In this document: positions 1 through 64,000 of the stretch, piece after piece | Position numbering within the stretch: position 1 is the first letter of the stretch | Layout of the letters: each line of letters starts with the position of its first letter | Assembly (NCBI GenBank): GCA_035267645.1 | Contig: DATFLN010000004.1 | Location: 24,534 to 88,533, forward strand | Length of the DNA: 64,000 nucleotides | Reading direction: 5' to 3' | Origin: Gemmatimonadota bacterium | GTDB taxonomy: Bacteria; Gemmatimonadota; Gemmatimonadetes; Palauibacterales; Palauibacteraceae | Program-made: the position numbers and the translations under genes | The notes under the pieces: generated by a model | Databases searched by the model: none | Told to the model about the DNA's origin: nothing | Seen by the model: only the letters and a program-made list of their open reading frames with translations

Positions 1-638
1 CTGTCGTGGGACGTGTCGCCGGGACGCAAGCTCCCGCCCCCGGCCGGGTCGGTGGTGTCGTGCATGGTGTCGTGCATTCGCTGGTGCATGGCGCCCATCT
101 GGCCGCCGCCCATCATGCCGCCCGTGCCGGCGCCCGAACCGGGGGAGCTCGCGCCCCTCCCGGCTCCGCTGGACGAGTCGGCCGTGCCCTGTGCGCGCAG
201 GTACTCGTAGAGGGCCACGAACTCGTCCGGCTGCACGTTCTGGTTGGGCATGGGGACCAGGTACTCCTCGAGGAGACGCTGGGCGGTCGTGTCCGACCGG
301 AGCATGGAGTCCGGGTCGGAGACCCAGTGGTAGATCCACGGGAACGTCACCTTCTCGGTGATCCCCTTCAGGTCGGGCCCGACAAGCTTCCCCTGGCCGA
401 TCGTGTGGCAGGCCACGCAGCCCTTGGACGAGAAGAGCTTCTCGCCGCGCTCGGCGAGCTCCTCGTCGATCGGACCCGTGGGCTTCTGCACGGGAAGGTC
501 GGCCTCGGATGCGGGGGTGCCCCGGATCGCGGCCGGACTGTCGGACGACGATGACGCCCGTTCGGACGTGTCCGCCGATCCGGCTCCGTCTCCGCCGCAA
601 GCGGCCAGCAGGGCCGCCCCTGCGACGAGCGCGAGCAT
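1..638 (-). CDS. Monohaem c-type cytochrome lipoprotein with Met/His-rich C-terminal tail (3' end runs off the window)
   Basis: Absent from the ORF track because there is no stop inside the window. My own translation from ATG (cat 636-638) gives MLALVAGAALLAACGG (lipobox), ...EKLFSSKGCVACHTIGQGKLVGPDLKG (CxxCH) and the tail GGMMGGGQMGAMHQRMHDTMHDTT. Third codon positions are G/C-rich in this frame. Confidence 0.7.
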   Translation of the reverse strand, partial: MLALVAGAALLAACGGDGAGSADTSERASSSSDSPAAIRGTPASEADLPVQKPTGPIDEELAERGEKLFSSKGCVACHTIGQGKLVGPDLKGITEKVTFPWIYHWVSDPDSMLRSDTTAQRLLEEYLVPMPNQNVQPDEFVALYEYLRAQGTADSSSGAGRGASSPGSGAGTGGMMGGGQMGAMHQRMHDTMHDTTDPAGGGSLRPGDTSHD

Positions 639-758
639 TTTCCTGGTATGCACGGCAGGCTCCTGTTTTTCTGAGTCGCGGTAAGGATAAACTCCCGCAT
701 CGGACCCGTCTGTCGGACGAGTTCTGCCGTGGCGTGTAGGGAGAAGGGATCGGTCGGA

Positions 759-777
759 TGTGGGGAGGCTCCCCACA
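759..777. repeat. 19-nt palindrome TGTGGGGAG-g-CTCCCCACA (copy 1 of a shared GTGGGGAG-N-CTCCCCAC element)
   Basis: Read directly from the sequence. It lies in the intergenic region between the RR stop (874) and the cytochrome c start (638). TGTAGGGAG lies 24 nt to its left. Confidence 0.6.
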
Positions 778-873
778 GGAGAGAGGTGGCGACGTCCCGC
801 CGGGAGGCGGCGGAGCCCTGGCGCGGCCCGGATCCGTGCGGATCCGGGGCTCCTCCGGGCCCGGAGGGCCCTG

Positions 874-1530
874 CTAGACCTCCTTCAGGAGGCCCACGCG
901 CAGGGCGAAGCGCACGAGCTCGGAGCGGTGGTCCAGTCCCAGCTTCTTCATGATGCGCGAGCGGTAGGTGTCGACGGTCTTGGGGGAGATGAACAGCTTC
1001 TTGCCGATCTCCCTGGAGCTGAAGCCCTCGGCGGTCAGCGCCAGGACCTCCTGCTCGCGCGAGCTGAGCTGCTGGAGCTTGCCCGTGTCCTCGTCGGTCT
1101 CGGCGGCCTTGTACTCCTGCAGGAGCAGCTTGGTGGCCTGCGGGGGGAGATAGACCTCGCCGCGGGCCACCACCCGGATCGCCTCGACCAGATCGCGGTC
1201 GGCGCTGGTCTTGGTCAGGTAGCCGCTGGCTCCGGCCTGCACCACGGGGACCAGGTACTCCTCCTCGGCGTGCACCGTGAGGACCAGGACGTTGGTGTCC
1301 AGGTCCAGGGCCGCGATCCGGCGGGTGGCCTCCAGGCCGTCCGAGCCCGGCATGGAGAGGTCCATGACCACGACCTGGGGCCGCAGCTTCCGCGTCTGGT
1401 CGACCGCTTCGTCGCCCGTCGCCGCCTCCCCGATCACCTCGATCGACGCCTCGTCGGCCAGGAGCGCCTTGAGGCCGGAGCGGAACATGGCGTGGTCGTC
1501 GGCCAGCAACACCGAGATGGCCTGGCTCAC
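874..1530 (-). CDS. NarL/FixJ-family response regulator (receiver + LuxR-type HTH)
   Basis: 218 aa. Receiver motifs LLADDH, VVVMDLSMPGSDG and SGYLTK; C-terminal LSSREQEVLALTAEGFSSREIGKKLFISPKTVDTYRSRIMKKLG. The GTG start overlaps the stop of the upstream kinase (GTGA at 1527-1530). Confidence 0.9.
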   Translation of the reverse strand: MSQAISVLLADDHAMFRSGLKALLADEASIEVIGEAATGDEAVDQTRKLRPQVVVMDLSMPGSDGLEATRRIAALDLDTNVLVLTVHAEEEYLVPVVQAGASGYLTKTSADRDLVEAIRVVARGEVYLPPQATKLLLQEYKAAETDEDTGKLQQLSSREQEVLALTAEGFSSREIGKKLFISPKTVDTYRSRIMKKLGLDHRSELVRFALRVGLLKEV

Positions 1531-2612
1531 TCGCTCTCCTCCGTCGGAACCGGAATCTGGAGCCGCACGCGGGTCCCCGCGCCCGGCTCGCTCTCGATCT
1601 CCACGCGCCCCCCGACCAGGCTGGCGCGCTCGCGCATGCCCACGAGCCCGAGGCCGCGGCCATCCTCCGGCTGCGCGCGCCCGATGGCGAAACCGCGGCC
1701 GTCGTCCGTCACCACCGCCGTGACCGTATGCGACGACGTCGCGATCCGAATCGAGACCAGCGACGCCGCGGCGTGCCGCACGGAGTTCGACAGGGCCTCC
1801 TGCACCACGCGGTAGAGGACCAGCTTCTCCTCGTCTCCGAGCAGCCCGTCCACCGGGTCGGCCTCGAACTCGACGTCGGGCCCGCCCTCCTCGATGTGCG
1901 CCCGGATGTGGGACCGGAGCGCCGTGACGACGCCCACATCCTCGAGCGCCGGGGGGCGCAGGCCGCGGGCGATCCTGCGCACCGCTTCCCCGGCCTCGGC
2001 CAGGTCGTTCCGGATCTCCTCTAGGAGCGCCGTGCGGTCCGACCTGGACCGCTCGTCCTTCAGGAGCTGGAGGCGGAGCTGGATCGCGGCCAGGCGCTGT
2101 GCGGTGTCGTCGTGGAGCTCCCTGGCGATCCTCCGCCGCTCCTCCTCCGCGGCGCGCAGCGCTCCCAGCCCGAACGCCCTAAGCCGCAGGCGCTGCGTAA
2201 CATCGCGAATCGTGGCGATCACGAACAGCCCCCGCTCGGTCCGGAGCGGGCTCAGGCTGATCTCGACCGGGAACGACGTCCCGTCGCGGCGACGGCCACG
2301 GAGCTCGAGACCGATCCCCATGGGCCGGGCGTGCGGATCGGCCGTGAAGCACTCGCGCTCGCCCCGATGCAGGTCCCGGGCCGCATCCGGGACCAGCACC
2401 TCGACCTGCTGGCCGACCAGCTCCTCGCGGGCATAGTCGAACAGCTCGCCCGCCCTCGGGTTGGCCGCGCGAATCCGCCCGCCGGCGTCGACGAGGATGA
2501 TCCCGTCCGGGGACGCCTCGAACATGGCGCGGAACTCGCCGGACTCGAGGTCGGCCGCGGAGTCCGGGCGCCCGGAGGCGGTCTCGTTCACGTGGGGAGT
2601 CGTCTGGCTCAT
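1527..2612 (-). CDS. Cytoplasmic PAS-domain sensor histidine kinase (HisKA_3/HATPase_c, NarX/DegS type)
   Basis: Frame of track ORF 1527..3491, with the start trimmed to ATG at 2612 (MSQTTPHVNE). PAS-like FRAMFEASPDGIILVD, H-box RELHDDTAQRLAAI, ATPase DDGRGF...GLGLVGMRERA. The upstream part of the track ORF is Arg/Ser-rich shadow. Confidence 0.85.
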   Translation of the reverse strand: MSQTTPHVNETASGRPDSAADLESGEFRAMFEASPDGIILVDAGGRIRAANPRAGELFDYAREELVGQQVEVLVPDAARDLHRGERECFTADPHARPMGIGLELRGRRRDGTSFPVEISLSPLRTERGLFVIATIRDVTQRLRLRAFGLGALRAAEEERRRIARELHDDTAQRLAAIQLRLQLLKDERSRSDRTALLEEIRNDLAEAGEAVRRIARGLRPPALEDVGVVTALRSHIRAHIEEGGPDVEFEADPVDGLLGDEEKLVLYRVVQEALSNSVRHAAASLVSIRIATSSHTVTAVVTDDGRGFAIGRAQPEDGRGLGLVGMRERASLVGGRVEIESEPGAGTRVRLQIPVPTEESE

Positions 2613-2757
2613 CGTGGCGAGGAATCTAGCAGGGGACGGGTCTCCGTTCCATGTCGCAACTCCGTCCGCGCGCGTCGACGAGCGGGGTTTCTCCCCACAC
2701 GGATCTACGGCACCTCCCGACAGACACGGCCGCGGCTTCTTCCCAGGTTTCGCTGTC

Positions 2758-3870
2758 ATGTCGATTTCGAGCAACCCGCGATCCCGTCGGCGCTCCAGCC
2801 AGCCGGCCACATCCCCGAACGGCGGACCGCCCGTCCCGGAGCGTACCGGACCCCCCTGGCCCGTGGCGGCGCTCCTCCGTGCGCCCCTCCTCGTCAAGAT
2901 CCTGGGCGCCAACGGCCTGCTCATCGCCGCCACGGCGGTGGTGGCGGTGCTCCTCGGACGCAGCGGGGGCGATCCTCTGGAGGCCGCGGCGGCGGCGGCG
3001 GTGGTGGGGCTGGCCGTGTGCGTCCCCATCAACTGGCTCCTGGTGCACTGGGCGCTCTCCCCCCTCCGCGGGCTCGCCAGGACGGCGGGCCGCGTCCGCT
3101 CGGGGGACCTCTCCTCCCGGGCTCCGCGCTCGGCGCTGGCCGACCGGCAGACCTCGAACCTGGTCGACGTGTTCAACGACATGCTCGGGCGCCTGGCCCG
3201 CGGCCAGGCGCGCCTGAGGAGGCTCGGCGTCGGCGCGCTCGAGGCCGCCGAGCGGGAGCGCAGGAGCCTGGCCGCGGAGCTCCAGGACGACGCCGCCCAG
3301 CGGCTGGCCACCCTTCTCCTCCGGGTCGAGATGGCGCGGAAGACGACCTCCGACTCCGTCGCGGCCGAGCGGCTCGAAACGCTGCGGGACGAGATGGCCG
3401 AGTCCCTGGAGATGGTCCGCCGCCTGGCAAGGCGCCTCCATCCGCCCGAGCTGGGCGAGCTGGGTCTCGAGTCGGCTCTCCGCGCCCACACGCGCGCGGT
3501 GTCGGAGCAGACCGGCCTCAGGGTCGAGATGTCGGCGGACGCGCCGCTGCCCGAGCTCGCCCCGGACGTGGCGCTCGTGCTCTACCGGATCGCCGAGGAG
3601 GCGCTCGTCAACGCCGTCCGGCACGCCGACGCGAGCTCCCTCGGGGTCCGGCTCGGGAGGAACACGGACGACGTCACGCTGGTGGTCGAGGACGACGGGC
3701 GCGGCCTCCCGGCCGGCGCGTCCGAGGGCGAGGGGGCGGGCCTCGGGCTCCTGGGCATGCGGGAGCGCGCCCGCCGCGCGGGCGGGAGCCTGGAGATCGA
3801 CTCGGTCCCCGGCCGGGGCACCCGCGTGGTGCTGAGCGTCCCCGCGCGGAGCCGGAGCGCCCCGTCCTGA
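2758..3870 (+). CDS. Membrane HAMP/HisKA_3/HATPase_c sensor-kinase homologue lacking the phospho-acceptor His (Gln at the H-box)
   Basis: Frame of ORF 2461..3870, with the start trimmed to ATG 2758 (MSISSNP). Two hydrophobic segments and a HAMP-like SPLRGLARTAGRVRSGDL...FNDMLGRL. The H-box reads AAELQDDAAQRL (codon CAG at 3283-3285). ATPase motifs EDDGRGL and GLGLLGMRERA are intact. Confidence 0.8.
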   Translation: MSISSNPRSRRRSSQPATSPNGGPPVPERTGPPWPVAALLRAPLLVKILGANGLLIAATAVVAVLLGRSGGDPLEAAAAAAVVGLAVCVPINWLLVHWALSPLRGLARTAGRVRSGDLSSRAPRSALADRQTSNLVDVFNDMLGRLARGQARLRRLGVGALEAAERERRSLAAELQDDAAQRLATLLLRVEMARKTTSDSVAAERLETLRDEMAESLEMVRRLARRLHPPELGELGLESALRAHTRAVSEQTGLRVEMSADAPLPELAPDVALVLYRIAEEALVNAVRHADASSLGVRLGRNTDDVTLVVEDDGRGLPAGASEGEGAGLGLLGMRERARRAGGSLEIDSVPGRGTRVVLSVPARSRSAPS

Positions 3871-3901
3871 CCCACCGTGGGAGCGGCCGCGCTCCCGCGC
3901 C

Positions 3902-4909
3902 TCAGTCCGCCGCCACCCGCAGCACGCCCGTACCGTCGATCCCGTCGTGCTTGAGCTGCACGAGCGCCTCGTTCGCGTCCTCCAGGTCGAAGACGGTCGT
4001 GGAGGGACGGATCGGGATGTCGGCGGCCTCCTCGAGGAGCTCGCGTCCGTCCGCGCGCGTGTTCGCCTCCACGCTCTGGAGCGTCTTCTCGTGGAAGAGG
4101 CAGGGGCCGTACTCCATCTCGGGGACGGGAGACATGTGGATGCCCGCCAGGGAGACCGTGCCGCCCTTCCGGAGCGAACGGAGCGCCACCGGGACGATCT
4201 CGCCGGCCGGCGCGAACACGATGGCCGAGTGCACGGGCGTGGGGATCGGGTCGTACGCCCCGCCGGTCCACACGGCGCCCAGCTCCTCCGCCAGCCGGCG
4301 GTGGCTCTCCCCGCGCGTGGCCACGTAGACGTCCGCTCCGCGGCTCCGGGCGATCTGGATCACGATGTGGGCGGAGGAGCCGAACCCGAACAGGCCCAAG
4401 CGCCCGCCGTCCGGGAGCCGGGCGCGGCGCAGGGACCGGAAGCCTATGATTCCCGCGCACAGGAGCGGCGTGGCCTCCGCGTCCCCGAAGGTCTCCGGGA
4501 TCCCGTAGGCGAAGTCCTCGCGGACCACCGTCTTCTCCGCGAAGCCGCCGTCGGCGTGGTATCCGGTGAACCGTTTGTCGTCGCACAGGTTCTCCCGGCC
4601 GGCCCTGCAGAACTCGCACGTCCCGCACGTCTCGCGCAGCCAGGCGATGCCCACGCGGTCTCCGACCTCGAAGCGCTCGCACCCTTCGCCCAGGGCCTCC
4701 ACGCGGCCCACGACCTGGTGGCCGGGGACGAGCGGGAGGCCGGGCTCGGGCAGGTCGCCCTCGATGACGTGGAGGTCCGTGCGGCAGATCCCGCACGCGG
4801 AGACCGCCACCTTCAACCGGCCCGGCCCCGGCTCGGGCTCGGGCAGGTCGCGCAGCTCGAGCGGACGCTCCTCGATCGGAGCGATCCGCGGCAGGAGCAT
4901 GGCCTTCAT
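3902..4909 (-). CDS. Zn-dependent alcohol dehydrogenase (MDR family)
   Basis: 335 aa. Catalytic Zn CGICRTDLH, structural Zn CGTCEFCRAGRENLC, GLFGFGSSA nucleotide fold. The start overlaps the stop of the upstream SDR (ATGA at 4906-4909). Confidence 0.9.
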   Translation of the reverse strand: MKAMLLPRIAPIEERPLELRDLPEPEPGPGRLKVAVSACGICRTDLHVIEGDLPEPGLPLVPGHQVVGRVEALGEGCERFEVGDRVGIAWLRETCGTCEFCRAGRENLCDDKRFTGYHADGGFAEKTVVREDFAYGIPETFGDAEATPLLCAGIIGFRSLRRARLPDGGRLGLFGFGSSAHIVIQIARSRGADVYVATRGESHRRLAEELGAVWTGGAYDPIPTPVHSAIVFAPAGEIVPVALRSLRKGGTVSLAGIHMSPVPEMEYGPCLFHEKTLQSVEANTRADGRELLEEAADIPIRPSTTVFDLEDANEALVQLKHDGIDGTGVLRVAAD

Positions 4910-5673
4910 CGCGCGGTGTACCCTCCGTCGATGACCAGCTCGCTCCCCGTCACGAACGCGGACTCGTCCGACGCCAGGTAGAGGATGCCGTAGGCCACGT
5001 CCTCCGGCTCGCCCACGTGCCCCAGGGGATGCAGCCGGTCGAGCTTGCGGCGGCCCTCCTCCACGTCGCCGGCCTCCCGCAGGTAGCCCTCCACCATCGG
5101 CGTCCAGATGAAGCCGGGATGGACCGAGTTCACCCGGATCCCGTCCTCGGCGTACAGGAGGGCGTCCGTCTTGGACATGATGCGGACGGCGCCCTTGGAG
5201 GCGTGGTAGGGCGGGCTGTCCTTGGCTCCCACCATCCCGTAGATGGACGAGAGGTTCACGATGCTCCCGCCGCCGCGGCGCCGCAGGTGGGGGATCGCGT
5301 GCTTGGTGCAGTGGAAGACGCCGCGGACGTTGACGTCCAGGACGCGGTCGAAGTCCTCGGCCGAGATCTCGTGGGTGGGCGCGGAGGTCCCGGCGATCCC
5401 CGCGTTGTTGACCAGGACGTCCAGGCCCCCGAACGCGTCGACGACGTCGCCGACCACCCGGCGGACCTCATCCTCCCCGCTCACGTCCAGCCGCCAGAAG
5501 CGGGCCTTACCGCCCGCCGCCCGGATCTCCTCGGCGACCTCCCGGCCCTCCTCCTCGAGGAGGTCGGTCACCGCCACCGCCGCACCCTCCCGACCCAGGA
5601 GGAGGCACGTGGCGCGGCCGATCCCGAGCGCCCCGCCCGTCACGATCGCGACCCTGTCCTCGACGCGTCCCAT
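4906..5673 (-). CDS. Short-chain dehydrogenase/reductase (SDR)
   Basis: Start trimmed to ATG 5673 (MGRVEDRVAIVTGGALGIGR). Motifs TGxxxGxG, NNAG and YHASK (YxxxK). Confidence 0.9.
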   Translation of the reverse strand: MGRVEDRVAIVTGGALGIGRATCLLLGREGAAVAVTDLLEEEGREVAEEIRAAGGKARFWRLDVSGEDEVRRVVGDVVDAFGGLDVLVNNAGIAGTSAPTHEISAEDFDRVLDVNVRGVFHCTKHAIPHLRRRGGGSIVNLSSIYGMVGAKDSPPYHASKGAVRIMSKTDALLYAEDGIRVNSVHPGFIWTPMVEGYLREAGDVEEGRRKLDRLHPLGHVGEPEDVAYGILYLASDESAFVTGSELVIDGGYTAR

Positions 5674-5889
5674 TCCGGCTCCTCGATGAGCGACCACGAT
5701 CGCGCCCCCCGGCGCGTCCCCCCCCGATCCGTCGTTCAAGCGCCGTACCACCGGGATCGGGCCCCGCCGAGCCTCCCGCCCCCCTCCGCCGAAGCGCCCG
5801 AGCGGAGGCCACCCCGATTGCCGACCGACCGGAGTCCGGTCATGTTCGGGACGGAGGCAGCCCGTTCACCGAGGCCACGGAGGCCCACC

Positions 5890-6450
5890 ATGGATCGCAC
5901 CCGTACCGACCGATCGCTCGCCGCCCTGCTCGCGGCCGCGGCGGTCCTCGTCGTCGCGCTCCCCACCCACGCCCAGGAGGGGGGAGGCGACAATCCCGTC
6001 ACCACGACCGTGAGGCGCAACCTGGACCGATACGGCGCCTGGCTGGTCGCCGGCGCCCGGGAGATGCCCGCGGACAAGTATTCCTACAAGCCCACCGACG
6101 GCGTGCGCACTTTCGGGGAGGAGCTCAAGCACGTGGCCAGCGGCAACGACCACCTGTGCGCGGCCATTTCCGGCATGGAGGCTCCGAAGCGGGAGGACGT
6201 CTCGACGACCGACAAGCAGGGGCTGGTCGACCTCCTGGCCTCCTCCTTCGACTTCTGCAGGAAGGCCCTGGGCAGCGTGGACGACTCGAAGCTCGCTGAG
6301 CCCGTGCCGTTCTTCGGCGGGAACAAGGTCCCGCGGGCCACGGCCATGATGGCCCTGCCCATCGACTGGGCCGACCACTACGGCCACCAGGCCCTCTACC
6401 TCCGCATGAACGGGATGACGCCGCCGTCGGCCAGGGGGAACGGCATGTAG
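5890..6450 (+). CDS. Secreted DinB-superfamily protein
   Basis: Frame of ORF 5017..6450, with the start trimmed to ATG 5890 (MDRTRTDRSLAALLAAAAVLVVALPTHAQ signal). Motifs KHVASGNDHL and DWADHYGHQALY are typical of the DinB/DinB_2 His triad. Confidence 0.7.
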   Translation: MDRTRTDRSLAALLAAAAVLVVALPTHAQEGGGDNPVTTTVRRNLDRYGAWLVAGAREMPADKYSYKPTDGVRTFGEELKHVASGNDHLCAAISGMEAPKREDVSTTDKQGLVDLLASSFDFCRKALGSVDDSKLAEPVPFFGGNKVPRATAMMALPIDWADHYGHQALYLRMNGMTPPSARGNGM

Positions 6451-6550
6451 GGGGGACTCGCCGCGCCGCGAGGGCGGCGCGTGCGGAGCGTCGGGCGTCG
6501 TCACCCGGGGGCCGGGGCCGCGCCACGGCCGCCGGCCTCCGGCCACGCCC

Positions 6551-7093
6551 TCAGAACGTGCGGTCGAAGGTCTCCGAGCTCCCGACGAGACACCGGAGGA
6601 CATCGAACGTCGTGACGATCCCGACGAGTCCTCCATCGTCCATCACCAGGGCGCGGTGGATCCCGGTCCGCAGGAAGAGGCGGGCCAGGTCGTCGAGCGA
6701 CGTCTTCGGCCGGACCGCGTGGCGCGTGCGGGACATGATGTCCCCGACCGTGCGGTCGTCGAGCCAGGCCGGAGGGGCCAGGGAGAGGACCAGCGGGCCC
6801 GCGTCCGGATGCGGGCCGCCGGCGTCCTCGTAGTAGCCCTCGAGCGGCCCGTCCGGGGCGGGCCCGGACCGCGCCGGGTGGGCGGTGCCGGTGGCGGGCT
6901 CGCGGGCGGCCAGGGCCAGGACGTCGGTGGCCGAGACGACCCCGACCACCCGGTCGTCAGCGTCCACCACCGGCGCGCCGCCGATGCCCTCCCGGGAGAG
7001 GAGCCGCGCCAGGTCCCTCACCGTGGCGTCTTCCGGGACCGTGGTCACCCCGGTCTGCATGACCTCGCCGACCGTCTGATGCGAGAGCTTCAT
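6551..7093 (-). CDS. CBS-pair domain protein
   Basis: 180 aa. Two CBS motifs: VGEVMQTGVTTVPEDATVRDLARLL...GAPVVD...VGVVSATDVL, and VGDIMSRTRHAVRPKTSLDDLARLFLRTGIHRALVMDDGGLVGIVTTFDVL. GGAGGA Shine-Dalgarno upstream. Confidence 0.85.
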   Translation of the reverse strand: MKLSHQTVGEVMQTGVTTVPEDATVRDLARLLSREGIGGAPVVDADDRVVGVVSATDVLALAAREPATGTAHPARSGPAPDGPLEGYYEDAGGPHPDAGPLVLSLAPPAWLDDRTVGDIMSRTRHAVRPKTSLDDLARLFLRTGIHRALVMDDGGLVGIVTTFDVLRCLVGSSETFDRTF

Positions 7094-7575
7094 GGTACGA
7101 TCCTCCAGGTGGCGTGCATCCCGGGTCGACTCCGCGCTCCCGGACCTGCCCGGGAGCGTAGCTCCGAACCGCGACTCCGAGCGTCGCCAGGAGAGGACGC
7201 AGGCCGCGCAGCAGGCGGCGTGCCTCTTCCGGCGGAAGGTTCGCGGGGTCGACGTGGGTTCGCAGCGTCATCCGCCCGTCGGCGTGCCGAATCAGCGTGT
7301 ACACGGAGGTCTCCTCGCAGTCGGGGGTCCTGCACGGCTCCTCGGCCCGAGGATGGGGATCGGGTGTCACCGTCCCTCTCCCGGATCGTAACGAACGTGT
7401 AAGGGGTGCACCGGCGGGACGCGCCGCGTCCACCCTCTGTCTCGGATACTGGCGGACGCTGGACGTCGGGGCTGTCGGGAAGGTCTGGACGCGGCTCGTG
7501 GGGAAGGGCATGTCCCGGGTCGGCCCCGAACGGGGATCGGCCGGGACGGCCCGCGGCCGCCCCGGCGCCCCCGAG

Positions 7576-7975
7576 TCAGAAGGTCTCGAATCCCGGCGAG
7601 GGGAAGCGCCCGGGAAGGTAGCTGATCAGGGCCGAGACGGAAGGTTCACCCCGCGGGAGCGCGGGGATCCAGCCCAGGAGCCCCTTCCCTCCCCGGCTCC
7701 TCCCGCCCATCTCGAGGGCGGCCATCCCCGGGAAGGCCGTGATGAGGCTCGGGAAGGAGACGCCGGACGCGAGGAAGCCCTGCACCGCCTTCATCCCCGA
7801 CGGGATGCCCGGGTCCTGGTACTGGTGGTGCATGCCCACCGGGATCGAGAGGACGATGAACAGGATGAAGCCGACCCGCGTCACCGAGTCGCTGAACAGC
7901 TTCCCGCCCACCTGCTTCGGGATCATGACGTACCAGGAGACGTGGGCGGGCGGGAGCCAGGAGCGGCGGGTGGAA
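7576..7975 (-). pseudogene. Internal fragment of a ba3-type (B-family) haem-copper oxidase subunit I
   Basis: ORF 7576..7926 plus my upstream translation gives WLPPAHVSWYVMIPKQVGGKLFSDSVTRVGFILFIVLSIPVGMHHQYQDPGIPSGMKAVQGFLASGVSFPSLITAFPGMAALEMGGRSRGGKGLLGWIPALP. This aligns by eye with Thermus ba3 subunit I (FWLLPAYAIIYTILPKQAGGKLVSD...VGFHHQFADPGI...PSLMTAF...RLRGGRGLFGWIRALPW). Only about 130 of about 560 residues are present, and the flanks are not homologous. Confidence 0.7.
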
Positions 7976-8049
7976 CGTGCAGAGAACGCTGGCCCGCCCG
8001 GTGAACAGGTGCGATGCCGCGAGCCCGGCGGCCGATCCCGGGCCGCCGC

Positions 8050-8559
8050 TCACGATCCCTCCGCCCCGGCCAGAGGACGCACGAGGTCCAGGGCCGAGAC
8101 GACGCCCGCCAGGGACGAGCCCTCCATGACCAACGCGCGGTGGACCCCGGCCCTCACCAGGAAGCGGGCCACCTCCGGCACCGTGGCGTCGGGCCGGACC
8201 GAGAGGGTCGCCTTCGTCATGATGTCCCTCACGGGCCGGGCCCCGAGGCGGGTGCGCGGCAGGTTGGGCGGGAGATCCAGGGCCACGGCCCGCGGTGCCC
8301 CGCCCAGCTCGCTGTAGAACGCGGCGGGGGAGCCCTCCCCCGACGCCTCGGGCACGGTCCGGGCCTCCTCGGCCGCGGCGCGCAGCACGTCGGTCGAGGA
8401 CACGACGCCCGCGACCTTGCCCGAACGGTCGACGACGGGGACCCCGCTGAGGCCTTCGGCCAGGAGGAGGTCCATGAGGTCCGCGACCGTCATCTCGGGT
8501 GGTGCCGTGACGACCGGGCCGGTCATGACGTCGCGCGCGGTGAGCTCGTTCAGATCCAT
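8050..8559 (-). CDS. CBS-pair domain protein (paralogue of 6551..7093)
   Basis: Frame of ORF 8050..8862, with the start trimmed to ATG 8559 (MDLNELTARDVMTGPVVTAPPEMTVADLMDLL...). Second CBS: VRDIMTKATLSVRPDATVPEVARFLVRAGVHRALVMEGSSLAGVVSALDLV. Confidence 0.8.
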   Translation of the reverse strand: MDLNELTARDVMTGPVVTAPPEMTVADLMDLLLAEGLSGVPVVDRSGKVAGVVSSTDVLRAAAEEARTVPEASGEGSPAAFYSELGGAPRAVALDLPPNLPRTRLGARPVRDIMTKATLSVRPDATVPEVARFLVRAGVHRALVMEGSSLAGVVSALDLVRPLAGAEGS

Positions 8560-8749
8560 GCTGGGGTGCCTCTCGGGTTGGCGTCGTGGATCTCGGCTTC
8601 TCCCCGCGGATGGGCCGGACGGCCGGTCGATGCGGGGACGCCGGTCGAACTGCGCCACCTTCCGTCCGTACGTCAGTCTACGGAGCCTCTCCCGCCGGCT
8701 CTGTAGGGAGGTCCATGGAGGACTCCGCAGGGAGAATCGCCATCGAGAG

Positions 8750-8768
8750 CGTGGGGAGTCTCCCCACG
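8750..8768. repeat. 19-nt palindrome CGTGGGGAG-t-CTCCCCACG (copy 2)
   Basis: Read directly from the sequence. It lies in the intergenic region between the BNR stop (8902) and the CBS start (8559). TGTAGGGAG lies 48 nt to its left (8702-8710). Confidence 0.6.
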
Positions 8769-8901
8769 GCGCTGCCGCCGCCCTCGGGCGGTCGCAGTCG
8801 TCCCCGCCGTCCGCACTCGACGTGGGCGCCGCCTCACGCGCTCGAAGGGAGCGCCGTCTCACCGCCGTCGGGCGCCGGGCCCCCTGCCGGTCGCTCCCTC
8901 C

Positions 8902-11900
8902 TCAGCCGGCGCCCGCCCCCCCCGCCGGGAGCGCGAACGGCACGTCCGCTTCGCGGAGCGCGGCCCGCAGCGCCGGGACCGTGCTCCCCACCAGCCGTCC
9001 GTAGGCCGCGCGGGCGGTCTCGAGGCGGCCGTGGAGCACGTCGAACACCTGCCCCTGCTGGTCGGTGGGCGGGAAGTCCGCCGACTCCTCGGCCACGTCC
9101 TTCAGCAGCGCACCGTAGCGGCTCCACAGCCGGTTGGGGTGGCGGAAGGCGTCCTCGCGCGCCCCCGTCAGGTGCACGTCGAACAGCCGTCCCTCGACGG
9201 CCAGCGCCGTGTCGGCCGCGGCGGCCGCTCGCTCTCCCAGCTGCGAGGCCGCTCCGTCCGGCTGGCCCGCCGAGTCGGAGGCCAGGAGCGCGCCGAGCCC
9301 CGCGAGCTGGCTCCTCAGCCACTCCAGCCGGTCGACCATGACGGCCACCGAGTCCATGTCGGTCCGGATCCGGAGGGCCAGCTCCGTCTGCCGCGCGATG
9401 TCGGCCGCGCTGCCGCTCGTGCGCGGGTCCTTGCGCACCTCCAGGGTGCGGCGGACGCTCGCCCCCCCGGCCGAGAGGACGACGGCATACTCGCCGGGCG
9501 GGACCAGCGGGCCGCGCTGGCTGAGGTCGAGGTCCCACGGCACGATCGGCCGCCAGCCCTTCTCCCCCGTCTCCACCCGGGGCGTGTCGGGGGGCGGCGT
9601 CCGCAGCCGCGGCGTGGCGGGATCCTCGTAGCGGAGGTCCCACCAGGTCCGGTTCAGGCCGGAGCCGGCCGAGGGCTCCAGGGTCCGCACCGTATCGCCC
9701 GACCCGTCCAGGATCGCGATGCGCACGACGCTGTCGGCCCCCGCCGGGAGGCGGAAGTTCAGCGAAGCACCGTAGGGAGGGTTGCGCCCGACCACGTGGG
9801 AGGGCGTGGAGTGGCGCCCCTGGACCGGGCGGAAGCGGTAGGCCGCCCGGGGGGCGAAGAGCTCGGGGCCGTCCGGCTCCCCGTCAGCCCCTCCGCTCGC
9901 GGCCAGGGCCTCGACCGGCGTGACGTCGTCCAGGACCCAGATCCCGCGCCCGTAGGTGGCCGCGATCAGGTCGTGGAAGTGCGGCTGGACGGTGAGCCAG
10001 TAGACCGGCGCGTGCGGCAGGTTCGACTGCAGGGAGCGCCACGAGCCGCCGTCGTCCAGGCTCACCCACACGCCGTTCTCCGTGCCGGCGTACAGGAGCC
10101 CGGGCCGCGACGGGTCCTCCCGGACCACGTGCACGAAGCTCAGCCGCGAGCGCGGGATCCCCCCGTCGATCCGGGTCCAGTGCCGGCCGTAGTCGCGGGT
10201 GCGGTAGATGTAGGGCGCGAAGTCCCCCTGCTCCTGGAGGTCCACGGCCAGGTAGGCCGTCCCGCCCTCGGTGTGGGAGGGCTCGACGTTGCTCACCCGC
10301 CCCCAGGCCGGCAGGTCCGGGACGTTCGCGGTCACGTCCCTCCAGTGCCCGCCGCCGTCCCGCGTCACGTGAACGAGGCCGTCGTAGCTCCCCGCCCAGA
10401 TGACCCCCTCCTCGACCGGAGACTCGGCGATCGAGGAGAGCGTGGCCGCGCTGAAGGTGTTCAGGTTGTCGACGCTCACGCCCCCGGAGCTCCCCTCCCG
10501 CGCCGTGTCGTCGCGGGTGAGGTCGGGGCTGATGGCCTGCCAGCTCTGGCCGCCATCGGTGGTCCGGTGCACGACCTGGCTCCCCACGTAGACCCGCGCG
10601 GGATCGAAGGGCGAGATCGCGATCGGGAACGTCCAGTTCCACCGGTACTTCTTGTCCTTCGGCGCCACCCCGTAGCCCGCCTCCGGCCACACGGTCACGT
10701 CCCGCTCGTGCCCGGTCGAGAGCACGGTGCGGCCCAGCTGCCCGTCGTAGCAGCCCGACCACACGACGTCGTTCGAGACCGTGTCCGGGACCGCGAAGCC
10801 GCTCTCGCAGCCCCCGACGTTGGTCCACGCTCCCGCCGAGATCCCGAACCCGCCGGGCACGCGGCTCGGCATCCGGTACGAGCCGTCGTCCTGGCGGTTG
10901 GAGTAGACGTCGTAGGGGACACGGTCGTCCGCGTAGACGTGGTACATCTGCCCGATCGGGAGGACGATCCTCTGGAAGCTCTTCCCGCCGTCCAGCGTGA
11001 TCGAGGCGCCGCCGTCGTGGGCCACCATGTAGCGGTCGGCGTCCGTGGGGTCGATCCAGATGTCGTGGTTGTCGCCGCCGCCCCGCGGCGGATCGTCGGC
11101 CAGGGTGTGGCCGCCGTCGCGCGACATCCCGAACCGGACCGAGGCGAAGTAGAGGCGGTCGGGGTCGGCCGGGGAGACCCGGAGGCGCGTGTAGTAGGGG
11201 CCGCGCTCGGCCATGGAGTGATCGCGACTCACGCGCCGCCAGGCGCCGCCGCCGTCGTCCGAGCGGTACAGGGCCGGGTGGCCCGGCCCGTCGGGATGCC
11301 GGGGATCGCCCTCCTGGACCAGCGCGTACACCCGGTCGGGGTCGGAGGGCGCCACGGCCACCGAGACCTTCCCCAGGGTGGCCGAGTCCGAGGGGAAGCC
11401 TTGGCCGGACACCTCCTTCCACGTGTCCCCGCCGTCGTGGGTCACGTACACGCCGCTCCCGGGCCCGCCGCTGCGGAGGTTCCACGGGTCGATCTCCAGC
11501 TGCCACATGCCCGCGAACAGCGTGCTCGGGTCGACGGGATCCAGCGCCAGGTCCGAGCAGCCCGTGCCCGGCCCCACGTACAGGACCTTCTCCCACGTCT
11601 TCCCGCCGTCCCTCGTGCGGAACACGCCGCGCTCGGGCTGCGGCGAGTAGCCCGTCCCCACGGCGCACACCCAGGCCACGTCCGGATCGCGCGGGTGGAC
11701 CAGGATGCGGGCGATGCGGCCGGTCCTCTCGAGACCCATCCGCTTCCAGCTCTTCCCGGCGTCGGTGGACTTGTAGACGCCGTTCCCCATCGCGGTGGCG
11801 AGCCGGATGTAGAAGGGCTCCCCCGTCCCGGCCCACACCTCGTTGTGGGCCGAGGGCGCCACCGCCAGCGCCCCGATCGACTGCGCCGGCTGGTCGTCGA

Positions 11901-12219
11901 ACACGGGCTCCCAGCTCGTCCCGCCGTCCTCGGTCTTCCACACGCCGCCCGAGGCCGCCCCGATGTAGGCCACGAGGGGATTTCCCGGCTCTCCCGCCAC
12001 GGCGCTGGCCCGGTTCCCGTCGGGACCGAGCGTCCGCCACTCGAGCCGGCCGAACAGGATCGTGTCGGCGCCGGAGGGCGGCGCGGCGGCGGGGGGCGGC
12101 AGGAACGCGTCGGGATCCTGTGCCCGGACGGGGCCGGGTCCCGCCACGACCGCCGCGACGGTCAGGGCGGCGGTCAGCGCCGCGAGGGCGGCGGAACGGA
12201 CGGAGAGCGCGGTGGGCAT
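8902..12219 (-). CDS. Secreted BNR/sortilin (VPS10)-repeat beta-propeller protein, about 1105 aa
   Basis: Start trimmed to ATG 12219 (MPTALSVRSAALAALTAALTVAAVVAG signal). Repeated S-x-D-x-G-x-T-W motifs (TEDGGTSWEPV, STDAGKSWKRM, TRDGGKTWEKV, THDGGDTWKEV, SDDGGGAWRRV, TTDGGQSWQAI, TRDGGGHWRDV, LDDGGSWRSL). Confidence 0.85.
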   Translation of the reverse strand: MPTALSVRSAALAALTAALTVAAVVAGPGPVRAQDPDAFLPPPAAAPPSGADTILFGRLEWRTLGPDGNRASAVAGEPGNPLVAYIGAASGGVWKTEDGGTSWEPVFDDQPAQSIGALAVAPSAHNEVWAGTGEPFYIRLATAMGNGVYKSTDAGKSWKRMGLERTGRIARILVHPRDPDVAWVCAVGTGYSPQPERGVFRTRDGGKTWEKVLYVGPGTGCSDLALDPVDPSTLFAGMWQLEIDPWNLRSGGPGSGVYVTHDGGDTWKEVSGQGFPSDSATLGKVSVAVAPSDPDRVYALVQEGDPRHPDGPGHPALYRSDDGGGAWRRVSRDHSMAERGPYYTRLRVSPADPDRLYFASVRFGMSRDGGHTLADDPPRGGGDNHDIWIDPTDADRYMVAHDGGASITLDGGKSFQRIVLPIGQMYHVYADDRVPYDVYSNRQDDGSYRMPSRVPGGFGISAGAWTNVGGCESGFAVPDTVSNDVVWSGCYDGQLGRTVLSTGHERDVTVWPEAGYGVAPKDKKYRWNWTFPIAISPFDPARVYVGSQVVHRTTDGGQSWQAISPDLTRDDTAREGSSGGVSVDNLNTFSAATLSSIAESPVEEGVIWAGSYDGLVHVTRDGGGHWRDVTANVPDLPAWGRVSNVEPSHTEGGTAYLAVDLQEQGDFAPYIYRTRDYGRHWTRIDGGIPRSRLSFVHVVREDPSRPGLLYAGTENGVWVSLDDGGSWRSLQSNLPHAPVYWLTVQPHFHDLIAATYGRGIWVLDDVTPVEALAASGGADGEPDGPELFAPRAAYRFRPVQGRHSTPSHVVGRNPPYGASLNFRLPAGADSVVRIAILDGSGDTVRTLEPSAGSGLNRTWWDLRYEDPATPRLRTPPPDTPRVETGEKGWRPIVPWDLDLSQRGPLVPPGEYAVVLSAGGASVRRTLEVRKDPRTSGSAADIARQTELALRIRTDMDSVAVMVDRLEWLRSQLAGLGALLASDSAGQPDGAASQLGERAAAAADTALAVEGRLFDVHLTGAREDAFRHPNRLWSRYGALLKDVAEESADFPPTDQQGQVFDVLHGRLETARAAYGRLVGSTVPALRAALREADVPFALPAGGAGAG

Positions 12220-12382
12220 CGGGCGGTCCTCCCTCCTGGGGTGGTCGGTTCGGCGCCGGTCCGGTGACGCGGCCCGCCTACCTTGGCCCGGCGGCTGGAA
12301 GTCGCGCAAGGGAGCGGGCCGTCCCCGCCCGGCCGACCGCCCATGGCGGGGCGCCGAACGGCCGTCCGGTAGCGGACGCGCC

Positions 12383-14074
12383 TCACCCCGCCAGCAGGTC
12401 CCCGCGCCCGAGCCAGCGCCCGCCCACCGCGAACGCCACGGCCACCAGGGCCGCGAGCGCGACGCCCATGGCCGTCGCCCTCCCGAAGTCGAAGGCCCGG
12501 AGCTGCGCCAGAATCTCGACCGAGATGGGCCGCGTGGCGTGCGTGTACAGGAGGATCGACGCCACGAACTCGCCGAGCGCCGTCACGAACGCCAGGGTCC
12601 CGCCCGCGGCCAGGCCCGGCAGCACGAGGGGGAGCGCCACCCGGCGCATCGTGGTCGCCCAGCCCGCGCCCAGCGAATGGGCCGCCTCCTCCAGGGCGGG
12701 GTCGAGCTGCCGGAAGGAGGCGATGGCGGCCTGCGCCACGAGCGGGGTGTTCCGGATGAAGTAGGCGAGGGGGAGGATCCAGAACGTCCCGACCAGGAGA
12801 AGCCGTCCCATGGCCGGCCGGTCCACCGAAAAGGTCGTGGCCAGGCCGAGCGCGATCACGGTCCCGGGGAGCGCCCAGGGCAGGACGAGGAGGACGCGAA
12901 GGAGCCCGCGGCCGCGGAAGCGCCGCCGCACCACGAGCCACGCGGCGATGAAGCACAGGAGGAGGTTCGCCGCGGTGGCCAGCGAGGCCATCTCCAGGGA
13001 GTTCAGGATGGGCTCCAGGAGCCGGGGATCGGAGGCCAGGCTCCCGTAGTTGGCCAGGGTGAACTCGTGGGGGACGATCTGCGTGGTCCAGCTCCCCTGC
13101 GGCACGAAGGAGACGAGGAGGAGGGTGAGGTGCGGGAGGAGCAGGAAGAGGACGCCGCCCACCCCCGCCACCGCCAGGCCGGCGCGGACCCAGGAAGAGT
13201 CCACCCGCCGGCGCGCGGCCCCGAGCCCCTTTCCCACCGACGTCACCTCGCGGTCCCCCTCCAGCCTCCGCAGGAGCCAGAGGAAGCCCAGCGACACGCC
13301 GGCCAGCATCACCGTCTCGACCATGGCCAGGGGCAGCGCCCCGCTCAGCTTGCTCGCGTAGATCTGGGTGGTGAGCACCCGGAAGCCGCCCCCGAACACG
13401 TAGGGGGCCGAGAAGGACGCCATCGAGGTCATGAACACCAGCAGCGCGGCCGCCGAGAGCGAGGGGGCCAGGAGCGGGAGCGTGACCCGCCGGAGGACCG
13501 TCCACCGCCCCGCCCCGAGCGAGCGGGCCGCCTCCAGGGCCCCCTCGTCCAGCCGCGCCAGACCCGCCCGCACGAAGAGGTAGAAGTAGACGTACATCGT
13601 GTACGCGTGGACGAGGAGGATGGCCGGGGCGCCGGAGAGCCTCCACGGCGGCGAGGCGAGCCCGAGGACCGCCTGCACGGTGCGGGTGAAGATGCCGCTC
13701 TCCCCGAACAGGAAGAGGAAGGCGATGACGCCGACCAGGGGCGGGAGGAGGACCGGCAGCGCCGCCAGCGCGCCGAAGACCTTCCTCCCGGGGAACTCCC
13801 AGCGGGAGAACAGGAAGGCCAGCGGCACGCCCACCAGGGCCGAGAGGACCACGCTCGCCCCGCTGATCCACACGCTGGCCCACAGCGCCCGGAGCTCGGC
13901 CCCGGTGGCGAAGAACTCGCGGTAGGCGTCCAGCCCGAAGCGGCCGCCCGCCCCGAAGGACTCGCCGAGGACGACCAGATTGGGGTAGACGACCAGCCAA
14001 AGGAGGACCAGGAGGACCGGCGCGGCCAGGATCCAGGTGAGACGCCGGCCCTCCGGACGCCCGCCCCGGCTCAC
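12383..14074 (-). CDS. Two-domain ABC importer permease (FbpB/ThiP-like)
   Basis: Frame of ORF 12383..14989. GTG start at 14074 overlaps the ATPase stop (GTGA 14071-14074). Two repeats each carry an EAA-like loop (LDEGALEAARSLGAGRWTVLRRVTLP and LDPALEEAAHSLGAGWATTMRRVALP). Confidence 0.85.
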   Translation of the reverse strand: MSRGGRPEGRRLTWILAAPVLLVLLWLVVYPNLVVLGESFGAGGRFGLDAYREFFATGAELRALWASVWISGASVVLSALVGVPLAFLFSRWEFPGRKVFGALAALPVLLPPLVGVIAFLFLFGESGIFTRTVQAVLGLASPPWRLSGAPAILLVHAYTMYVYFYLFVRAGLARLDEGALEAARSLGAGRWTVLRRVTLPLLAPSLSAAALLVFMTSMASFSAPYVFGGGFRVLTTQIYASKLSGALPLAMVETVMLAGVSLGFLWLLRRLEGDREVTSVGKGLGAARRRVDSSWVRAGLAVAGVGGVLFLLLPHLTLLLVSFVPQGSWTTQIVPHEFTLANYGSLASDPRLLEPILNSLEMASLATAANLLLCFIAAWLVVRRRFRGRGLLRVLLVLPWALPGTVIALGLATTFSVDRPAMGRLLLVGTFWILPLAYFIRNTPLVAQAAIASFRQLDPALEEAAHSLGAGWATTMRRVALPLVLPGLAAGGTLAFVTALGEFVASILLYTHATRPISVEILAQLRAFDFGRATAMGVALAALVAVAFAVGGRWLGRGDLLAG

Positions 14075-15288
14075 GGGGCGTCCGCGTCGCGTCGCGCGCC
14101 GGCCACGGCCGCCCCGCCGCTCGACGGAGCCTCGCCCGCCGGAGCCGGCCCCCGCTCCGCCGGAAAGGCCTGCACGCCGCGTCCCGGCCGGAGCCCGACC
14201 GAGACCGGGTCGCCCACCTCCGACTCCTCGCGCCCTCCCGCGACCTCGAGCACGCCGATCTCCGGGACCTCGACCCGGTAGAGGGCTCCCGAGCCCCGGA
14301 AGCGGCGGTCGCGGACGCGGCCCGCGAGGCGGGCGCCGGCTGCCCCCGGTCCCGCCTCCTCCCGACGGCTCCCCGCGTCCGGGCCGCCCGGCCCGAGCGC
14401 CAGATCCTCCGGCCGGACCCACAGCTCCACGTCGGGGCCCGCCGGCCGGCTCTCCCGCTCCTCGCCCGTCCCGGCCTCGTCGGCGCCGCTGTCCCCGTCC
14501 GGGAGCGGCCAGCGGGTCCCGTCCTCGAGGACGGCCACCCGCCCCTCCCCGTCCCGCTCCAGCCTCGCCCGAATCCGGTTCGCGCGCCCGACGAAGCCCG
14601 CCACGAACGGTTCGGCCGGTCGGTCGTAGAGCGCCTCGGGCGTGCCGACCTGGCGCACCGTTCCGGCCCGCATCACGGCCACCCGGTCGGAGAGGTCGAA
14701 CGCCTCCTCCTGGTCGTGCGTCACGAACAGCGCCGTGATCCCGAGATCCTTGATGAGCCGGCGCAGCTCTACCCGCGTCCGCTCCCGAAGGGCGGCGTCC
14801 AGGTTGGAGAGCGGCTCGTCCAGGAGTAGGAGGGGGGGCTCGATGGCCAGCGCCCGGGCCAGCGCCACCCGTTGCTGCTGCCCCCCCGAGAGCTGCTGCA
14901 CCCTGCGCTCGGCGAAGCCGGGGAGGTCCACGAGCTCGAGGACGCGTCCCACCCTGTCCCGCACCTCCTCCTCGGCCGCCTTCCGGCATCGGAGGCCGAA
15001 GGCCACGTTCTCGAACACGTCCAGGTGGGGGAAGAGGGCGTAGTTCTGGAAGACCATCCCGAAGCCGCGGCGGCGCGGGCTCCGGTCGGTGACGTCCTGG
15101 CCGCGGAAGCGGACGCGGCCCGAGTCGGGGGCCTCGAAGCCGGCCACGATGCGGAGGGCGGTGGTCTTCCCGCAGCCGCTCGGCCCGAGGAGAGTGAGGA
15201 GCTCGCCTCGCTCGAGGGCGAGGTCGAGCCCGTCCAGGGCGGTGGTCTCCCCGAAGCGCTTGCGGAGCCCGTCGAGCTCGAGCTCCAT
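14071..15288 (-). CDS. ABC transporter ATP-binding protein (FbpC/PotA-like, with C-terminal regulatory domain)
   Basis: 405 aa. Walker A GPSGCGKTT, signature LSGGQQQRVALARAL, Walker B LLLLDEP, H-loop FVTHD. Confidence 0.9.
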   Translation of the reverse strand: MELELDGLRKRFGETTALDGLDLALERGELLTLLGPSGCGKTTALRIVAGFEAPDSGRVRFRGQDVTDRSPRRRGFGMVFQNYALFPHLDVFENVAFGLRCRKAAEEEVRDRVGRVLELVDLPGFAERRVQQLSGGQQQRVALARALAIEPPLLLLDEPLSNLDAALRERTRVELRRLIKDLGITALFVTHDQEEAFDLSDRVAVMRAGTVRQVGTPEALYDRPAEPFVAGFVGRANRIRARLERDGEGRVAVLEDGTRWPLPDGDSGADEAGTGEERESRPAGPDVELWVRPEDLALGPGGPDAGSRREEAGPGAAGARLAGRVRDRRFRGSGALYRVEVPEIGVLEVAGGREESEVGDPVSVGLRPGRGVQAFPAERGPAPAGEAPSSGGAAVAGARRDADAP

Positions 15289-15292
15289 GGAA

Positions 15293-16345
15293 TCAGTCTC
15301 CGCCGGAGACGCCCTGCCCCCGGATGTGCCGGTCCCAGTGGCGGAGCCACTCCGGGGTGTGCTCCAGGACGTAGCCCCGGTCGATCTCCATGGGGCGGAG
15401 GTCGGGGAGCGCGTCCCGGAGCCACCCGGGGAGGGAGTCCTCGGGGAGGTCGGTCCGCACGGGGATCCGGAAGAAGCTCCGGGCCGCGTCCAGCACCTCG
15501 GGGCGGCTCCCCGCCCAGTCGACGAACGCGCGCGCCGCCTCCGGGTGGGGCGCTCCGGCCACGACCGCGATCGCGTCCACCACCACGGGAGTACCGCTCG
15601 CGGGAAGCACGTAGTCGATCGGGAGGGTCGTGGTGGCCCGCAGCGTCTCGACGTCGGGCATGTCCCACAGCGTGACCAGGCCCTCGCGGCGCGCGAGCTT
15701 CTGGTAGAGGAGCGTGGGGTTGAGGACGTACTCGCGCGTCTGGGCGTCCAGGCGGCGGAGCCAGCGGTAGCCCGCCTCCGGATCCCCGGTCCGGCGGTAC
15801 TCTCGCCACATGATGGCCCCGAAGATCGCGCGCATGGTCCCCGAGGCCAGCGGGTCCCGGATGAGGACCTCGTCCTTCCACCTGGGCTCCAGGACGTCGT
15901 CCCAGTCCTTCGGGGCCTCCTCCCGGGTCAGCGCGTCCGAGTTGTAGGCGATGACCTCGGGCGTGCGGTAGGTGCCGATCCAGCGCCCGGCCGAGTCCCG
16001 CGCCGAAGGCGGGACGGCGTCCTCCCACGAGGGATGGTCGACCTGGAGCAATCCTTCCCCGGCCGCCCGCGAGAACATCTCCGAGGGCGCTCCCCACCAC
16101 ACGTCGGCCTGGGGGTTGGCCTTCTCGGAGCGCACGCGGTCCAGGACCTCCTGGCTCCCCATGTCCATCCACTGGACGTCCACGTCCGGGTGGGCGGCCT
16201 CGTACGCCTCCTCGAAGTGGGAGAGGAGGTCCCGCCCGTGCGGGGAGTAGACGACGAGCGGGGTGCGCCCATCCCCGCCCCGGCAGGCGGCCAGGAGCCC
16301 GAGGACGCCCGGCAGGAGGAGCCGGACGGCCAGCGGCGCCCTCAA
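15293..16345 (-). CDS. Lipoprotein, family-1 extracellular solute-binding protein (Fe3+/polyamine/thiamine type)
   Basis: Frame of ORF 15293..16597. I place the start at TTG 16345, overlapping the upstream stop (TTGA 16342-16345). This gives (M)RAPLAVRLLLPGVLGLLAAC (lipobox) followed by PLVVYSPHGRDLL...ADVWWGAP. The start codon is uncertain. Confidence 0.75.
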   Translation of the reverse strand: MRAPLAVRLLLPGVLGLLAACRGGDGRTPLVVYSPHGRDLLSHFEEAYEAAHPDVDVQWMDMGSQEVLDRVRSEKANPQADVWWGAPSEMFSRAAGEGLLQVDHPSWEDAVPPSARDSAGRWIGTYRTPEVIAYNSDALTREEAPKDWDDVLEPRWKDEVLIRDPLASGTMRAIFGAIMWREYRRTGDPEAGYRWLRRLDAQTREYVLNPTLLYQKLARREGLVTLWDMPDVETLRATTTLPIDYVLPASGTPVVVDAIAVVAGAPHPEAARAFVDWAGSRPEVLDAARSFFRIPVRTDLPEDSLPGWLRDALPDLRPMEIDRGYVLEHTPEWLRHWDRHIRGQGVSGGD

Positions 16346-19200
16346 CTCCCGGCCCACCGGGCCCACGCCTCCGGGGTGAGGGAGAGGAGGTTGGCGAACA
16401 GGCGGTATGCGCCGGGCACCCCGGCCGGCAGCTCGCGGAAGAAGTCCAGCCCCGTGTACACGTAGATTCCCTCCCCGAGGGGCGCGACCAGGAGGCTCCC
16501 GAGCTTCGCACCCTCCCCCGGGTCGTGCATGGAGAGGAGCGGCACGAAGCGGTCGTCCCAGCTGTGGAGGAAATAGAGCCCGCGCTCCTGGATCCATCCC
16601 TCGAAGTCCCGGCCCCCGATCCGGTTCGGGCTCGCCAGCGGCGGCGCGTCGGGATGGAGGAGCTTCACCGGCGCCCGCTCGTCGGTCACCCGGTCGTGCG
16701 GGTGCGCCATGGTGGCCGGGTACGGGGGATAGCCCCCGTCCACGTACTCGTACTTGTTGTACTGGACGATCAGCGTGCCGCCCGCGCGCACCCAGTCCAG
16801 GAGCCGCTGGTTGGCGGCCTGCAGGTCCTTCCGGACCTCGTAGGCCCGGACGCCGAGCACGATGACGTCGAAGTCGTCGAAGCTCCCCGACCGCAGCCGG
16901 TCGGGCCCGATCATCGTGACGGGGAGGCCCAGCTGGCGGATGGCGTCGGGCACGTCGTCGCCCGAGCCCATCACGTAGCCGACCCGCCGCGTGCGGTCCA
17001 CCCGGACCGGGAAGCGCTCCACCCGGACCGAGGCGTCCGTGTACAGCGGCATCGGGTCGATGTGGGGATAGTCGATCATGGTGAGCTGGCGGGACCAGGT
17101 CCGCGTCCCGGAGCCCGCGCCGGTCGCGCGGGTCCCGGCGGAGCCGTCCGCCGCCCCGGAGCCCGTGGCTCCCGCCGCGCGGGCCACGCCCCTCAGGTGG
17201 TAGGTGCGGAACGCCGGGCCCGCCCCGCTCTCCCCGCTCCCGGCCGCGCCGTTCCGGAGCCGGAACTCGCGGCTCTCGGTCCCTCCCCGCTCGGCCAGCT
17301 CGACCCGGGCGTCGGGCGGCCGGGTGGCCCAGCCGTCCGGGACCTCCAGGTCGGCCACCGCGTGGACGGTGTCCGGAACCTGGCTCTTGAGGGTGACGGT
17401 CACGTCACGCTCCGCGGTGTCCCCCGAGGGCCACACGAGCACGCCGGGCTCGGCGGCCACCGACAAGCGGGGGACCACGTACACCGGCCTCCAGAACTCG
17501 CCCTTGGCCTTGTCGACCCCGCGGTAGCGCACGGGGCTCCCGGCCCGCACGGAGACCCCGGACGCGCCGTCTCCGACGGAGAGCTCCAGCGAGCCCGTGG
17601 CCACGGGCGGGTCCAGCGGCCGCGCGCGCACCGAGGGGTCGTCGGGCCACCGGTACAGGTCTCCCACCGTGTCCCGGCGGAGGAAGTACTCGACCGTGGG
17701 ATGCGCGTCTCCGGGCACCTCGAGCTCGAAGCTCCAGCGGGCCAGCCGGCCCGGGGGCACGGTCGTGGCGCCGGCCCCACCCTTCACCGGCGCTCCGGCC
17801 CGGTAGAACCCGGAGCGCTCCGAGGGGGTGAGCTCCACGCTGTCGGCCGGCAGGAGCCGGGCCGACCAGCCCTCCGGAAGATCGAGGCCCGGCCGTCCGG
17901 CCCGCACGGTGGACGCCCCGCCGTTCCAGACCTCCGCGTCGACGCGGACGGTCTCCCCCGGCACCCACAGGTCGTCGTGGGCCCGGAAGCGCCAGGTGAC
18001 GCCCGCCGCCGACAGGAGGGCCCGGTCGGCCAGGTCGCGCTGGCGCTCCAGCGCCGCCCTCGCGGAGGGCGCCGCGCCTCCGGTCCGCGCCAGCTCGGCC
18101 AGGTCGTCGATGGCGCGTACGGCGGCCCGGAGGGGTCCGCCCGCAGCTCCCGGATCGAGGACGCGGAGCGAGTCCCGGGCCTCGGCCACCGCCGCGACGT
18201 AGGCCGCGGCGCGCGAGCCGGCGCGCGCCCGGACGCCCTCGGGAAGCCCGTCGGCCAGACCCGCCAGGGTCGTGTCGATCCCCGCGAACAGGCCCGCGCC
18301 CGCGGGAGCGCCGGTGAGGTCCCGCAGGAGCATGAGCTGCGTGTAGCGCGGCCCCGGGGGACGCACGACCCCGAAGTCCTGCGAGCGGTGCTGGCTCCGG
18401 CTCAGCATGGCGAGCTGGAAGGGCGACATGCCGAGAACGGGATCGTACTCGCCCGTCTGCACCCGCAGGGTCGTGCTCTCGGGGGTGCGCCACGTGCGGC
18501 GGTAGAGCTTCTCCGCCCGCCACGGCCGGGCGCCCCAGGCCAGCTGCTCGGGGAAGCGCGAGCTGTCGGCCGCCGCGTCGAACGCCTCGCGGGCCAGGAT
18601 GCCGGCCACCTGGTGCTGGCCGTGTCCGTCGGCCGGCGTCCCGCTGAAGATCGAGACGATGACCTGGGGGCGGAACGTGCGGATGACCCACACCATGTCG
18701 CCCAGCAGCGTGTCTCGCGGCCAGTGGGAGAAGGACTCCTCGGCCGTCTTGGAGTAGCCGAAGTCGTAGGCGCGCGAGAAGTACTGCTCCGCCCCGTCGA
18801 TCCGGCGCGCCGCCAGGAGCTCTCCGGTCCGGATGAGGCCGAGCCCCTTCCCCAGCTCGGACCCGATCAGGTCCTGCCCACCCTCCCCGCGCGTGAGGGA
18901 GAGGTAGGCCGCCCGGGCGCCCAGGTGGCGGGCGAGCTCGGCCAGGAGCGCGCTGTCCTCGTCGTCCGGGTGGGCGCCGATCACGAGGACTCGCTTGATG
19001 GCGCCCAGCTGCCGGAGGAGGAGACCGGTCTCGACGGCCCCGCCCTCGACCGGGAGGCCCCGGTAGGGGGCCTCCTGCGCCGCCGCGGGCTCCGCGGCGA
19101 CCGCGAGGAGGGTCGTGAGGACCAGCGCGGCCAGGGCCGTGAGAGTCGGGAGTCCGGAGCGTGATCGGGAGGGGCCGGGACACATCGTGGTGGTCTGCAT
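16342..19200 (-). CDS. Secreted PIG-L/LmbE-family deacetylase with a large C-terminal extension, 952 aa
   Basis: Signal peptide LTALAALVLTTLLAVAAEPAAAQE. PIG-L motif VLVIGAHPDDEDSALLAELAR...LSLTRGEGGQD. The long C-terminal region ends in VGYVMGSGDDVPDAIRQLG...DVIVLGVRAY...GGTLIVQY. Confidence 0.8.
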   Translation of the reverse strand: MQTTTMCPGPSRSRSGLPTLTALAALVLTTLLAVAAEPAAAQEAPYRGLPVEGGAVETGLLLRQLGAIKRVLVIGAHPDDEDSALLAELARHLGARAAYLSLTRGEGGQDLIGSELGKGLGLIRTGELLAARRIDGAEQYFSRAYDFGYSKTAEESFSHWPRDTLLGDMVWVIRTFRPQVIVSIFSGTPADGHGQHQVAGILAREAFDAAADSSRFPEQLAWGARPWRAEKLYRRTWRTPESTTLRVQTGEYDPVLGMSPFQLAMLSRSQHRSQDFGVVRPPGPRYTQLMLLRDLTGAPAGAGLFAGIDTTLAGLADGLPEGVRARAGSRAAAYVAAVAEARDSLRVLDPGAAGGPLRAAVRAIDDLAELARTGGAAPSARAALERQRDLADRALLSAAGVTWRFRAHDDLWVPGETVRVDAEVWNGGASTVRAGRPGLDLPEGWSARLLPADSVELTPSERSGFYRAGAPVKGGAGATTVPPGRLARWSFELEVPGDAHPTVEYFLRRDTVGDLYRWPDDPSVRARPLDPPVATGSLELSVGDGASGVSVRAGSPVRYRGVDKAKGEFWRPVYVVPRLSVAAEPGVLVWPSGDTAERDVTVTLKSQVPDTVHAVADLEVPDGWATRPPDARVELAERGGTESREFRLRNGAAGSGESGAGPAFRTYHLRGVARAAGATGSGAADGSAGTRATGAGSGTRTWSRQLTMIDYPHIDPMPLYTDASVRVERFPVRVDRTRRVGYVMGSGDDVPDAIRQLGLPVTMIGPDRLRSGSFDDFDVIVLGVRAYEVRKDLQAANQRLLDWVRAGGTLIVQYNKYEYVDGGYPPYPATMAHPHDRVTDERAPVKLLHPDAPPLASPNRIGGRDFEGWIQERGLYFLHSWDDRFVPLLSMHDPGEGAKLGSLLVAPLGEGIYVYTGLDFFRELPAGVPGAYRLFANLLSLTPEAWARWAGS

Positions 19201-19322
19201 GGCCGCGAAGCTAGGCCCGACGTCCCGGCGGGGAAAGGGTCCCCGCCCGCGCGGCAGGGGGAACGGGGGCGGCGCCGCTCACGTTGGCAGTCGGGCCCGC
19301 TAGGCCCTAGCCTGCACACGGC

Positions 19323-20783
19323 GTGAGCGTGGGGCGGCCGCCACCCGAGGAAGACGATTCACATGACGCCACGGTCGGACTCAGCGAGCCGGGAGCCTTG
19401 GGAAGCGTGACCGCGTGGGCCCTGCTCCTCCTGTACGGGCTGGTCTTCTTCGTCCTCTCGCCGTCGGCCTCCGACGCCGGAGGCTTCTACGAGGGACGCT
19501 CTCGCTCGGGCAGCTCGCCGGGGACCCCGCTCCTGTTCGCCACCGTCTTCGTGTCGTGGATCTTCGCCAAGTCCGTGACGAACGCGGCCAACCTCACGGG
19601 GACCTACGGCCTGCCCGGCGGCGTGGCGTACGGCGCCTGGTGGCTCTCGATCCCGGTGGCGGGCGTGGTGATCGTCGCGCTCCGCCGGAGGTTCGGGGCC
19701 CGCTCGCTGCCGGGCTGGGTGCGCTCCCGGTACGGCCGCGCGGCGGCGCTGGCCTTCCTCGTGGCCGTCCTCATCCGGCTCTACAACGAGGTGTGGAGCA
19801 ACACGGCGGTGGTGGCGGCCTACTTCGGGCCGCGCGGATCGGGCGCCTTCCTGCTCGCGGCCGGCGCGTTCACGGCGCTGACGCTCCTCTACACGCTCAA
19901 GGGCGGCCTGCGCAGCTCGATCTTCACGGACGCCGTGCAGGCGGGCCTGTTCGGGGCCTTCGTGGTGCTCGTCGTCCTCCTGGCCTTCCCTCGCACGGGC
20001 GCCGGCCTGCGCCGGGTGGCCACGTCCGGCCACTGGACGCTGGCCGGCGGCGTGGACCTCCTCCTGGTCGGCCTCCTCCAGTCCTTCAGCTATCCGTTCC
20101 ACGACCCGGTCCTCACCGACCGGGGCTTCCTGTCCGGGCCCCGGGAGACGCTGCGGGCCTTCGGGCTGGCGGGGGCCCTCGGCTTCGCGGCCATCGTGCT
20201 CTTCGGCCTGGTCGGGATCCCCGCCTACCTCGGCGGCACGCCCTTCCACGACGATGCGCCCCGGGCGGTGGCCTCGGCGCTGGGCGCCGGAGCGCTCCTC
20301 ATGGTGAACGTCGTCATGCTCACCTCGGCCGGCTCCACCCTGGACTCGACGTTCTCCTCGATCGCGAAGGCCATCGACCGGGACGGGCCCGAGATCCTGC
20401 GCGGGCCGCGGCCGGCCGGCTCGCTGTCGGGCGGGCGCGCCGCCATGGTCGCGATCGCGGTGCTCGGGAACCTCCCCCTCCTGTTCGGGGCGAGGATCCT
20501 CCAGGCCACCACCGTGAGCGGCACGATGGTGATCGGCCTCGCCCCCATCTTCCTCCTCGGCCTCGTGCTCCGGGCGCCCCCCCTCTCCTTCCACCTGGCG
20601 TTCTGGGCCGGCGTGGCGATCGGGATCGCGCAGGCGGCCGGTCTCGTTCCGGCCGCCCTCCGCATCGGGAGCGGCCGCTACGCCGACCTCCTGGGCGCCA
20701 ACCTGTGGGGCCTGGTCCTGGTCACCGCCCTCTTCCTCCTGCCCGTCCTGGCTCACCCGAGACCTGCGAGGAGACCCCGATGA
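19323..20783 (+). CDS. Multi-pass permease, sodium:solute symporter (SSS)-like
   Basis: 486 aa and highly hydrophobic with about 12-13 predicted helices. SSS-like GGLRSSIFTDAVQ motif. Start uncertain: GTG 19323 or in-frame GTG 19407. The stop overlaps the next start (ATGA 20780-20783). Confidence 0.65.
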   Translation: MSVGRPPPEEDDSHDATVGLSEPGALGSVTAWALLLLYGLVFFVLSPSASDAGGFYEGRSRSGSSPGTPLLFATVFVSWIFAKSVTNAANLTGTYGLPGGVAYGAWWLSIPVAGVVIVALRRRFGARSLPGWVRSRYGRAAALAFLVAVLIRLYNEVWSNTAVVAAYFGPRGSGAFLLAAGAFTALTLLYTLKGGLRSSIFTDAVQAGLFGAFVVLVVLLAFPRTGAGLRRVATSGHWTLAGGVDLLLVGLLQSFSYPFHDPVLTDRGFLSGPRETLRAFGLAGALGFAAIVLFGLVGIPAYLGGTPFHDDAPRAVASALGAGALLMVNVVMLTSAGSTLDSTFSSIAKAIDRDGPEILRGPRPAGSLSGGRAAMVAIAVLGNLPLLFGARILQATTVSGTMVIGLAPIFLLGLVLRAPPLSFHLAFWAGVAIGIAQAAGLVPAALRIGSGRYADLLGANLWGLVLVTALFLLPVLAHPRPARRPR

Positions 20784-22192
20784 CCGATGCCGCGAATCGA
20801 GACGCCGAGACCGTCGACGCCCTGGTCATCGGCACGGGCCAGGCCGGGACCCCCCTGGCCGGAGCCCTGGCCGCCGACGGGCGCCGGACCGCGATCGTGG
20901 AGCGGGGGCGCGTCGGCGGGACCTGCGTGCTGCGCGGCTGCACGCCCACCAAGACCATGGTCGCGAGCGCACGGGTGGCCTACCTGGCCCGGCGTGCGTC
21001 CGACTACGGCGTCCGGACCGGGCCCGTGTCGGTGGACCTGGAGGCGGTGCGGGCGCGGAAGCGGGACATCGTCGACGCCTGGAGCGAGAGCGAGCGGAAG
21101 CATCTGGAGGAGACGGAGGGCCTGGAGCTGGTGTTCGGGGAAGCCCGCTTCGTGGCGGAACGGACCGTCGAGGTCGCGCTGCGGGAGGGCGGGACCCGGC
21201 GGCTCTCGGCGCCGTGGGTGTTCCTCGACACCGGCTCGCGACCGGCCGTCCCCCCGCTCGACGGGCTGGAGGACGTCCCCTACCTGGACTCCACCTCGAT
21301 CATGGAGCTCGGGGAGGTCCCCGACCACCTCGTGGTCCTGGGCGGGGGCCCGCTCGGGCTCGAGTTCGCCCAAATGTTCCGGCGCTTCGGGGCCGAGGTG
21401 ACCATCGTGGAGCGGGGGAGCCGCCTGGCCGCAGGGGAGGACGAGGACGTCTCGGACGCCCTGCGGGAGATCCTGGAGGAGGACGGCCTCCGGGTGCTCA
21501 CGGACGCGGATGCGAGCGCGGTCCGGGGCGGCGACGGCTCCGGGCCCATCCGGCTCTCCGTGCGCGGCCCGGACGGACCCGTGGAGCTCGCCGGGAGCCA
21601 CCTCCTGGTCGCCGCCGGTCGCGCGCCCAACACGGACCGGCTGGACCTCGCGGCCACCGGCCTGGCCACCGACGAGCGTGGCCACGTCCAGGTGAACGGG
21701 CGCCTCGAGACCACGGTGGAGGGGATCTGGGCCCTGGGCGACATCACCGGACATCCGGCGTTCACCCACACCTCGTACGACGACTACCGGATCGTGAAGG
21801 CCAACCTCCTGGACGGTGGTGACCGCTCCACGGAGGACCGTATCCTCACCTACACCGTGTTCACCGATCCCCAGCTCGGACGTGTCGGGTCCACCGAGCG
21901 GGACGCGCGGAACGAGTTTCGCGAAGTCCGCGTTGCGAAGCTCCCGATGAGCCGGGTGGCCCGCGCGATCGAGACGGACGAGACCCGCGGCTTCATGAAG
22001 GCCGTCGTGGACGGCGGCAGCGGCCGGATCCTCGGCGCGGCGGTGCTCGGGATCGACGGAGGCGAGGTGGCGGCGATGCTGAAGCTGGCGATGATGGGCG
22101 GCCTGCGGGCGGCGGACCTGCATCACGCGGTCCTGGCCCACCCCACGCTGGCCGAATCGCTCAACAACCTGTTCGAGGAGGCCCTGACGTGA
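20780..22192 (+). CDS. Class-I pyridine nucleotide-disulfide oxidoreductase, RclA-like (not MerA)
   Basis: Frame of ORF 19415..22192, starting at ATG 20780 (MTDAANRDAETVDALVIGTGQAG). Redox CxxxxC in GGTCVLRGCTPTK. FTHTSYDDYRIVKANLLDGGDRSTEDRILTYTVFTDPQLGRVG resembles E. coli RclA FTYISLDDYRIVRDELLGEGKRSTDDRKNVPYSVFMTPPLSRVG from memory. C-terminal HPTLAE; no NmerA domain and no C-terminal Cys pair. Confidence 0.8.
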   Translation: MTDAANRDAETVDALVIGTGQAGTPLAGALAADGRRTAIVERGRVGGTCVLRGCTPTKTMVASARVAYLARRASDYGVRTGPVSVDLEAVRARKRDIVDAWSESERKHLEETEGLELVFGEARFVAERTVEVALREGGTRRLSAPWVFLDTGSRPAVPPLDGLEDVPYLDSTSIMELGEVPDHLVVLGGGPLGLEFAQMFRRFGAEVTIVERGSRLAAGEDEDVSDALREILEEDGLRVLTDADASAVRGGDGSGPIRLSVRGPDGPVELAGSHLLVAAGRAPNTDRLDLAATGLATDERGHVQVNGRLETTVEGIWALGDITGHPAFTHTSYDDYRIVKANLLDGGDRSTEDRILTYTVFTDPQLGRVGSTERDARNEFREVRVAKLPMSRVARAIETDETRGFMKAVVDGGSGRILGAAVLGIDGGEVAAMLKLAMMGGLRAADLHHAVLAHPTLAESLNNLFEEALT

Positions 22193-23136
22193 GCGAGCCG
22201 GACGGAAGGACGACGCGGTGGAGCGGAGCGCGGATCGGCCGGTGGCCGTTCCTGGCCGCGGCTCTCGTGGTGGGAGCGGTGACGGCCGCGGCCTGCTCGG
22301 GAGGCGGAGGCGGGAGCGGCGGCGGAGCCTTCACGATCGGGGCCATCCCGGACCAGGACCCCGAGAAGCTCCAGCGGCTGTTCGGGAAGGTGGCCGACTA
22401 CCTGCACGGGAAGCTGGACGTGCCCGTCCAGTACAAGCCGGTCACCGACTACGCGGCCGCCGTGACGGCCTTCCGGGTCGGCGACCTGGACATGGTGTGG
22501 TTCGGCGGGCTGACGGGCGTGCAGGCCCGCCTGCAGGTCCCCGGGGCGCACGCCCTGGCGCAGCGCGGGATCGACGAGGGCTTCCACAGCGTCTTCCTGG
22601 CCAACACCTCGACCGACCTCCAGCCCATCGACAGCCTCCCGGGGCTCGCGGAGCTGAAGGGACACACCTTCACGTTCGGGAGCCAGATCTCGACCTCCGG
22701 TCGCCTCATGCCCCAGTACTTCCTGGGCGAGGCCGGCGTGGGCGTGGATGACTTCGAGGGGGAGCCCGGCTTCTCGGGCTCGCACGACAAGACCATCAAG
22801 CTCGTCGAGTCGGGGACCTACGACGCGGGCGTCGCGAACGAGCAGGTGTGGCGGAGCCGGGTGGACTCCGGGCGGGTCGACACGACCCGGGTGCGCGTGA
22901 TCTGGCGGACCCCGCCCTACCACGACTACCACTGGGTCATCCGGCCCGGCCTGGACGACAGGTTCGGGAAGGGCTTCACGGACCGCGTGCGGCAGGCCCT
23001 GCTGGGGCTGAGCCCCGACGACCCGGCCCAGAAGGAGATCCTGGACCTGTTCGGGGCGCGGCGCTTCGTGCCCACGGCCGACTCGAGCTACGACCAGATC
23101 GAGGCCGTCGGAAGGGACATCGGCAAGATCCAGTGA
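22189..23136 (+). CDS. PhnD-family ABC substrate-binding lipoprotein (phosphonate/phosphite-type fold; substrate unknown)
   Basis: 315 aa. Lipobox AAACSGGGGGSGGG. PhnD-like motifs FTIGAIPDQDPEKL, DMVWFGGLTGV, FTFGSQISTSGRLMP and YHDYHWVIRP. The GTG start overlaps the upstream stop (GTGA 22189-22192). Confidence 0.85.
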   Translation: MSEPDGRTTRWSGARIGRWPFLAAALVVGAVTAAACSGGGGGSGGGAFTIGAIPDQDPEKLQRLFGKVADYLHGKLDVPVQYKPVTDYAAAVTAFRVGDLDMVWFGGLTGVQARLQVPGAHALAQRGIDEGFHSVFLANTSTDLQPIDSLPGLAELKGHTFTFGSQISTSGRLMPQYFLGEAGVGVDDFEGEPGFSGSHDKTIKLVESGTYDAGVANEQVWRSRVDSGRVDTTRVRVIWRTPPYHDYHWVIRPGLDDRFGKGFTDRVRQALLGLSPDDPAQKEILDLFGARRFVPTADSSYDQIEAVGRDIGKIQ

Positions 23137-23882
23137 CGCCGCCCGTCTTCGAGCTCCGGGACGTCCGCCGCAGCTTCGGCTCGACCGAGGCCGTGTCCGG
23201 CCTGGACCTCGTGGTCCGTCCGGGCGAGAGGGTGGCGCTGGCGGGACCGAGCGGCGCCGGCAAGACCACCCTCATCGGCCTCCTGAACGGCACGCTCCTC
23301 CCCAGCACGGGCTCCGTCCGCATCTTCGGCCGGGACACCCGGCAGGTGGGGGCACGCGAGCTCCGCCGCCTCCAGCGGAGGATCGGGACGGTCTACCAGC
23401 AGTTCCACCTGGTCGACGAGCTCCGGGTGATCCACAACGTGAACGCGGGGAGGCTGGGCCGCTGGTCCCTGGCCCGCGCGGCGCTGTCGCTCGTCTCGCC
23501 CCGCGAGGCCGAGGACACCCGGCGCCTCCTGGGACGGGTGGGGATGGCGGGGAAGCTGTACGAGCGCACGGGGGACCTGTCGGGGGGCGAACAGCAGCGG
23601 GTCGCGCTGAGCCGGGTCCTGGCCCAGGATCCCGACGTCATCCTCGCGGACGAGCCGATCGCGAGCCTGGACCGGGAGAACAGCCGGGAGGTCATGGACC
23701 TCCTGCGGGACCTGGTCGAGGAGAGGGGACGCACGGCCGTCATCAGCCTCCACGACGTCTCCTTCGCGCTGAGCCACTGCGAGCGGGTGGTGGGCGTCCG
23801 CTCGGGTCGGGTCCTGTTCGACGAGCCCGCCGCCTCGGTCACCTCCGAGATGACGGACGAGCTCTACCGCATCGAACGGTGA
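23133..23882 (+). CDS. PhnC-like ABC ATP-binding protein
   Basis: Frame of ORF 22848..23882. GTG 23133 overlaps the PhnD-like stop. Walker A GPSGAGKTT, signature LSGGEQQRVALSRVL, Walker B VILADEP, H-loop ISLHD. Confidence 0.9.
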   Translation: MTPPVFELRDVRRSFGSTEAVSGLDLVVRPGERVALAGPSGAGKTTLIGLLNGTLLPSTGSVRIFGRDTRQVGARELRRLQRRIGTVYQQFHLVDELRVIHNVNAGRLGRWSLARAALSLVSPREAEDTRRLLGRVGMAGKLYERTGDLSGGEQQRVALSRVLAQDPDVILADEPIASLDRENSREVMDLLRDLVEERGRTAVISLHDVSFALSHCERVVGVRSGRVLFDEPAASVTSEMTDELYRIER

Positions 23883-25636
23883 GCGGAGCCGGGGAGGCGG
23901 CGGCAGCGCCCGGGGAGGCGGCCCCGCCGCGCCCGCTCCGCCCGAGCGCCCACACCTTCTGGGGCGTGGCCGCCCTCGTGGCGGTGGGCGTCGCCGCGGC
24001 GGTGGCCGTCGCGCCGGGCGGCCGCCTGGTGAACGTCCGGGGATGGTCGGAGCTCGCCCGCTTCTTCGCCGCCGCCCTCCACCCGGAGCTGGGGCGGGGC
24101 TTCGTCCCCCTCACGCTCCACGCCTCGCTGGTCACGCTCGCCTTCGCGGTGTGCGGCACCATCGTGAGCCTCGTCCTCGGCCTCACGGGCGGGATCCTGG
24201 CGTCGGAGACCTTCTGGAGGATGGCGGTCTCGGGCCGGACGGACGCGGGAGGGATCCGGAGCCGGGGGCCCTGGGTCGTCGTCCGGGCCTGCCTCGCGGT
24301 CCCGAGGGGCATCCACGAGATCGTGTGGGGGCTCCTGTTCGTGAACCTGGTGGGCCTGGATCCGGTGGTGGGGGTGGCCGCGATCGCCATCCCCTACGGC
24401 GCGATGACCGCCAAGGTCTACTCCGAGATCCTGGACGAGGCGGACCACCGGGCCATGCGGGCCCTCCGCTCAGCGGGGGCCGGGCGCGCCGCCGCCTTCC
24501 TGTACGGGCTGTTCCCGAGGGCCGCGCGGGACCTGGCCTCCTACGCCTTCTACCGGTTCGAGTGCTCGATCCGCTCGGCGGCCGTGCTCGGGATCATCGG
24601 GGCCGGGGGGCTCGGCTACCAGATCTTCCTGAGCCTCCAGTCCCTCCGCTACGAGCAGATGTGGACCTTCCTGTACGCGCTCATCGTCGTGGCGGGGCTC
24701 AGTGACCTGTGGAGCGGGCTGTTCCGGAGCCACCTGGGGGCCGCGACCCGGATCGACCTGGGCCTGGACGACCGGGACGCCCGGCCCGGGGCGCCGCGGA
24801 GGCCTCCCGCCCGGGCCGACCGCGTGGTCCGCGCCTCGTTCGTCCTGTTCGCGCTCCTGGCGGTCCTCTCCTTCTGGCACCTCGGGCCCCACTTCGGGCG
24901 CCTGTTCAGCGCCGGGACGGGCCATCAGCTCGCGGGCCTGGCCGGGAGGGCGTGGCCGCCGGCCCTGGGGGGCGTGAGCCTCGGGCACATGTTCGTCCTG
25001 GCCGGGAAGACGCTGGCCCTATCCGTCCTGGCCATCGCGGTGGCCGGCGCGGGCGGGGTGCTCCTGGCCTTCCCGGCGGCGTACAATTTCCTCCTCCCCG
25101 GCGGCATCCTCCTCGGCGAGAACGGGGGCGGCCCGGTGCGGCGCGCGCTCGGCGCGGCAGGCTTCGGGATCGCGCGGCTCCTCCTCCTGGTCCTCCGGGC
25201 CATCCCCGCCCCGATCTCCGCGCTCCTCCTCCTCTACGTGCTCTTCCCGGGGATCGTGCCCGGCGCGCTCGCACTCGGGCTCTACACCCTGGGCGTCCTC
25301 GGGCGGCTCATGGCGGAGGTGGTCGAGGGGCTGGAAAGGAGGCCGCTGCGGGCCCTCCGGGCCCAGGGCGCGTCGGGGCTCCAGGTCTTCCTGTACGGGG
25401 TCCTCCCCGCCACGCTCCGGCGCTTCGTCTCCTATACTTTCTACCGGTGGGAGGTCGCCATCGCCGGGACGGTCATGGTGGGCCTGGTGGGGGCCGGCGG
25501 GCTGGGCGTCCTCCTCACCGAGCAGCTCAGCAGCTTTGCCTACGACGCGGCGCTCACCACCCTGCTCTTCTACGTCGGGCTCCTGTTCGTGGGCGACATG
25601 GTGAGCGCCACCGCCCGCCGACAGCTCAGGGAATAG
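23879..25636 (+). CDS. Fused double PhnE-like ABC permease
   Basis: 585 aa. The GTG start overlaps the PhnC-like stop (GTGA 23879-23882). Two repeated permease halves each carry a PhnE-type loop (YGAMTAKVYSEILDEADHRAMRALRSAGAGRAAAF and LGRLMAEVVEGLERRPLRALRAQGASGLQVF). Confidence 0.85.
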   Translation: MSGAGEAAAAPGEAAPPRPLRPSAHTFWGVAALVAVGVAAAVAVAPGGRLVNVRGWSELARFFAAALHPELGRGFVPLTLHASLVTLAFAVCGTIVSLVLGLTGGILASETFWRMAVSGRTDAGGIRSRGPWVVVRACLAVPRGIHEIVWGLLFVNLVGLDPVVGVAAIAIPYGAMTAKVYSEILDEADHRAMRALRSAGAGRAAAFLYGLFPRAARDLASYAFYRFECSIRSAAVLGIIGAGGLGYQIFLSLQSLRYEQMWTFLYALIVVAGLSDLWSGLFRSHLGAATRIDLGLDDRDARPGAPRRPPARADRVVRASFVLFALLAVLSFWHLGPHFGRLFSAGTGHQLAGLAGRAWPPALGGVSLGHMFVLAGKTLALSVLAIAVAGAGGVLLAFPAAYNFLLPGGILLGENGGGPVRRALGAAGFGIARLLLLVLRAIPAPISALLLLYVLFPGIVPGALALGLYTLGVLGRLMAEVVEGLERRPLRALRAQGASGLQVFLYGVLPATLRRFVSYTFYRWEVAIAGTVMVGLVGAGGLGVLLTEQLSSFAYDAALTTLLFYVGLLFVGDMVSATARRQLRE

Positions 25637-25645
25637 GAGGGCTCC

Positions 25646-26965
25646 ATGGCGCAGATGAAGCAGACGCTGGTCGACGCGCCCCGCCTGGTCGAGTGGGTGC
25701 GCGACGCGCGCGAGCGGACCCGAACGCTGGTCTCCGACCTCGACGACGAGCAGCTCCTCGGGCCCCGCCTCTCCATCGTGAACCCGCTCCTGTGGGAGAT
25801 CGGGCACCTGGCCTGGTTCCAGGAGAAGTTCGCCCTCAGGGGGGCGCTGGGCCGGGACCCGATCCGCGCGGACGCGGACGAGCTGTGGGACTCGATGGCC
25901 GTGGCGCACGACACGCGCTGGGACCTCCCCCTCCCCTCCCGGGAGGAGACGCTGGCCTACATGCGGGCCGTCGAGGACGCCGTGGTCGAGGCGCTCGAGG
26001 CCTCGCCCGACGAGGACCTCCTCTACCACGCCCTGTACACGGTCTACCACGAGGACATGCACGCCGAGGCGTTCACCTGCACCCGGCAGACGTGCGGATG
26101 GCCGGCCCCGCCCCTCGGCGCCTCAGGCGGGGAGGAGGTCGCCGGCGGCCCGCCGCCGGAGGGCGACGCGGAGGTGCCGGGGACGGCGGCGTTCGCGCTC
26201 GGCGCCCCCCGGGACGCGCCCTTCGCCTTCGACAACGAGCAATGGGCGCACCCGGTCCCGCTCGAGCCCTTCCGCATCGCGAGGCGGCCGGTCACGCAGG
26301 GCGAGTTCGCCGCGTTCGTGGACGACGGCGGCTACGAGCGGGACGAGCTGTGGAGCGAGGCGGGGCTGGCGTGGCGCGAGGAGACGGGGGCCGACGCGCC
26401 GCCGTACTGGAGCCGGGAGGGGGGCGGCTGGACCCGCCGGACGTTCGACCGGCGGGTGCCGCTCGAGCCGGAGCTCCCGATGGTCCACGCGAGCTGGTTC
26501 GAGGCCGAGGCCTGGTGCCGGTGGGCCGGCCGCAGGCTCCCCACCGAGGCCGAGTGGGAGGCGGCCGCGGGCTCTCCGGCGGCGGACGGGGAGCTGGACG
26601 GGCGGGCCGAGGCCAAGCTCCGCCATCCGTGGGGCGAGGAGCAGGACGCGGCCGGGCGGGCCAACCTGGACGGCCTGGCCGGGGGGTGCGTCCCGGCGGG
26701 CCGGCTGCCGGCGGGACGGAGCCCGCACGGGTGCGTGGACATGCTCGGGCAGGTGTGGGAGTGGACCTCCAGCGACTTCGGCCCCTATCCCGACTTCTCG
26801 CCCGACCCGTACGAGGCCTACTCGGAGCCCTGGTTCGGGGGCCGGAAGGTGCTGCGCGGAGGGAGCTGGGCCACGCGCTCCCGGCTCGTGTGGAGCACCT
26901 ACCGGAACTACTTCACGCCCGACCGGCGGGACGTGTTCGCGGGCTTCAGGACGTGCGCGATCTAG
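25646..26965 (+). CDS. EgtB/SenA-family non-haem-iron enzyme (DinB_2 + FGE-sulfatase domains); candidate selenoneine/ergothioneine-type C-chalcogen bond synthase
   Basis: 439 aa with AGGAGG Shine-Dalgarno 8 nt upstream. N-terminal EIGHLAWFQEKF and YHEDMHAEAF (His triad). C-terminal FRIARRPVTQGEFAAFV, GQVWEWTSSDF and VLRGGSWATRS. Confidence 0.8.
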   Translation: MAQMKQTLVDAPRLVEWVRDARERTRTLVSDLDDEQLLGPRLSIVNPLLWEIGHLAWFQEKFALRGALGRDPIRADADELWDSMAVAHDTRWDLPLPSREETLAYMRAVEDAVVEALEASPDEDLLYHALYTVYHEDMHAEAFTCTRQTCGWPAPPLGASGGEEVAGGPPPEGDAEVPGTAAFALGAPRDAPFAFDNEQWAHPVPLEPFRIARRPVTQGEFAAFVDDGGYERDELWSEAGLAWREETGADAPPYWSREGGGWTRRTFDRRVPLEPELPMVHASWFEAEAWCRWAGRRLPTEAEWEAAAGSPAADGELDGRAEAKLRHPWGEEQDAAGRANLDGLAGGCVPAGRLPAGRSPHGCVDMLGQVWEWTSSDFGPYPDFSPDPYEAYSEPWFGGRKVLRGGSWATRSRLVWSTYRNYFTPDRRDVFAGFRTCAI

Positions 26966-27017
26966 GCCGGGCGGGGCGGGACTGGGGCCGGCGCGCGCCC
27001 CGGGACGTGGGAGCGGC

Positions 27018-28097
27018 GTGAGGATCCTCCTGGTCACCCCATCGGCCGACGCCGAGGCGCCCGGGAACCGGGTCACGGCCGACCGCTGGGCCGGCTTCCT
27101 CCGGGAGCTGGGCCACGAGGCGGAGGTCGCCGGGGCGTATCCGGGCGCGGAGGGCGGCGCGCGCCCCGACGTCCTGGTCGCCCTCCACGCCCGGAAGAGC
27201 CTCCCGTCGGTGGTGCGCTACGACGAGGAGCGGGGGTCCGGACGGGCCCCCCGGGGCGGACTCGTGGTGGCCCTCACCGGCACCGACCTGTACCGTGACC
27301 TGGCGGACTCGGACGCCGCGGCCTGGGACGCGGTCCGCCGCGCCGACCGGCTGGTGGTCCTGCAGGAGCGCGGGCCGGACGAGATGCCCCCCGAGCTCCG
27401 CGAGAGGACGCGGGTCATCTACCAGTCCGTCCCGGAGCTGTGGGACGGTGGCGCGGCGGCCGGGGACGTCCCGGGCGCGGGGGGCGAGGACGGGGAGGCC
27501 GCGGACGGGCCTGCGGCGCCCGACGCCGACGCGGCGGGGAGCGCCGGGGAGGAGGCGCTGCACGTCTGCATGCTGGCCCACCTGCGGCCGGTGAAGGACC
27601 CCCTCCTCGCGGCCGAGGCGGCCGCGCTCCTCCCGGAGGGGAGCCGCGTCCGGATCGACCACTACGGCTCGGCCTACTCGGAGGAGGTGGCCCGGCGGGC
27701 CCGGGAGGCCTCGCCCCCGGGCTCCCGGTACAGGTGGCACGGGGAGATCGGCCGCCCCGAGGCCCTCCGCCGCCTGGCCGCGAGCGACCTCCTCCTCCTC
27801 ACCTCGAAGCTCGAGGGAGCCGGGAACGCCGCCTCCGAGGCGATCACGGCCGGGGTCCCCGTGCTGTGCACGGACGTCTCGGGGCTGGTCGGCATGGTCG
27901 GCCGGGGGTACCCCGGCCTGTTCGGGGTCGGCGACGCACGAGCGCTGGCCCGGCTCCTGCGGCGAGCGGAGACCGACCCCGGGTTCGTGCGACGCCTCCG
28001 GCGACACGTCGAGCAGCGCAGGCCGCTCCTCGACCCCGCCCGGGAGCGCGACGCCTGGCGCGACCTCCTCCAGCGACTCGATCTCTCCGAGGTCTGA
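27018..28097 (+). CDS. GT-B/GT4 glycosyltransferase, SenB-like (candidate selenosugar synthase)
   Basis: 359 aa, GTG start. N-terminus MRILLVTPSADAEAPGNRVTADRWAGFLRELGHE. E-x7-E motif in SKLEGAGNAASEAITAGVPV. Assignment to the SenB family rests on my memory of that family's N-terminal signature plus adjacency to the EgtB-like gene. Confidence 0.65.
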   Translation: MRILLVTPSADAEAPGNRVTADRWAGFLRELGHEAEVAGAYPGAEGGARPDVLVALHARKSLPSVVRYDEERGSGRAPRGGLVVALTGTDLYRDLADSDAAAWDAVRRADRLVVLQERGPDEMPPELRERTRVIYQSVPELWDGGAAAGDVPGAGGEDGEAADGPAAPDADAAGSAGEEALHVCMLAHLRPVKDPLLAAEAAALLPEGSRVRIDHYGSAYSEEVARRAREASPPGSRYRWHGEIGRPEALRRLAASDLLLLTSKLEGAGNAASEAITAGVPVLCTDVSGLVGMVGRGYPGLFGVGDARALARLLRRAETDPGFVRRLRRHVEQRRPLLDPARERDAWRDLLQRLDLSEV

Positions 28098-28101
28098 CGA
28101 T

Positions 28102-29475
28102 ATGGACGCCCTCACGGTCGACCGGCTGCAGTTCGCCTTCACCGTCTCCTTCCACTACCTGTTCCCGCAGCTCACCATGGGGCTCGCCCTCCTCATCCTC
28201 CTCCTCGAGACGCAGGCCCTGCGGACGGGCGAGGAGCGCTGGGAGCGCGCCGCGCGGTTCTGGGCCAAGATCTTCGGGATCAACTTCGCCGTGGGCGTGG
28301 TCACCGGGATCCCCATGGAGTTCCAGTTCGGCACGAACTGGGCGGTGTTCTCCAGGGCCGCGGGCGGCGTCATCGGCCAGACGCTGGCCATGGAGGGCGT
28401 GTTCGCGTTCTTCCTCGAGTCGTCCTTCCTGGGGCTCTTCCTGTTCGGGCGGGAGAAGCTGGGGAAGAAGGGGCACTGGTTCACCGCGCTGGCCATGTTC
28501 CTGGGCTCGTGGCTCTCCGGCTACTTCATCGTGGCCACGGACGCCTGGATGCAGCACCCGGTGGGGCACGCCGTGGGACCGGGCGGCGAGATCGCCCTGC
28601 AGAGCTTCCGGGCGCTCCTGACCAACCCGTGGGCCATCTGGCAGTACCTGCACACGATGGTGGGGGCGGTCATCACCGGCTGCTTCGCCCTGGCGGCCGT
28701 GGGCGCCTGGTACGTCCTCGACGACCGCGAGGTGGCGTACGGCAAGATGTTCGTGCGCGTGGGCGTCCTGGTCGGCGTCGTGGCCTCGGTGGTCCAGCTC
28801 TTCCCGCTCGGGGACATCCAGGGGCGCATGGTGGCCGACCACCAGCCCCCCACCCTCGCCGCCATGGAGGGGCTGTTCCGGACCGAGCAGGGCGCGCCGC
28901 TGGCCATCGTGGGGCAGCCCGACGTGGCCCGCGGCGAGCTGGACAACCAGCTCGTCGTCCCGCGGGCGCTCAGCTTCCTCACCTACCGGCGCTGGGAGGC
29001 CGAGGTGAAGGGCCTGGACGCCTTCCCCGAGCAGGACTGGCCCGACAACATCCCGCTCCTCTACTACAGCTACCACATCATGGTCGGGCTCGGGACGATC
29101 TTCATCGCGATCCTGGCCTGGTCCGCCTTCAGGTTGTGGAGGGGGACCCTGTTCGAATCGCGCGCCACGCTGTGGCTCCTGATGCTGGCCCTTCCCTTCC
29201 CCTACATCGCCAACACGGCGGGCTGGCTCACCGCCGAGCTCGGCCGGCAGCCCTGGGTGATCTGGGGGCTGATGCGGACGTCCCAGGGCGCCTCGCCCAC
29301 CGTCTCCTCCGGGAACGGGACGTTCACGCTGGTGGGCTTCATGGGGCTCTACTTCGTCCTCGGCGTCCTCTTCCTCTTCCTCGTGGGGCGGGAGATCGCC
29401 CACGGGCCGGGAGGCGGAGACGCGACTCCGAGCGGATCCGGCGAGCCCGCCGCCGAACGGGTCCGGGGGGGCTGA
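28102..29475 (+). CDS. cydA: Cytochrome bd ubiquinol oxidase subunit I
   Basis: 457 aa. Motifs LQFAFTVSFHYLFPQLTMG, GIPMEFQFGTNW, EGVFAFFLESSF and a Q-loop region. Starts 4 nt after the GT stop. Confidence 0.95.
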   Translation: MDALTVDRLQFAFTVSFHYLFPQLTMGLALLILLLETQALRTGEERWERAARFWAKIFGINFAVGVVTGIPMEFQFGTNWAVFSRAAGGVIGQTLAMEGVFAFFLESSFLGLFLFGREKLGKKGHWFTALAMFLGSWLSGYFIVATDAWMQHPVGHAVGPGGEIALQSFRALLTNPWAIWQYLHTMVGAVITGCFALAAVGAWYVLDDREVAYGKMFVRVGVLVGVVASVVQLFPLGDIQGRMVADHQPPTLAAMEGLFRTEQGAPLAIVGQPDVARGELDNQLVVPRALSFLTYRRWEAEVKGLDAFPEQDWPDNIPLLYYSYHIMVGLGTIFIAILAWSAFRLWRGTLFESRATLWLLMLALPFPYIANTAGWLTAELGRQPWVIWGLMRTSQGASPTVSSGNGTFTLVGFMGLYFVLGVLFLFLVGREIAHGPGGGDATPSGSGEPAAERVRGG

Positions 29476-29476
29476 C

Positions 29477-30514
29477 ATGGAGACGATCTGGTTCTGGTTC
29501 GTGGCGTTCCTCCTCACCATGTACGTCCTCCTGGACGGCTTCGACCTGGGCGCCGGCGCCCTCCACCTCGTGGTGGCCCGCACCGACGAGGAGCGGCGGA
29601 CCGTCCTGCGCTCGATCGGGCCGGTGTGGGACGGGAACGAGGTGTGGCTGATCGCCGGCGGCGGGACGCTGTACTTCGCCTTCCCGGCCCTGTACGCCTC
29701 GAGCTTCAGCGGCTTCTACCTGCCGCTCATGCTCGTGCTGTGGCTCCTGGTCCTGCGCGGGATCTCGATCGAGTTCCGCAGCCACCTGGAGAACCGGGTG
29801 TGGGCGCCTTTCTGGGACGTGGTGTTCGCGGGCGCGAGCCTGCTCCTGGCCCTGTTCCTGGGCGCGGCGCTGGGGAACGTCGTGCGCGGGGTCCCGCTCG
29901 GGGAGGCGGGCTGGTTCTTCGTCCCCCTGTGGACGGACTTCCTGGTCGGTCCCGATCCGGGGGTGCTGGACTTCTACACCCTCTCGGTGGGTCTCACCGC
30001 CCTGGCCGCCCTGGCCCTGCACGGCGCGCTGTGGCTCTCCCACAAGACCGAGGGCGACGTGCAGGCCCGCGCCCGCCGCGCGGCGGGCCGCCTGTGGTGG
30101 GCCGTGGTAGGGGGCACCCTCCTCATTACGGCGCTGACCTGGTGGGTCCAGCCGCTCGTGCCGCGGCACCTGGGGGAGCGGCCGTGGGCGTGGGTCTTCC
30201 CCGCCCTGGCGCTGGCCGGCCTGGCCGCGATCCGCCGGGCGCTCGCGGCGCGGAAGGACCTGCCGGGCTTCCTGGGCTCGTGCGCCTTCCTGGCCGGCAT
30301 GCTCGCGAGCGCGGCCGTCAGCCTGTATCCGTACGTGCTGCCCTCGGTGGGACCCGGTCCGGGCCTGACCGTGCACACCGCCGCGGCCGCGCGCAGCGGC
30401 CTGGCGATCGGCCTGGCCTGGTGGATCCCCGGCATGGCGCTGGCCCTGGCCTACGTGGTCTTCCTGTACCGGAGGTTCCGCGGCAAGGTGTCGCTGGAGG
30501 GCGAGGGGTACTAG
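29477..30514 (+). CDS. cydB: Cytochrome bd ubiquinol oxidase subunit II
   Basis: 345 aa. Motif WFWFVAFLLTMYVLLDGFDLGAGAL...GPVWDGNEVWLI. Starts 1 nt after the cydA stop. Confidence 0.95.
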   Translation: METIWFWFVAFLLTMYVLLDGFDLGAGALHLVVARTDEERRTVLRSIGPVWDGNEVWLIAGGGTLYFAFPALYASSFSGFYLPLMLVLWLLVLRGISIEFRSHLENRVWAPFWDVVFAGASLLLALFLGAALGNVVRGVPLGEAGWFFVPLWTDFLVGPDPGVLDFYTLSVGLTALAALALHGALWLSHKTEGDVQARARRAAGRLWWAVVGGTLLITALTWWVQPLVPRHLGERPWAWVFPALALAGLAAIRRALAARKDLPGFLGSCAFLAGMLASAAVSLYPYVLPSVGPGPGLTVHTAAAARSGLAIGLAWWIPGMALALAYVVFLYRRFRGKVSLEGEGY

Positions 30515-30604
30515 GAGAGGCCGCCGGCGGGTCGTCGCGCGGCCCGCGTGCGAGCGATCCGGCGTTCGGCCCGCGCGAGACGACCAGGCGGAGGCGAGCT
30601 CTCG

Positions 30605-31804
30605 ATGGACGACGCACCCGAGCACGGCACGACGAGCGCGGGCTCCGAGGACGGCCCCGGCCCGGCCTCCGGCGCCGCCGTCCACCTGGGCGGACGGGAA
30701 GTCGTCGTGCTGCTCCTGGGCCTGGCGGCGAGCGTCCTCCTCGGCGTCTTCCTGTGGCCCTTCCTCGGGGCCATCATCACGAGCGGCACGCTGGCCATCC
30801 TGGTCTATCCGGCCTACCGGCGGCTCCGGGGCCGGATCTCGAACGAGAACGCCGCGGCGTTCCTCGGCTCGGCGCTCCTCTTCTTCCTCATCCTCCTCCC
30901 CCTGATCGGCCTCTCCTTCGCGCTCGCGGACCAGCTCCACCTGGGCGCCGACCGGGTGGCCCGGGACCTGGCCGGCAAGCTCGGACCCGGCGGCGACCTG
31001 CGGCAGTGGGCCGTCTCCGTGGGCCAGTCCCTGGGCCTCACGCCGGCCCAGATCACCGAGCTGATCGACCGCCAGCTCCGGGAGGTCCCGACCCTCCTGG
31101 CCCAGCACGCCGTAGGGTTCCTCTCCGGGCTCGGGGGCTCGCTCTTCCAGGGCGGGATCGCCCTGTTCACGCTGTTCTTCATGCTGCGGGACGGGCCCGC
31201 CCTGGTGGACGTCCTCCGCTGGCTCCTCCCGCTCCGGCCCGAGTACACCGACCACCTCATCGACCGCGCCCGGGAGGTCACCTACGCCACCATGTTCGGC
31301 AACGTGGTGGTGGCCATCGTGCAGGGCATCCTGGTCGGCGCGGCCTTCTGGGTGCTCGGCCTGCCGGTCCCGACGCTGTGGGGCACGCTGGCCGGGCTCC
31401 TCGCGCTCCTGCCGGTGGTCGGCGCGCCCCTGGTGTGGGCGCCCGCCGGGATCCTCCTCCTCGTCCACGGGAGCGTGGTCCGGGGTGTCATCCTCCTCGC
31501 GTTCGGCACGCTGGTGGTGAGCACGGTGGACAACCTCCTGCGGGCCGTGCTCGTGAGCGACCGGGCGCAGCTCCACCCCCTCATCGTCTTCTTCAGCGTC
31601 CTCGGCGCGATCCTCGTGTTCGGAGGCGTGGGGCTCTTCATCGGCCCCGTCCTCTTCGTCCTGGCCCTGGCCCTGATCGAGGCCGCGCGGCTGGTCCTCG
31701 AGCCCCAGCACGCCGCCGGCGGGACGATCCCCCGCGGCGAGCTCCTGCTGGACCGGCTCTCGCTGGGGGCCGCGGTGCGGAAAGGAGAGGCCCGGGGGGG
31801 CTGA
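30605..31804 (+). CDS. AI-2E (PerM/YhhT) family transporter
   Basis: Frame of ORF 30548..31804. I prefer ATG 30605 (MDDAPEHG). Multiple TM helices; the C-terminal GLLALLPVVGAPLVWAPAGILL...VLGAILVFGGVGLFIGPVLFV is typical of the family. Confidence 0.8.
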   Translation: MDDAPEHGTTSAGSEDGPGPASGAAVHLGGREVVVLLLGLAASVLLGVFLWPFLGAIITSGTLAILVYPAYRRLRGRISNENAAAFLGSALLFFLILLPLIGLSFALADQLHLGADRVARDLAGKLGPGGDLRQWAVSVGQSLGLTPAQITELIDRQLREVPTLLAQHAVGFLSGLGGSLFQGGIALFTLFFMLRDGPALVDVLRWLLPLRPEYTDHLIDRAREVTYATMFGNVVVAIVQGILVGAAFWVLGLPVPTLWGTLAGLLALLPVVGAPLVWAPAGILLLVHGSVVRGVILLAFGTLVVSTVDNLLRAVLVSDRAQLHPLIVFFSVLGAILVFGGVGLFIGPVLFVLALALIEAARLVLEPQHAAGGTIPRGELLLDRLSLGAAVRKGEARGG

Positions 31805-31883
31805 CGGGCTCGGGCGACGGGAGGAGGCCGTGGGCGCGGGCGGGCGCCGGCCGCTCCGGACGTCGTGCGGGGCCGGCGAGCGC

Positions 31884-32327
31884 TCAGGGCCGCCCGCCAC
31901 CCCCGAGTTCGGCCTCGTCGCCACGGATGCGGTCGGGGGACAGCTCCAGCTCCGGGAGATCGAGGACCTCCGACCAGTCGACCTCCCGGTCCGCTTCCCG
32001 GCCGCGGCTCCGCTCCTCGACCCGCCGCCTGGTCCGGCGGGCATGCTCGCGGATCGCGTCCACGTCCAGGCCCAGATACGGGGAGGGATGGCCGGCGAGC
32101 GCCTCCTCGGCCTTAGCCAGCTGGGCCCGGATCCCGTGCGGCGTGCCTCGCCGGGCGTGGACGAAAGCGCTGGCGTAGAGGATCAGGCCGTGGTAGAAGG
32201 CGCTCCCTTCCCTGCGCCACGCGTCCTCGAGCACCTCGTGGCTCTCCCAGTACTCGCCGCGGTTCACGAGTCCGACGAAGCGGACGAGCGGCCGGGGCGG
32301 ACGCGGCGAGTCTGAGCGGGCCTCCAT
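31884..32327 (-). CDS. DUF309-family protein
   Basis: 147 aa. FVGLVNRGEYWESHEVLEDAWRREG...YHGLILYASAFVHARRG is the DUF309 signature as I recall it. Confidence 0.7.
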   Translation of the reverse strand: MEARSDSPRPPRPLVRFVGLVNRGEYWESHEVLEDAWRREGSAFYHGLILYASAFVHARRGTPHGIRAQLAKAEEALAGHPSPYLGLDVDAIREHARRTRRRVEERSRGREADREVDWSEVLDLPELELSPDRIRGDEAELGGGGRP

Positions 32328-32648
32328 GGTGCCGGGAGGCTAGCGGCCGGCGGCGGCCGCGGGCAACCGAGGCAAGACCGCCCGGCGGCGCCGGTCGACC
32401 GAGGACGCTCCGGGTCTCGAAGCCTGCCGAGCTGCAGGGCCGTCACCGCGGCGGCTCGGTCTCCGACGACGGAGGCCGAGCCGCGCCCGCGGTCGAGGTC
32501 TCCCACAGCGGACCGCGTGCTCCTCCGGACCGCCGGGTCCTCCGTTGCCCGACAGACGCCGCCCTCCGGGACCCCCACATTGCCTGTCTGGCCCGGTGGG
32601 CCACGCGAACGGCGCAACCCGCCCCTCCCTTCGACCAGGCGAGCATCC

Positions 32649-33638
32649 ATGCGCCTCGAGCACGCTCCACGGATCGACCCGGCGCCCCGGACCGCGACGG
32701 CGGCCCTGCTGCTCGCGGCCGCGGTCGCCCTCGCCGTCCCGGGACCGGCGGCCGCCCAGGAGGTCAGCTACTCCGGGTCGCTCCAGTACGCCACGGGCGA
32801 CTACCTCTTCACCGAGCGCACGAACAGCGTCTACCTGTTCACGTCGCTGGCCGTGCAGGCCGGGAGGGTGACGATCTCGGGGAGCCTGCCCCTGATCTAC
32901 CAGAGCACCCCGTGGATCTCCTACTCGACCGGGGGCGGGATCCCGACCGGCGGTCCCCAGCAGGGGGAGGTGGGGGACTCGCTCCAGAGGCGGGGAGGAG
33001 GAGGCGGGCCGATGAGCATGGCCTCGAGGGCCGACCTCGCGGCGGCGCTCGGGTCGGGACGGATGCCGGCCTCGGCCGCCGCTCCCCGCCCCGCCGTCCG
33101 TCCGGCCGCGGCCATGCAGCCCATCGCGCTCCCCGACACGGCCTCCTTCGACGAGTTCGGCGCCGGCGACCCGACCTTCCGGGCCGCCGTCGACCTGGTC
33201 GAGCCCGGCACCGGCCACGTGACCGTCACGCTCGCGGGCGAGGTCAAGGCGCCGATCGCGGACCCGGCATCGGGCTTCGGCACGGGCGAATGGGACGGGG
33301 GCGGCCTTCTCTCCGTGGGCGGTCGGCTCGGCTCGACCTTCCTGTTCGGCGAGGTGGGCTACTGGGTCCTGGGGGACATGCCGGACCTCCAGCTTCAGAA
33401 TCCCGTGAGCTACTCCGTGGGCGTCGGCCGGCGGATCGGGAACGGGGACCTCGCGGTCCTCGCCTCGCTCTCCGGCTACACCCGCATCCTGGCCGAGACC
33501 GACCCGCCCCTGGACGTGGGCGGCGGTCTCAGCTACCGGCTCGCCGACGGCCGGAGCCTGAGCCTCGGTGTCTCCGTCGGCCTGTCCGAGTCCAGCCCCG
33601 ACCTGAGTCTCTCGGTGGGGTGGAGGACGCGGCTGTGA
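32649..33638 (+). CDS. Putative outer-membrane beta-barrel protein
   Basis: Frame of ORF 32517..33638, starting at ATG 32649. Signal peptide TAALLLAAAVALAVPGPAAAQE. Alternating hydrophobic beta-strand patterns (VSYSGSLQYATGDYLF, SVYLFTSLAVQAG, LSYRLADGRSLSLGVSVGLS, LSLSVGWRTRL). No family was recognised with certainty. Confidence 0.55.
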   Translation: MRLEHAPRIDPAPRTATAALLLAAAVALAVPGPAAAQEVSYSGSLQYATGDYLFTERTNSVYLFTSLAVQAGRVTISGSLPLIYQSTPWISYSTGGGIPTGGPQQGEVGDSLQRRGGGGGPMSMASRADLAAALGSGRMPASAAAPRPAVRPAAAMQPIALPDTASFDEFGAGDPTFRAAVDLVEPGTGHVTVTLAGEVKAPIADPASGFGTGEWDGGGLLSVGGRLGSTFLFGEVGYWVLGDMPDLQLQNPVSYSVGVGRRIGNGDLAVLASLSGYTRILAETDPPLDVGGGLSYRLADGRSLSLGVSVGLSESSPDLSLSVGWRTRL

Positions 33639-33687
33639 ACCAGAATCCAACGGGGTGCCTCCGGAAGGAGCGCCCGAGGGAGGAACG

Positions 33688-34218
33688 ATGAGCACGATGA
33701 AGACACTGGCCACCCTGGCCGTTGGCCTGGCCGTGGCCGCCCCCGGGGCGGCCCTCGCGCAGGGCCAGATGAAGCAGGGCCAGATGCAGGGTCAGATGCA
33801 GGCTCAGATGGCGCGCATGCAGCAGACGATGCAGCGCATGGACCGGCTCCAGGACCGGATCCACCAGATGGACCGGGACATGGCGCAGCAGATGGACCAG
33901 ATGCGCACGCAGGACCGGGATCGGACGGCCGACCAGGACCGGCTCCGTGACCGCGACCGGCTGATGCAGCACCAGCAGCTCCACGACATGCTGCAGTCCA
34001 CGGGGGACATGGTCCGTCAGATGACGCGCAGCATGGACCAGCTCCGGATCATGGCCGGCGACCCCGGCCTGGCCGGTGACCAGGCCATGAACCGGAACAT
34101 GGAGCAGCTGCAGCAGCACTTCCAGAACATGGCCGACCAGACCGAGGAGAGCCTGAAGCTCATGGAGCAGATGCGGCAGCGGATGCAGGAGCGGATGCGC
34201 TCCGGAGGCGGCTCGTGA
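33688..34218 (+). CDS. Secreted Met/Gln/Asp/Arg-rich low-complexity helical protein
   Basis: Start trimmed to ATG 33688, with GGAGGAAC Shine-Dalgarno 1 nt upstream. Signal MSTMKTLATLAVGLAVAAPGAALAQ, then GQMKQGQMQGQMQAQMARMQQTMQRMDRLQDRIHQMDRDMAQQMDQM.... Roughly one residue in six is Met. The DNA shows GGNCAGATGCAG-type 12-nt reiterations at 33763-33810. Confidence 0.7.
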   Translation: MSTMKTLATLAVGLAVAAPGAALAQGQMKQGQMQGQMQAQMARMQQTMQRMDRLQDRIHQMDRDMAQQMDQMRTQDRDRTADQDRLRDRDRLMQHQQLHDMLQSTGDMVRQMTRSMDQLRIMAGDPGLAGDQAMNRNMEQLQQHFQNMADQTEESLKLMEQMRQRMQERMRSGGGS

Positions 34219-34360
34219 CGCGAGGCGCCGCTTCGCGGATCTGACGATCCGGGCCGGGGGCACCCCCTCCGGCCCTCCCTTCGAACCGGGGCCCGCCCGG
34301 GGTCCCGCGGCGGCGCGGTTCCCGGCCTCCGGGAGCCGCGCCGCGCCACATCCGGGAGCC

Positions 34361-35908
34361 TCAGGCCACCGCGGTCGCCGACCCCTCGGTCTCGCGGAGG
34401 AACGCGTTCTGATCGTGGCTGAGGGCTCCCCTGGGCAGCCACTCCCAGAACGGCCCCAGATCCGCCTTGACCTGCTCCGTATAGAAGGTCGGGATGCGCT
34501 CGGTCTCGCCCTCGAAGAAGTCCCGGAGCGGCCGGTCTTCGTCGAGCCTGCGGCGCAGCTCCCGGAAGTAGCGGATCCGCCCCCTCCCCTCCGAGGAGAT
34601 GGCCCGGACCACGTTGAACCACGTTCCGAAGTTGAGCCGCGTGCCGCGGGCCCGGCGGTACACCATGCGGGGCGAGAACGAATACTCCGTGAGGTCGATC
34701 ACCCGGTCGTAGAACTCCGGCCAGCTGTAGTTCTTGGGCCGGACGTTCATCGCGTGATTGTTGTTCAGGAAGTGGAACGGGAACGGCAAGACGCGGTCGT
34801 CCTCCTGGAGCTCGAGATTCAGGGGAGCGGCCCTCCCGAAGGCCGACAGGAGGGAATAGCCGGGGAACGCGCCCGGCGTGCGGTCGAGGAACTGCTTGGT
34901 GAGCTCGAAGGGCTCGGCGCCCTCGTCCACGTCGAGGCCCAGGACGAAGTTGGTCTGCACGTAGGGGATGTGCTCGAGGATCCCGTTCACGTGCTCGGAG
35001 ATCTTCTCGACCTTGGCCATGCCGACCGTCCCGCGCGACTTGGCCTTGTTGCCCAGGCTGAACCACGACTCCACCCCCGGGAGCATGGCCCTGAACCCGG
35101 CCGCTTCGAGGCGCTCGAGCCGGGACTCGGAGAGGAGCGAAAGGCTGCTCTCGGCGACGAAGGAGAGCGGGTGCTCGGCGGTGCCCTCCTCGATGGAGTC
35201 CAGGAGCTCGTCGAACCGGACCCCGAAGTTGGGGTCGTGCCATCCCACCCACACGTCCGGTCTCGTGCGCCCGAGAAAGACCAGGTCCTCGCGGATCTGC
35301 TCCTGGGGCACGGGCTGGAAATCGACCACGGAGTCGATGCAGAACGGGCAGGTGTAGGGGCACCCCAGGCTGGCCAGCATCGGCACCACGGCCTGGATCG
35401 GCGACTTCTCGAGCGTCGGGACGATGAACTTCCACCGCTCGCGCACGCCGGGCAGGAGCGACGGCTGGGCGTCGGCGCTCAGGCGCAGGCCCAGGGGACG
35501 GTGCGGCTCGCAGTCCCGCAGGACGTCGTCCACCAGCTCTTCGTCCGTGAACCCGAGCACGTAGTCGAAATACCTGGCCGCGTCGGCCGGATAGCAGCGG
35601 GCGTGGGGGCCTCCGAGGATGGTCACCGCCCCTCGTGACCGGAACAGCGCGCTGATCGCGTAGGCCAGCTGGGCGGCCTGGGTGAACGCTCCCACGAACA
35701 GGACGTCGATGTCCTCGGGGAGCTCGAAGGTCAGGTCCTCGAAACCCGTGAAGCAGATGTAGCGGACCTCGTGGCCCGCGCGCTCGCACCATACCCCGAG
35801 GGCCTGGGGCATGATGCTGGCCAGGTTGGCGTTGTTGATCCGGGCGTAGAGGGAGCGCGTGGGAGCCTTGGTGACGAGATCCAGGATGCCGATACGGAGT
35901 CGCCGCAT
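34361..35908 (-). CDS. B12-binding-domain radical SAM protein (class-B-like), substrate unknown
   Basis: This is the C-terminal 515 aa of track ORF 34361..40294, with the start at ATG 35908 (MRRLRIGILDLV). N-terminal Rossmann-like IDVLFVGAFTQAAQLAYAISALFRSRGAVTILGGPHA. Radical-SAM cluster motif CPYTCPFC (CxxxCxxC). Confidence 0.8.
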   Translation of the reverse strand: MRRLRIGILDLVTKAPTRSLYARINNANLASIMPQALGVWCERAGHEVRYICFTGFEDLTFELPEDIDVLFVGAFTQAAQLAYAISALFRSRGAVTILGGPHARCYPADAARYFDYVLGFTDEELVDDVLRDCEPHRPLGLRLSADAQPSLLPGVRERWKFIVPTLEKSPIQAVVPMLASLGCPYTCPFCIDSVVDFQPVPQEQIREDLVFLGRTRPDVWVGWHDPNFGVRFDELLDSIEEGTAEHPLSFVAESSLSLLSESRLERLEAAGFRAMLPGVESWFSLGNKAKSRGTVGMAKVEKISEHVNGILEHIPYVQTNFVLGLDVDEGAEPFELTKQFLDRTPGAFPGYSLLSAFGRAAPLNLELQEDDRVLPFPFHFLNNNHAMNVRPKNYSWPEFYDRVIDLTEYSFSPRMVYRRARGTRLNFGTWFNVVRAISSEGRGRIRYFRELRRRLDEDRPLRDFFEGETERIPTFYTEQVKADLGPFWEWLPRGALSHDQNAFLRETEGSATAVA

Positions 35909-36123
35909 GCGGTCGCAGGCCTCTCCCCGGGGAGGACGCGGCGCGCGGCGAGCCGGGGGTTCGACGTCGCGCGAGGGACAGCCTTCGGTGCCGCCGTCCC
36001 ATCGAGGGCACGAGCGACGGACGCCGGGCGGTCTCCCTCCCGGCCGGGGGCATCCCACACGCCGAAAGGTCGCGTGGGACAGGGCCGGCGTCAATCCGGC
36101 GCCGGCAGGCGCCCTCCCCTCCG

Positions 36124-39120
36124 TCAGGTCGTCGGAACGCTTCCGGCCGCCCGGCCCGCCTCGAGCGCGAGCTCGATGACCTCGGCCAGATGGAGCGCCC
36201 GCCGCCCGGTCCCGTGCTCGATCTGCGTCCGGCACGAGAACCCGTCGGTGACGACCAGCGTCCCGGGATCCGCCTCGCGCACCGCCGGGAGGAGCACCCG
36301 CTCTCCCGCCGCCATCGAGACCTCGTACTTGTCCCGCTCGAAGCCGAAGGAGCCTGCCAGGCCGCAGCAGCCGCTGTCCAGCACCCGGTAGTCCAGGCCC
36401 AGGCGCGAGAGGGCTTCCTCCTCCGCCCCGGTGTCGAGGACGGCCCTGTGGTGACAGTGGAGATGAACGACCGCATCCATTTGCAGCGTAGGAGGTTGCC
36501 ACCCGTCGAGACCGTCGACGAGAAACTCGCTCAGGAGCCGCGTCCTCTCCGCCAGGCGCCGCGCGTCCGGGTCGTCGGGGAAGAGGTTCGGGAGCTCGTC
36601 GCGGAAGACGGCCACGCACGAGGGCTCGAGCCCCACGAGCGGCACTCCCGCCCGGATCTCGGGCCGGAGCGCCTCCAGGACCTGCCGGAGCTGGCGCCGG
36701 GCCAGGTCCAGCATCCCGAAGTCGTACAGGGGCCGCCCGCAGCACAGGGGCCGGCCGGGGATCCTCACGCGGCAGCCCGCCGCCTCCAGCACGCGGACCG
36801 CCGCCCGCGCCGGACCCGGATGGAGGTGGTTCGTGAACGTGTCGGGCCACAGAAGGACCTCGGCGTCCTCGGGGGCGCCGGCCGTCGCGCCCGGCCCGCC
36901 CGGGGTGCCCGGGGCTCCCGGCGCGCTCCCCGAGCCCTTCCCCTTCCCGGCCTCGCGCGCCCGGAACCACGCCCGGAAGGTCTCCTCCGCGAACCGCGGG
37001 AGCTCCCGCTCGGGCGTCAGGCCGCCGAGGCGCCGCAGGAGCCCCCCGATCCCCGGGGCCGAGGCCGCCGCGTTGGCGAGCCGCGGCGCCTTCGAGGCCA
37101 GCCGGGCCCACCACGGGAACAGCCCCATGGCGTAGGCCGGACGCGGCCGCAGGCGCCCCCGGTAGTGGTGGTGGTTGAACTCCGCCTTGTAGGTGGCCAT
37201 GTCCACCGAGGCCGGGCAGTCCGTCTTGCACCCCTTGCACGCCAGGCACAGGTCCAGCGCCTCGGCCACGTGCTCGTCGCGCCACCCGTCCAGCTCCTGG
37301 CCGTTCAGCATCTCGAACAGGAGCCGCGCCCGCCCGCGGGTCGAGTGCATCTCCTCGCGGGTGGCCATGTAGGAGGGGCACATGGTGCCGCCCGTGGTCC
37401 TCCGGCACTTCCCCACCCCGACGCAGCGGAGCGCGGCCCGCGCGAAGCTCCCCTCGTCGTCCGGATAGGCGAAGGCGGTCTCCACGGGGCGGGGCGCGTA
37501 GTCCGCCCCGAGGCGGAGGTGGTCGGTCACCGAGGTCGCCTCCACGACGCGGCCCGGATTCATGCGGTGGTCGGGGTCCCACGCCGCCTTGAACGCCCGG
37601 AAGGCGTCCAGCACCTCCTCTGAGTACATGTGGCGGAGGAGCGGGCCGCGCGCGACGCCGTCCCCGTGCTCGCCGGAGAGCGAGCCCCCGTACCTCCCGC
37701 ACGCGAGCTCGGCGGCCTCCTCCACGAACGCGCGGTACGCCTCGATCCCCGCGGCCGATTCGAGGTCGAAGGGGATCCGGGTGTGGACGCACCCGTCGCC
37801 GAAGTGGCCGTAGATCGTCGCGTCGAGGCCGTGGTCCCGGAGGAGCGCACGGAAGTCCCTGAGGTAGGCGCCCAGCTTCTCGGGGTGGACCGCCGCGTCC
37901 TCCCAGCCCGGCCGCGTGTCCCCCATGTCCGTGATGCGGCTCGTGGCGCCCAGGGCCGACTCCCGGATGGACCACATCCGGGCCCTGCGCTCCGGGTCGT
38001 CCAGGAGGCGTACGTCCGGCGCGCTTCCCCCGGCCGTCCGGCGCACGGCCTCCAGCGCCTCGCGGGCCCTCCCCTCCGCCTCCGCGGCCGTCTGGCCGCC
38101 GAACTCGACCAGGAGCCAGCCGCGGCCCTCCGGAAGGAGGTCCACCTCCCCCGTGCCCATCCCGCGGCTCTCCAGGTAGCCGACGATCGCGTCGTCGATC
38201 CCCTCGAGCCCGATCGGCCCCTGCTCGAGCAGGAGCGGGACGTGGTCGGCCGCCTCCCACACGTCCGGGTAGCCGAGGACGAGGAGGGCCCGCTCGCGCG
38301 GCCACTCGACCAGGCGCACGGTGGCCTCGAGCACCGTGACCAGCGTCCCCTCCGAGCCCACCAGCGCCCGGGCCACGTCGAAGCCGCGCTCGGGGAGGAG
38401 CTCGTCCAGGTTGTAGCCCGAGACGCGCCGTGGGATGTCCGGGTACTCGGCGCGGATGCGCTTCGCGTTGCCGTCCACGATCTCCTTCATGTCGCGGTAG
38501 ATCTCCGCCCGGCGTCCTCCCCCTTCCAGGATGCGCCCCAGCTCGTCCGCCGGAGTCGGCCCCACCTCCATGACGTGGCCGTCCCAGGTGAGGACCTCCA
38601 TGGAGAGCACGTTGTCCACGGTCTTTCCGGCCAGGACGGAGTGGATCCCGCACGAGTTGTTTCCGATCATCCCGCCCAGCGTGCAGTGGCTGTGGGTGGC
38701 CGGGTCGGGCCCGAAGGCGAGCCCGTGCGGCCGCGCCGCGTCCTGCAGGCGGTCCAGGACGAGGCCGGGCTCGACGCGCGCCGTCCGCGCCGCGGGGTCC
38801 AGATCGAGGAGGCGTCCGCAGTGCCTGGAGAGGTCCAGCACCAGCGCGGCGTTGCAGCACTGGCCGGCCAGGCTGGTCCCCGCGCCCCGGGTCAGGACCG
38901 GCGTCCCGTGCTCCCGGGCCGTGGCCACCGCCGCCAGGATGTCCTCCCGTCCCCGCGGGACGACCACGCCGACCGGGAGCTGCCGGTAGTTGGACGAGTC
39001 GGTGGCGTACAGGGCCCGGCTCCCCGCGTCGAACCGCACCTCGCCCTCGATGCGGCGGGCCAGGTCCCGCTCCAGGTCCGCGTGGGCGGCCGTCGACGAC
39101 GTGCCGGTGCTCTGCGCCAT
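36124..39120 (-). CDS. FAD-linked oxidase fused to 4Fe-4S and CCG domains (YdiJ/GlcD-GlcF-like 2-hydroxyacid dehydrogenase)
   Basis: Start trimmed to ATG 39120 (MAQSTGTS). FAD_binding_4 motif RGAGTSLAGQ. SGEHGDGVARG. Ferredoxin-like CVGVGKC...CPS and CLACKGCKTDCP. Two CCG motifs, PLCCGRPL and GCCGLAGSFG. Confidence 0.9.
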   Translation of the reverse strand: MAQSTGTSSTAAHADLERDLARRIEGEVRFDAGSRALYATDSSNYRQLPVGVVVPRGREDILAAVATAREHGTPVLTRGAGTSLAGQCCNAALVLDLSRHCGRLLDLDPAARTARVEPGLVLDRLQDAARPHGLAFGPDPATHSHCTLGGMIGNNSCGIHSVLAGKTVDNVLSMEVLTWDGHVMEVGPTPADELGRILEGGGRRAEIYRDMKEIVDGNAKRIRAEYPDIPRRVSGYNLDELLPERGFDVARALVGSEGTLVTVLEATVRLVEWPRERALLVLGYPDVWEAADHVPLLLEQGPIGLEGIDDAIVGYLESRGMGTGEVDLLPEGRGWLLVEFGGQTAAEAEGRAREALEAVRRTAGGSAPDVRLLDDPERRARMWSIRESALGATSRITDMGDTRPGWEDAAVHPEKLGAYLRDFRALLRDHGLDATIYGHFGDGCVHTRIPFDLESAAGIEAYRAFVEEAAELACGRYGGSLSGEHGDGVARGPLLRHMYSEEVLDAFRAFKAAWDPDHRMNPGRVVEATSVTDHLRLGADYAPRPVETAFAYPDDEGSFARAALRCVGVGKCRRTTGGTMCPSYMATREEMHSTRGRARLLFEMLNGQELDGWRDEHVAEALDLCLACKGCKTDCPASVDMATYKAEFNHHHYRGRLRPRPAYAMGLFPWWARLASKAPRLANAAASAPGIGGLLRRLGGLTPERELPRFAEETFRAWFRAREAGKGKGSGSAPGAPGTPGGPGATAGAPEDAEVLLWPDTFTNHLHPGPARAAVRVLEAAGCRVRIPGRPLCCGRPLYDFGMLDLARRQLRQVLEALRPEIRAGVPLVGLEPSCVAVFRDELPNLFPDDPDARRLAERTRLLSEFLVDGLDGWQPPTLQMDAVVHLHCHHRAVLDTGAEEEALSRLGLDYRVLDSGCCGLAGSFGFERDKYEVSMAAGERVLLPAVREADPGTLVVTDGFSCRTQIEHGTGRRALHLAEVIELALEAGRAAGSVPTT

Positions 39121-39289
39121 GCTCCGAACATATCGCGCGAGCGCGCCGAGACCGAATCGGTAGGGGTTTTCCCCACGACTCGCCGCCGGAGTCTCCGGAC
39201 GCGCGGGATCCACCCCCCGGCGACAGACCGCCGCTCCCCTTCCGGCTAACGTCCCACGCGTTCCGAAAGCTCGACTCCGGAGGACCAGC

Positions 39290-40459
39290 GTGCACGTCAT
39301 AGATCGAGAGGGGCTCGACGCCCTGATCCGCCATCTGTCCGCGGAGGGCCGTACGGTGCTCGGCCCGACCGTGGCCGGCGGGGCCATCGCTCTCGGCGAG
39401 GTCGGGTCCGCGCGCGACCTCCCCGAGGGCTGGACCGACGAGCAGGAGGGCGGAGCCTACCGGCTGCGGCGGCGGGAGGACCGCGCCCTGTTCGGCTACG
39501 CGGTCGGGCCCCGCTCGTGGAAGGCGTGGCTCCACCCCGCCGAGCTGCGGCTGTGGCGCGCCCGACGGACGGACCGGGGGTTCGAGCTGGGGCCCGACGA
39601 CGCTCCCGTCCCCCGCTACGCCTTCCTGGGCGTCCGCCCGTGCGAGCTCCACGCGATCCGGATCCAGGAGCGCGTGCTGGCCGGGGGCGTCCACGCCGAC
39701 CCCGGCTACCGCGCCCGGCGCGAGGCGGCGTTCCTCGTGGCCGTGAACTGCGGGGAGCCCGGCGGGACGTGCTTCTGCGCCTCCATGGGAACCGGGCCGG
39801 CCGCCGACGACGGCTACGACCTCGTCCTCACCGAGATCCTGGATCCTCGAGACCCCGGGGGTCCGACCCGTTTCACCGTGCTGGCCGGGTCCGCCCGCGG
39901 CGAGGAGGCGCTCGGAGGCGTCCCGGCCCGGGAGGCCTCCCCCGGCGAGGCGCGGGCCGCGCGGTCCGTGGTCGAGGAGGCCGCGAGCCGCATGGGCCGC
40001 TCGCTCGACGCCGCGGGGCTCCCCGAGCTCCTGGCCGACCGCCTCGAGCACCCGCGCTGGGAGGAGACGGCGGAGCGCTGCCTGGCGTGCGGGAACTGCA
40101 CGCTGGTGTGTCCCACCTGCTTCTGCACCAGCGTCGACGACACCACCGAGCTCACCGGGGACGCGGCCGAGCGCTGGCGCCGCTGGGACTCGTGCTTCGC
40201 CACCGACTTCTCCCACATCCACGGCGGGAGCGTCCGGGGCTCGCGTGCCTCGCGCTACCGCCAGTGGCTGACCCACAAGCTGGGCACCTGGCACGAGCAG
40301 TTCGGCACCTCCGGGTGCGTGGGCTGCGGCCGGTGCATCACCTGGTGTCCCGTCGGCATCGACCTCACCGAGGAGGTCGCGGCTCTGCGGAGGTCTCCGG
40401 GCCCCGCCGCCGGCCCCGACGGGGCCGCCCGCCCCCCCACCTCCGGAGGTGATCCATGA
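39290..40459 (+). CDS. 4Fe-4S dicluster subunit, AsrA/HyhB-like (group 3b [NiFe]-hydrogenase beta-type subunit)
   Basis: 389 aa, GTG start. [35 protein letters not shown]. The stop overlaps the next start (ATGA 40456-40459). Confidence 0.8.
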
Positions 40460-40923
40460 GAGGACTCGAGCAGCTTCTGGCCGAGCACCCCTTCTTCGAG
40501 GGGATGCGCGGCGGGGACCTGGAGCTCATCGCCGGCTGCGCGCGGAACGCTCGCTTCGAGGCCGGAGAGTACCTGTTCCGCGAGGGAGAGCCCGCCGACC
40601 ACTTCTTCCTGCTGCGGAGCGGCCTCGTCTCCGTGGAGGTCCACGACCCGGCGCGGGGGAGGATCACCGTGCTGAGCGCCGGCGCGGGCGAAGTGCTGGG
40701 CTTCTCCTGGCTCATGCCGCCGTACCACTGGGTGTTCGACGCCCGGGCCATGGAGCTCACCCGGTCCGTGGTGTTCGACGGCGCGTGCCTCCGGGAGAAG
40801 TGCGAAGGGGATCCCCGCCTGGGCTACGACCTCCTCAAGCGGGTGACCGGGGTGATGATGCGCAGGCTGGAGGCGGCCAGCGTCCAGCTCCTGGACGTCT
40901 ACGGCGGGGCGGCGGCCTCGTGA
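40456..40923 (+). CDS. Stand-alone cyclic-nucleotide-binding (cNMP) domain protein, no HTH
   Basis: 155 aa. Motifs [51 protein letters not shown] and GEVLGFSWL...FDARAME. The protein ends after the C-helix with no DNA-binding domain. Confidence 0.85.
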
Positions 40924-41813
40924 GCGCCCCGGCCGCAGGATCCGGCGTGAGCGAGTCGCCCGGCGCCGGCCCCGCCGTGGACGGCGCCCCCGGCCCGATG
41001 CGGACGCGCGTCTACGCCGTGCGGCGCACGCGCCGGGAGACCCCCGACGTCCTCACCCTGGAGCTGGAGCCGGGCGTGGACGGGGAGATCGAGGCCTCCG
41101 CCCCCGGGCAGTTCAACATGCTCTACGCCTTCGGCGTGGGGGAGGTGCCGATCTCGGTGAGCGGCGATCCCGGGGGCTCCGGCCGCCTGGTCCACACGAT
41201 CCGCGCGGTCGGCGCGACGACGCGGGCCCTGTGCGACCTCCGCCGCGGGGACCCGGTGGGCGTGCGGGGCCCGTACGGGTCCTCGTGGCCCGTGACGGAG
41301 GCCGAGGGCCGCGACGTCCTGGTCGTGGCGGGCGGGATCGGGCTCGCGCCGCTCCGCTCGGCGTTCGCGCGGATCCTGGCGCGGCGCGACCGCTACGGCC
41401 GGGTGAGCCTCCTGTACGGCGCCCGCTCCCCCCGGGACGTGGTGTTCGAGGAGGACCTCCGGCGCTGGCGCTCGCGCTTCGACGTGGAGGTGGAGATCAC
41501 GGTGGACCACGCTGTCGGGCCGTGGAGGGGGCACGTCGGCGTCGTGACCACCCTCCTGGACTACGCCCCGGTCGAGCCGGACGACTGCGTGGCCATGCTG
41601 TGCGGGCCGGAGATCATGATGCGGCACGTGGCGAGGGACCTCGGCCGGCGGGGCGTGGACGACGACCGGATCCACGTCTCCCTGGAGCGGGCCATGGAGT
41701 GCGGCGTGGGGCTGTGCGGCCACTGCCAGCTGGGCGGCGAGCTGGTCTGCCGCGACGGTCCCGTGTTCCGCTGGGACCGGGTGGAGCCGCTGCTCGGGGT
41801 CCCGGAGCTGTGA
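40920..41813 (+). CDS. FAD/NAD(P)-binding + 2Fe-2S oxidoreductase subunit (HyhG/AsrB/PyrK-like)
   Basis: Frame of ORF 40449..41813. GTG 40920 overlaps the upstream stop (GTGA). Motifs [31 protein letters not shown] and the C-terminal cluster motif [11 protein letters not shown]. Confidence 0.85.
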
Positions 41814-41814
41814 G

Positions 41815-42603
41815 ATGAGCGCGCGCCGGCCCAGGCTCGCCGTGTGGAAGTTCGCCTCGTGCGACGGCTGCCAGCTCTCCCTCCTGGACTGCGAGGACGA
41901 GCTCCTGGCGGTGGCCGACCGGTTCCGCATCGCCCACTTCCCGGAGGCCACCAGCGCGGCGGTCCGGGGCCCGTACGACCTGTCGCTCGTCGAGGGCTCG
42001 ATCACGACGGAGGGCGACGCGGAGAAGCTCAAGCGCATCCGGCGGGTCTCCCGCCGCCTCGTGACGATCGGGGCCTGCGCCACCGCGGGCGGGATCCAGG
42101 CCCTGCGCAACTTCGCCGAGGCCGGCGCCTTCGTGGACGCCGTCTACCCCCGCCCGGACCTCATCGAGGCCCTGGCCACCTCGACGGCCGTCTCCGAGCA
42201 CGTCCCCGTGGACCTGGAGCTCACCGGGTGTCCCGTCTCGAAGTCCGAGCTGCTGGAGGTGATCGGCGCGTACCTGGCCGGCCGCGAGCCCGCCCTCCGC
42301 CGCGACGCGGTGTGCGAGGAGTGCAAGCGCCGCGGGACCGTGTGCGTGATGGTGGCCCGCGGGGTCCCGTGCCTGGGCCCGGTGACCCGCGCCGGGTGCG
42401 GCGCGCTGTGTCCCGCCTACGACCGGGGGTGCTACGGCTGCTTCGGCCCCAAGGAGACGCCCAACGTCCCCTCCCTGGCCCGCTGGTGGCGGGAGCGCCT
42501 GGGCGCCGCGCCCGAGGAGGTCCGCCGCGCCCTCTCGACCTACAACGTCAACGCCCCCGCCTTCCGGGAGGGCGCGGGCCTCGGGGAGGGATCCGGTGGC
42601 TGA
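41815..42603 (+). CDS. [NiFe]-hydrogenase small (delta, NuoB-like 20 kDa) subunit
   Basis: 262 aa. Motifs [30 protein letters not shown] and [12 protein letters not shown]...[29 protein letters not shown]. Confidence 0.9.
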
Positions 42604-43912
42604 GCGGACCGCGACGGAAGGGACCGGCAGGCGGACGATCCGCATCGACGCCCTGGCCCGCGTGGAGGGGCACGGCGCGGTCTACGTCCGCGTGGCGGGC
42701 GGCCGCGTCGTCGCCGCCGAGCTCCGGCTGTTCGAGCCGCCGCGCACCTTCGAGGCCCTCCTCCGCGGGCGGCACTTCACCGAGGCCCCCGACATCACCG
42801 CCCGGATCTGCGGCATCTGCCCCGTCGCCTACCAGATGAGCGCGTGCCGGGCGATGGAGGACGCGTGCGGGGTGGAGGTGGAGGAGCCCGTGCGCGAGCT
42901 CCGCCGGCTCCTGTACTGGGGGGAGTGGATCGAGAGCCACGCGCTTCACATCCACCTCCTGCACGCCCCCGACTTCCTGGGCTACGACGACGCGATGAGC
43001 ATGGCCCGGGAGCACGGGGACGCGGTGCGGCGCGGGCTCGACCTCAAGAAGGTCGGGAACGAGATCATGACCGTCCTCGGGGGCCGCGAGATCCACCCGA
43101 TCAACGTGCGGGTGGGCGGCTTCTACCGCGTGCCGACGCGCGCCGAGATCGCGCCGCTGCGCGAGCGGCTCCTGTGGGCTCGGGACGCGGCGCTCGAGAC
43201 CGTGCGGTGGGTGGGGGGGCTCGAGGCGCCCGAGGCGGAGCTGGAGTGCGAGCTGGTCGCCCTCCGCCACCCGGACCGCTACCCGGCCTACGAGGGCCGC
43301 ATCGCGTCCACGGCGGGTCTCGACATCGCGCCCTCGGCCTTCGAGGCGCACATTCTCGAGGAGCAGGCCCCCTACACCCACGCCCTCCAGGCCCGGATCG
43401 CCGGGCGCGGAGCCTACCTCACGGGTCCGCTGGCCCGCTACGCGCTGAACGCCGAGCACCTCTCGCCCGCCGCCCGCGAGGCGGCCCGGGAGGCGGGGCT
43501 GGGAGATGTCTGCCGGAACCCGCACCGGAGCATCGTGGTGCGCGCCGTCGAGGTCGCCCACGCGTGCGAGGAGGCGCTCCGGATCGTCGAGGCGTACGTG
43601 CCCCCCGAACGGCCGGCCGTGGAGGTCGAGCCCCGCGAGGCCACGGGCCACGGCTGCACGGAGGCGCCGCGGGGCATCCTGTACCACCGCTACGACCTGG
43701 CGGAGGACGGGACGATCCGCGAGGCGCGCATCGTGCCTCCCACCTCGCAGAACCAGCGAGCCATCGAGGAGGACCTCCGGGCCGCCGTCGAGCGCTCGCT
43801 GGACCTCCCGCGCGCCGAGCTCGAGCACGTGTGCGAGAGGGTGGTCCGGGCCCACGACCCGTGCATCTCGTGCGCGACGCACTTCCTCACGCTGGAGGTC
43901 GAGGACACGTGA
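42596..43912 (+). CDS. [NiFe]-hydrogenase large subunit (group 3b-like)
   Basis: 438 aa, GTG start overlapping the small-subunit 3' end by 8 nt. N-terminal Ni-binding motif [11 protein letters not shown]; C-terminal DPCISCATH. Both cysteine pairs use Cys codons, so there is no Sec. Confidence 0.9.
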
Positions 43913-44712
43913 ACCGGCCGACGAACGGTGGCGGACGGAACGGCGGCGAGCTTCGCGCGGTCGTGGCGGGGCTCGGTGCGGAGGACCGCGGGGACGACGC
44001 GGCCGGCCTCGAGGTGGCCCGCCTCCTCTCCTGGTTCGCGCCGGACGGCGTACGCGTGTACGCGCTGCCGGGAGGACGGACGGCCGACCTGCTGGAGGTG
44101 TGGGAGGGGGCTCCGCTGGCGGTGGTCGTCGACGCGGCCGTGTCGGGGGCGCCCCCGGGCACGGTCCACCGGCTGGACGGCCTGGCGGGATCCCTTTTGC
44201 CGCCACCCGACCGGAGCTCCACCCACGGGCTGACCGTGGCGGACGTGATCGAGCTGGGACGGGCCCTGGGCCGGCTCCCCGAGCGGCTCCTCGTCTTCGG
44301 CATCGAGGCGGGCCAGGTGGACCCGGGGCGCGGCCTCACCCCGCCCGTGCGGGCCGGCGTGCAGCGGGCGGTGCGCGACGTCCTGCAGTCCTGGGCCGTG
44401 CCCGAGGGCCCTTCCACCGACCCGCGCGAGAAGCGGCTCGCCGTCCCTACCGAGGATCACCCTCTCGACTACATCGACTTCGAGGGCGTCATCCCCGAGG
44501 GCGAGCACGGGGCGGGGACCGTGATCGTGTGGGACCGCGGCACCCACCGGAACCTCACCGAGGACGAGGAGGGCGACGCCCGCCGGAACCCGGTCTCCAC
44601 CGAGCCCGAGTCCGTGACGACGGGCCGGACGCTGGAGGAGGTGGCCGAGGAGGAGGACGCGCGATCGCCCCCCGAGGACGCCGAGGACGTGGCGTGGGAG
44701 CGGCCGGACTGA
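43909..44712 (+). CDS. Hydrogenase maturation endopeptidase (HybD/HoxW-like) fused in frame to a degenerate LigD 3'-phosphoesterase fragment
   Basis: Frame of ORF 42844..44712. GTG 43909 overlaps the large-subunit stop. Protease motifs [19 protein letters not shown] and [14 protein letters not shown]. From 44383 the sequence reads [53 protein letters not shown], matching LigD-PE LKSWAVPKGPxLDPxxKRLAVxVEDHPLxYxxFEGxIPxGxYGAGxVIVWDRG. Confidence 0.8.
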
Positions 44713-44784
44713 CCGGACTCGAGCACGCCGTCGTCCTCGGAACGGAGCGTCACGCCCTGGCCGGACCCGTGCGCCCGGATGGAC

Positions 44785-45351
44785 CTACGGGCTCACGGGG
44801 GACCGGTCCAGGAGGTGGACGGTGCTGGCCTGGGGCCCCTTCAGCCCCTGCTCGACCGCGAAGCGGACCCGGCTCCCCACCTCCACGCGGTCGAACGCGT
44901 CGTCCAGCACGCTGTTCTCGTGGAAGTAGACCTCGTCGCCCTCGGGCGTCTCGATGAAGCCGTAGCCCTCGTACGGAAAGAGCTTGACGACCCGGCCGTG
45001 CGGCATCTCCTCGTGGGTCTTTACGTCACCCCGGAGCTTCCGGACGTAGTCCTCGAGCTGGCGGACCATCGCGTCGAAGGCCTCCGTGATCGCCACGGGG
45101 AGCTCTTCCCACCTCTCGTGGGCGGGGGGCTCCCGGCTGACCACGAGCTCGGTACCCGGCACGCGCACCTCGATCCGGACATGGTAGAGGTTCCCCTCCT
45201 CGTGCCTGGGGCTGGGCATCTCGACCATGACGTGGCAGCTCGTGATCCGATCGAAGAAGCGCTCGAGCCGGCCGATCTCCTCGTCGATCCGGGCCCTGAG
45301 GTCCGGCGTGGGCTCCACGTTCCGGTAGCTGATCTCGGGAGGTGTCTGCAT
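44785..45351 (-). CDS. HPF/RaiA-family ribosome-associated factor fused to a cold-shock (CSD) domain
   Basis: 188 aa with a strong GGAGGAGG Shine-Dalgarno. The N-terminal half ISYRNVEPTPDLRARIDEEIGRLERFFDRITSCHVMVE...YHVRIEVRVPG is the S30AE/HPF fold. The C-terminal half GRVVKLFPYEGYGFIETPEGDEVYFHENSV...VGSRVRF is CSD-like. Confidence 0.8.
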   Translation of the reverse strand: MQTPPEISYRNVEPTPDLRARIDEEIGRLERFFDRITSCHVMVEMPSPRHEEGNLYHVRIEVRVPGTELVVSREPPAHERWEELPVAITEAFDAMVRQLEDYVRKLRGDVKTHEEMPHGRVVKLFPYEGYGFIETPEGDEVYFHENSVLDDAFDRVEVGSRVRFAVEQGLKGPQASTVHLLDRSPVSP

Positions 45352-45610
45352 GGCTCTCCTCCTCCTGAACTCGGGAGCGTCACCGCCGGGCGGCCCGGGG
45401 CACTCCGACCGGCATCAGGCCGAGCGGCTCGAGGCGACCGATCCTCTCCAATGTGCGTGGATCGCGCCCTGGCCGGCTATCGGGTAATCCCCGTCCCGGT
45501 CTGTCGGGAATCCTCTCGACTCCGCCGAGCGCCCGGTGCTCGCCCCCCGAAGCCGTTACACTCCCACCGCGAAGCCACGCCGCCGCACCCCGACCCGGAG
45601 AGGAGATCCG

Positions 45611-46330
45611 ATGAGCGACGAGACGCCCACAGCCCGACCGACCGGCAACCTCCGTCCCGTGAGCCTCGAGCTGGGAGCCGCCCCGTTCGCCGAAGGGTCG
45701 TGCCTCATCGAGGCCGGCCGCACCCGCGTCCTGTGCGCCGCCACCGTCGAGGAGGGCGTCCCGACGTGGCGCGAGGGCCGCGGCGGCTGGGTCACCGGGG
45801 AGTACGCCATGCTCCCCCGCTCCACGAACGAGAGGACGCCCCGGGAGCGGAGGGGCGCCGGGGGACGGACGAAGGAGATCCAGCGCCTCATCGGCCGCTC
45901 GCTCCGGGCTGCGGTCGACCTGGACGCCCTCGGCGAGCACACCGTGATCGTGGACTGCGACGTCCTCGTGGCGGACGGCGGGACGCGGACGGCCTCCATC
46001 ACCGGCGGCTGCCTGGCCCTGTGGCAGGCGCTCGAGGGGCTGGTCGCGTCGGGAGCGGTGGACGAGAACCCGCTCACGACCCGCGTGGCCGCGGTGAGCG
46101 TCGGGATCGTGGACGGCGAGCCGCGTCTGGACCTGGACTACGAGCTGGACGTGGCGGCGGGCGTGGACATGAACGTGGTCGCGCTCGAGGACGGCAGGCT
46201 GGTGGAGGTCCAGGGCACGGCCGAGGGGCATCCGTTCGGACGCGAGGCGCTGGACGCGCTCCTGGACCTGGCCCTGGGCGGCATCCGGGAGCTGCTGGAG
46301 CGGCAGCGCGAGGTCATGGAACGGGCGTAG
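45611..46330 (+). CDS. rph: Ribonuclease PH
   Basis: Start trimmed to ATG 45611. Motifs [65 protein letters not shown] and [19 protein letters not shown]. Confidence 0.95.
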
Positions 46331-46352
46331 GCGGGGGCCGGGAGAGTCGGGA

Positions 46353-46396
46353 GCACGGGCCCGGGCCGGGGAATGCCCCCCGGCCCGGCCGCGTGC
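46353..46396. terminator. GC-rich hairpin between convergent rph and cupredoxin genes (candidate bidirectional terminator)
   Basis: The arm gcacgggcccgggccgggg (46353-46371) pairs with ccccggcccggccgcgtgc (46378-46396) as a 19-bp stem with 2 mismatches and loop aatgcc. No U-tract is present. Confidence 0.45.
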
Positions 46397-46402
46397 TCGG
46401 GC

Positions 46403-46846
46403 TCATCTGGCGATGATGAGGGCGTGGACCATCTGGTTGGGATGCACCTGGCAGTGGTACACGTAGCGTCCCGCCTGGCTGACGGTATAGACCGTGGAGA
46501 TCTCGTTGTAGCTCAGAAGTCCGGTGCCGATCGTGCTGGCACCGGCCGGCACCGAGTCGCTCGTGGCCGTGTGCTGAATCCCCTGGTCCAGGTTCACCCA
46601 CTGGACCGTCGAGCCCACGTCGACCGTGATCGAGTCCGTCCCGTTCGACGTGTGGTAGGCGATGCTCTGCATGTCGATCACGACGTCCGCGGAGGGGCTC
46701 GGGGCGGTGCCACCACCTCCACCACCTCCACCACCACTTCCGGTCACCGAGCTCGACCCCCCGCACGCGGCGAGGGCGAGGGCGGCCGCCGCGACCAGGG
46801 CCGTTCGGAATCCAGGCGAGCCTCTCGCTGTCGACGCTCGTTTCAT
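46403..46846 (-). CDS. Cupredoxin (type-1 blue copper) lipoprotein with poly-Gly tether
   Basis: 147 aa with AGGAGG Shine-Dalgarno. Lipobox ALALAACGG and linker SGGGGGGGGGT. Copper-site motifs VQWVNLDQGIQHTA and YVYHCQVHPNQM (H...C-x2-H-x3-M). Confidence 0.8.
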   Translation of the reverse strand: MKRASTARGSPGFRTALVAAAALALAACGGSSSVTGSGGGGGGGGGTAPSPSADVVIDMQSIAYHTSNGTDSITVDVGSTVQWVNLDQGIQHTATSDSVPAGASTIGTGLLSYNEISTVYTVSQAGRYVYHCQVHPNQMVHALIIAR

Positions 46847-46849
46847 GTG

Positions 46850-48016
46850 TCAGCCTCCTGTTCGTGTGACCAGAATGATCCCCTTCATGAAGGGGTGTGG
46901 AGTGCAGTGGTACGCGTAGCGTCCCGGCTCCTCGAACTTCCTCTGGTAGCTCGAACCCGGGTCGATGAGCGGTGAGGCCCAGATGTCTGCGCTCGAGGTG
47001 GTCGAATGGGCCAGAGGGTCGTGGTTCACCCAGCGGACGGTCGTGCCCGGCCGGATCCGGAGCGTGTCCGGATGGAAGGCCAGGCTCTTGATCTCGATCT
47101 CGACCACCGTTCCCGGCCCGCCGACCGCGTGGCCGGACGCCGTCGGCGCGGCGCCCGTCGCCGCCGCCCCGCCACCCCCCGACCCCTCATCCGATCCTCC
47201 CCCTTCCGGATGGACGAGCTGGCCCCAGCGGGCGAAGCCGCTGAACGGCACCGTGAACTCGAAGCCCCAGTATACGGTGCCCGGGACACCCACCGAGGTC
47301 CCCTCCAGCGTCCCGCTCGAGACGTTGGTGGCCATGATCGAGAGGGTGTGCGGCGTGTACGGAATGGCGACCTCGAGGCCGGCGCTCCAGGCGGCCGGGC
47401 CGTCCATCCCGGCCACGAGGTCGGCCGCGTCGCCCGCGAGGGTGACGAAGCGGTTCAGCTCGAGTCCGAGTCCACCGGCCAGCGCCAGAGAGGCGCGCCG
47501 GTCGGCGCCGGTGTGGTCGAAGCCGTCCGAGAAGCCGCGTACGGCGCCGAGGACGCGCAAAGGACCGAACCGGGTCTGTCCCGTGATCTCGCCGTCCGCG
47601 CTGCTCGTCCCCCCGTTCCAGGCCGCCGTCAGGGCCACCGACGGCCCCGGCCCCGCATGCCGCCCCCCGGGAGACCAGGTGGCGTACGGCTGCCACTCGT
47701 TCGAGCCGCCGGCCAGCAACGACCGGGTGCTGTATCGGAAACCGGCCATGAGACCGGGAGCGAGGCCGAAGTCCAGCTGGAACGTCGGATAGTTGACGAT
47801 CTTGCCGTCGCCGAAGATGTCCGTGATGTCCGCGTTGGGGCCGACGACCTGGAAGCGGTGCGAGAAGTCGAAGAACAGATGCCCGGGAGAAGCCGTCCAC
47901 GTACCCGCCAGGTTCGGCGTCCGGCCGGTCACGGGCTGGGCCTTCACGCCCACCGGAGCCGCGAGGACGATGCTCGCGAGGGCGACCCTCGACATCCACG
48001 AACAGGTCGAACGCAT
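46850..48016 (-). CDS. Secreted two-domain protein: N-terminal beta-rich domain of unknown function + C-terminal cupredoxin
   Basis: Frame of ORF 46850..48124, with the start at ATG 48016 (or 47995). Signal SRVALASIVLAAPVGVKAQ. The N-terminal roughly 270 aa are beta-strand-like (FFDFSHRFQVVG...IVNYPTFQLDFGL...). A Gly-rich linker precedes IEIKSLAFHPDTLRIRPGTTVRWVNHDPLAHSTT...YAYHCTPHPFMKG (type-1 Cu ligands). Confidence 0.7.
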   Translation of the reverse strand: MRSTCSWMSRVALASIVLAAPVGVKAQPVTGRTPNLAGTWTASPGHLFFDFSHRFQVVGPNADITDIFGDGKIVNYPTFQLDFGLAPGLMAGFRYSTRSLLAGGSNEWQPYATWSPGGRHAGPGPSVALTAAWNGGTSSADGEITGQTRFGPLRVLGAVRGFSDGFDHTGADRRASLALAGGLGLELNRFVTLAGDAADLVAGMDGPAAWSAGLEVAIPYTPHTLSIMATNVSSGTLEGTSVGVPGTVYWGFEFTVPFSGFARWGQLVHPEGGGSDEGSGGGGAAATGAAPTASGHAVGGPGTVVEIEIKSLAFHPDTLRIRPGTTVRWVNHDPLAHSTTSSADIWASPLIDPGSSYQRKFEEPGRYAYHCTPHPFMKGIILVTRTGG

Positions 48017-48211
48017 GCCTCTCACTCCGTGTCTCACGGGACCCTCTCCTCGCGGACCGGCATCGCCGACCGCAGGACCACCGTCCGCGGCAGTCCGGGC
48101 GGCGGCCGTGCCCCGACCGCTCACAGGACCACGAACGAAGGCGGAGCCCCGGGGGTTCCCGTGACACGGCGCCGCCGGATCCGCCGGGGGGGCGCTTGAC
48201 GTTGCAGGAGG

Positions 48212-48237
48212 GGAACCGGAGTATCCGGCACGTCGTT
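48212..48237 (+). promoter_or_regulatory. Candidate ECF-type promoter upstream of the anti-sigma gene
   Basis: GGAACC (48212-48217), 16 nt, CGTT (48234-37), 75 nt upstream of ATG 48312. This matches the generic ECF GGAAC-N16/17-CGT(T/C) pattern. Confidence 0.35.
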
Positions 48238-48311
48238 TAGGCCCGTGTCACGCACACGGTGGGGACAGGGCCCGCCGACGGGTCCGGAGGCGCGAAACCG
48301 GGACGAGGCCG

Positions 48312-48587
48312 ATGGATCGTCGCAGCTGCACACAGATCCGCCAGCGACTCGATTCCTATGTGGACGGCGAGCTGGTGGAGGCGGAGGCGCGAGCCGTCGA
48401 GGAGCACCTGGCGGCCTGCGGGCTCTGCGCGGAGCGTCTCGCGTTCGAGCGAGCGTTGCTCGACGGCCTCAAGCAGAGGATCCGGGAAGCGTACGTCCCC
48501 CCCGGCCTTCGATCCAGGATCCGGGACGCCCTGGAGCGGGGCCGCGCGGAGCGGAGCGAAGCTACGGAGAGCCGTTTCGAAGGCTGA
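48312..48587 (+). CDS. Soluble zf-HC2 anti-sigma factor (ASD only, no TM segment)
   Basis: 91 aa. CTQIRQRLDSYVDGELVEAEARAVEEHLAACGLCAERL carries the H-x3-C-x2-C motif. Confidence 0.8.
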   Translation: MDRRSCTQIRQRLDSYVDGELVEAEARAVEEHLAACGLCAERLAFERALLDGLKQRIREAYVPPGLRSRIRDALERGRAERSEATESRFEG

Positions 48588-49278
48588 GGCTCCGGCCGCC
48601 CGACCCCCGGTCACGGGGCCCCGAGCCGTCCGTGCCCGTACCGGTCTCACCACCCCCGTCCCCGGACCCGACGAGCCCGTGCTCCTCCGCGATCCGCCAT
48701 AACGCCACCTGCAGGCGCTGCCGGCCCCGGTGCAGCCGCGAGCGCACGGTGCCGAGCGGACACGCCAGCGCGTCCGCGATCTCCTGATAGGAGAGGTCCT
48801 CCACGAAATACAGCACGGCCGCGGCACGGAACTCGTCCGGGAGCGCGTCGAGCGCGGCCTCGATGTGGCTCCCGTCGAGGCGCCGCAGGAAGGCTTCGGC
48901 CGGGTTGACCGGTCTCCCCGTCGTCCGGGACGCGACGAGCCGGTGGTACAGGTGGTGGTCGGCCTCGCCGTCGATGGGGACCGTGTCCGGGGCGCGGCGG
49001 CTCCGCCGATACGAGTCGTAGAAGGCGTGGGTCAGGATCCTCAGGAACCAGGCCTTGAAGTTGGTGCCCGGCTCGAAGCCGTCGAACCCGTTCCAGGCCT
49101 TCAAAGACGCCTCCTGGACCAGGTCTTCCGCGTCGTCGGCGTCCCGCGTCAGGTGCCGCGCCGCGGCGTAGGCGGGCGGCAGCACGGGATCGAGGAGCCT
49201 CACGAAGCGGTCGCGCGGATCGGCTGCGTCTCCGATGGCTTCGGAGCCGGTGGTCGGATCCGGGCCTTCTTCGCTCAT
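48562..49278 (-). CDS. ECF (sigma-70 group IV) RNA polymerase sigma factor with Gly-rich C-terminal tail
   Basis: 238 aa. Region 2 DAEDLVQEASLKAWNGFDGFEPGTNFKAWFLRILTHAFYD; region 4 LSYQEIADALACPLGTVRSRLHRGRQRLQ. The 3' end overlaps the convergent anti-sigma gene by 26 nt. Confidence 0.9.
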   Translation of the reverse strand: MSEEGPDPTTGSEAIGDAADPRDRFVRLLDPVLPPAYAAARHLTRDADDAEDLVQEASLKAWNGFDGFEPGTNFKAWFLRILTHAFYDSYRRSRRAPDTVPIDGEADHHLYHRLVASRTTGRPVNPAEAFLRRLDGSHIEAALDALPDEFRAAAVLYFVEDLSYQEIADALACPLGTVRSRLHRGRQRLQVALWRIAEEHGLVGSGDGGGETGTGTDGSGPRDRGSGGRSLSLRNGSP

Positions 49279-49348
49279 CCGGGCCGTCCATTGCCGGTGG
49301 AAAACTCGACCTCGGAGCGTGTCGCTGGCGAGGCGCGCGGGTTATCGT

Positions 49349-49364
49349 AGACGACCGGTCGTCT
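49349..49364. promoter_or_regulatory. Perfect 16-bp palindrome AGACGACCGGTCGTCT between tetR and the ECF sigma gene (candidate TetR operator)
   Basis: Read directly from the sequence. It lies 71 nt upstream of the sigma start (49278). The 16-mer acgaccggtcgtctcg recurs at 50002-50017. Confidence 0.5.
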
Positions 49365-49399
49365 CGCCCTCCGTCGAGAAGCGAAGGCGGGCGGCACGG

Positions 49400-49990
49400 T
49401 CAGGGCTGAAAGTAGTCGTCCAGCAAGCGACGCTGACAGCGGCGCACGGGTTCGAGCGTTCGCTCGATCTTCATGCGAATGACCCCGCCCTCCCAGGTCT
49501 CGACCAGGAGGTTCGCCATCTCCTCCGCCTCGATGTCGCGGCGCACGAGACCTTGCTCCTGCGCATCACTCAGGGCGTCGCGGATCCCGCCGCACAGGGC
49601 CCGGATCGAACCGGCGAGGGCCTCGCGGCACGCCGCGCTGCCTTCGAGCTCCCCGCCCAGGTTGCCCAGGAGGCAGCCCCCGACGTACCCCGACTCCTCG
49701 AACTGCTCCATCATGGCGCCGAAGAAGCCCCGCAGGCCGCTCAGCGGATCCGGCGCGCTCGCCAGCTCGCGCGCCAGGAGGTCGCCGACGCCCTCGGCGA
49801 AGTGCAGGATGGTCGCCGCCCCGAACTCCTCCTTGCTGCCGAAATAGTTGTAGAAGGAGCCCTTGGGGATCCCGGCGCGATCGAGCACGTGCTGGAGGCC
49901 GGTGCCGTGGAAGCCGAATTCCCGGAAGGCGGCCACACCCTCGTCGAGAAGGCGCTCCCGGGTTCGCTCCTTGTGGCTCGTTCGAATCAT
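49400..49990 (-). CDS. TetR/AcrR-family transcriptional regulator
   Basis: Start trimmed to ATG 49990 (MIRTSHKERTRERLLDEGVAAFREFGFHGTGLQHVLDRAGIPKGSFYNYFGSKEEF, the canonical TetR HTH). Confidence 0.9.
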   Translation of the reverse strand: MIRTSHKERTRERLLDEGVAAFREFGFHGTGLQHVLDRAGIPKGSFYNYFGSKEEFGAATILHFAEGVGDLLARELASAPDPLSGLRGFFGAMMEQFEESGYVGGCLLGNLGGELEGSAACREALAGSIRALCGGIRDALSDAQEQGLVRRDIEAEEMANLLVETWEGGVIRMKIERTLEPVRRCQRRLLDDYFQP

Positions 49991-49999
49991 GGAGAGATG

Positions 50000-50015
50000 A
50001 TACGACCGGTCGTCT
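50000..50015. promoter_or_regulatory. Second copy (14/16 palindromic) of the ACGACCGGTCGT box, 10 nt upstream of the tetR start
   Basis: atacgaccggtcgtct read directly from the sequence. Its position is consistent with autoregulation. Confidence 0.5.
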
Positions 50016-50092
50016 CGACGGGTCAAGAGCATGCTCCCTCCCCCGCCCGTCGAGACGAGCCGCGTGTCCCCGACCGGGGCTCGACAAGCCGG

Positions 50093-51310
50093 CTACAGCG
50101 TCCGCAGGTAAGCCGCCAGGTCGCTCTTCTCCTGCGGGGAGAGACCCAGGTCGAAGAAGGCGTCGTAGCGATCCACCACGTCCTCGAGGGTGGCCGCGCT
50201 CCCGTCGTGGAAGTAGGGCGCATGGTGGATGAGGCCCCGCAGCGGGGTGGACCGATACGCGCCCGTGGCGCTGCGCTCTGCCCAGGTCGGCTCGGTCGGC
50301 ACCTCGCTCGGATCGTGCAGGACGGGGGCGTCGGTCAGGTGCGGACCCGCGTGGCACCGGGCGCATCCCGCCTTGCCCTCGAAGAGCATCCGGCCCCTCC
50401 GGGACGCATCGCCCGCCGCGGTCCCCTCCGGCGCGCCCAGGCTGAGCTGGTACTCGCGCAGCGCCGCCAGGGCCGGCTGGACCAGGTTCGGACCTCCGGG
50501 CGAGACGTGGATTCCGAGGCGAGCGTCGGAGAAGCTCCCCTGCCCGTGCATCTGCGTCACGGCGACGTAGGCGTTCCAGTAGGAGATCGGGCCCTCGCCC
50601 GTGTAGGTCTCCAGCGCCACGCCGTGCAGCCCGTAAGCGGGCGGAATCACGACGGGCCCATCCATGCGGCCATCCACGTTGACACGCGCGTCGTAGAAGC
50701 CGGGTCCCCAGGACTGCAGGTACTGCTTGAGGGCGCCATCCGGAATCTCCGGGGAGGAGGCGACGATCGCCCCCACGTTCAGATCGTGGTTGGGCCACCC
50801 GTCCAGCCTGTGCCCCACGCCGGGCGCCGCGGCGTCGTCCACGGTAGAGTGGCACAGGGCGCAGGTGATTCCGATTCGCTGGATGTGGCCGTCTTCCACG
50901 CGGGCGGTCACGCCCACCACCGCGTTCAGGCGCAGGAGGGCCAGCGTGGTCGCGGGATCGTTCAGGTCCGCGCTCTCCAGCGTGCCGGGCGGGAGCGCGT
51001 CCACGTCCACCTTGAGCCCGAGTCCCAGCGCCTGGACGGGCGTCAGCGTCTCCACCACGCGGTTCAGGTGGAGTGTGTCCGTCCAGAAGCGCGGGTCGCC
51101 GAAGTCGTCGAAGCGGAAGATCGTCTTCCCCTTCGCTGCCAGCGCCGGGTCGACCGGCGTCTTCATGGTGCCGGACCCTTGGTTCGCTTCCACGCCCGTG
51201 ATCGCCGGCGCCTCCGCCCTGGACGCGCCCTCGCAGCCGTAGATCCCCACGACGACCGCTCCGACCGCCAGGAGCGTCGTCCACGTTCTCGCCGCCGTCG
51301 ACCTTTCCAT
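50093..51310 (-). CDS. Di-haem c-type cytochrome lipoprotein, CCP/MauG-like peroxidase superfamily
   Basis: 405 aa with GGAGGAGG Shine-Dalgarno. Lipobox VVGIYGC. Two CxxCH motifs (ITCALCHST and GCARCHAG). C-terminal APYFHDGSAATLEDVVDRYD is typical of CCP-like enzymes. Confidence 0.7.
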   Translation of the reverse strand: MERSTAARTWTTLLAVGAVVVGIYGCEGASRAEAPAITGVEANQGSGTMKTPVDPALAAKGKTIFRFDDFGDPRFWTDTLHLNRVVETLTPVQALGLGLKVDVDALPPGTLESADLNDPATTLALLRLNAVVGVTARVEDGHIQRIGITCALCHSTVDDAAAPGVGHRLDGWPNHDLNVGAIVASSPEIPDGALKQYLQSWGPGFYDARVNVDGRMDGPVVIPPAYGLHGVALETYTGEGPISYWNAYVAVTQMHGQGSFSDARLGIHVSPGGPNLVQPALAALREYQLSLGAPEGTAAGDASRRGRMLFEGKAGCARCHAGPHLTDAPVLHDPSEVPTEPTWAERSATGAYRSTPLRGLIHHAPYFHDGSAATLEDVVDRYDAFFDLGLSPQEKSDLAAYLRTL

Positions 51311-51337
51311 GTGCCTCCTCCTTTGCCGTCCCGCCGC

Positions 51338-51982
51338 TCAGTGCAGGGGAGCCAGCTTCACGTCCTTCATGCCGAGCGCCTGCGCCACGTCGAACAGCGC
51401 CTGGTTCGTCACCTTGTGCAGGTTCGTGTCGAACGCCGCGCTCCTGGCCGCGTTGGCGTCCTCCATCACCTGGCCGTGGATCCCGTGGGAGAGGAGGACG
51501 TCGAAGAGCCGGCCCGACCAGAACGTACCGTCCGGTCCGGTGCCCGCCTCGACCAGCGCCCGGGCCAGCGCCGCGCCCGTGAGATCGTCGGGCGCCTCGG
51601 GCAGCGCGACGCCGGCTTCCGTGGCGCGCTTGAGCCCGTCGGCCACCGCCAGGTCCAGGCCGTCCAGCCAGTCCTTCACCGCCTGCTGGCCGTACTGCTT
51701 GGTGAGCTTGGCCACCTCGGCGTCCACGGTCTCCTTGCCCAGCATGGAGACGAGCGCCGTCTGGATCTGGAAGGACTCCGCGCCCCCGCCCGCCTTCACG
51801 AGAGCCGCCGTGGTCCCCAGCGACGGCGCCCCGGTGAAGGCCTCGCCGCCGTATATGTTGTTGACCTTGCCGGACGTCTGGCTCGCCTGGGCCGTGGCCC
51901 CGCTCGTGGCCAGCGCCAGGGCGGTCACCGCCGCGCCGCAGGTCGCCGCCGCTCTCCAGCTACGCTTCAGGATCGTCGTCAT
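51338..51982 (-). CDS. Secreted protein of unknown function (no family recognised)
   Basis: 214 aa with a strong GGAGGAGG Shine-Dalgarno. Signal AAATCGAAVTALALATSGATAQA. High GC3. Lies 27 nt upstream of the di-haem gene. Confidence 0.6.
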   Translation of the reverse strand: MTTILKRSWRAAATCGAAVTALALATSGATAQASQTSGKVNNIYGGEAFTGAPSLGTTAALVKAGGGAESFQIQTALVSMLGKETVDAEVAKLTKQYGQQAVKDWLDGLDLAVADGLKRATEAGVALPEAPDDLTGAALARALVEAGTGPDGTFWSGRLFDVLLSHGIHGQVMEDANAARSAAFDTNLHKVTNQALFDVAQALGMKDVKLAPLH

Positions 51983-52051
51983 GTCGCGCCTCCTCCTCTC
52001 ATGGGTGATGTGTCTCTCGGTCCGGCTCGCATCATCGTGGAGCGCTCCCCG

Positions 52052-52885
52052 CTAGGACCCGGCGGACAGGTCTGCCAGGTACGCCGAGACGTCGCCCCCG
52101 GGGTACAGCGGATCCAGCACTCGTCGCACCGGCTCGGTCAGCAGGCTCAGCAGCTCCTTGCCGCCCGCGTCCGCCAGCGTGGCCAGCGTGAGGCTGCGTG
52201 CGATGTACGACGAGATCAGTCCGCGCAGGAGAGGCTCCTCGGTGAGGACGCCCCGGGGCGTATCCGGTCCCAAGGCTCCGACCAGCGCCGTGCGGCCGTC
52301 CGCCACGATCAGGAGCCAGCGCCCATCGCGGTCGGCGCTCAGATCATAGCGATGGATGTCGCCCTGGCAGCCGCCGCACTCGGTCGGACACCGCTCCATG
52401 CACAGCGTGAGGATCCCGACCCCCCGCTCGCTCGCAGCCCGGAGGGATTCGGCCAGCATCCCCGCCTCGGCCGGCTGAATGCCGACCTCCAGGCGCCTCC
52501 GGGCCCCGTCGATGACTTCGCGAGCCCGGGACAGGACCTCGTCGCCCTCGAGGTTGAGGACCGCGGGGGGCTCCTCGCGCGGCCGGAGCCGCGAAAGCGC
52601 CCGCCGGGCCCGACCCAGGGTCCGGCGCTGGAGGTCGCCCACCTTCCGGACGAGCGCCGCGGGCGTCACGGCGCGGTAGCGCGTACCCTCGGGCGTATCG
52701 ACGCGGTGGGCCGCGCCCCGCTCCACGAGCTTCGCGGCCACTCCGTACACGTTGGCGCGCGGGATCCCGGAGGCACGGGCCAGCTCGTAACCGTTCATCG
52801 AGCCGCCCTCCACGAGAGCAGTGTACGCTCGCGCCTCGTACTCGCTGAATCCGAGGTCCACGAGCACGGTCTGCGTCTCATCCAT
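52052..52885 (-). CDS. TrmB-family transcriptional regulator with a Cys-cluster in the C-terminal domain
   Basis: Start trimmed to ATG 52885. LVDLGFSEYEARAYTALVEGGSMNGYELARASGIPRANVYGVAAKLVERG is a TrmB-type wHTH. Cys cluster: LTLCMERCPTECGGCQGD (C-x3-C-x3-C-x2-C). Confidence 0.8.
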   Translation of the reverse strand: MDETQTVLVDLGFSEYEARAYTALVEGGSMNGYELARASGIPRANVYGVAAKLVERGAAHRVDTPEGTRYRAVTPAALVRKVGDLQRRTLGRARRALSRLRPREEPPAVLNLEGDEVLSRAREVIDGARRRLEVGIQPAEAGMLAESLRAASERGVGILTLCMERCPTECGGCQGDIHRYDLSADRDGRWLLIVADGRTALVGALGPDTPRGVLTEEPLLRGLISSYIARSLTLATLADAGGKELLSLLTEPVRRVLDPLYPGGDVSAYLADLSAGS

Positions 52886-52919
52886 GATCCGTCCCACCCT
52901 TCCGCCGCCGTGGTGGCGC

Positions 52920-52939
52920 GTAGTTGCTCCGACAACTAC
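52920..52939. promoter_or_regulatory. Inverted repeat GTAGTTG-N6-CAACTAC overlapping a candidate minus-strand promoter (TTGCGT-N18-TATAGT) for the trmB operon
   Basis: Read directly from the sequence as an A/T-richer island in the trmB/yceI divergent region. The -35 is the reverse complement of 52962-52967 and the -10 is the reverse complement of 52938-52943. Confidence 0.35.
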
Positions 52940-53127
52940 TATACTGAGGATGAACGGCGGAACGCAAGGGGCGTCCGGGCGGTTCGAAAACGCGGGATCG
53001 AGAGCGCACCGGCCGGCCGGTGCTCTCCGCCGGAACCCGCGGCACGGCAGATGCCCACGAGAGCTCGAGGTGGGGCCACCGGGCACGACCCGTCGGTGGT
53101 CCGGGCGACCTCAACGGAGAACACGCG

Positions 53128-53838
53128 ATGAAACCGCTCCAGATCTTCCCGATACCGGCGGCGCTCCTGGCCATGGCGATGGCCGGGATGGCCGCGCCCG
53201 GAGCGAGCACCTCGGGACCTCCGCGCCGGCTGCCGCCGCATCCCGCGCCCCTCCCTCCGCGGCGCACCTCCGGCGGCACAGACACGACCTCGTGGCGCGT
53301 CCTACCCTCCAGCACCTTCGAGGTGAGGACGAAGGCGAGCGGTTTCCTGGCGGCGCTCTCGCACGAGCACCGGGTGGCGGCCACGGCCTTCCGCGCCTCG
53401 CTCGCCTACGTTCCCGGCGACCCCTCGTCGGACCGCATCGACGTGACCGTTCCGGTGGACAGCCTGGAGGTGCGGACGGCCGACGCCAGTCCGGCCCAGC
53501 TCCGCGCCATTCGGAAGCACATGATGGAGGACGTGCTCCGCCCGGACCGTCACCCCGAGATGCGCTTCGTGTCGAAGAGCGTGACGCCGACCGGCGACGG
53601 CGTGCGGGTGGAGGGTGAGTTGACCCTGGCGGATTCCACGCGCACCGTCCGGGTGGAGGCGGATCTGGAGGTCCACGGAGACACGCTGGAGGCGGCGGGG
53701 ACCCTCCCGCTCAGGCAGACGGACTACGGGATCGAGCCCTACTCTTTCGGCTTCGGCGCCATCAAGGTCGCGGATCGCCTGGACCTGCGGTTCGACGTCC
53801 GGGCCGTCCGGACGGAGGCGGGGTCCGGCGGAAAGTGA
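53128..53838 (+). CDS. YceI-family periplasmic (polyisoprenoid-binding-like) protein
   Basis: Start trimmed to ATG 53128, with signal LLAMAMAGMAAPGAS. Motifs SSTFEVRTKASGFLAALSHEH, HPEMRFVSKSVTP and GELTLADSTRTV...LRQTDYGIEP. Confidence 0.8.
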   Translation: MKPLQIFPIPAALLAMAMAGMAAPGASTSGPPRRLPPHPAPLPPRRTSGGTDTTSWRVLPSSTFEVRTKASGFLAALSHEHRVAATAFRASLAYVPGDPSSDRIDVTVPVDSLEVRTADASPAQLRAIRKHMMEDVLRPDRHPEMRFVSKSVTPTGDGVRVEGELTLADSTRTVRVEADLEVHGDTLEAAGTLPLRQTDYGIEPYSFGFGAIKVADRLDLRFDVRAVRTEAGSGGK

Positions 53839-53988
53839 CGTTCCCCGGCGCCGGGGCGACCACGCACGACCGACCCGCGGGCGGGGAGCGACGGGCGCCC
53901 TCGGAGGGCGCTCGTCTCGCGTGACATCTTTCAGGTGGCGGGAGCGGCGGGCGACCCGCGACCATCGACTTCGGTCCGGAGGACATCG

Positions 53989-55167
53989 ATGCACACGTAC
54001 GACTATCTGATCGTGGGCGGCGGCATGGCCGCCGACGCCGCCGTCGGCGGCATCCGAGAGGTCGACCCCGAAGGCTCGGTCGGCCTCGTGGGCGGCGAGG
54101 AGGTGCCGCCCTACGACAGGCCGCCGCTCAGCAAGGGCCTGTGGAAGGGGGGCGAGGAGGCCGACATCTGGCGCTCGGCGGCCGCGGAGGGGGCCGAGCT
54201 CCACCTGGGCCGGCGCGTGGTGGCGATCGACCGCCAGGCCCGCACGGTGCAGGACGACGCCGGCGAGACGTACGGTTACGGCCGCCTGCTCCTGGCCACG
54301 GGCGGCCGGCCGCGCCTTCTGCCGGGAGCGCCCGAGGGCGTCATCCACTACCGCACGGTCCGCGATTACGAGCGCCTGCGCGACCTGGCCGGGGAGGGCC
54401 GTCGTTTCGTCGTGATCGGGGGCGGCTTCATCGGGAGCGAGATCGCCGCCGCGCTCACGATGGCCGACGCGGCCGTCACGGTCGTCTTCCCCGAGAGCGA
54501 CCTGTGCGCCCGCCTGTTCCCGCCGGGCCTGGCCCGCTTCGTCTCCGATCACTTCCGCGAGCGGGGAGTGGGCGTCCGCGACGGCGCGTCCGTGACCGGC
54601 ATCACCCGGGACGGAGACGGATACGAGGTCGCGCTGGACTCGGGCGACGCGCTCCGCGCCGACGGCGTCGTGGTCGGGATCGGGATCGTCCCCGAGACCG
54701 AGCTGGCGAGCGAGGCCGGGCTCGAGACGGGCGACGGGATCGTCGTGGACGCGCACCTCCGCACCTCCGACCCCGAGATCTTCGCGGCCGGGGACGTCGC
54801 CGCCTTCCCCCACCCCGCCCTCCGGCGGCGCATGCGGATCGAGCACGAGGACGCCGCCAACACGATGGGGCGGCAGGCGGGCCGCAACATGGCGGGGGCC
54901 GACGAGCCCTACGAGCACGTCCCGCTGTTCTACTCCGACCTCTTCGACCTGGGCTACGAGGCGGTCGGGCGCGCCGACGCCCGGCTCGACATCGTCGAGG
55001 ACTGGACGGATGAGTTCGGCCAGGGGGTGCTCTACTACCTGGACGAGGGCCGGGTGGAGGGCGTGCTCCTGTGGAACACCTGGGGACAGGCCGACGCGGC
55101 CCGCGGCCTGCTTCGCGACCGCTCGAAGGTCCTGCCGGGCGACCTGGCGGGGCGCTTGCCCGAGTAG
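53989..55167 (+). CDS. FAD-dependent pyridine nucleotide-disulfide oxidoreductase (ferredoxin reductase/AIF-like)
   Basis: Start trimmed to ATG 53989 (MHTYDYLIVGGGMAADAAV). Second Rossmann fold FVVIGGGFIGSEIAA; AAGDVAAFP. Confidence 0.85.
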   Translation: MHTYDYLIVGGGMAADAAVGGIREVDPEGSVGLVGGEEVPPYDRPPLSKGLWKGGEEADIWRSAAAEGAELHLGRRVVAIDRQARTVQDDAGETYGYGRLLLATGGRPRLLPGAPEGVIHYRTVRDYERLRDLAGEGRRFVVIGGGFIGSEIAAALTMADAAVTVVFPESDLCARLFPPGLARFVSDHFRERGVGVRDGASVTGITRDGDGYEVALDSGDALRADGVVVGIGIVPETELASEAGLETGDGIVVDAHLRTSDPEIFAAGDVAAFPHPALRRRMRIEHEDAANTMGRQAGRNMAGADEPYEHVPLFYSDLFDLGYEAVGRADARLDIVEDWTDEFGQGVLYYLDEGRVEGVLLWNTWGQADAARGLLRDRSKVLPGDLAGRLPE

Positions 55168-55301
55168 GACCTCCGGGCGGGCCGCCGGAGGCGGCTCGTG
55201 ACGGATCGCTCGTAGCGTCGTCTGTGAGTCGACGGGCGGGGACACGGGATGCGCTTTCGTCCGGTTCGGCGACGATTCCGACGCGAAGCACGGAGGCGGC
55301 G

Positions 55302-56162
55302 ATGCGAAAGACGCGACGGTCGACGGCGGCGATGGCTTTCCTCGGAGCGGGAGCGCTCGTGGCGGTGGCCGGGTGCGGCAGCTCCACGGGTCCGGCGGGC
55401 ACCTCGAGCGTGTCCCTCTCCGTGGCGACGTCGGGGGCGGCCGCCGCGACATCGGGCTCGACGAGCCCGGCCATGGACGTCACCCAGTCGGCGGGGGACA
55501 ACACCCTCGTCCTGCAGGGCGTCTCCCTGGTGCTGGACAAGCTGGAGCTCCAGTCGACCGACGGGGCCTGCGCGGCCGAGGCCGAGTCGGAGTCCGGGAG
55601 CGAGGCGGACGGTGAGGAGTCCGGCGCCGAGCACGAGCAGGACATGGGGGACGGCTGCGCCGAGGTGGAGACGGGCCCGCTCCTGGTCCAGCTTCCGCTG
55701 GACGACGCGGTGACGCACATGGCCCGGGTCGACCTTCCCACCGGCACCTATAGGAAGCTCGAGATGGAAATCCATCCGCCGCGGGCCGGGGACTCGGGGG
55801 ACGCGGACTTCCTGGCCGCCCACCCGGACCTGGAGGGCGTCAGCGTGCGGGTCACGGGGACGTGGAACGGGGAGCCCTTCACCTTCGAGCGCGGGATCGA
55901 GGCCGAGCAGGAGATCGCACTGGACCCGGCGCTCGAGGTCACCGACGCGACCACGCCGGGCAACGTGACGCTGACGTTCGACGTGCGCTCGTGGTTCACG
56001 GCGTCCGACGGCAGCCTCATCGATCCGTCGACCGCCGGCGAGGGCGGCGCCAACGCCGAGCTGGTGGCCGAGAACATCCGCGCCTCGCTGCGGGGCTTCG
56101 AGGACGCCGACCACGACGGACACGAGGACTCCGGGGACGGATCCGGCGGCACCGGAGGCTGA
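55302..56162 (+). CDS. Lipoprotein, DUF4382-like
   Basis: Start trimmed to ATG 55302 with lipobox LVAVAGCGS. Acidic Cys-flanked insert and an acidic, His-containing C-terminus EDADHDGHEDSGDGSGG. The family call is from memory of the pattern LVLDKLELQ...TYRKLEMEI. Confidence 0.55.
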   Translation: MRKTRRSTAAMAFLGAGALVAVAGCGSSTGPAGTSSVSLSVATSGAAAATSGSTSPAMDVTQSAGDNTLVLQGVSLVLDKLELQSTDGACAAEAESESGSEADGEESGAEHEQDMGDGCAEVETGPLLVQLPLDDAVTHMARVDLPTGTYRKLEMEIHPPRAGDSGDADFLAAHPDLEGVSVRVTGTWNGEPFTFERGIEAEQEIALDPALEVTDATTPGNVTLTFDVRSWFTASDGSLIDPSTAGEGGANAELVAENIRASLRGFEDADHDGHEDSGDGSGGTGG

Positions 56163-56267
56163 GGCGCCCGAGCCGGGCCGGCGAGGGGCGAGGAGCGCCC
56201 CGAGTCACCCGCACGATCCACCTCCCGCTGGCCCGACCGCCCGGGGCACCGGCGACCGCGACGTGGC

Positions 56268-56680
56268 CTAGCGCCGCGCCGAGGCCCCGCGCGAGCTCGA
56301 CCGCGTCGCCGACCCCCGGAAATGCGCCGAGAACAGGTGCGCGTCGGCGAAGAGCGCGTGGTTGCGGAGGGCCCGATGGACCGGGTTCACCGCCGACGCG
56401 GTCAGCACGACGTCTCCGGTCGCGGCCACCCTCCCCTTCCCCACGGGCTGGCAGCCCAGGACGATAGCCCCGGGGCTTCCCTCCCCGTGGACGTGCATGA
56501 ACATGACGCGCGGGGACTCGAACAGGGGGTGATTGTGGCGCGCGGTCTGGGCGCCCCCCCTCCCGCTCGAGCCTGGCCATCAAGGGACCGACGTCGTCCA
56601 TGGTGAGCACGAGTTCGCCCATGGCGACCACGCCCCCGCCGGGTCGGGTCTCGTGACTCCAACGTCCTTCCCCGGGGTCG
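56268..56680 (-). pseudogene. Frameshifted relic of a DUF1259 (LpqO/LppY-like) gene
   Basis: By my own translation, family-like segments lie in alternating frames. These are GVVAMGELVLTMDDVGPLMARLEREGG, then GAQTARHNHPLFESPRVMFMHVHGEGSPG...TGDVVLTASAVNPVHRALRNH...AHFRG, then VGDAVELARGLGAAL. The frame switches fall at C7 (56554-56560) and C5 (56313-56317) runs. Confidence 0.55.
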
Positions 56681-57005
56681 GGATCCTCAGCCGGCCACCG
56701 CCGGCCCGAGGTGGACTTCCCCACCTCCCGGCCCTGTGTGTCTCGAGATCGAGGCGCACAGCTCCCACGTCGGCGAGTTGCAGTCGTCCGAGATTTCCAG
56801 AATTGAGCGTCGATTGAGTCTCCGCTGAGCCAGAATTGAAGGCCGACTCCGAAGTTGGCGGGTGCGGCCCGGGGCGTAGGTCTCGAGCCGTCGTCGGATG
56901 GCCCGCCCGGCCTCGCCCGGGACGGGCTCGAGCGCTCCGTACGCAGAGCTTTCGAAGGCGGCGTCATGTTGACGCCGCGCCTGTTCACTCCGAAAGGAGA
57001 CTCAC

Positions 57006-57647
57006 ATGCAATACGCCAACGAGAATCCGTGCCCGGGCTCCCGGCTCGGGCGGCTCCTCGTTCCCGTCGTGCTCGGCCTGCTGCTGACGATACCGGCCTG
57101 CCAGCAGCAGCCCACGGGCGCAGCTCCGCTGACGCCGAAGGCCTCCGGTACCAAGCGGCCATCCGACGTGCCGGTTCCCCTCTTCGAGGTGAACGTGTGG
57201 GGAGAGGGGGAGCTGTGGCAGATGCTGGACGCCCACGAGCCCTCGAACGCCGACGAAGCCTCGGCCGCCCCTTTCTACGTCATCGCGCCCGTGGACGCTA
57301 GCGATCCGCAGTCGACGCTCTTCTTCGGCGCCCACGACCACGTGGTGCCCGTGCCGCCCGCCAACCATGGCACCTATTCGGACGTCTGGCACCTGGTGTT
57401 CGTGGTGCCGGCCAGTGGCACGACGACGGGCTCGGACATCGGTGATGAGGCCGACGTGCTCGTGAGGTCGACTCTAGTCGGCGACCTGGCCTACGCCGCC
57501 GACCTGGACGGTAACGGAACCGTCGAGTCCGACGAGGTCCTGACCAGCGACGACCGGGTGGATGCGGCGGAGGAGCGGGGCCTGGTGACGATCACCGACG
57601 CTTTCTTCCCCGACTTCGTCTTCATCTGTCCCGTCCGGCCCCTGTAG
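57006..57647 (+). CDS. Lipoprotein of unknown function with an EF-hand-like Ca-binding loop
   Basis: 213 aa. Lipobox LLLTIPAC and high GC3. DLDGNGTVESDE fits the 12-residue EF-hand/dockerin loop (D-x-D-x-N-G-x-V-x-x-x-E). Confidence 0.65.
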   Translation: MQYANENPCPGSRLGRLLVPVVLGLLLTIPACQQQPTGAAPLTPKASGTKRPSDVPVPLFEVNVWGEGELWQMLDAHEPSNADEASAAPFYVIAPVDASDPQSTLFFGAHDHVVPVPPANHGTYSDVWHLVFVVPASGTTTGSDIGDEADVLVRSTLVGDLAYAADLDGNGTVESDEVLTSDDRVDAAEERGLVTITDAFFPDFVFICPVRPL

Positions 57648-57939
57648 ACGAGGGTGAGCCAGCCCGGCGTCGGAGCGGGCGTGCCGTGCCGACGTTGCGG
57701 GGGTCGCCCCGCACTTGCTCGAGCGCTCCGTACGCGCTCGACGACGCCGGGCTCGGCCTCTCACCGAAGGAGGAGAAGGTGCGGTACACCACCACGCGCG
57801 CTGGATTCCGCGGAGCGGCCGTCGCGGCGGGGCAAACCCCGGGTCGTATTCGACGAGTGCCCGCTCGTGGGTGAGGCTCACCGCCACCCGGTTCACGCCG
57901 TGCCCACGCGCCCCCGCAGGCGATAGCGCTGCGGCTGCC

Positions 57940-58401
57940 CTCGAGAACGCACGGGCGAAGGCCATCCCCGCCTCCACCGGGGTGGCACTGGTGAGGGACC
58001 GCTTCCGCATCAGGAGCTCTTTCGTCAGCACCGGTTCGACGAAGACCGGCTTGCCGCCGCAGTAGCCCACGCGCATGTCGCCCATGAACGCTTCCCCTTC
58101 GCTCGTCGTCTTCGACGTGGTCGGAACCCTGGAGTTCTGGTTCACCCGGCTCCTCCACGCGGCGTTCGCCTCGACGCTCGCCGCCGCCGGCCTGCGCCTG
58201 GTCGCGCTCACGAACGGCGAGGCCGGACTCGTCCAGGGCCATGGCCGCGTACCCGAAGGTGCGGGCGGGGTCCGAGTTGCACAGGTCGTTGAAGTCCGAA
58301 AGCGGGGAGAGGCGGACGCCCACGCGCTCCGGGCCGATCTCCCCCGCCAGCGCTTCATCGCCCATCGTACCGGCCAGCACCACGACGGAGAATTTGGCCA
58401 C
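57940..58401 (-). pseudogene. 5'-truncated, frameshifted Old-Yellow-Enzyme (NADH:flavin oxidoreductase) relic
   Basis: ORF 57622..58401 begins ...GPERVGVRLSPLSDFNDLCNSDPARTFGYAAMALDESGLA, which is OYE-like (compare NemA ADRIGIRVSPIGTFQNV). Homology continues in the frame of ORF 57474..58358 (EANAAWRSRVNQNSRVP...GGKPVFVEPVLTKELL) after a 1-nt shift near 58205-58215. The N-terminal roughly 170-190 aa are missing. Confidence 0.6.
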
Positions 58402-58541
58402 CGTTCATCTCATCCGACGAGCATTTCGCGAAGGAACACGGTCCGTTGATCTGTCGTCGTGGAGGGAACAGCGGCACCTGGACGGCAGTCCCGGGGGTCG
58501 AGCGGCCGCGGCGGGAACGGGAGGCGAGGAGATCGGGGGGC

Positions 58542-58570
58542 TTGACATTATGTGTTATCACACGTATAAT
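58542..58570 (+). promoter_or_regulatory. Perfect consensus sigma-70 promoter (TTGACA-17 bp-TATAAT) driving a probably leaderless marR transcript
   Basis: TTGACA at 58542-58547 and TATAAT at 58565-58570, with the marR ATG at 58577, i.e. at the expected TSS. My hand count for 58541-58600 is 29/60 G+C. Confidence 0.7.
58549..58558. promoter_or_regulatory. TATGTGTTAT box inside the promoter spacer (candidate MarR operator), copy 1
   Basis: The exact 10-mer recurs at 59063-59072. It is part of the imperfect palindrome ATTATGTGT-tatc-ACACGTATAAT. Confidence 0.45.
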
Positions 58571-58576
58571 ACGGCC

Positions 58577-59044
58577 ATGAGCGGACGGCTTCAGGACGAG
58601 ATCAAGCAGACGCGCCCTTTCGGGAGCCTCGAACAGGAGGCGTACCTCAGCCTGGGACGGACCTGGGCGGTGCTGGAGCACGACACGGCGGAAGCGCTGA
58701 GGCCCCACGGCATCACGCCGACCCAGTACAACGTGCTGCGCATCCTGCGGGGAGCCGGGAGCAAAGGCCTGTGCCGAAGCGAGGTGATGGAGCGCATGAT
58801 CGCCCGGGTGCCCGATGCTACGCGTCTTCTGGACCGTCTCGAGGCCGCGGGACTCATTGCCCGGGAGCGCAGCAGCGAGGACCGCAGGTTCGTCACCACC
58901 CGCATCACCGAGGAGGGTAGGCGGCTCCTGGGGGAGCTGGACGAGCCCATCCTGGAGCTTCACGACCGCCAGTTCACAGGTCTCGACCAGAAGGCCCTGC
59001 GCGGCCTCGTCGAACGACTGCAGCGTGTGCGGCAATCGAAGTGA
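58577..59044 (+). CDS. MarR-family transcriptional regulator
   Basis: Start trimmed to ATG 58577. [69 protein letters not shown] is a canonical MarR wHTH. Confidence 0.9.
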
Positions 59045-59062
59045 GTCTCTTCTTGAATGTAA

Positions 59063-59072
59063 TATGTGTTAT
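59063..59072. promoter_or_regulatory. TATGTGTTAT box, copy 2, in the marR-doxX intergenic region
   Basis: Exact repeat of 58549-58558. It is preceded by CTTGAAT, echoing CTTGACA at copy 1. Confidence 0.4.
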
Positions 59073-59151
59073 AACAGTCAGTGCGCTAACATGCAGTGAG
59101 CGGGAACTCCGAGAGGGAGCACGAACCCCCTGCCCGAGTGGGAGCGATACC

Positions 59152-59604
59152 ATGAACAGCACGACACAGAATCGAGACCGGCCCGAACTGCCAACGGCGG
59201 CACGCCTGAACACCGCCCTGGCGGTACTCAGGGCTGTCGTGGGCATCATCTTCGTCGCGCACGGTGCCCAGAAGCTCTTCGTCTTCGGCTTTGGAGGCGT
59301 AATCGGGGCTTTCCACAGCATGGGCATTCCACTCGCCGGCATCGTCGGCCCCGCTGTCGCCCTACTGGAGTTCTTCGGCGGGCTCGCGTTGATCGCCGGG
59401 CTGCTCACGCGCCCCGCGGCGTCGGCCCTCGCAGCAGACATGCTCGGCGCCCTGGCGCTGGTGCACCTGCCAGCGGGCTTCTTCCTGCCCCACGGAGGAG
59501 AATTCGCGCTCACGCTCTTCGGAGCCGCCTCGGTGCTGGCGCTGACCGGCCCCGGGACCATCTCCCTCGACGCCCTCGTCGCGCGTCGCAATGCATCCGC
59601 TTGA
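59152..59604 (+). CDS. DoxX-family membrane protein
   Basis: Start trimmed to ATG 59152. [18 protein letters not shown]...[25 protein letters not shown] is the DoxX signature. Confidence 0.9.
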
Positions 59605-59646
59605 TCGTGGGCCAACACGCAACCCGAGCATACAGCAGAGGACACC

Positions 59647-60309
59647 ATGAACATCCTGATCATCGGCACCGGCAACATGGCTCGTGGCATCTCGACCCGG
59701 CTCCTGGCCGGCGGGCACCACGTGAAGCTCTACAACCCGGACCACGCAGACGCGGAGCAGCTCGCGGACGAGCTGAGGGGCACGTATCCAGATTCAGGGA
59801 AAGTGAGCGTCGCGGCGGAGCTTCCAGGGGTGATCTCGGCCAGCGAGGTGGTGATCCTCGCGAGCTGGTATGCCGTAAACCTGGAGACCGCTCGTGACCA
59901 GGCGGACGCGCTCGACGGCAAAGTCGTGGTCGACATCTCCAACCCACTGAACGATACCTACGACGCTCTGGTGACCGAGGGCGGGCTGTCCGCTGCCGAG
60001 ACCATTCAGGCCGTACTGCCCGCGGGCGCGAAGGTGGTGAAGGCCTTCAATACGACCTTCGCGGGCACCCTCGTGGACGGTGAGGTGTCGGGTCAGACGC
60101 TGGATGTCTTCATCGCAGGCGATGATGAGACGGCCAGGCACAGGGTCGCGAAGCTGGCGACCGACGGCGGCCTGAACGCCGTCGAGGTGGGCGGCCTCGA
60201 GCGCGCGCGGCAGCTCGAAGCCCTCGGCTTGCTCGGCATCACGCTGCAGTCCCGGCTGGACACGGGCTTCATGACCGCCTGGAAGCTGGTTCTGCCGCAG
60301 GTCGGCTGA
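59647..60309 (+). CDS. NAD(P)-binding oxidoreductase, NADPH-dependent F420 reductase (Npd)-like
   Basis: 220 aa. Motifs MNILIIGTGNMARGIS, VVDISNPL and VVKAFNT. Confidence 0.8.
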   Translation: MNILIIGTGNMARGISTRLLAGGHHVKLYNPDHADAEQLADELRGTYPDSGKVSVAAELPGVISASEVVILASWYAVNLETARDQADALDGKVVVDISNPLNDTYDALVTEGGLSAAETIQAVLPAGAKVVKAFNTTFAGTLVDGEVSGQTLDVFIAGDDETARHRVAKLATDGGLNAVEVGGLERARQLEALGLLGITLQSRLDTGFMTAWKLVLPQVG

Positions 60310-60406
60310 ACGGCGGAGTGACAGAGAGGATCGGGCCCGGGATCGGAATGCCGACGCGACCGGTTCCGGCGCCGACCCTCGGCACGCCCCGGAACGAGGA
60401 GGAGTC

Positions 60407-61336
60407 ATGACGGACACGAGACACGCGATGGATGTCGCAATCGGCAGCTACGGCATCGCTCCCGAGGGGCATCGGCTGCCGGCGGAAACGCGGCTCGGGC
60501 CGGTTCGGCTGCAGGTCACGGACGTCGAGCGCTCGCTGGACTACTACCAGGAGGTGCTCGGATTCCGGCTGGCCCATCGCGAGGACGGAGGCGCCACGCT
60601 CACGGCCGGGCAGGATGCCCGACCGCTCGTCAAGCTTCGACAGCGAACGGGCGCTGCGTCGGCCCCGGCGGGCGGACGGCCCGGCCTCTATCACTTCGCC
60701 ATCCTGCTGCCGACGCGAGGCGACCTCGGCCGGTTTCTTCGGCACCTGGCGGAGAGGGGCAAACAGGCTGGAGCAGCGGACCATCTGGTGAGCGAGGCCG
60801 CGTACCTACGCGACCCGGACGGGCTCGGGATCGAGGTCTACGCGGACCGTCCCCGCTCCGCCTGGAAGACGAAGGGCCGGGAGCTGGTCATGGAAACCGA
60901 TCCCCTGGACGTCGGGAGTCTTCTCCACTCGGCAGGAGATTCTCCGTGGGATGGAATGCCGTCCGGTACGAAGATAGGCCACGTGCATCTGCACGTGGGC
61001 GACCTCCAGCGGGCGGCGAAGTTCTATCACCGGGGTCTGGGCCTCGACAAGGTGGTATGGAGCTACCCGGGCGCCCTGTTCCTGTCGACCGGTGGCTACC
61101 ACCACCACTTGGCGCTCAACACATGGGCGGCAGAAGCGATGCCGGCTGGCGACGACGAAGCCAAGCTACTGGAGTGGACGCTGGAGCTGCCGGACGTCCA
61201 AAGCGTCGCAGCCACGGCGGAGAGTCTCGAAGCCGCCGGGTATAGCGTCGAGCGAGACGCGGCCGGCGACTTCTCCAGCCGAGATCCCTGGGGAACGCCC
61301 CTGCGCGTTCGGATGAAGCAAAGCGGCAGGGGCTGA
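60407..61336 (+). CDS. Two-module VOC (glyoxalase/extradiol dioxygenase) family protein, CatE/MhqA-like
   Basis: 309 aa with GAGGAGG Shine-Dalgarno. Motifs LGPVRLQVTDVERSLDYYQEVLGFRL, YHFAILLP, EAAYLRDPDGLGIEVYADR, IGHVHLHVGDLQRAAKFYHRGLGL and YHHHLALNTW. Confidence 0.85.
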   Translation: MTDTRHAMDVAIGSYGIAPEGHRLPAETRLGPVRLQVTDVERSLDYYQEVLGFRLAHREDGGATLTAGQDARPLVKLRQRTGAASAPAGGRPGLYHFAILLPTRGDLGRFLRHLAERGKQAGAADHLVSEAAYLRDPDGLGIEVYADRPRSAWKTKGRELVMETDPLDVGSLLHSAGDSPWDGMPSGTKIGHVHLHVGDLQRAAKFYHRGLGLDKVVWSYPGALFLSTGGYHHHLALNTWAAEAMPAGDDEAKLLEWTLELPDVQSVAATAESLEAAGYSVERDAAGDFSSRDPWGTPLRVRMKQSGRG

Positions 61337-61457
61337 TGCTCAGGCGGAAGGGCTGTCGGTGCCGGACGCGAGCGGGCAGCGCCAGAAGACTACGTGGTCG
61401 CCGGGCGCTCTACGCGGCCGTCCCACCCGGGAGCGGCAACGTGGTCGTCCCGTGTTT

Positions 61458-61607
61458 CTACGGCAGCACCGTGTACACGCGGGTGATGAAGCCGAGAAAC
61501 TCGTTCATGTAGTCCCGGAGGAACTCGGCGGTCATCTCATCGGTCACTTCGCCGCTGTCCGTGATGAGGCCCTCGGTGGACTGGATGTAGGCCTCGGGGG
61601 AGTTCAT
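61458..61607 (-). CDS. Small hypothetical protein (49 aa)
   Basis: This is the tail of track ORF 61458..63728, from ATG at 61607: MNSPEAYIQSTEGLITDSGEVTDEMTAEFLRDYMNEFLGFITRVYTVLP. It has strong G/C third-position bias but no recognised family. Confidence 0.4.
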   Translation of the reverse strand: MNSPEAYIQSTEGLITDSGEVTDEMTAEFLRDYMNEFLGFITRVYTVLP

Positions 61608-61666
61608 GAGAGGTGCGTTACAGAAGGCCAGGATGCTCCGGTGGACGTCCCCCCTGCGACACGCAG

Positions 61667-63547
61667 CTAGGCCCCCGCTCGCCGGTCGCGCGCTTCGGCC
61701 GCCTCCTCGACGCGGCGCTTCCAGCGCGCGTAGCGGACCGCCAGGGCCGCCGAGCCGGCCAGGGCCGCCGCCCCCGATGCGGCCAGAACGCTCAGCTTCG
61801 TCAGCGCCAGCGTCCCGGCGTCGCTGAAGGTGAGGTCGGCGATGAAGAACGCCATGGTGAAGCCGATGCCGCACAGGGCGCCCGCGCCCGCCACCTGCGC
61901 CCACGCCACGTCGTCCGGCCGGGTGGCCAGGCCCAGTCGGGTGGCGATCCACGCACCCGCGGTGATGCCCAGCGGCTTCCCCAGGAGGAGGCCCAGGATG
62001 ATGCCCAGGCTCACCGGCTCGAGGAAGTCCCGAGCGTGAGCCTGCAGCTCGATGCCGGAGTTGGCGAAGGCGAACAGGGGGAGCACGACGTACGCCGACC
62101 ACGGCTGCAGGGTGCGGGCGAGACGCTGGGCCGGCGACAGGAGCCTCTCCACCACACTCTCCAGCGCTTCCACGGCGGCGCGATAGCTCCCGGCGGTCAC
62201 CTCGCCCACCGGCGGCGCCTCGACACTCTGCAGGAGCGACTGGGTCTGTCCGAGAAGCGCCGCCGGGCTGGGCGCGCTCCGGGTGGGAATGGCGAACGCC
62301 AGGAGCACACCGGCCAGCGTCGGGTGCACCCCGGCGTAGAGCACCGCCAGCCACAGGAGGACCCCGATCACCGCATAGGGGAGCGCCGCGTACACCCGCG
62401 CGCGGTTCATCGCCAGCGCCAGCAGCCAGAGCAGGAGGGCGGCACCCAGGCTGGCCAGGACGATGTGCTCCGTGTAGAAGAGCGCGATCACGGCGATCGA
62501 GCCCATGTCGTCGGCGATGGCGGCCGCCGCCACGAACGCGCGCAGAGAGAGGGGGACCCGGGGCCCCAGGAGGGCGAGCAGCCCCAGGGCGAAGGCGGTG
62601 TCCGTGCCCATGGGGACGCCCCAGCCGTGGGCCGCGCCGCCGCCGGCGTTGAACGCCAGGTAGATGAGAGCGGGGGCGACCATGCCCCCTATGGCGGCGG
62701 CGATGGGGAGGGCCGCCTTCCGGGGCGTGGCGATGGCGCCCACCGTGACCTCCCGCCGAATCTCCAGGGAGACCACGAGGAAGAAGATCACGATGAGGCC
62801 GTCGTTGACCCACGCCTTCAGGGACATGGTCAGGACATGGCTCCCGGCACCCAGGGTCAGGGGGATGGCCCATAGCCGCTCGTAGGAGTCCCGCCACGGG
62901 GAGTTGGCCCAGACGAGCGCCGCCACCACCCCCAGGAGCATGAGGATCCCGCTGGACATGGACAGCCCCGCGAACTGCTCCGCCAGCAGGCGCAGCCGCC
63001 AGCCCAGGGGCTTGCGCATGGTGTCGACCAGGGACTCCTCGTCCCAGGGCCCGTCGTAGCGGCGTCCGTCGACGTAGAAGGTGGGCGTCGCGCGGGCGCC
63101 GCTCAGCTGCGCGCTCGCCAGGTCCTCCTGCACACGCGGGGCGTAGCGGTGGTCGTCCAGCTCCCGGGCGAAGCGCTCCACGTCCAGTTCCAGCCCGGCG
63201 GCCATGCGCACCAGCGTCTCCCGGTCCAGCGTCTCCTGGCTGGTGAAGAGCCGGTCGTGCATCTCCCAGAAGCGGCCCTGGGCCGCCGCGCACTCCGACG
63301 CCTCGGCGGCCACCTCCGCATGGGGATGGGCGCCGCGGTTGGGGAGGTGCCGGAAGACGTAGCGCACCTGCCCGGTCAGGCGCTCGTCGCGCAGCCGGAT
63401 CACTCCCGCGTGGGCCGCGCGGCAGTGGGGGCACTCGAAGTCGCCGTACTCGACCAGCGTGACGGGACCGTCCCGGGCTCCCGAGACGTGGTCCCGCTTC
63501 GGATCCACCGGAGGCCGGAGGCGGGGCGTGGCGACCCGGGCGGGCAT
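61667..63547 (-). CDS. nhaA: DsbA-like thioredoxin domain fused to Na+/H+ antiporter NhaA
   Basis: 626 aa. The N-terminus VTLVEYGDFECPHCRAAH (CxxC)...ATPTFYVDG is followed by the NhaA core WVNDGLIVIFFLVVSLEIRRE, AIADDMGSIAVIALFY and FAFANSG. Confidence 0.9.
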   Translation of the reverse strand: MPARVATPRLRPPVDPKRDHVSGARDGPVTLVEYGDFECPHCRAAHAGVIRLRDERLTGQVRYVFRHLPNRGAHPHAEVAAEASECAAAQGRFWEMHDRLFTSQETLDRETLVRMAAGLELDVERFARELDDHRYAPRVQEDLASAQLSGARATPTFYVDGRRYDGPWDEESLVDTMRKPLGWRLRLLAEQFAGLSMSSGILMLLGVVAALVWANSPWRDSYERLWAIPLTLGAGSHVLTMSLKAWVNDGLIVIFFLVVSLEIRREVTVGAIATPRKAALPIAAAIGGMVAPALIYLAFNAGGGAAHGWGVPMGTDTAFALGLLALLGPRVPLSLRAFVAAAAIADDMGSIAVIALFYTEHIVLASLGAALLLWLLALAMNRARVYAALPYAVIGVLLWLAVLYAGVHPTLAGVLLAFAIPTRSAPSPAALLGQTQSLLQSVEAPPVGEVTAGSYRAAVEALESVVERLLSPAQRLARTLQPWSAYVVLPLFAFANSGIELQAHARDFLEPVSLGIILGLLLGKPLGITAGAWIATRLGLATRPDDVAWAQVAGAGALCGIGFTMAFFIADLTFSDAGTLALTKLSVLAASGAAALAGSAALAVRYARWKRRVEEAAEARDRRAGA

Positions 63548-63574
63548 ACGGGAAGAGGGTTCGAACCCCGCGGC

Positions 63575-64000
63575 TCAGGCGGACGGCGCTCGGCCGGCCG
63601 CCGGAGGACCTCGCTCCAGGTCCACCCGGGGTCGGTCGTCCGGGTCCGCGGCCGCCCCACGCGCTGCGATCCACCGGCGGGCTGCATCGAGCTCGCCGTC
63701 CGTGATCCCGTGCCCACCCGGTTCCCAATGGAGGGTGACGGCAGCCCCCGACGCCTCGAGGACGCCGACGAGCCGCTCCGTCTCGTCTGCCGTAGCCACC
63801 GGATCTGCCCGACCCGCCCCGATGAAGACGGGAAGTCCACCGAGGTCGGGGGGCTCGGAGGGGATGAAGGGCACCATGGGACTCAACAACACCGCCCCCC
63901 GCAGGAGCTCTGGACGTCGGAGAAGCAGGCTGGCCGCCATGTTGGCTCCGTTAGAAAACCCTACGGCCACGACGCCGCCCGGATCGAAGCCGTACGCTTC
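63575..64000 (-). CDS. Alpha/beta hydrolase (phospholipase/carboxylesterase-type), 5' end beyond window
   Basis: ORF 63575..63970 reads GFSNGANMAASLLLRRPELLRGAVLLSPMVP...VFIGAGRADPV...GGHGIT. The reading frame stays open to the window edge (YGFDPGGVVAVGFSNG). Confidence 0.7.
   Translation of the reverse strand, partial: EAYGFDPGGVVAVGFSNGANMAASLLLRRPELLRGAVLLSPMVPFIPSEPPDLGGLPVFIGAGRADPVATADETERLVGVLEASGAAVTLHWEPGGHGITDGELDAARRWIAARGAAADPDDRPRVDLERGPPAAGRAPSA

Follow-up and report, generated by a model that had tools for sequence, protein, structure and literature searches.

The window, that is, the whole stretch of 64,000 nucleotides of DNA that was analysed, contains a string of ten co-directional, tightly packed genes on the plus strand, from about position 19407 to 31804 (Table 1), in a genome of ~73% GC whose nearest relatives are uncultured Gemmatimonadota. 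Frame-specific GC3 scoring assigns a single coding frame to each reported gene, always on the plus strand, and for eight out of nine genes the coordinates agree with gene calls made independently for an identical public contig (L082). The first-pass annotation had described nine genes; its overlaps and gaps were exact, but the AI-2E transporter gene, whose ATG lies 90 nt past cydB, brings the number to ten. As read from the sequence, an ATGA stop/start overlap joins the sodium:solute symporter (SSS) permease gene to the flavoprotein disulfide reductase (FDR) gene at 20780-20783, and GTGA overlaps occur at 22189-22192, 23133-23136 and 23879-23882. The gaps measure 9 nt between phnE and senA, 52 nt between senA and senB, 4 nt between senB and cydA and 1 nt between cydA and cydB. 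For the first gene, a GTG at 19323, from which it had originally been drawn, is an alternative start, but 19407 is likelier given the public gene call and the lack of conservation of the 17 N-terminal residues among relatives.

Table 1. Genes of the string and the intergenic regions that border it, in window coordinates.
Feature	Position	Strand	Length	Family match or remark
Divergent intergenic region	19201..19406	.		Between a PIG-L-family gene (-) and the first + gene; presumed promoter region
Divergent SSS permease	19407..20783	+	458 aa	Pfam SSF 26.1 bits, cutoff 22.8
Class I FDR, RclA-like (PRK06370 type)	20780..22192	+	470 aa	Pfam Pyr_redox_2, Pyr_redox, Pyr_redox_dim
PhnD-like ABC importer lipoprotein substrate-binding protein	22189..23136	+	315 aa	TIGR04553 "putative selenate" type
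ABC transporter ATPase, PhnC-like	23133..23882	+	249 aa	Pfam ABC_tran
Fused double permease, two PhnE-like halves	23879..25636	+	585 aa	BPD_transp_1 twice
SenA, selenoneine synthase	25646..26965	+	439 aa	Non-haem iron selenoxide synthase; DinB_2 and FGE-sulfatase domains
SenB, selenosugar synthase	27018..28097	+	359 aa	GT4 Se-glycosyltransferase
Cytochrome bd oxidase subunit I (cydA)	28102..29475	+	457 aa	Pfam Cyt_bd_oxida_I 497 bits, full length
Cytochrome bd oxidase subunit II (cydB)	29477..30514	+	345 aa	Pfam Cyt_bd_oxida_II 294 bits
AI-2E family (PerM/YdiK-like) membrane transporter, last gene of the string	30605..31804	+	399 aa	Pfam AI-2E_transport 149 bits
Convergent intergenic region	31805..31883	.		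Shared with a DUF309 gene (-); transcription of the string probably ends here

Upstream of the string, only the divergent region in front of it is a non-coding gap of more than 100 nt, and it is presumed to hold the promoter; it contains no sigma-70-like match and no Rfam family match. The promoter scan returned zero matches anywhere; as it missed even this region, which must contain a promoter, it is uninformative for this organism. At the other end, gene orientation switches in the convergent region, which contains a GC-rich hairpin (-53 kcal/mol; z -1.3 against shuffles, not significant) and is probably where transcription ends, with the hairpin as a candidate terminator. In agreement with the first-pass annotation, the scan of the string found no terminator-like site in the intergenic gaps: its three sites, for a chance expectation of 1.8 +/- 1.5, all lie within cydA or cydB, and the predicted folding of the intergenic regions does not exceed that of shuffled sequence (z +0.9 to -1.3). 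We infer that the string is co-transcribed. Such packing is not peculiar to it: in other parts of the window, genes of unrelated function overlap by 4 nt and in one case by 25 nt, among them a PIG-L gene and an ABC binding-protein gene (16342-16366); tight packing is thus weak evidence for a single function. Every gene of the string is under purifying selection, with dN/dS of 0.10-0.39.

The core of the string, 22189-28097, is a selenoneine (sen) locus of an already described kind. The EgtB-like and GT4 genes, initially seen as a pair resembling SenA and SenB, indeed encode these two enzymes, both above the curated NCBIfam cutoffs. SenA scores 492 bits with NF041186 (cutoff 420) versus 330 with the EgtB model (cutoff 360), and SenB scores 320 bits with TIGR04348 (cutoff 300); the PDB relatives of SenB are the SenB structures 8jjq, 8fbx and 8k5u only (~153 bits). 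Their dN/dS values are 0.20 and 0.33-0.36, respectively. Our survey covered 80 SenA loci from other species, including a subset of 39 flanked by 5 kb or more on each side. SenB was found in 62 out of the 80 loci, its gene adjoining senA, followed by EgtD (23), SelD (16), the PhnD-like protein (9) and an FDR (3). The corresponding numbers for the 39 well-flanked loci are 32, 11, 9, 7 and 2, and zero for CydA, CydB, the SSS permease and the AI-2E transporter.

Kayrouz et al. (2022; bioRxiv 10.1101/2022.04.13.486033) described a three-gene sen cluster and noted a putative selenate transporter in the vicinity of many such clusters, so that the first-pass view of an undescribed system does not hold for this pathway or its frequent neighbour. 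As in the published senABC cluster, senA and senB are adjacent and co-directional here, and the transporter lies alongside, as in a subset of those clusters. The window differs in having an RclA-like reductase and a permease upstream and cydAB directly after senB, and in lacking both egtD and senC/selD, the essential third gene of the pathway; neither these genes nor Sec machinery occur across the 64 kb. Since selD is missing within 10 kb in 30 out of the 39 well-flanked sen loci, its absence is not unusual, and the dN/dS values across the string indicate that the sen genes are maintained even without a clustered selD. With the ergothioneine cluster egtABCDE (EgtB type I) the locus shares the DinB_2 plus FGE-sulfatase sulfoxide-synthase fold and a histidine-betaine-derived redox buffer as product. 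However, the EgtB score is below cutoff, egtA, egtC, egtD and egtE are absent from the window, and the partner enzyme is a Se-glycosyltransferase rather than part of a cysteine-based route.

Upstream of senA lies the importer, which had been recognized as PhnDCE-type and falls in the family that NCBI names "putative selenate ABC transporter". Its binding protein scores 361.8 bits with TIGR04553 (cutoff 250), a family whose name is based on gene neighbourhood alone, and just 125 versus 261 with the PhnD equivalog. The protein begins with a lipoprotein signal peptide and lipobox (...FLAAALVVGAVTAAAC/SGGG), and the start at 22189 is supported because no other start retains this signal. The ATPase is under the cutoff of TIGR02315 (233.6 bits, cutoff 266), and the permease matches TIGR01097 PhnE in three stretches (310.7 bits). 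The arrangement is that of a TIGR04553 transporter of the PhnD/PtxB superfamily, with a binding protein above cutoff and a PhnC-like ATPase and PhnE-like permease alongside, except that two PhnE units are fused into one permease of 585 aa, a fusion also found in loci L081 and L087. The PhnD-like family adjoins senA in nine of the 80 surveyed loci, and the putative substrate of the importer is a selenium oxyanion.

The FDR, whose gene overlaps the binding-protein gene of the importer, was correctly called RclA-like at first pass: it is of the PRK06370 type, and its closest solved structure is 6kgy/6kyy (291 bits), an entry cited in RclA papers. It has a redox-active pair C49-x4-C54 (GGTCVLRGCTPTK), a C-terminal HPTLAE dyad, no C-terminal Cys pair in its sequence, and a dN/dS of 0.21. 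Its top NCBIfam match is NF004992 (539 bits, cutoff 629), ahead of the models for RclA (361, cutoff 740), MerA (344, cutoff 454) and Har (319, cutoff 650). It thus resembles RclA, the Cu(II)/HOSCN reductase of E. coli, and the Har/MerA-like hypothiocyanous acid reductases in being a class I FDR that has both the CxxxxC pair and the His-Glu dyad at its C-terminus, but lies far under the RclA and Har equivalog cutoffs, its best family being the uncharacterised PRK06370.1-4, and the window contains neither rclBC nor rclR. RclA-type enzymes reduce X-S-OH species, which are chemically close to selenenic acid.

We think it most likely that the FDR serves the sen genes as a clade-specific accessory. 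An FDR gene lies beside senA on the same strand in three other loci, at spacings of 72 and 115 nt by tblastn in L084 and L001 (overlapping in the L084 gene call) and at 1.8 kb in L083; in L050 it is 1.3 kb away on the opposite strand. The FDRs of these four loci form a clade of their own (clade A). The closest outgroup, L081 (SenA 77%), has the order FDR/yceI/selD/phnD/phnC/phnE/senA/senB, with an FDR 69% identical to ours and a DAHP synthase gene (aromatic amino-acid genes) after senB. A third FDR clade sits immediately upstream of egtB-egtD-egtA, and the FDRs beside senA or egtB fall into three separate clades. Furthermore, all five of the closest SenA lineages carry an FDR by senA, drawn from two FDR clades.

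It is nevertheless possible, if rather unlikely, that the FDR is a housekeeping gene that merely sits beside the sen genes, like the SSS permease and cydAB, and that only the importer, SenA and SenB are linked. FDR homologues of 54-62% identity are mostly not near sen or egt genes, serC being the commonest neighbour; 74 out of 80 metagenomic homologues have no EgtB-/SenA-like gene on their contigs, many of which are short, and of the 47 loci with 1 kb or more of downstream sequence just 6 carry such a gene in it. In the broad SenA sample, moreover, an FDR within 10 kb in 3 out of 80 loci is near a rough, uncomputed chance estimate, there being several paralogues per genome. Against a housekeeping role stand the same-strand adjacency to senA in L084 and L001, in a clade completed by L083 and L050, the spread of senA- or egtB-adjacent FDRs over three clades, and their presence in every one of the five closest lineages.

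A second alternative, which we consider unlikely, accepts the link to selenium but makes the FDR an assimilation enzyme, which would convert imported selenite or selenotrisulfide (RS-Se-SR) to selenide for SelD and would not act on selenoneine. Glutathione-reductase-like flavoproteins reduce selenodiglutathione and tellurite, which counts for this idea, as do the overlap of the FDR stop with the start of the binding-protein gene and the position of the L081 FDR just upstream of selD-phnDCE. However, the clade A loci L001 and L084 couple the FDR directly to senA on contigs that carry neither importer nor selD, and the related clade upstream of egtB-egtD-egtA accompanies a sulfur pathway, for which selenium need not be reduced.

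The other members of the string are neighbours of a different kind. The SSS permease has no PDB relative, its homologues bear only the name "sodium:solute symporter", and its orthologues (56-71% identity) stand in unrelated contexts, not adjoining FDR or sen genes; linkage to sen genes is seen only in L085-L088. CydB scores 200 bits with TIGR00203 (cutoff 117), and CydA and CydB are full-length and separated by 1 nt as in ordinary cydAB operons. In contrast to the cydAB(DC) operon, no separate intergenic region precedes cydA, and the AI-2E transporter gene follows in place of cydDC. The senB-cydA junction contains a GAGG ribosome-binding site, and in L087 cydA follows senB with the identical 4-nt gap, which makes co-expression of the bd oxidase with the sen genes likely and possibly functional.

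The nine or ten genes can also be read, as in the first-pass annotation, as one stress-linked unit. Selenium import and reduction, selenoneine synthesis and the bd oxidase would then be under purposeful joint regulation; the oxidase might, for instance, sustain respiration when selenide or oxidants poison haem-copper oxidases. In support of this idea, the string has four 4-nt overlaps, gaps of 1-9 nt and no intergenic terminator-like site, and the last ~80 nt of senB and the start of cydA are ~99% identical in L087, whereas identity over the full SenB is only 76-84%. We nevertheless regard such a unit as improbable. None of cydA, cydB, the SSS gene and the AI-2E gene lies near SenA in any of the 80 loci from other genomes, and all are absent at the outgroup loci L081, L083 and L084. 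The full gene order is held only in near-identical relatives (FDR 86-92% identical), where even the unrelated, divergent upstream genes are syntenic, and not in the closest outgroups; the SSS orthologues lie elsewhere, and unrelated genes in the window are packed just as tightly. Thus the importer, reductase and SenA/SenB identities proposed at first stand, whereas cydAB and the SSS permease as parts of a conserved unit do not.

It is very improbable that the EgtB-like enzyme is OvsA (ovoselenol, Se at histidine C5) or a sulfur-using EgtB (ergothioneine): its top PDB score is indeed to OvsA (YNF variant 325 bits, wild type 316, versus 254 for EgtB and 235 for Variovorax SenA), but the better match is the engineered, SenA-like variant, the model scores and the adjacent senB favour SenA, the window has no OvsM-type methyltransferase, and Y392, N421 and Y422 stand where OvsA has M401, Q430 and A431. 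Y/N/aromatic in place of M/Q/A redirects the enzyme to hercynine as substrate and to C2 (Kayrouz et al. 2024; PMC11030361), and the residues found here are of this hercynine-accepting type. The ovoselenol cluster ovsA/ovsS/ovsP/ovsM shares the enzyme superfamily and the selenosugar logic with our locus; published ovs clusters are nearly all from aquatic gammaproteobacteria (Kayrouz et al. 2024; PMC11030361).

We therefore consider it probable that the locus combines a sen core, a clade-accessory FDR and neighbours restricted to one lineage. The PhnD-type, lipoprotein-dependent ABC importer would take up a selenium oxyanion; SenB would form a selenosugar from selenophosphate and UDP-GlcNAc, and SenA would attach its selenium to C2 of hercynine, the selenoxide then collapsing to selenoneine. 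SenC/SelD and the hercynine-forming EgtD, being outside the window, would have to lie elsewhere in the genome. It is only in this genus-level lineage that the sen genes came to adjoin the SSS permease, cydAB and the AI-2E transporter, which are probably co-transcribed through read-through and would not be parts of a conserved system. The 2022 description of the sen pathway (bioRxiv 10.1101/2022.04.13.486033) ascribes the last step, from selenenic acid to selenoneine, to "reduction or disproportionation" and names no enzyme for it. Using NAD(P)H and Cys49/Cys54, the FDR would most likely reduce an oxidised selenium species, in the first instance selenoneine in its selenenic acid or diselenide form, or alternatively a selenite-thiol adduct. 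The recurrence of this reductase beside senA is the sole mildly new part of the locus, and we suggest that the enzyme acts as a reductase on oxidised selenoneine or supplies SelD with selenide.

The locus is a selenoneine (sen) cluster without a clustered senC, accompanied by an RclA-like class I flavoprotein disulfide reductase (FDR) and a permease, and abutting cydAB. The physical observation of the first-pass annotation, that nine plus-strand genes follow one another as a coupled string, is confirmed, and its interpretation as a stress-linked supraoperon is partly supported. At a GC content of ~73%, each gene listed in the table has a single clear coding frame. The gene calls of an identical public contig (L082; ENA ERZ27257072) match the window genes except for the first, whose start is called at 19407 and not at 19323. 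Read directly, the sequence has the expected stop/start overlaps (ATGA at 20780-20783; GTGA at 22189, 23133 and 23879) and gaps of 9, 52 (between senA and senB), 4 and 1 nt (the last between cydA and cydB); the AI-2E transporter gene begins after a further 90 nt. The binding-protein start at 22189 is supported because a later start would cut off the lipoprotein signal peptide.

Genes of the string, with reading frames assigned by third-position GC frame scoring
Gene	Coordinates	Strand
SSS permease	19407-20783	+
FDR	20780-22192	+
Binding protein	22189-23136	+
ATPase	23133-23882	+
Permease	23879-25636	+
senA	25646-26965	+
senB	27018-28097	+
cydA	28102-29475	+
cydB	29477-30514	+
AI-2E transporter	30605-31804	+

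A consensus scan placed no terminator-like site in the gaps of the string; three such sites (1.8 expected) all lie within cydA or cydB, and the intergenic gaps do not fold better than shuffled sequence. The consensus promoter scan gave no match even where a promoter must exist. Consensus scans of both kinds are uninformative for the phylum, and internal promoters can be neither claimed nor denied from the empty promoter scan. Searches of the whole window for Rfam families and for tRNA genes returned nothing, neither a riboswitch nor a tRNA-Sec. Unrelated genes elsewhere in the window are packed as tightly, including a 25-nt overlap, so that close spacing by itself argues only weakly for a common function. 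Divergent from the string, a PIG-L-family deacetylase gene (952 aa; 16342-19200, minus strand) overlaps the upstream gene for an ABC binding protein by 25 nt, an arrangement kept in L085 and L086, two loci of close relatives.

Pfam and NCBIfam profile scores indicate that the reading of the locus as one for selenium import and selenoneine synthesis is correct, since SenA, a non-haem iron selenoxide synthase (NF041186, 492 bits; cutoff 420), SenB (TIGR04348, 320 bits; cutoff 300) and the PhnD-like binding protein (TIGR04553, 361.8 bits; cutoff 250) all score above their curated cutoffs. The expectation of an undescribed system is not borne out, as this combination is a known one, although the pathway was elucidated as recently as 2022 (10.1101/2022.04.13.486033). 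SenB is a GT4 protein of the Se-glycosyltransferase family, and its PDB relatives are SenB only. After the binding-protein gene come a PhnC-like ATPase gene and then one for a permease in which two PhnE-like halves are fused, each with a 4-nt overlap. The name of TIGR04553, "putative selenate ABC transporter substrate-binding protein", is that of a hypothetical equivalog based on context, and neither the family record nor the literature consulted yielded ligand data.

Two other identities were weighed for SenA. An EgtB/ergothioneine reading is rejected on the curated cutoffs (330 bits against the EgtB model TIGR03440, under its cutoff of 360) and on the SenB partner. An ovoselenol reading was prompted by the PDB ranking, in which the top match by raw score is OvsA, the ovoselenol selenoxide synthase. 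The substrate of these enzymes is decided by three residues: M401/Q430/A431 of OvsA lead to histidine and C5, and Y/N/F of SenA lead to hercynine and C2 (PMC11030361). The OvsA motif is absent from the window protein, which carries the hercynine-binding residues Y392, N421 and Y422 where the two align. Of the two OvsA forms, moreover, it is the engineered SenA-like variant, OvsA-YNF, that gives the better match and not the wild type. Nor was a methyltransferase domain, as in an OvsM-type N-pi-methyltransferase, found in the Pfam-scanned genes of the window (all but three very short or cut ORFs). The ovoselenol reading is rejected on the diagnostic residues and the lack of this partner among the scanned genes, and the SenA assignment is kept on the same grounds together with the preference for OvsA-YNF.

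The published cluster has three genes, senA, senB and senC, the last a SelD (10.1101/2022.04.13.486033), whereas the window has senA and senB with senC not clustered. No SelD was found in the 64-kb window by tblastn with the SelD of L081, the closest outgroup locus (E<=1e-5), and Pfam scans of nearly all called genes gave no AIRS-domain protein. EgtD was likewise missing from the window, both by tblastn with the EgtD of an egtB locus (L120) and in the Pfam scans of nearly all called genes; these scans and the tRNA scan also found no selenocysteine machinery in the window. It is nothing out of the ordinary for selD to be missing: among 39 well-flanked sen loci of other genomes, 30 have none within 10 kb. 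Decay of the sen genes for want of selD is rejected on dN/dS values against relatives of 0.20 for SenA and 0.33-0.36 for SenB; the FDR gives 0.21-0.39. The most economical explanation would place selD and egtD in another part of the genome. In L081, selD/senC (4535-5596, plus strand) has an in-frame TGA at codon 20, within a conserved N-terminal motif (HGAG-TGA-ACKL), and probably encodes a selenocysteine-containing SelD; the public gene call begins at 4670 and loses the N-terminus.

How far the unit extends was judged from gene order, a check that the first-pass annotation had itself proposed. Homologues of every window gene were located in 80 SenA loci fetched from different species. Near senA, SenB was present in 62 of the 80, EgtD in 23, SelD in 16 and a PhnD-like binding protein in nine; CydA, CydB, the SSS permease and the AI-2E transporter were each present in none. 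The complete order, including the 4-nt gap between senB and cydA, recurs only in four loci (L085-L088) whose FDRs are 86-92% identical to that of the window and which also have unrelated upstream genes in common with it, so that all five belong to the same genus-level lineage. Comparative genomics thus gives no support to counting the bd oxidase, the AI-2E transporter or the SSS permease as part of the unit, and non-conservation in relatives, the outcome which that annotation had set against its own proposal, is what was found for these genes beyond that lineage. Both oxidase genes are full length (cydA, PF01654, 497 bits, profile positions 3-418 of 418; cydB, PF02322, 294 bits, positions 1-302 of 302). 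Their linkage to the sen genes, which gave the finding its exotic look, is as far as the comparative evidence goes a local accident of gene order, and to call it a new system would be wrong.

The first gene encodes a divergent SSS-family permease. Its orthologues (56-71% identity), from other Gemmatimonadota and Accumulibacter, have as neighbours a metallo-beta-lactamase-fold gene, 2-oxoglutarate dehydrogenase or unrelated genes, and never an FDR or sen genes in the loci compared. These neighbourhoods gave no clue to the substrate, and the PDB holds no related solved structure.

Some further features of the window may be recorded here. The end of senB and the start of cydA (27850-28130) are 96% identical in nucleotides to L087:7285-7565 over ~280 nt, with ~99% identity over the last 80 nt, although the SenB proteins are only 76-84% identical overall; the segment might act internally to regulate cydAB, or it might mark where recombination took place. 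A 116-aa ORF (7576-7926, minus strand), flanked by two CBS-domain genes, matches only positions 228-301 of COX1 (haem-copper oxidase subunit I) and may be a gene fragment. At 39290-44712 (plus strand), six successive genes look like a module for a soluble [NiFe]-hydrogenase, comprising a 4Fe-4S dicluster protein, a cNMP-binding protein, an NAD-binding/Fe-S protein, an Oxidored_q6 small subunit, a NiFeSe_Hases large subunit and a fusion of a HycI protease with a LigD-type phosphoesterase. In a 626-aa protein (61667-63547, minus strand), a full NhaA Na+/H+ antiporter is preceded by a fused DsbA/thioredoxin-like domain at the N-terminus.

The reductase is the part that stands up to this comparison. 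The protein has a C49-x4-C54 pair and a C-terminal HPTLAE dyad, and its best family is the uncharacterised PRK06370.1-4. It resembles RclA in the CxxxxC pair and in its closest solved structure (6kgy, the E. coli RclA entry), but it scores 361 bits against the RclA model NF040477, below the equivalog cutoff of 740, and Pfam scans of the window revealed no rclB, rclC or rclR-like neighbours. The MerA label carried by homologues in public annotation is rejected on the sub-cutoff score (TIGR02053, 344 bits; cutoff 454), a C-terminus (...NNLFEEALT) without the Cys pair and the absence of the N-terminal HMA domain (NmerA).

A phylogeny of the FDRs in all fetched loci (94 sequences) has three separate clades that adjoin a gene for a thio/selenoimidazole synthase. 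All four members of clade A (L001, L050, L083 and L084) are beside senA. The second senA-adjacent clade consists of the window clade and L081 (SenA 77% and FDR 69% identical to the window), where the order is flavin reductase, FDR, yceI (opposite strand), selD, phnD, phnC, phnE, senA and senB, followed by DAHP synthase and then chorismate mutase. Members of clade C (L113, L116, L120, L132 and L140) lie 45-125 nt upstream of egtB-egtD-egtA. An FDR is present in all five of the closest SenA lineages, drawn from two different FDR clades. Within clade A, the order is MFS, FDR, senA and senB in L084, where the FDR stop overlaps the senA start; FDR, MFS (opposite strand), senA and senB in L083; and MFS, acyltransferase, FDR and senA in L001. 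On balance, we think it likely that the FDR is functionally linked to sen/egt-type genes. Two observations count against this: metagenomic homologues (54-62% identity) are mostly away from senA and egtB, with the position after serC the commonest, and the FDR occurs near senA in only 3 of the 80 broad SenA loci, which is about chance by a rough, uncomputed estimate.

Several side observations concern these neighbourhoods. The clade C loci are metagenomic serA-serC-FDR-egtB-egtD-egtA-like strings (e.g. L120:7474-14979), whose FDRs are 57-60% identical to that of the window, an ergothioneine-side counterpart of the FDR-senA linkage. In clade A loci, an ATG22-like MFS transporter beside FDR-senA-senB (L001:5564-6973, L083:1291-2676, L084:788-2329) takes the place of the unrelated SSS permease of the window. 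Elsewhere in the window, a YceI-like gene followed by one for an AIF-type Pyr_redox_2 flavoprotein (53323-55167, plus strand) recalls the FDR-yceI neighbourhood of L081, although the flavoprotein family differs.

What might such a reductase do? The final step of the pathway, from selenenic acid to selenoneine, was described as "reduction or disproportionation", with no enzyme assigned (10.1101/2022.04.13.486033). We found neither a dedicated ergothioneine or selenoneine reductase nor a sen-linked FDR in the literature searched, a scope mostly outside subscription journals. From gene context we tentatively suggest, as a possibility that we ourselves regard as somewhat doubtful, that the FDR is a dedicated NAD(P)H-dependent thio/selenoimidazole reductase and that the adjacent permease moves a betaine or precursor. 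The FDR beside senA would use NAD(P)H to reduce selenoneine that has been oxidised to its selenenic acid or diselenide; for the FDR of clade C the substrate would be ergothioneine in its sulfenic acid or disulfide form. The enzyme would thereby supply the final reductive step of selenoneine synthesis and also recycle the oxidised antioxidant. The adjoining permease (SSS in the window; ATG22-like MFS in L001, L083 and L084) would move the betaine or its precursor. RclA-type enzymes reduce HOSCN, an X-S-OH species, which makes a role in reducing oxidised selenoneine chemically reasonable by analogy. An alternative is that the FDR would reduce selenite-thiol adducts to selenide for SelD, which fits its position adjoining the importer genes in the window and near selD in L081. 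Reduction of the selenenic acid or diselenide by the FDR would also fit the egtB-linked clade.

To our knowledge, very few small molecules that contain selenium are known, and selenoneine is among them. The locus adds nothing to its core chemistry, and the reductase hypothesis alone merits experimental work. What the locus does show is that the sen genes of one under-sampled clade related to Gemmatimonadota keep company with a permease and a flavoprotein disulfide reductase. Should this reductase prove to have oxidised selenoneine or ergothioneine as its substrate, it would be the first dedicated bacterial recycling or finishing enzyme for such redox buffers, and its role would explain how cells hold them in the reduced state.

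Follow-up and report, generated by a model that had tools for sequence, protein, structure and literature searches.

In databases and papers alike, selenium import has already been predicted for transporters of the kind described here, and the present locus adds one more member to them. The NCBIfam family TIGR04553 (ABC_peri_selen) carries the name "putative selenate ABC transporter substrate-binding protein"; a putative selenate transporter lies beside many sen clusters (Kayrouz et al. 2022, bioRxiv 10.1101/2022.04.13.486033); and ABC_peri_selen and PhnE occur in 3.1% of thio/seleno-imidazole synthase neighbourhoods, compared with 8.1% for SenB (JACS 2026, PMC13674229, Table 1). The picocyanobacterial PhnD1 proteins, crystallised from Synechococcus MITS9220 (7S6G/7ZCK) and Prochlorococcus MIT9301 (5LQ5/5LQ8), have been published as phosphite/phosphate binders and read as parts of a constitutive phosphate transporter. 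They bind phosphite with a Kd of 0.05-4 µM, phosphate with 7-180 µM and methylphosphonate with 17-109 µM; phosphate was co-purified in 7S6G, sulfate was ruled out of the same site by anomalous scattering, and in a melting-temperature screen that included sulfate salts only phosphorus-containing cocktails gave shifts. PhnD1 orthologues prefer phosphite in hosts that are unable to use it, and phnD1 was not induced by phosphorus starvation in most picocyanobacterial studies (PMC10284923). Neither that paper (main text and supplements) nor PMC5700983 contains the word stem "selen".

More distant systems share the fold. The phosphite and hypophosphite binding proteins PtxB and HtxB (5O2J, 5LV1, 5JVB, 5ME4) hold a reduced phosphorus oxyanion in a small, capped pocket and belong to systems that sit with the oxidation genes ptxD or htxA. 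Escherichia coli PhnD-PhnC-PhnE, encoded in the C-P lyase operon, has the same superfamily membership and three-component layout, with a larger pocket whose Asp/Glu acceptors serve 2-aminoethylphosphonate. AioX and ArrX offer a precedent for recognition of non-phosphorus group 15/16 oxyanions, pyramidal XO3 included; these proteins serve arsenic redox systems, as sensors or partners, and are not ABC import parts of selenium clusters.

A transporter inside a selenoneine operon

The window, that is the whole 64,000-nucleotide stretch of Gemmatimonadota DNA analysed here, contains the following genes in a single direction:

19323-20783, plus strand: SSS-like permease gene, first gene of the operon, encoding a 486-residue multi-pass membrane protein (PF00474, 26 bits; TIGR00813, 29 bits)
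20780-22192, plus strand: class-I flavoprotein disulfide reductase of PRK06370 type with a CxxxxC motif (NF004992, 539 bits; Pyr_redox_2 and dimerisation domains)
22189-23136, plus strand: lipoprotein substrate-binding protein (SBP) of the TIGR04553/PhnD1 family (TIGR04553, 361.8 bits, cut-off 250)
23133-23882, plus strand: PhnC-like ABC ATPase (TIGR02315, 233.6 bits, cut-off 266)
23879-25636, plus strand: fused double PhnE-type permease, with both transmembrane domains on a single chain (TIGR01097, 310.7 bits over two stretches)
25646-26965, plus strand: selenoneine synthase SenA (NF041186, 492.2 bits, cut-off 420)
27018-28097, plus strand: selenosugar synthase SenB (TIGR04348, 320.3 bits, cut-off 300)
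28102-30514, plus strand: cydA-cydB, cytochrome bd oxidase (NCBIfam cydB, 199.9 bits, cut-off 117; cydA-like, 269 bits)

The binding protein, ATPase and fused permease at 22189-25636 were recognised as a PhnD/PhnC/PhnE-type trio in the initial annotation, an assignment that our analysis confirms. The SBP begins with a lipoprotein-type signal (...AVTAAAC36), the ATPase has an intact Walker A (GPSGAGKT), LSGG, Walker B (VILADEP) and H-loop, and the permease carries one EAA-like coupling motif per half, at residues 183 and 480. Every junction through senA is overlapping or at most 9 nt long. The stop of the SSS-like gene and the ATG of the reductase share an ATGA overlap; the reductase, SBP, ATPase and permease genes then follow one another with 4-nt overlaps, each a GTGA that holds the next start codon. 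The senA start lies 9 nt past the permease stop, preceded by a GGAGG ribosome-binding site, and no terminator-like site was seen between 19323 and 28097. The transporter thus shows co-translation-style coupling to a flavoprotein disulfide reductase upstream and to senA-senB downstream, as had been noted at the outset for an "EgtB/SenA-like" gene; this gene is senA, its EgtB model scoring lower (330). The cydAB pair starts 4 nt past the senB stop and is the probable tail of the operon. The similarity of the first gene product to sodium:solute symporters is weak. The reductase scores below the NF004992 cut-off of 629 bits, and its identification as a true MerA was rejected (MerA model 344 bits, below 454). 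Of NHISS genes, 4.0% have an Lpd/PRK06370 gene encoded alongside (PMC13674229, Table 1), and the SSS-reductase-SBP synteny recurs in a relative with a reductase of 86% identity (L089/L090).

Elsewhere in the genome, a selenocysteine-containing SelD with an in-frame TGA (373 bits) is encoded on contig C83 and an EgtD homologue on contig C44; from this gene content, the selenoneine pathway is predicted to be complete in trans. The SelD gene is the only selD of the genome and sits among housekeeping genes, so the locus is not a canonical sen cluster with co-localised senA, senB and senC (selD) as in Kayrouz et al. (2022). It resembles the sen-adjacent transporters of that study in its above-threshold TIGR04553 score, its PhnC and fused-PhnE partners and its link to selenium genes, and differs from them in the position of selD outside the operon and in the presence of a free-standing PRK06370-type reductase and an SSS-like permease before, and of cydAB after, the shared genes. 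Gene order also varies: in another Gemmatimonadota locus (L009), senA and senB precede the transporter, whereas here they follow it. According to the initial annotation, such a tie to a selenometabolite pathway would be unusually direct if the SBP belonged to the putative-selenate subfamily; it is not unusual, since the link between sen genes and this transporter had already been published (Kayrouz et al. 2022; PMC13674229).

Family membership of the binding protein

The initial annotation pointed to a "putative selenate" subfamily to which the SBP might belong, and profile classification bears this out. The protein matches PF12974 and aligns to TIGR04553 over profile positions 2-265 of 266 (E 2e-108), above the curated cut-off. 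Its identification as PhnD sensu stricto, for alkylphosphonates, was rejected (TIGR03431, 124.9 bits against an equivalog cut-off of 261.1). Both crystallised PhnD1 proteins also pass the TIGR04553 cut-off (336.7 and 300 bits); TIGR04553 and picocyanobacterial PhnD1 are one and the same family. The SBP retrieves 7S6G by phmmer (E 2.3e-110), and its AlphaFold2 model (pLDDT 85.9) has 7S6G as top Foldseek match (E 1.8e-43). It is 62-68% identical to the Synechococcus protein (Foldseek and phmmer alignment count) and 48-49% identical to that of Prochlorococcus (Foldseek), but merely 20-30% identical to PtxB/HtxB (PtxB 5O2J: 97.7 bits, ~29-30%) and ~20% identical to AioX/ArrX. A PhnC-like ATPase and a fused PhnE adjoin the SBP in most of 80 related loci, where the fused architecture aligns over ~1,700 nt; it is common to picocyanobacterial PhnD1-C1-E1 and sets the system apart from E. 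coli PhnDCE. By its profile score, its ligand contacts, its operon partners and the selD gene of its genome, the SBP is a genuine member of the TIGR04553/PhnD1 family.

As claimed at first reading, phosphonate catabolic genes are absent from the window: in an NCBIfam scan of all its credible open reading frames, none matched C-P lyase, phnX/W, ptxD or htx genes. Within the window this is a difference from PtxB/HtxB systems, and it recalls the picocyanobacterial hosts, likewise without phosphite or phosphonate utilisation genes. PhnJ (PF06007) had no match anywhere in the assembly (completeness 70%), unlike the E. coli system with its C-P lyase. A separate minus-strand ABC system in the window (12383-16366) shows a sub-threshold resemblance to 2-aminoethylphosphonate transporters.

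The ligand pocket and the nature of the substrate

PhnD1 holds a small XO3-R oxyanion with a trigonal grip on three of its oxygens and a tyrosine cap over the fourth position. Ten of the 11 pocket positions described in the crystallised proteins (Y44, S124-T125-S126, H156, D203, capping Y204, D11, T65, N174 and S123) are identical in the window SBP, which keeps D55, Y88, T109, S168, T169, S170, H199, N217, D246 and Y247; the contacting Tyr, Ser-Thr-Ser loop, His and Asp-Tyr with its cap are thus all shared, and the TIGR04553 family has the capping Tyr in place of the E. coli acceptors. The exception is Ile167, which replaces the water-holding Ser123, a change found only in Gemmatimonadota sen-linked proteins (the window, L009 and L089). 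At the other pocket positions all 84 family members compared have the same residue, also those encoded next to selenium genes. The window SBP will almost certainly bind phosphite and phosphate in vitro as well.

Such conservation lends weight to a serious rival of selenium import, namely that the system is a plain, medium-affinity importer of phosphate (or phosphite), as proposed for picocyanobacterial PhnD1CE, and that its place in a sen operon is irrelevant to the substrate. Ligand data for family members that share this pocket, obtained with phosphite, phosphate and methylphosphonate, together with the phosphate co-purified in 7S6G, speak directly for it. The initial annotation held that high-affinity binding of alkylphosphonates or phosphite with no selenium oxyanion bound would refute selenium import; the first half is borne out by proxy, as the PhnD1 proteins of 7S6G and 5LQ5/5LQ8 bind phosphite at sub-micromolar to micromolar and phosphate at micromolar concentrations. 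Control by phosphate starvation, also named there as contrary evidence, finds less echo: no Pho box was detected near the operon, including repeats of the kind seen upstream of the genome's pstS (a weak test), and picocyanobacterial orthologues are mostly not induced by phosphorus starvation and belong to hosts that cannot grow on phosphite. Moreover, phosphate uptake would not depend on the TIGR04553 pump, since the genome has its own PstS system. Given also the translational coupling to senA and the genomic associations described below, we consider this rival rather unlikely.

The same pocket bears on which selenium species would be carried. Import of selenite seems more likely than that of selenate by chemical analogy, because selenite/biselenite is a trigonal-pyramidal XO3 species like phosphite and can act as a proton donor towards the conserved Asp246. 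Uptake of selenite by phosphate transporters is known from plants, yeast and bacteria (reviews). Selenate import, followed by reduction in the cell, is what the NCBIfam name implies, as taken up in Kayrouz et al. (2022), and ArrX, another superfamily member, is able to accommodate sulfate and arsenate. We nonetheless hold it to be highly improbable. Its predominance among selenium species in oxic waters favours selenate, yet this ion is a tetrahedral dianion, fully ionised and similar to sulfate, and would be disfavoured because, following the logic of PstS and sulfate-binding proteins, it is fully deprotonated like sulfate, whereas the pocket retains D246 as a hydrogen-bond acceptor and offers the fourth oxygen a single hydrogen bond, from the capping Tyr247. 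The exclusion of sulfate from 7S6G and the absence of any response to it in the thermal screen point the same way, and no selenate reductase was noticed in the window. Among selenium species, selenate thus appears to be the least probable substrate.

As an isostere, sulfite comes closest to phosphite. Its likeness to that ligand, and the binding of pyramidal arsenite by AioX, raise the prospect that another small XO3-type oxyanion (sulfite, arsenite or tellurite) is imported, or that the system acts in detoxification or sensing instead of nutrition, in line with the RclA- and MerA-like scores of the co-encoded reductase, which place it in a stress-related flavoprotein family. Sulfite or arsenic genes are not linked to the transporter, the genes with which it is specifically and repeatedly linked are selD and sen, and an importer would be an odd device for detoxification; these readings are therefore quite improbable.

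Association with selenium genes across genomes

Among 341 sampled Cyanobacteriota genomes, selD is present in all 40 TIGR04553-positive genomes compared with 36 of 301 negative ones (Fisher p = 3e-31, uncorrected for shared ancestry; ~17 of the 40 are small genomes of picocyanobacterial size), a pattern that argues against plain phosphate or phosphite import. Co-occurrence in Chloroflexota is uninformative because selD is found in 72% of genomes there. At the level of gene neighbourhoods, selD or senAB adjoins the transporter in nine of 81 family loci, spread over three separate clades (Moorena, Anaerolineae/Thermoflexales and Gemmatimonadota), so the family has joined selD or sen operons repeatedly and independently; in Moorena the neighbour is a fusion of a TIGR03169 oxidoreductase with SelD. 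In the remaining 72 loci a stretch of 10 kb around the transporter is free of selenium genes, which favours the phosphate/phosphite reading, and picocyanobacterial phnD1 adjoins tesA with no selenium genes, whereas the window gene lies in a sen operon. Among 301 Gemmatimonadota genomes, one (G040) has the transporter without senB, again in keeping with that reading, and two (G039 and G142) have senAB without the transporter. The association within this phylum is loose.

Proposed function

Weighing these lines of evidence, we give about an even chance to the proposal that the importer is a TIGR04553/PhnD1-family pump supplying selenium for synthesis of the antioxidant selenoneine, most likely as selenite/biselenite. 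A membrane-anchored lipoprotein SBP, a dimer of the PhnC-like ATPase and the single-chain double PhnE permease would form the import complex. The Se(IV) taken up would be reduced to selenide, possibly with the aid of the co-encoded reductase acting on thiol-selenium adducts; selenide would be activated by the selenocysteine-containing SelD, SenB would turn selenophosphate into a selenosugar, and SenA would join the latter to hercynine, presumably made by the EgtD homologue, to yield selenoneine.

A broader and more tentative proposal, which we consider somewhat doubtful, is that the whole TIGR04553/PhnD1CE family, the transporter of Prochlorococcus and marine Synechococcus included, constitutes the dedicated, high-affinity importer of selenite still missing for bacteria. 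If so, the binding of phosphite and phosphate by PhnD1 would be mimicry by look-alike XO3 oxyanions, and the "paradoxically" phosphite-preferring, universally conserved picocyanobacterial transporter would itself be a selenite importer. The Gemmatimonadota operon would then represent a variant that brings together, in one transcription unit, selenium uptake, a free-standing thiol/selenium reductase and the synthesis of selenoneine.

Organisation of the operon and the selenoneine pathway

The phosphonate-type importer of the window (22189-25636) lies within a run of plus-strand genes (19323-30514) whose junctions overlap or nearly abut. Its anatomy had been accurately described in the initial annotation, including coordinates, the 9-nt gap and the upstream reductase:

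19323-20783, plus strand: SSS-like membrane protein
20780-22192, plus strand: class-I flavoprotein disulfide reductase (ATGA overlap)
22189-23136, plus strand: substrate-binding protein, SBP (GTGA overlap)
23133-23882, plus strand: PhnC-like ATPase (GTGA overlap)
23879-25636, plus strand: fused double PhnE permease (GTGA overlap)
25646-26965, plus strand: senA, selenoneine synthase (9-nt gap with GGAGG)
27018-28097, plus strand: senB, selenosugar synthase
28102-30514, plus strand: cydA and cydB (4-nt gap from senB)

The lipoprotein signal of the SBP ends at Cys36, the catalytic motifs of the ATPase are all present and each half of the fused permease carries an EAA-type coupling motif. There is no terminator-like site from 19323 to the end of senB; the scan places all three such sites within cydA and cydB, about as many as chance would give. 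The promoter scan found no sigma-70-like site, and the window (G+C about 73%) has no Rfam match at gathering thresholds. The senA-senB spacer (26966-27017; 52 nt) is very GC-rich, with a palindromic stretch (GGGGCCGGCGCGCGCCCCGG). No other untranslated gap up to and including senB is as long, but the one between cydB and the next gene exceeds it.

SenA and SenB score 492 and 320 bits (cut-offs 420 and 300, respectively), and other parts of the pathway are encoded in trans in the same 2.6-Mb, 70% complete assembly. The only selD (senC) of the genome (C83:10409-11464, locus L005) is surrounded by housekeeping genes (pyrimidine synthesis, scpA/B, upp-like) and not by sen genes; an in-frame TGA in its conserved GAG-U-ACK motif identifies the product as a selenocysteine-containing selenoprotein. 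Hercynine can be supplied by an EgtD homologue on contig C44.

The association of such a transporter with sen genes is already published. A putative selenate transporter gene is close to many of 827 sen clusters, which was taken as support for a selenium pathway (Kayrouz et al., bioRxiv 10.1101/2022.04.13.486033), and a 2026 survey of genes co-encoded with thio/seleno-imidazole synthases lists SenB (8.1%), SenC (6.3%), ABC_peri_selen (3.1%), PhnE (3.1%) and Lpd/PRK06370 (4.0%) (PMC13674229, Table 1). The reductase of the window operon belongs to the PRK06370 family; transporter and reductase are thus both recurrent neighbours of sen genes, and the locus does not offer the unusually direct link to selenometabolism first considered for it.

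A putative selenate-binding protein in the PhnD1 family

The initial annotation pointed, correctly, to a PhnD-related subfamily annotated as putative selenate-binding: the SBP falls into NCBIfam TIGR04553 (ABC_peri_selen) with 361.8 bits (cut-off 250), and scores 124.9 bits against the alkylphosphonate PhnD equivalog, below the cut-off of 261. The reported lack of a phosphonate catabolic context is also borne out, since no phosphonate or phosphite catabolic gene is found among all credible ORFs scanned in the window and PhnJ is absent from the 70%-complete assembly. Within that assembly the SBP is the sole detectable PhnD-superfamily binding protein, and a separate PstS phosphate system is located on contig C79. 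A minus-strand ABC importer (12383-16366) was rejected as phosphonate context: 2-aminoethylphosphonate transporter models are its best NCBIfam matches, all far below cut-off (81 bits against 393 for its SBP). Elsewhere in the window, a [NiFe] hydrogenase cluster of sulfhydrogenase type (39290-44712) has four subunits that match the beta, gamma, delta and alpha sulfhydrogenase models; behind it comes a maturation protease with a fused LigD 3'-phosphoesterase-like segment. An NhaA Na+/H+ antiporter (61667-63508, minus strand) has an N-terminal extension of about 150 residues with similarity to the Rcas_1661 thioredoxin-like (seleno)lipoprotein family (101 bits against a cut-off of 190).

Searched against PDB sequences, the SBP retrieved the PhnD1 proteins of Synechococcus MITS9220 with phosphate (7S6G/7ZCK, E 2e-110) and of Prochlorococcus MIT9301 with phosphite and methylphosphonate (5LQ5/5LQ8, E 2e-83), and 7S6G is also the best structural match of its AlphaFold model (pLDDT 85.9, E 1.8e-43). 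Both crystallised proteins exceed the TIGR04553 cut-off (336.7 and 300 bits), so that "putative selenate" SBP and marine PhnD1 are two names for a single family. PhnD1 binds phosphite with a Kd of 0.05-4 µM, phosphate with 7-180 µM and methylphosphonate with 17-109 µM, and does not bind hypophosphite (PMC10284923).

In the PhnD1 pocket Tyr44, Ser124-Thr125-Ser126, His156 and Asp203 bind the ligand, in a trigonal grip on three oxygens, with a single hydrogen bond for the fourth substituent, whose position is capped by Tyr204. Across 84 aligned family members, the nine located beside selD or senAB among them, the ligand-contact columns are essentially invariant. As selenium-adjacent loci are moreover scattered over three clades, the family was not split into a selenium-specific subfamily with a clade or a pocket of its own. 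Selenoneine, hercynine and other large ligands are also unlikely substrates, because the capped pocket of PhnD1 excludes even 2-aminoethylphosphonate. The window SBP keeps every PhnD1 contact residue; only the equivalent of Ser123, the residue of 7S6G that fixes a buried water next to the ligand, is replaced, by Ile167 (codon 22687-22689). Of the 84 aligned members, 78 have Ser here and four have N, A or T; Ile occurs only in the sen-linked proteins of Gemmatimonadota (the window and loci L009 and L089). Such a lineage-specific change beside the ligand could tune ligand preference.

Given the shared pocket and family, phosphite and phosphate are expected ligands of the window SBP. High-affinity binding of phosphite or alkylphosphonates, combined with no binding of a selenium oxyanion, had been named as an argument against selenium import, and the first half of this argument holds by proxy, through the crystallised relatives. 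We regard a plain phosphate or phosphite importer as a serious but lesser possibility.

Expression governed by Pi starvation through a Pho box, rather than by selenium or oxidative cues, was also expected to count against a role in selenium uptake. The E. coli consensus Pho box, which may not be that of Gemmatimonadota, has no site near the operon at up to three mismatches. About 110 nt upstream of pstS on contig C79 (34699-35622, minus strand), between a histidine-kinase gene and pstS, are three GT(G/T)AC units with a spacing of about 11 nt (TTCGTGACgcgatcGTTACACgggCGTGAC), a candidate Pho box of this lineage. The repeat GTKAC-N6-GTKAC, drawn from this one promoter, is absent from window positions 19,000-30,600, including the 122-nt control region and the operon. 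Neither type of site thus accompanies the transporter, although with a host consensus from a single promoter this is a weak test.

Selenite as the likely form of selenium

Selenate is sulfate-like, that is, tetrahedral and fully ionised. Selenite, an XO3 ion, is trigonal-pyramidal; its lone pair takes the place of the P-H of phosphite, and its oxygen triangle is only slightly larger. Being partly protonated at neutral pH, it can donate to an Asp. The family pocket retains an Asp as hydrogen-bond acceptor and offers one bond only to a fourth oxygen. Sulfate has been ruled out of the PhnD1 site crystallographically, and a thermal-shift screen with non-phosphorus cocktails, including sulfate salts, gave no shift (PMC10284923). 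By the logic that separates phosphate- from sulfate-binding proteins, selenate would therefore fit the family pocket poorly and selenite better, and import of selenate as such seems very unlikely to us despite the family name. AioX, a binder of pyramidal arsenite, belongs to the same superfamily, and selenite uptake through phosphate transporters is described in reviews for plants, yeast and bacteria. Sulfite is a further isostere and a possible substrate; another XO3-type oxyanion, or a function in detoxification or sensing, appears improbable.

Selenite as substrate would also account for the phosphite preference of PhnD1 in hosts unable to use phosphite, and for the fact that phnD1 is mostly uninduced by phosphate starvation. 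The PhnD1 paper (PMC10284923; text and searched supplements) and the PtxB paper (text) mention no selenium compound, and no paper of the searchable literature mentions PhnD and selenite together.

Association with selenium genes across the family

In 341 evenly drawn Cyanobacteriota genomes, TIGR04553 is above cut-off in 40 and selD is present in 76; all 40 positive genomes have selD, against 36 of the 301 negative ones (Fisher p = 3e-31, shared ancestry ignored). Small genomes of picocyanobacterial size account for about 17 of the 40, the rest being larger, and the cyanobacterial family loci among the related loci come from many families. Gene neighbourhoods agree with this association: among the 80 closest loci, selD is divergently upstream in seven and senA-senB is found in one, and on the protein tree these selenium-adjacent loci and the window form three separate clades. 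Against the association, selenium genes are lacking within 10 kb of the transporter at most family loci. In Moorena producens (locus L038, 7186-9666), SelD is fused to a TIGR03169 pyridine-nucleotide-disulfide oxidoreductase, and the fusion gene diverges from the neighbouring TIGR04553 transporter, a parallel to the free-standing reductase that is coupled to the window transporter. The open frames of cyanobacterial SelD span about 690-960 residues, and in one sampled genome (G574) the selD and transporter genes are 1.3 kb apart.

Other phyla are less telling. Of 301 genomes from the phylum of the window, two have TIGR04553 and three SenB, the query genome alone having both, too few positives to say anything. 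In Chloroflexota (TIGR04553 in 2 of 281 genomes), 19 of 22 transporter carriers have selD, which is uninformative because selD is present in 72% of the phylum.

A lineage-specific coupling with the reductase

The layout PIG-L operon/SSS/reductase/SBP/ATPase recurs in a metagenomic relative with 86% identity in the reductase, whereas reductase homologues at 71-72% identity sit in unrelated contexts. The reductase-transporter coupling is thus lineage-specific, and context alone does not make the reductase a dedicated selenium enzyme family. In the other sen-linked Gemmatimonadota locus, L009, senA-senB is upstream of the transporter and the reductase is lacking, so that the exact window operon is a genus-level variant of a known theme.

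Selenoneine has a proposed role in mercury detoxification. In a genome of the same class (G039; locus L087, 6251-14278), a mercuric reductase is encoded directly upstream of a senA-senB-MFS-egtD-egtB operon (TIGR02053, 585 bits, cut-off 454); its match to the full-length MerA model NF010311 (549.6 bits, cut-off 600) starts at residue 9, which suggests an N-terminal metal-binding domain. This neighbourhood is intriguing given the proposal, yet may be a coincidence.

A candidate for the missing selenium transporter

The importer interpretation is supported in part: it gains from TIGR04553 membership and the sen-operon setting, and is tempered by phosphite binding in the PhnD1 relatives and by a link that is not new. 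On balance we give an even chance to the reading in which the transporter would feed the selenoneine pathway with selenium, most probably in the form of selenite. The locus itself is a further example of a database-predicted, literature-noted selenium-linked importer; beyond the separate, translationally coupled reductase layout and the lineage-specific Ser-to-Ile change, it adds little.

Its main value is family-wide. According to reviews of 2022 and May 2026, a specific system for high-affinity transport of selenium has yet to be identified in prokaryotes (PMC9312934, PMC13188914), and the TIGR04553/PhnD1 family is the obvious candidate. In the searchable papers, two unjoined literatures deal with this one family, the selenium field knowing it as a "putative selenate transporter" and the marine phosphorus field as PhnD1. 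The latter already offers purified proteins and crystal structures, along with a preference for phosphite that lacks an explanation, and these existing PhnD1 proteins could reveal the missing bacterial selenium transporter.

Follow-up and report, generated by a model that had tools for sequence, protein, structure and literature searches.

The gene cluster that makes selenoneine, a selenium antioxidant, has been defined by an egtB-like gene, a TIGR04348 gene and selD within ±5 kb (Kayrouz et al.). The locus described here raises the question of what a senA–senB pair does when neither selD (senC) nor egtD is encoded beside it. A sequence-only reading of the window (the whole 64,000-nucleotide stretch that was analysed) had recognised an EgtB/SenA-like enzyme followed by a SenB-like glycosyltransferase, had implied that the missing senC and egtD were unusual, and had considered supply in trans, import or a different product. 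Our analysis indicates that this is quite probably a working selenoneine operon in an uncultured Gemmatimonadota bacterium of 73% G+C, for which selD and egtD would be supplied from elsewhere in the genome. The genes concerned are collected in Table 1.

Table 1. Genes of the co-directional run around senA and senB, with positions in the window.
Feature	Coordinates	Strand	Basis
Divergent permease of the SSS family, at the head of the run	19407..20783	+	SSF match 26 bits, weak
RclA/MerA-like member of the class-I FAD/NAD(P)H disulfide reductase family	20780..22192	+	Pyr_redox_2 and Pyr_redox_dim; function inferred only
Substrate-binding lipoprotein, putative selenate/selenium-oxyanion ABC importer (PhnD-like)	22189..23136	+	TIGR04553, Pfam Phosphonate-bd
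ABC ATPase of TIGR04553-type importer (PhnC-like)	23133..23882	+	ABC_tran; 4-bp overlap with binding-protein gene
Fused double PhnE-like permease of TIGR04553-type importer	23879..25636	+	TIGR01097, BPD_transp_1 ×2
senA, selenoneine synthase (non-haem-iron selenoxide synthase), 439 aa, DinB_2 + FGE-sulfatase	25646..26965	+	NF041186, residues, tree
senB, selenosugar synthase (TIGR04348 GT-B glycosyltransferase), 359 aa	27018..28097	+	TIGR04348, PDB matches, residues
cydA and cydB (cytochrome bd oxidase)	28102..30514	+	Cyt_bd_oxida_I 497 bits, Cyt_bd_oxida_II 289 bits

The architecture and motifs quoted for the first enzyme are all present: a DinB_2 N-domain with EIGHLAWF (H54) and YHEDMH (H135, H139), and an FGE-sulfatase C-domain with GQVWEWT (368) and RGGSW (404). 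Its score against the NCBIfam SenA model NF041186 is 492.2 bits (cutoff 420), whereas the EgtB model TIGR03440 (330.1 bits, cutoff 360) and the ovoA_Nterm model (126.5 bits, cutoff 400) both fall short. H54, H135, H139 and Y389 align with the iron ligands and catalytic tyrosine of OvsA, EgtB and SenA structures. The protein thus shares with type I EgtB of egtABCDE clusters its fold, three-histidine iron site, catalytic tyrosine and hercynine-binding asparagine/aromatic pair. The two differ at positions that have been described as the SenA signature, where EgtB Arg87 becomes His and EgtB Asp416 becomes Phe or Tyr (Kayrouz et al. 2022, bioRxiv 10.1101/2022.04.13.486033); the thiol-binding Arg87 is H88 in the window protein, and Asp416 is F423. 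The hercynine motif Y392/N421/Y422 is of the type found in Variovorax paradoxus SenA (VpSenA; Y366/N395/F396), as opposed to OvsA M401/Q430/A431. Judged from these aligned positions, the residues are those specific to SenA and not those of EgtB or OvsA, and the choice of substrate is predicted from H88, Y392, N421, Y422 and F423. In a neighbour-joining tree, EgtB and OvsA both fall outside the SenA clade. The window SenA is sister to that of the Gemmatimonadota-type locus L082 (GCA_964515425.1, contig CAZEUW010000037.1), the nearest relative with usable context; they group with L091, L052 and L041, all of which are, like L082, selD-linked. Throughout the tree, selD-linked and unlinked loci are mixed. 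The active-site motif is identical in the window and in L082 and belongs to a class shared by linked and unlinked loci, which makes the earlier suggestion that the pair produces something different an unfavoured one.

SenB-family membership, as proposed in the sequence-only reading, is borne out by the model, the structures and the residues. TIGR04348 gives 320.3 bits (cutoff 300; next family 108 bits), PDB structures of SenB match at 153 bits, the Pfam domain is Glycos_transf_1, and both the quoted N-terminus and the E-x7-E motif (E266...E274) are present. Mutagenesis identified N20/T23, T83/T85, K158, E231 and E239 as important in VpSenB; these correspond to N17/T20, T87/T89, K193, E266 and E274, which are invariant or nearly so in an alignment of 17 clade sequences (A1); H57, D90, Q136, R190 and V192 are kept as well. 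The sugar-donor motif reads EGAGNA, in contrast to EGGAHV in V. paradoxus and other beta-proteobacterial SenB-like enzymes: the Glu is kept, and VpSenB H235, a sugar C4′ contact, is replaced by N270. This Asn is invariant in 17/17 aligned clade members, which suggests that the published EGGAHV motif describes one subclade only, and the preferred UDP-sugar of the window enzyme may differ. The protein further contains an acidic linker insert of about 40 residues (about residues 140–180) rich in Gly, Ala, Asp and Glu, and GGGAG lies 5 nt ahead of the GTG start. No genomic context is on record for a 78%-identical SenB relative (P0002), and in a metagenome scan no match exceeded 48%.

Every gene from 19407 to 30514 lies on the + strand, and the spacing between neighbours ranges from −4 bp (an overlap) to the 53 bp that separate senA from senB. 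Both of these ORFs are intact with strong coding signal (GC3 0.98 and 0.96). Window positions 17018–28288 match contig k141_179474 of another assembly (ENA ERZ27257072) at 99.98%, and the gene order is therefore not an artefact of a single assembly. Promoter and terminator scans were uninformative at 73% G+C.

The transporter upstream of senA had been read as unrelated, yet its binding protein scores 361.8 bits against TIGR04553 (cutoff 250), the "putative selenate ABC transporter", and so marks selenium in cis; TIGR04553 is a "hypoth_equivalog" model whose selenate specificity is a curated hypothesis, and no experimental basis for selenate or selenite transport was found in the searchable literature. 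The same transporter has been noted beside many sen clusters (Kayrouz et al. 2022, bioRxiv 10.1101/2022.04.13.486033). The GTG start of the binding-protein gene overlaps the reductase stop by 4 bp, and the ATPase and permease genes overlap or abut the binding-protein gene. The best NCBIfam match of the ATPase is ABC_phnC (233.6 bits, below its cutoff); the permease matches TIGR01097 (PhnE) in three stretches at 310.7 bits, and its gene ends 10 bp before senA. With its senA–senB pair and putative selenium importer, this is an ordinary selenoneine locus.

The reductase encoded ahead of the importer has as its closest structure 6kgy (291 bits, 39% identity), which we take to be RclA. It resembles RclA/MerA-like enzymes in its FAD/NAD(P)H and dimerisation domains, its cysteine pair (C49xxxxC54) and its His–Glu dyad (H454-P-T-x-x-E), and lacks a metal-binding Cys pair. 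It differs from them in falling below every curated NCBIfam cutoff (best match PRK06370.1-4, 539 bits, cutoff 629) and in standing repeatedly beside senA or a selenium importer: homologues adjoin senA in L044, L054, L058, L063 and L116, and one is part of the L082 operon. It is a recurrent accessory gene of sen loci with a putative function.

The outer genes of the run present a different picture. The SSS permease, whose gene overlaps that of the reductase by 4 bp, had been named, speculatively, as a candidate importer of hercynine or histidine betaine. This proposal finds no support: the SSF match is weak, no solved relative was found by sequence, and L082 and the 80 sen loci from GTDB representatives that were examined have no homologue of at least 100 bits. 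Its membership in the sen system is doubtful. Downstream, cydA begins 4 bp past the senB stop, and neither L082 nor any of the 80 GTDB-representative loci has a CydA homologue near senB; cydAB is probably co-transcribed with senAB but lies outside the conserved sen module. A PIG-L/LmbE-type deacetylase encoded upstream was considered as a GlcNAc-processing partner and rejected, as none turned up near the other sen loci fetched and it has a signal peptide.

The reported absence of selD and egtD was confirmed over the whole window. In the approximately 52 GC3-called genes, a Pfam scan detected neither an AIRS/AIRS_C nor an EgtD-type domain, and a six-frame tblastn search with four SelD sequences and a single EgtD (E up to 10), which would also catch a selD interrupted by a Sec (TGA) codon, gave nothing better than E=0.17. 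A scan of the window found no in-frame TGA flanked by coding signal; the window likewise contains no tRNA-Sec, other tRNA or Rfam family, and no selenoprotein gene or anything else that would independently point to the use of selenium. The 10 kb to the left (nosZ/nosDFY, Usp, ArsR and RND efflux genes) and the 2.4 kb to the right (glyoxalase and cupin genes) are also without selD. Overall, no senC was found for at least 25 kb in both directions from the locus or in about 76 kb in total, and egtA, egtC, egtD and egtE are absent from the neighbourhood. Measured against the three-gene definition, senA and senB are adjacent and there is no selD within 5 kb of senB.

This arrangement is not the anomaly that it had been implied to be. 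Of 23 senA–senB loci from species-representative genomes whose flanks are complete for 10 kb on each side, 17 lack selD, and four selD-less loci (L012, L021, L054 and L066) keep the transporter. The complete chromosomes OZ244235.1, OZ240237.1 and OZ252100.1 likewise carry sen loci with no selD in cis. [quoted passage not shown] 2022, bioRxiv 10.1101/2022.04.13.486033). Genes of the related ovs pathway are reported to co-occur while lying apart on the chromosome (Kayrouz et al. 2024, PMC11030361). In public genomes, senAB with no selD beside it is found more often than any other layout. Of the two alternatives first offered, supply of the missing functions in trans is the better supported.

Comparison with L082 suggests what became of selD in this lineage. 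Its genes run reductase, yceI (opposite strand), selD, binding protein, ABC ATPase, phnE, senA and senB, and the SelD passes TIGR00476. The six genes shared with the window have the same order and orientation, and their products are 77% (SenA), 78% (binding protein), 80% (PhnC), 77% (PhnE), 69% (reductase) and 65% (SenB) identical. The difference is the Sec-containing selD and antisense yceI between reductase and binding-protein genes, at the point where the window genes overlap by 4 bp; this overlap implies that, relative to its sister, the window lineage has lost selD from that slot or moved it elsewhere. The closest homologues found of the L082 SelD (76–81% identical) lie on Gemmatimonadota-like contigs of 73–75% G+C, where they adjoin upp at a housekeeping site (rpsT, scpAB, rluB, PCMT / selD-upp), which shows that selD can stand alone in this group. 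The UPRTase-like gene that overlaps selD in relatives drew attention at first and proved to be ordinary upp. When the L082 SelD was used to search for the selD of this organism, six of the closest or same-source matches were traced and all came from other samples; neither selD nor egtD of this organism was found.

A pathway is proposed in which the TIGR04553-type ABC system would import selenate or selenite, as its curated family name and genomic association suggest. Cellular reductants, possibly including the co-transcribed RclA-like reductase, would provide selenide, which a SelD encoded in trans in this genome would convert into selenophosphate. SenB would then join selenophosphate and a UDP-sugar and cleave the Se–P bond via Lys193 to give a selenosugar; this step is proposed from residue conservation, the Lys-dependent cleavage having been shown for the V. 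paradoxus enzyme. SenA, with its three-histidine iron site and catalytic Tyr389, would couple the selenosugar to C2 of hercynine, made by an egtD elsewhere in the genome, and the resulting selenoxide would lead to selenoneine.

As in V. paradoxus senABC, senB in the window comes directly after senA; the two proteins pass NCBI equivalog models, and the SenA signature and SenB catalytic residues are kept. A putative selenate transporter lies nearby, as in many sen clusters, and egtD is not among the genes of the cluster, as in most. Unlike senABC, it has no senC, its SenA keeps a segment of about 60 residues that VpSenA lacks, and the co-directional run contains the flavoprotein reductase, the SSS permease and cydAB in addition. 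The ovs pathway for ovoselenol (ovsA/ovsM with senB/senC; PMC11030361) is similar in relying on an iron enzyme related to SenA and on the selenosugar that SenB makes, but the M/Q/A histidine-binding residues of OvsA and the methyltransferase OvsM are absent from the window; general Pfam scans of the called genes found no methyltransferase domain.

A decaying pathway, in which loss of selD has ended selenophosphate supply and left senA, senB and the importer as relics on their way out, would account for the empty slot at the very place where L082 has selD and for the failed search for selD of this organism. We consider it improbable: none of the seven genes is disrupted, their GC3 is 0.94–0.98 and their translational coupling is tight, and every catalytic residue tested is kept. 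Most loci across phyla also have the selD-less layout, a pattern that speaks for selection rather than decay.

Highly improbable is chemistry independent of SelD, with SenB taking Se (or S) from another donor, perhaps through the flavoprotein reductase, to give selenoneine or another product. The lack of selD in about 76 kb and the RclA-like reductase directly beside senA in the selD-less loci L054, L058, L063 and L116 fit such a scheme, and VpSenA does accept thioglucose, albeit very poorly (Kayrouz et al. 2022, bioRxiv 10.1101/2022.04.13.486033). SenB nevertheless retains its selenophosphate-pocket residues and the Se–P-cleaving Lys, and the SenA motif is the same with and without linked selD. 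L082 holds both reductase and SelD, which indicates that the one is no substitute for the other. In addition, SenC makes no thiophosphate, and SenB without SenC/ATP gave no product in vitro (Kayrouz et al. 2022, bioRxiv 10.1101/2022.04.13.486033). Slimmer still is the chance that the lineage lacks SelD altogether and that the SenB donor arises, for example, from the imported oxyanion via the RclA-like reductase; if true, selenoneine would be made by a route that needs no SelD.

Least probable is an OvsA-type (ovoselenol) or EgtB-type (sulfur) synthase in place of SenA: OvsA is the best solved-structure match by sequence (316–325 bits, against 254 for M. thermoresistibile EgtB and 235, in two stretches, for VpSenA), but the low VpSenA score is due to its missing segment, the engineered OvsA-YNF, which is SenA-like in behaviour, outscores wild-type OvsA, and the active-site residues and tree speak against both OvsA and EgtB.

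As a selenoneine operon supplied in trans, the locus would widen the known range of the pathway to include an uncultured Gemmatimonadota lineage of high G+C that also has nosZ and cytochrome bd genes. The three-gene definition under-describes genomes: the usual unit in the sampled phyla is senA–senB, to which selD, egtD, the TIGR04553 importer and the RclA-like reductase are optional, mobile add-ons. Genome mining should therefore call sen loci from senA and senB and not from selD adjacency. New biochemistry could come only from the recurrent flavoprotein reductase, for which selenite, a selenosugar diselenide and oxidised selenoneine are candidate substrates.

No AIRS or EgtD-type domain was found among the ~52 called genes of the window, tblastn with four SelDs and one EgtD gave a best E value of 0.17, and other assemblies extend the DNA by 10 kb leftwards and 2.4 kb rightwards without revealing a selD, so that the absence of selD (senC) and egtD claimed by the sequence-only reading holds for the 64 kb. 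That reading had also named the two ORFs SenA-like and SenB-like; all motifs it quoted are present in this ~73% G+C DNA, and the identification was right because NCBIfam assigns both proteins above its cutoffs. The DinB_2 plus FGE-sulfatase protein scores 492.2 bits with the SenA model NF041186 (cutoff 420), and the GT4-type glycosyltransferase 320.3 bits with the SenB model TIGR04348 (cutoff 300). Assignment of the former to EgtB was rejected (330.1 bits, cutoff 360), and the OvoA model likewise failed.

A senA–senB locus that lacks selD in cis is not unusual. Species-representative genomes, chiefly of Acidobacteriota, Planctomycetota, Gemmatimonadota, Latescibacterota and Poribacteria, supplied 80 SenB loci that were classified by tblastn. 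Of these, 64 have senA as the gene directly preceding senB, only 18 have selD within reach, 16 have egtD close by and 12 have a TIGR04553-type transporter close by. Full ±10 kb flanks were available for 28 loci, 23 of which contain senA, and selD is absent from 17 of those 23. The survey agrees with the original sen paper, which counted 827 three-gene cassettes among 2,353 TIGR04348 genes and found egtD co-localised in ‘a small subset’ (Kayrouz et al. 2022, bioRxiv 10.1101/2022.04.13.486033); the ovoselenol paper describes pathway genes that co-occur though chromosomally separated (Kayrouz et al. 2024, PMC11030361). The window locus is real and correctly identified but ordinary: sen loci are normally modular, and its lack of senC and egtD reflects this.

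The nearest relative of this Gemmatimonadota MAG (protein HKK26571.1) with usable context, GCA_964515425.1 (locus L082), has the order reductase, yceI (opposite strand), selD (which passes TIGR00476), substrate-binding protein (SBP), ABC ATPase, PhnE, SenA and SenB, with identities to the window of 69% (reductase), 78% (SBP), 80% (ATPase), 77% (PhnE), 77% (SenA) and 65% (SenB). In L082, yceI and selD separate the reductase and SBP genes, whereas in the window the stop of the reductase gene overlaps the start of the SBP gene, a junction included in an independent ENA assembly that matches window 17018–28288 at 99.98% identity; selD was thus lost from, or moved out of, the slot in the window lineage. 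In a neighbour-joining tree, the window SenA is sister to that of L082, within a group in which every other member is selD-linked, and across the tree linked and unlinked loci are interspersed. Locus L116 (SenA 69% identical to the window) has reductase, SenA and SenB in order, with neither selD nor transporter within 10 kb upstream. That the pathway is decaying, a reading the emptied slot could accommodate, seems improbable; both ORFs are intact, with GC3 of 0.98 (senA) and 0.96 (senB).

With L082 SelD as query, the closest homologues (76–81% identical, on 73–75% G+C contigs) were found at a conserved housekeeping site, in the order rpsT, M50 protease, scpA, scpB, rluB, PCMT and then selD overlapping upp; more distant ones adjoin upp and an SBP56 gene. 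In most relatives looked up, selD sits beside upp at the housekeeping site, outside any sen locus. In L082 selD and in all homologues looked up, an in-frame TGA occupies the position of the catalytic Cys (‘RLTQYSHGAG*ACKLGPEDLE’), so that these are Sec-containing SelDs shortened by gene callers (to ~300 aa). This implies that the bacteria possess the complete Sec machinery, and it offers an obvious housekeeping route to selenophosphate. The contigs looked up all come from samples other than the window's own, and for its MAG a trans selD is therefore inferred. In one Gemmatimonadota sen locus (L052), the immediate neighbour of senB encodes an 833-aa protein in which an NADH-dehydrogenase-like flavoprotein is fused to SelD, which is another way to pair a reductase with selenophosphate synthesis.

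All residues proven important by mutagenesis of V. paradoxus SenB (PMC10891094) are kept in the window SenB (N17, T20, T87, T89, K193, E266 and E274). The sole difference among the compared residues is Asn270 in place of His235, and this Asn is invariant across 17 aligned clade members. SelD-independent or altered chemistry is very unlikely for an enzyme that keeps all the others. A 40-residue Gly/Ala/Asp/Glu-rich insertion (residues ~140–180) separates the two Rossmann-like halves; V. paradoxus SenB lacks it, and in most relatives in the alignment it is shorter or missing.

The window SenA was aligned to solved OvsA, EgtB and SenA structures and read against both Kayrouz et al. papers. Its iron ligands are H54, H135 and H139 and its catalytic tyrosine is Y389. 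OvsA is the best-scoring PDB match, with the engineered SenA-like OvsA-YNF above all others, because V. paradoxus SenA lacks a ~60-residue segment that the window SenA, OvsA and EgtB retain. An OvsA- or EgtB-type enzyme is nevertheless hardly credible, given that the hercynine-binding trio Y392/N421/Y422 agrees with Y366/N395/F396 of SenA, as against M/Q/A in OvsA, that His88 and Phe423 of the SenA signature replace Arg87 and Asp416 of EgtB, and that OvsA and EgtB branch outside the SenA group. Over nine motif positions the SenA of the window does not differ from that of L082, and the class of this motif is common to selD-linked and unlinked loci.

From 19407 to 31804 every gene lies on the + strand, with spacings of −4 to 53 bp through cydB. 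The sequence-only reading identified senA and senB correctly here and overlooked the TIGR04553 importer and the reductase upstream. A putative selenate transporter adjoins many sen clusters (Kayrouz et al. 2022), so that even without selD the locus still points to selenium in cis. Downstream, cydA and cydB, which an AI-2E-family transporter gene follows, are apparently co-transcribed with the selenoneine genes; such a pairing with cytochrome bd genes turned up neither in L082 nor in any of the 80 GTDB-representative loci.

Features of the window and of other fetched loci (L numbers)
Feature	Position	Strand	Remarks
Divergent SSS permease	window, first gene of run starting 19407	+	
Class-I FAD disulfide-reductase-family protein	window 20780-22192	+	C49xxxxC54, HPTxxE; nearest structure 6kgy
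TIGR04553 ‘putative selenate ABC transporter substrate-binding protein’	window, after reductase	+	361.8 bits, cutoff 250
PhnC-like ATPase, then fused PhnE-like permease	window, between SBP and senA	+	
senA	window 25646-26965	+	downstream of PhnE-like permease
senB	window 27018-28097	+	
SenB insertion	window 27430-27560		
cydA, cydB, AI-2E-family transporter	window 28102-31804	+	cydA start 4 bp past senB stop
Reductase copies	L082:2017-3411; L116:8528-9913; L058:5612-6982; L063:7108-8465; L044:5479-6840; L054:7152-8522		
TGA-bearing selD	L082:4150-5180; L086:9900-10924		L087, L088, L089, L090, L112 at same relative position
Flavoprotein–SelD fusion	L052:7735-10236	-	
PIG-L/LmbE-domain protein	window 16342-19200	-	
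[NiFe]-hydrogenase cluster	window 39290-44712	+	
Last hydrogenase-cluster ORF	window 43963-44712	+	
COX1 fragment	window 7576-7926	-	
nos genes, cytochrome c	L083:10878-17455		immediately left of window

Divergent from the operon lies a gene whose 952-aa product is exported and has a PIG-L/LmbE (GlcNAc-conjugate deacetylase) domain at its N-terminus; it was rejected as a partner for the SeGlcNAc intermediate, since it has a signal peptide and none of the other fetched sen loci has a homologue nearby. Elsewhere, a [NiFe]-hydrogenase cluster encodes a Fer4_22 protein, a cNMP-binding protein, an NAD-binding/FeS subunit and small and large subunits; its last ORF matches both HycI maturation protease and a LigD_N 3′-phosphoesterase fragment, an odd pairing that may be an ORF-calling artefact. 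An isolated 116-aa fragment, flanked by two tandem-CBS-domain genes, is probably a gene remnant; it matches positions 227–301 of the COX1 profile, in the middle of haem-copper oxidase subunit I. The adjoining DNA carries nosZ (nos_propeller plus cupredoxin), nosD, nosF, nosY and a cytochrome c gene, and this bacterium probably reduces nitrous oxide.

The analysis establishes which families the proteins belong to, that their catalytic residues are conserved, how the operon is laid out, its synteny with the selD-bearing sister locus L082, and how common selD-less loci are. Beyond that, we consider a selenoneine pathway likely, in which the ABC system would import a selenium oxyanion that is reduced to selenide, a trans SelD would supply selenophosphate, SenB would form the selenosugar, with Lys193 cleaving the Se–P bond, and SenA would couple it to C2 of trans-made hercynine, yielding selenoneine.

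The only mildly new item at the locus is the reductase. In the window and six other loci (L082, L116, L044, L054, L058 and L063), from several phyla, an RclA/MerA-like flavoprotein reductase adjoins senA or the importer; in L003, L012, L021, L028 and L046 it lies within 10 kb. The CxxxxC pair and the His-Glu dyad (HPTxxE) are conserved in every copy, and none has a C-terminal Cys pair; the three tested (window, L082 and L116) score below every curated NCBIfam cutoff, and no mention of the reductase was found in the searchable literature. DTT was included in the SenA in vitro assays (Kayrouz et al. 2022). The reductase may have gone unrecognised as an accessory enzyme of selenoneine metabolism; hypothetically, it may reduce selenite, air-oxidised selenosugar diselenide or oxidised selenoneine.
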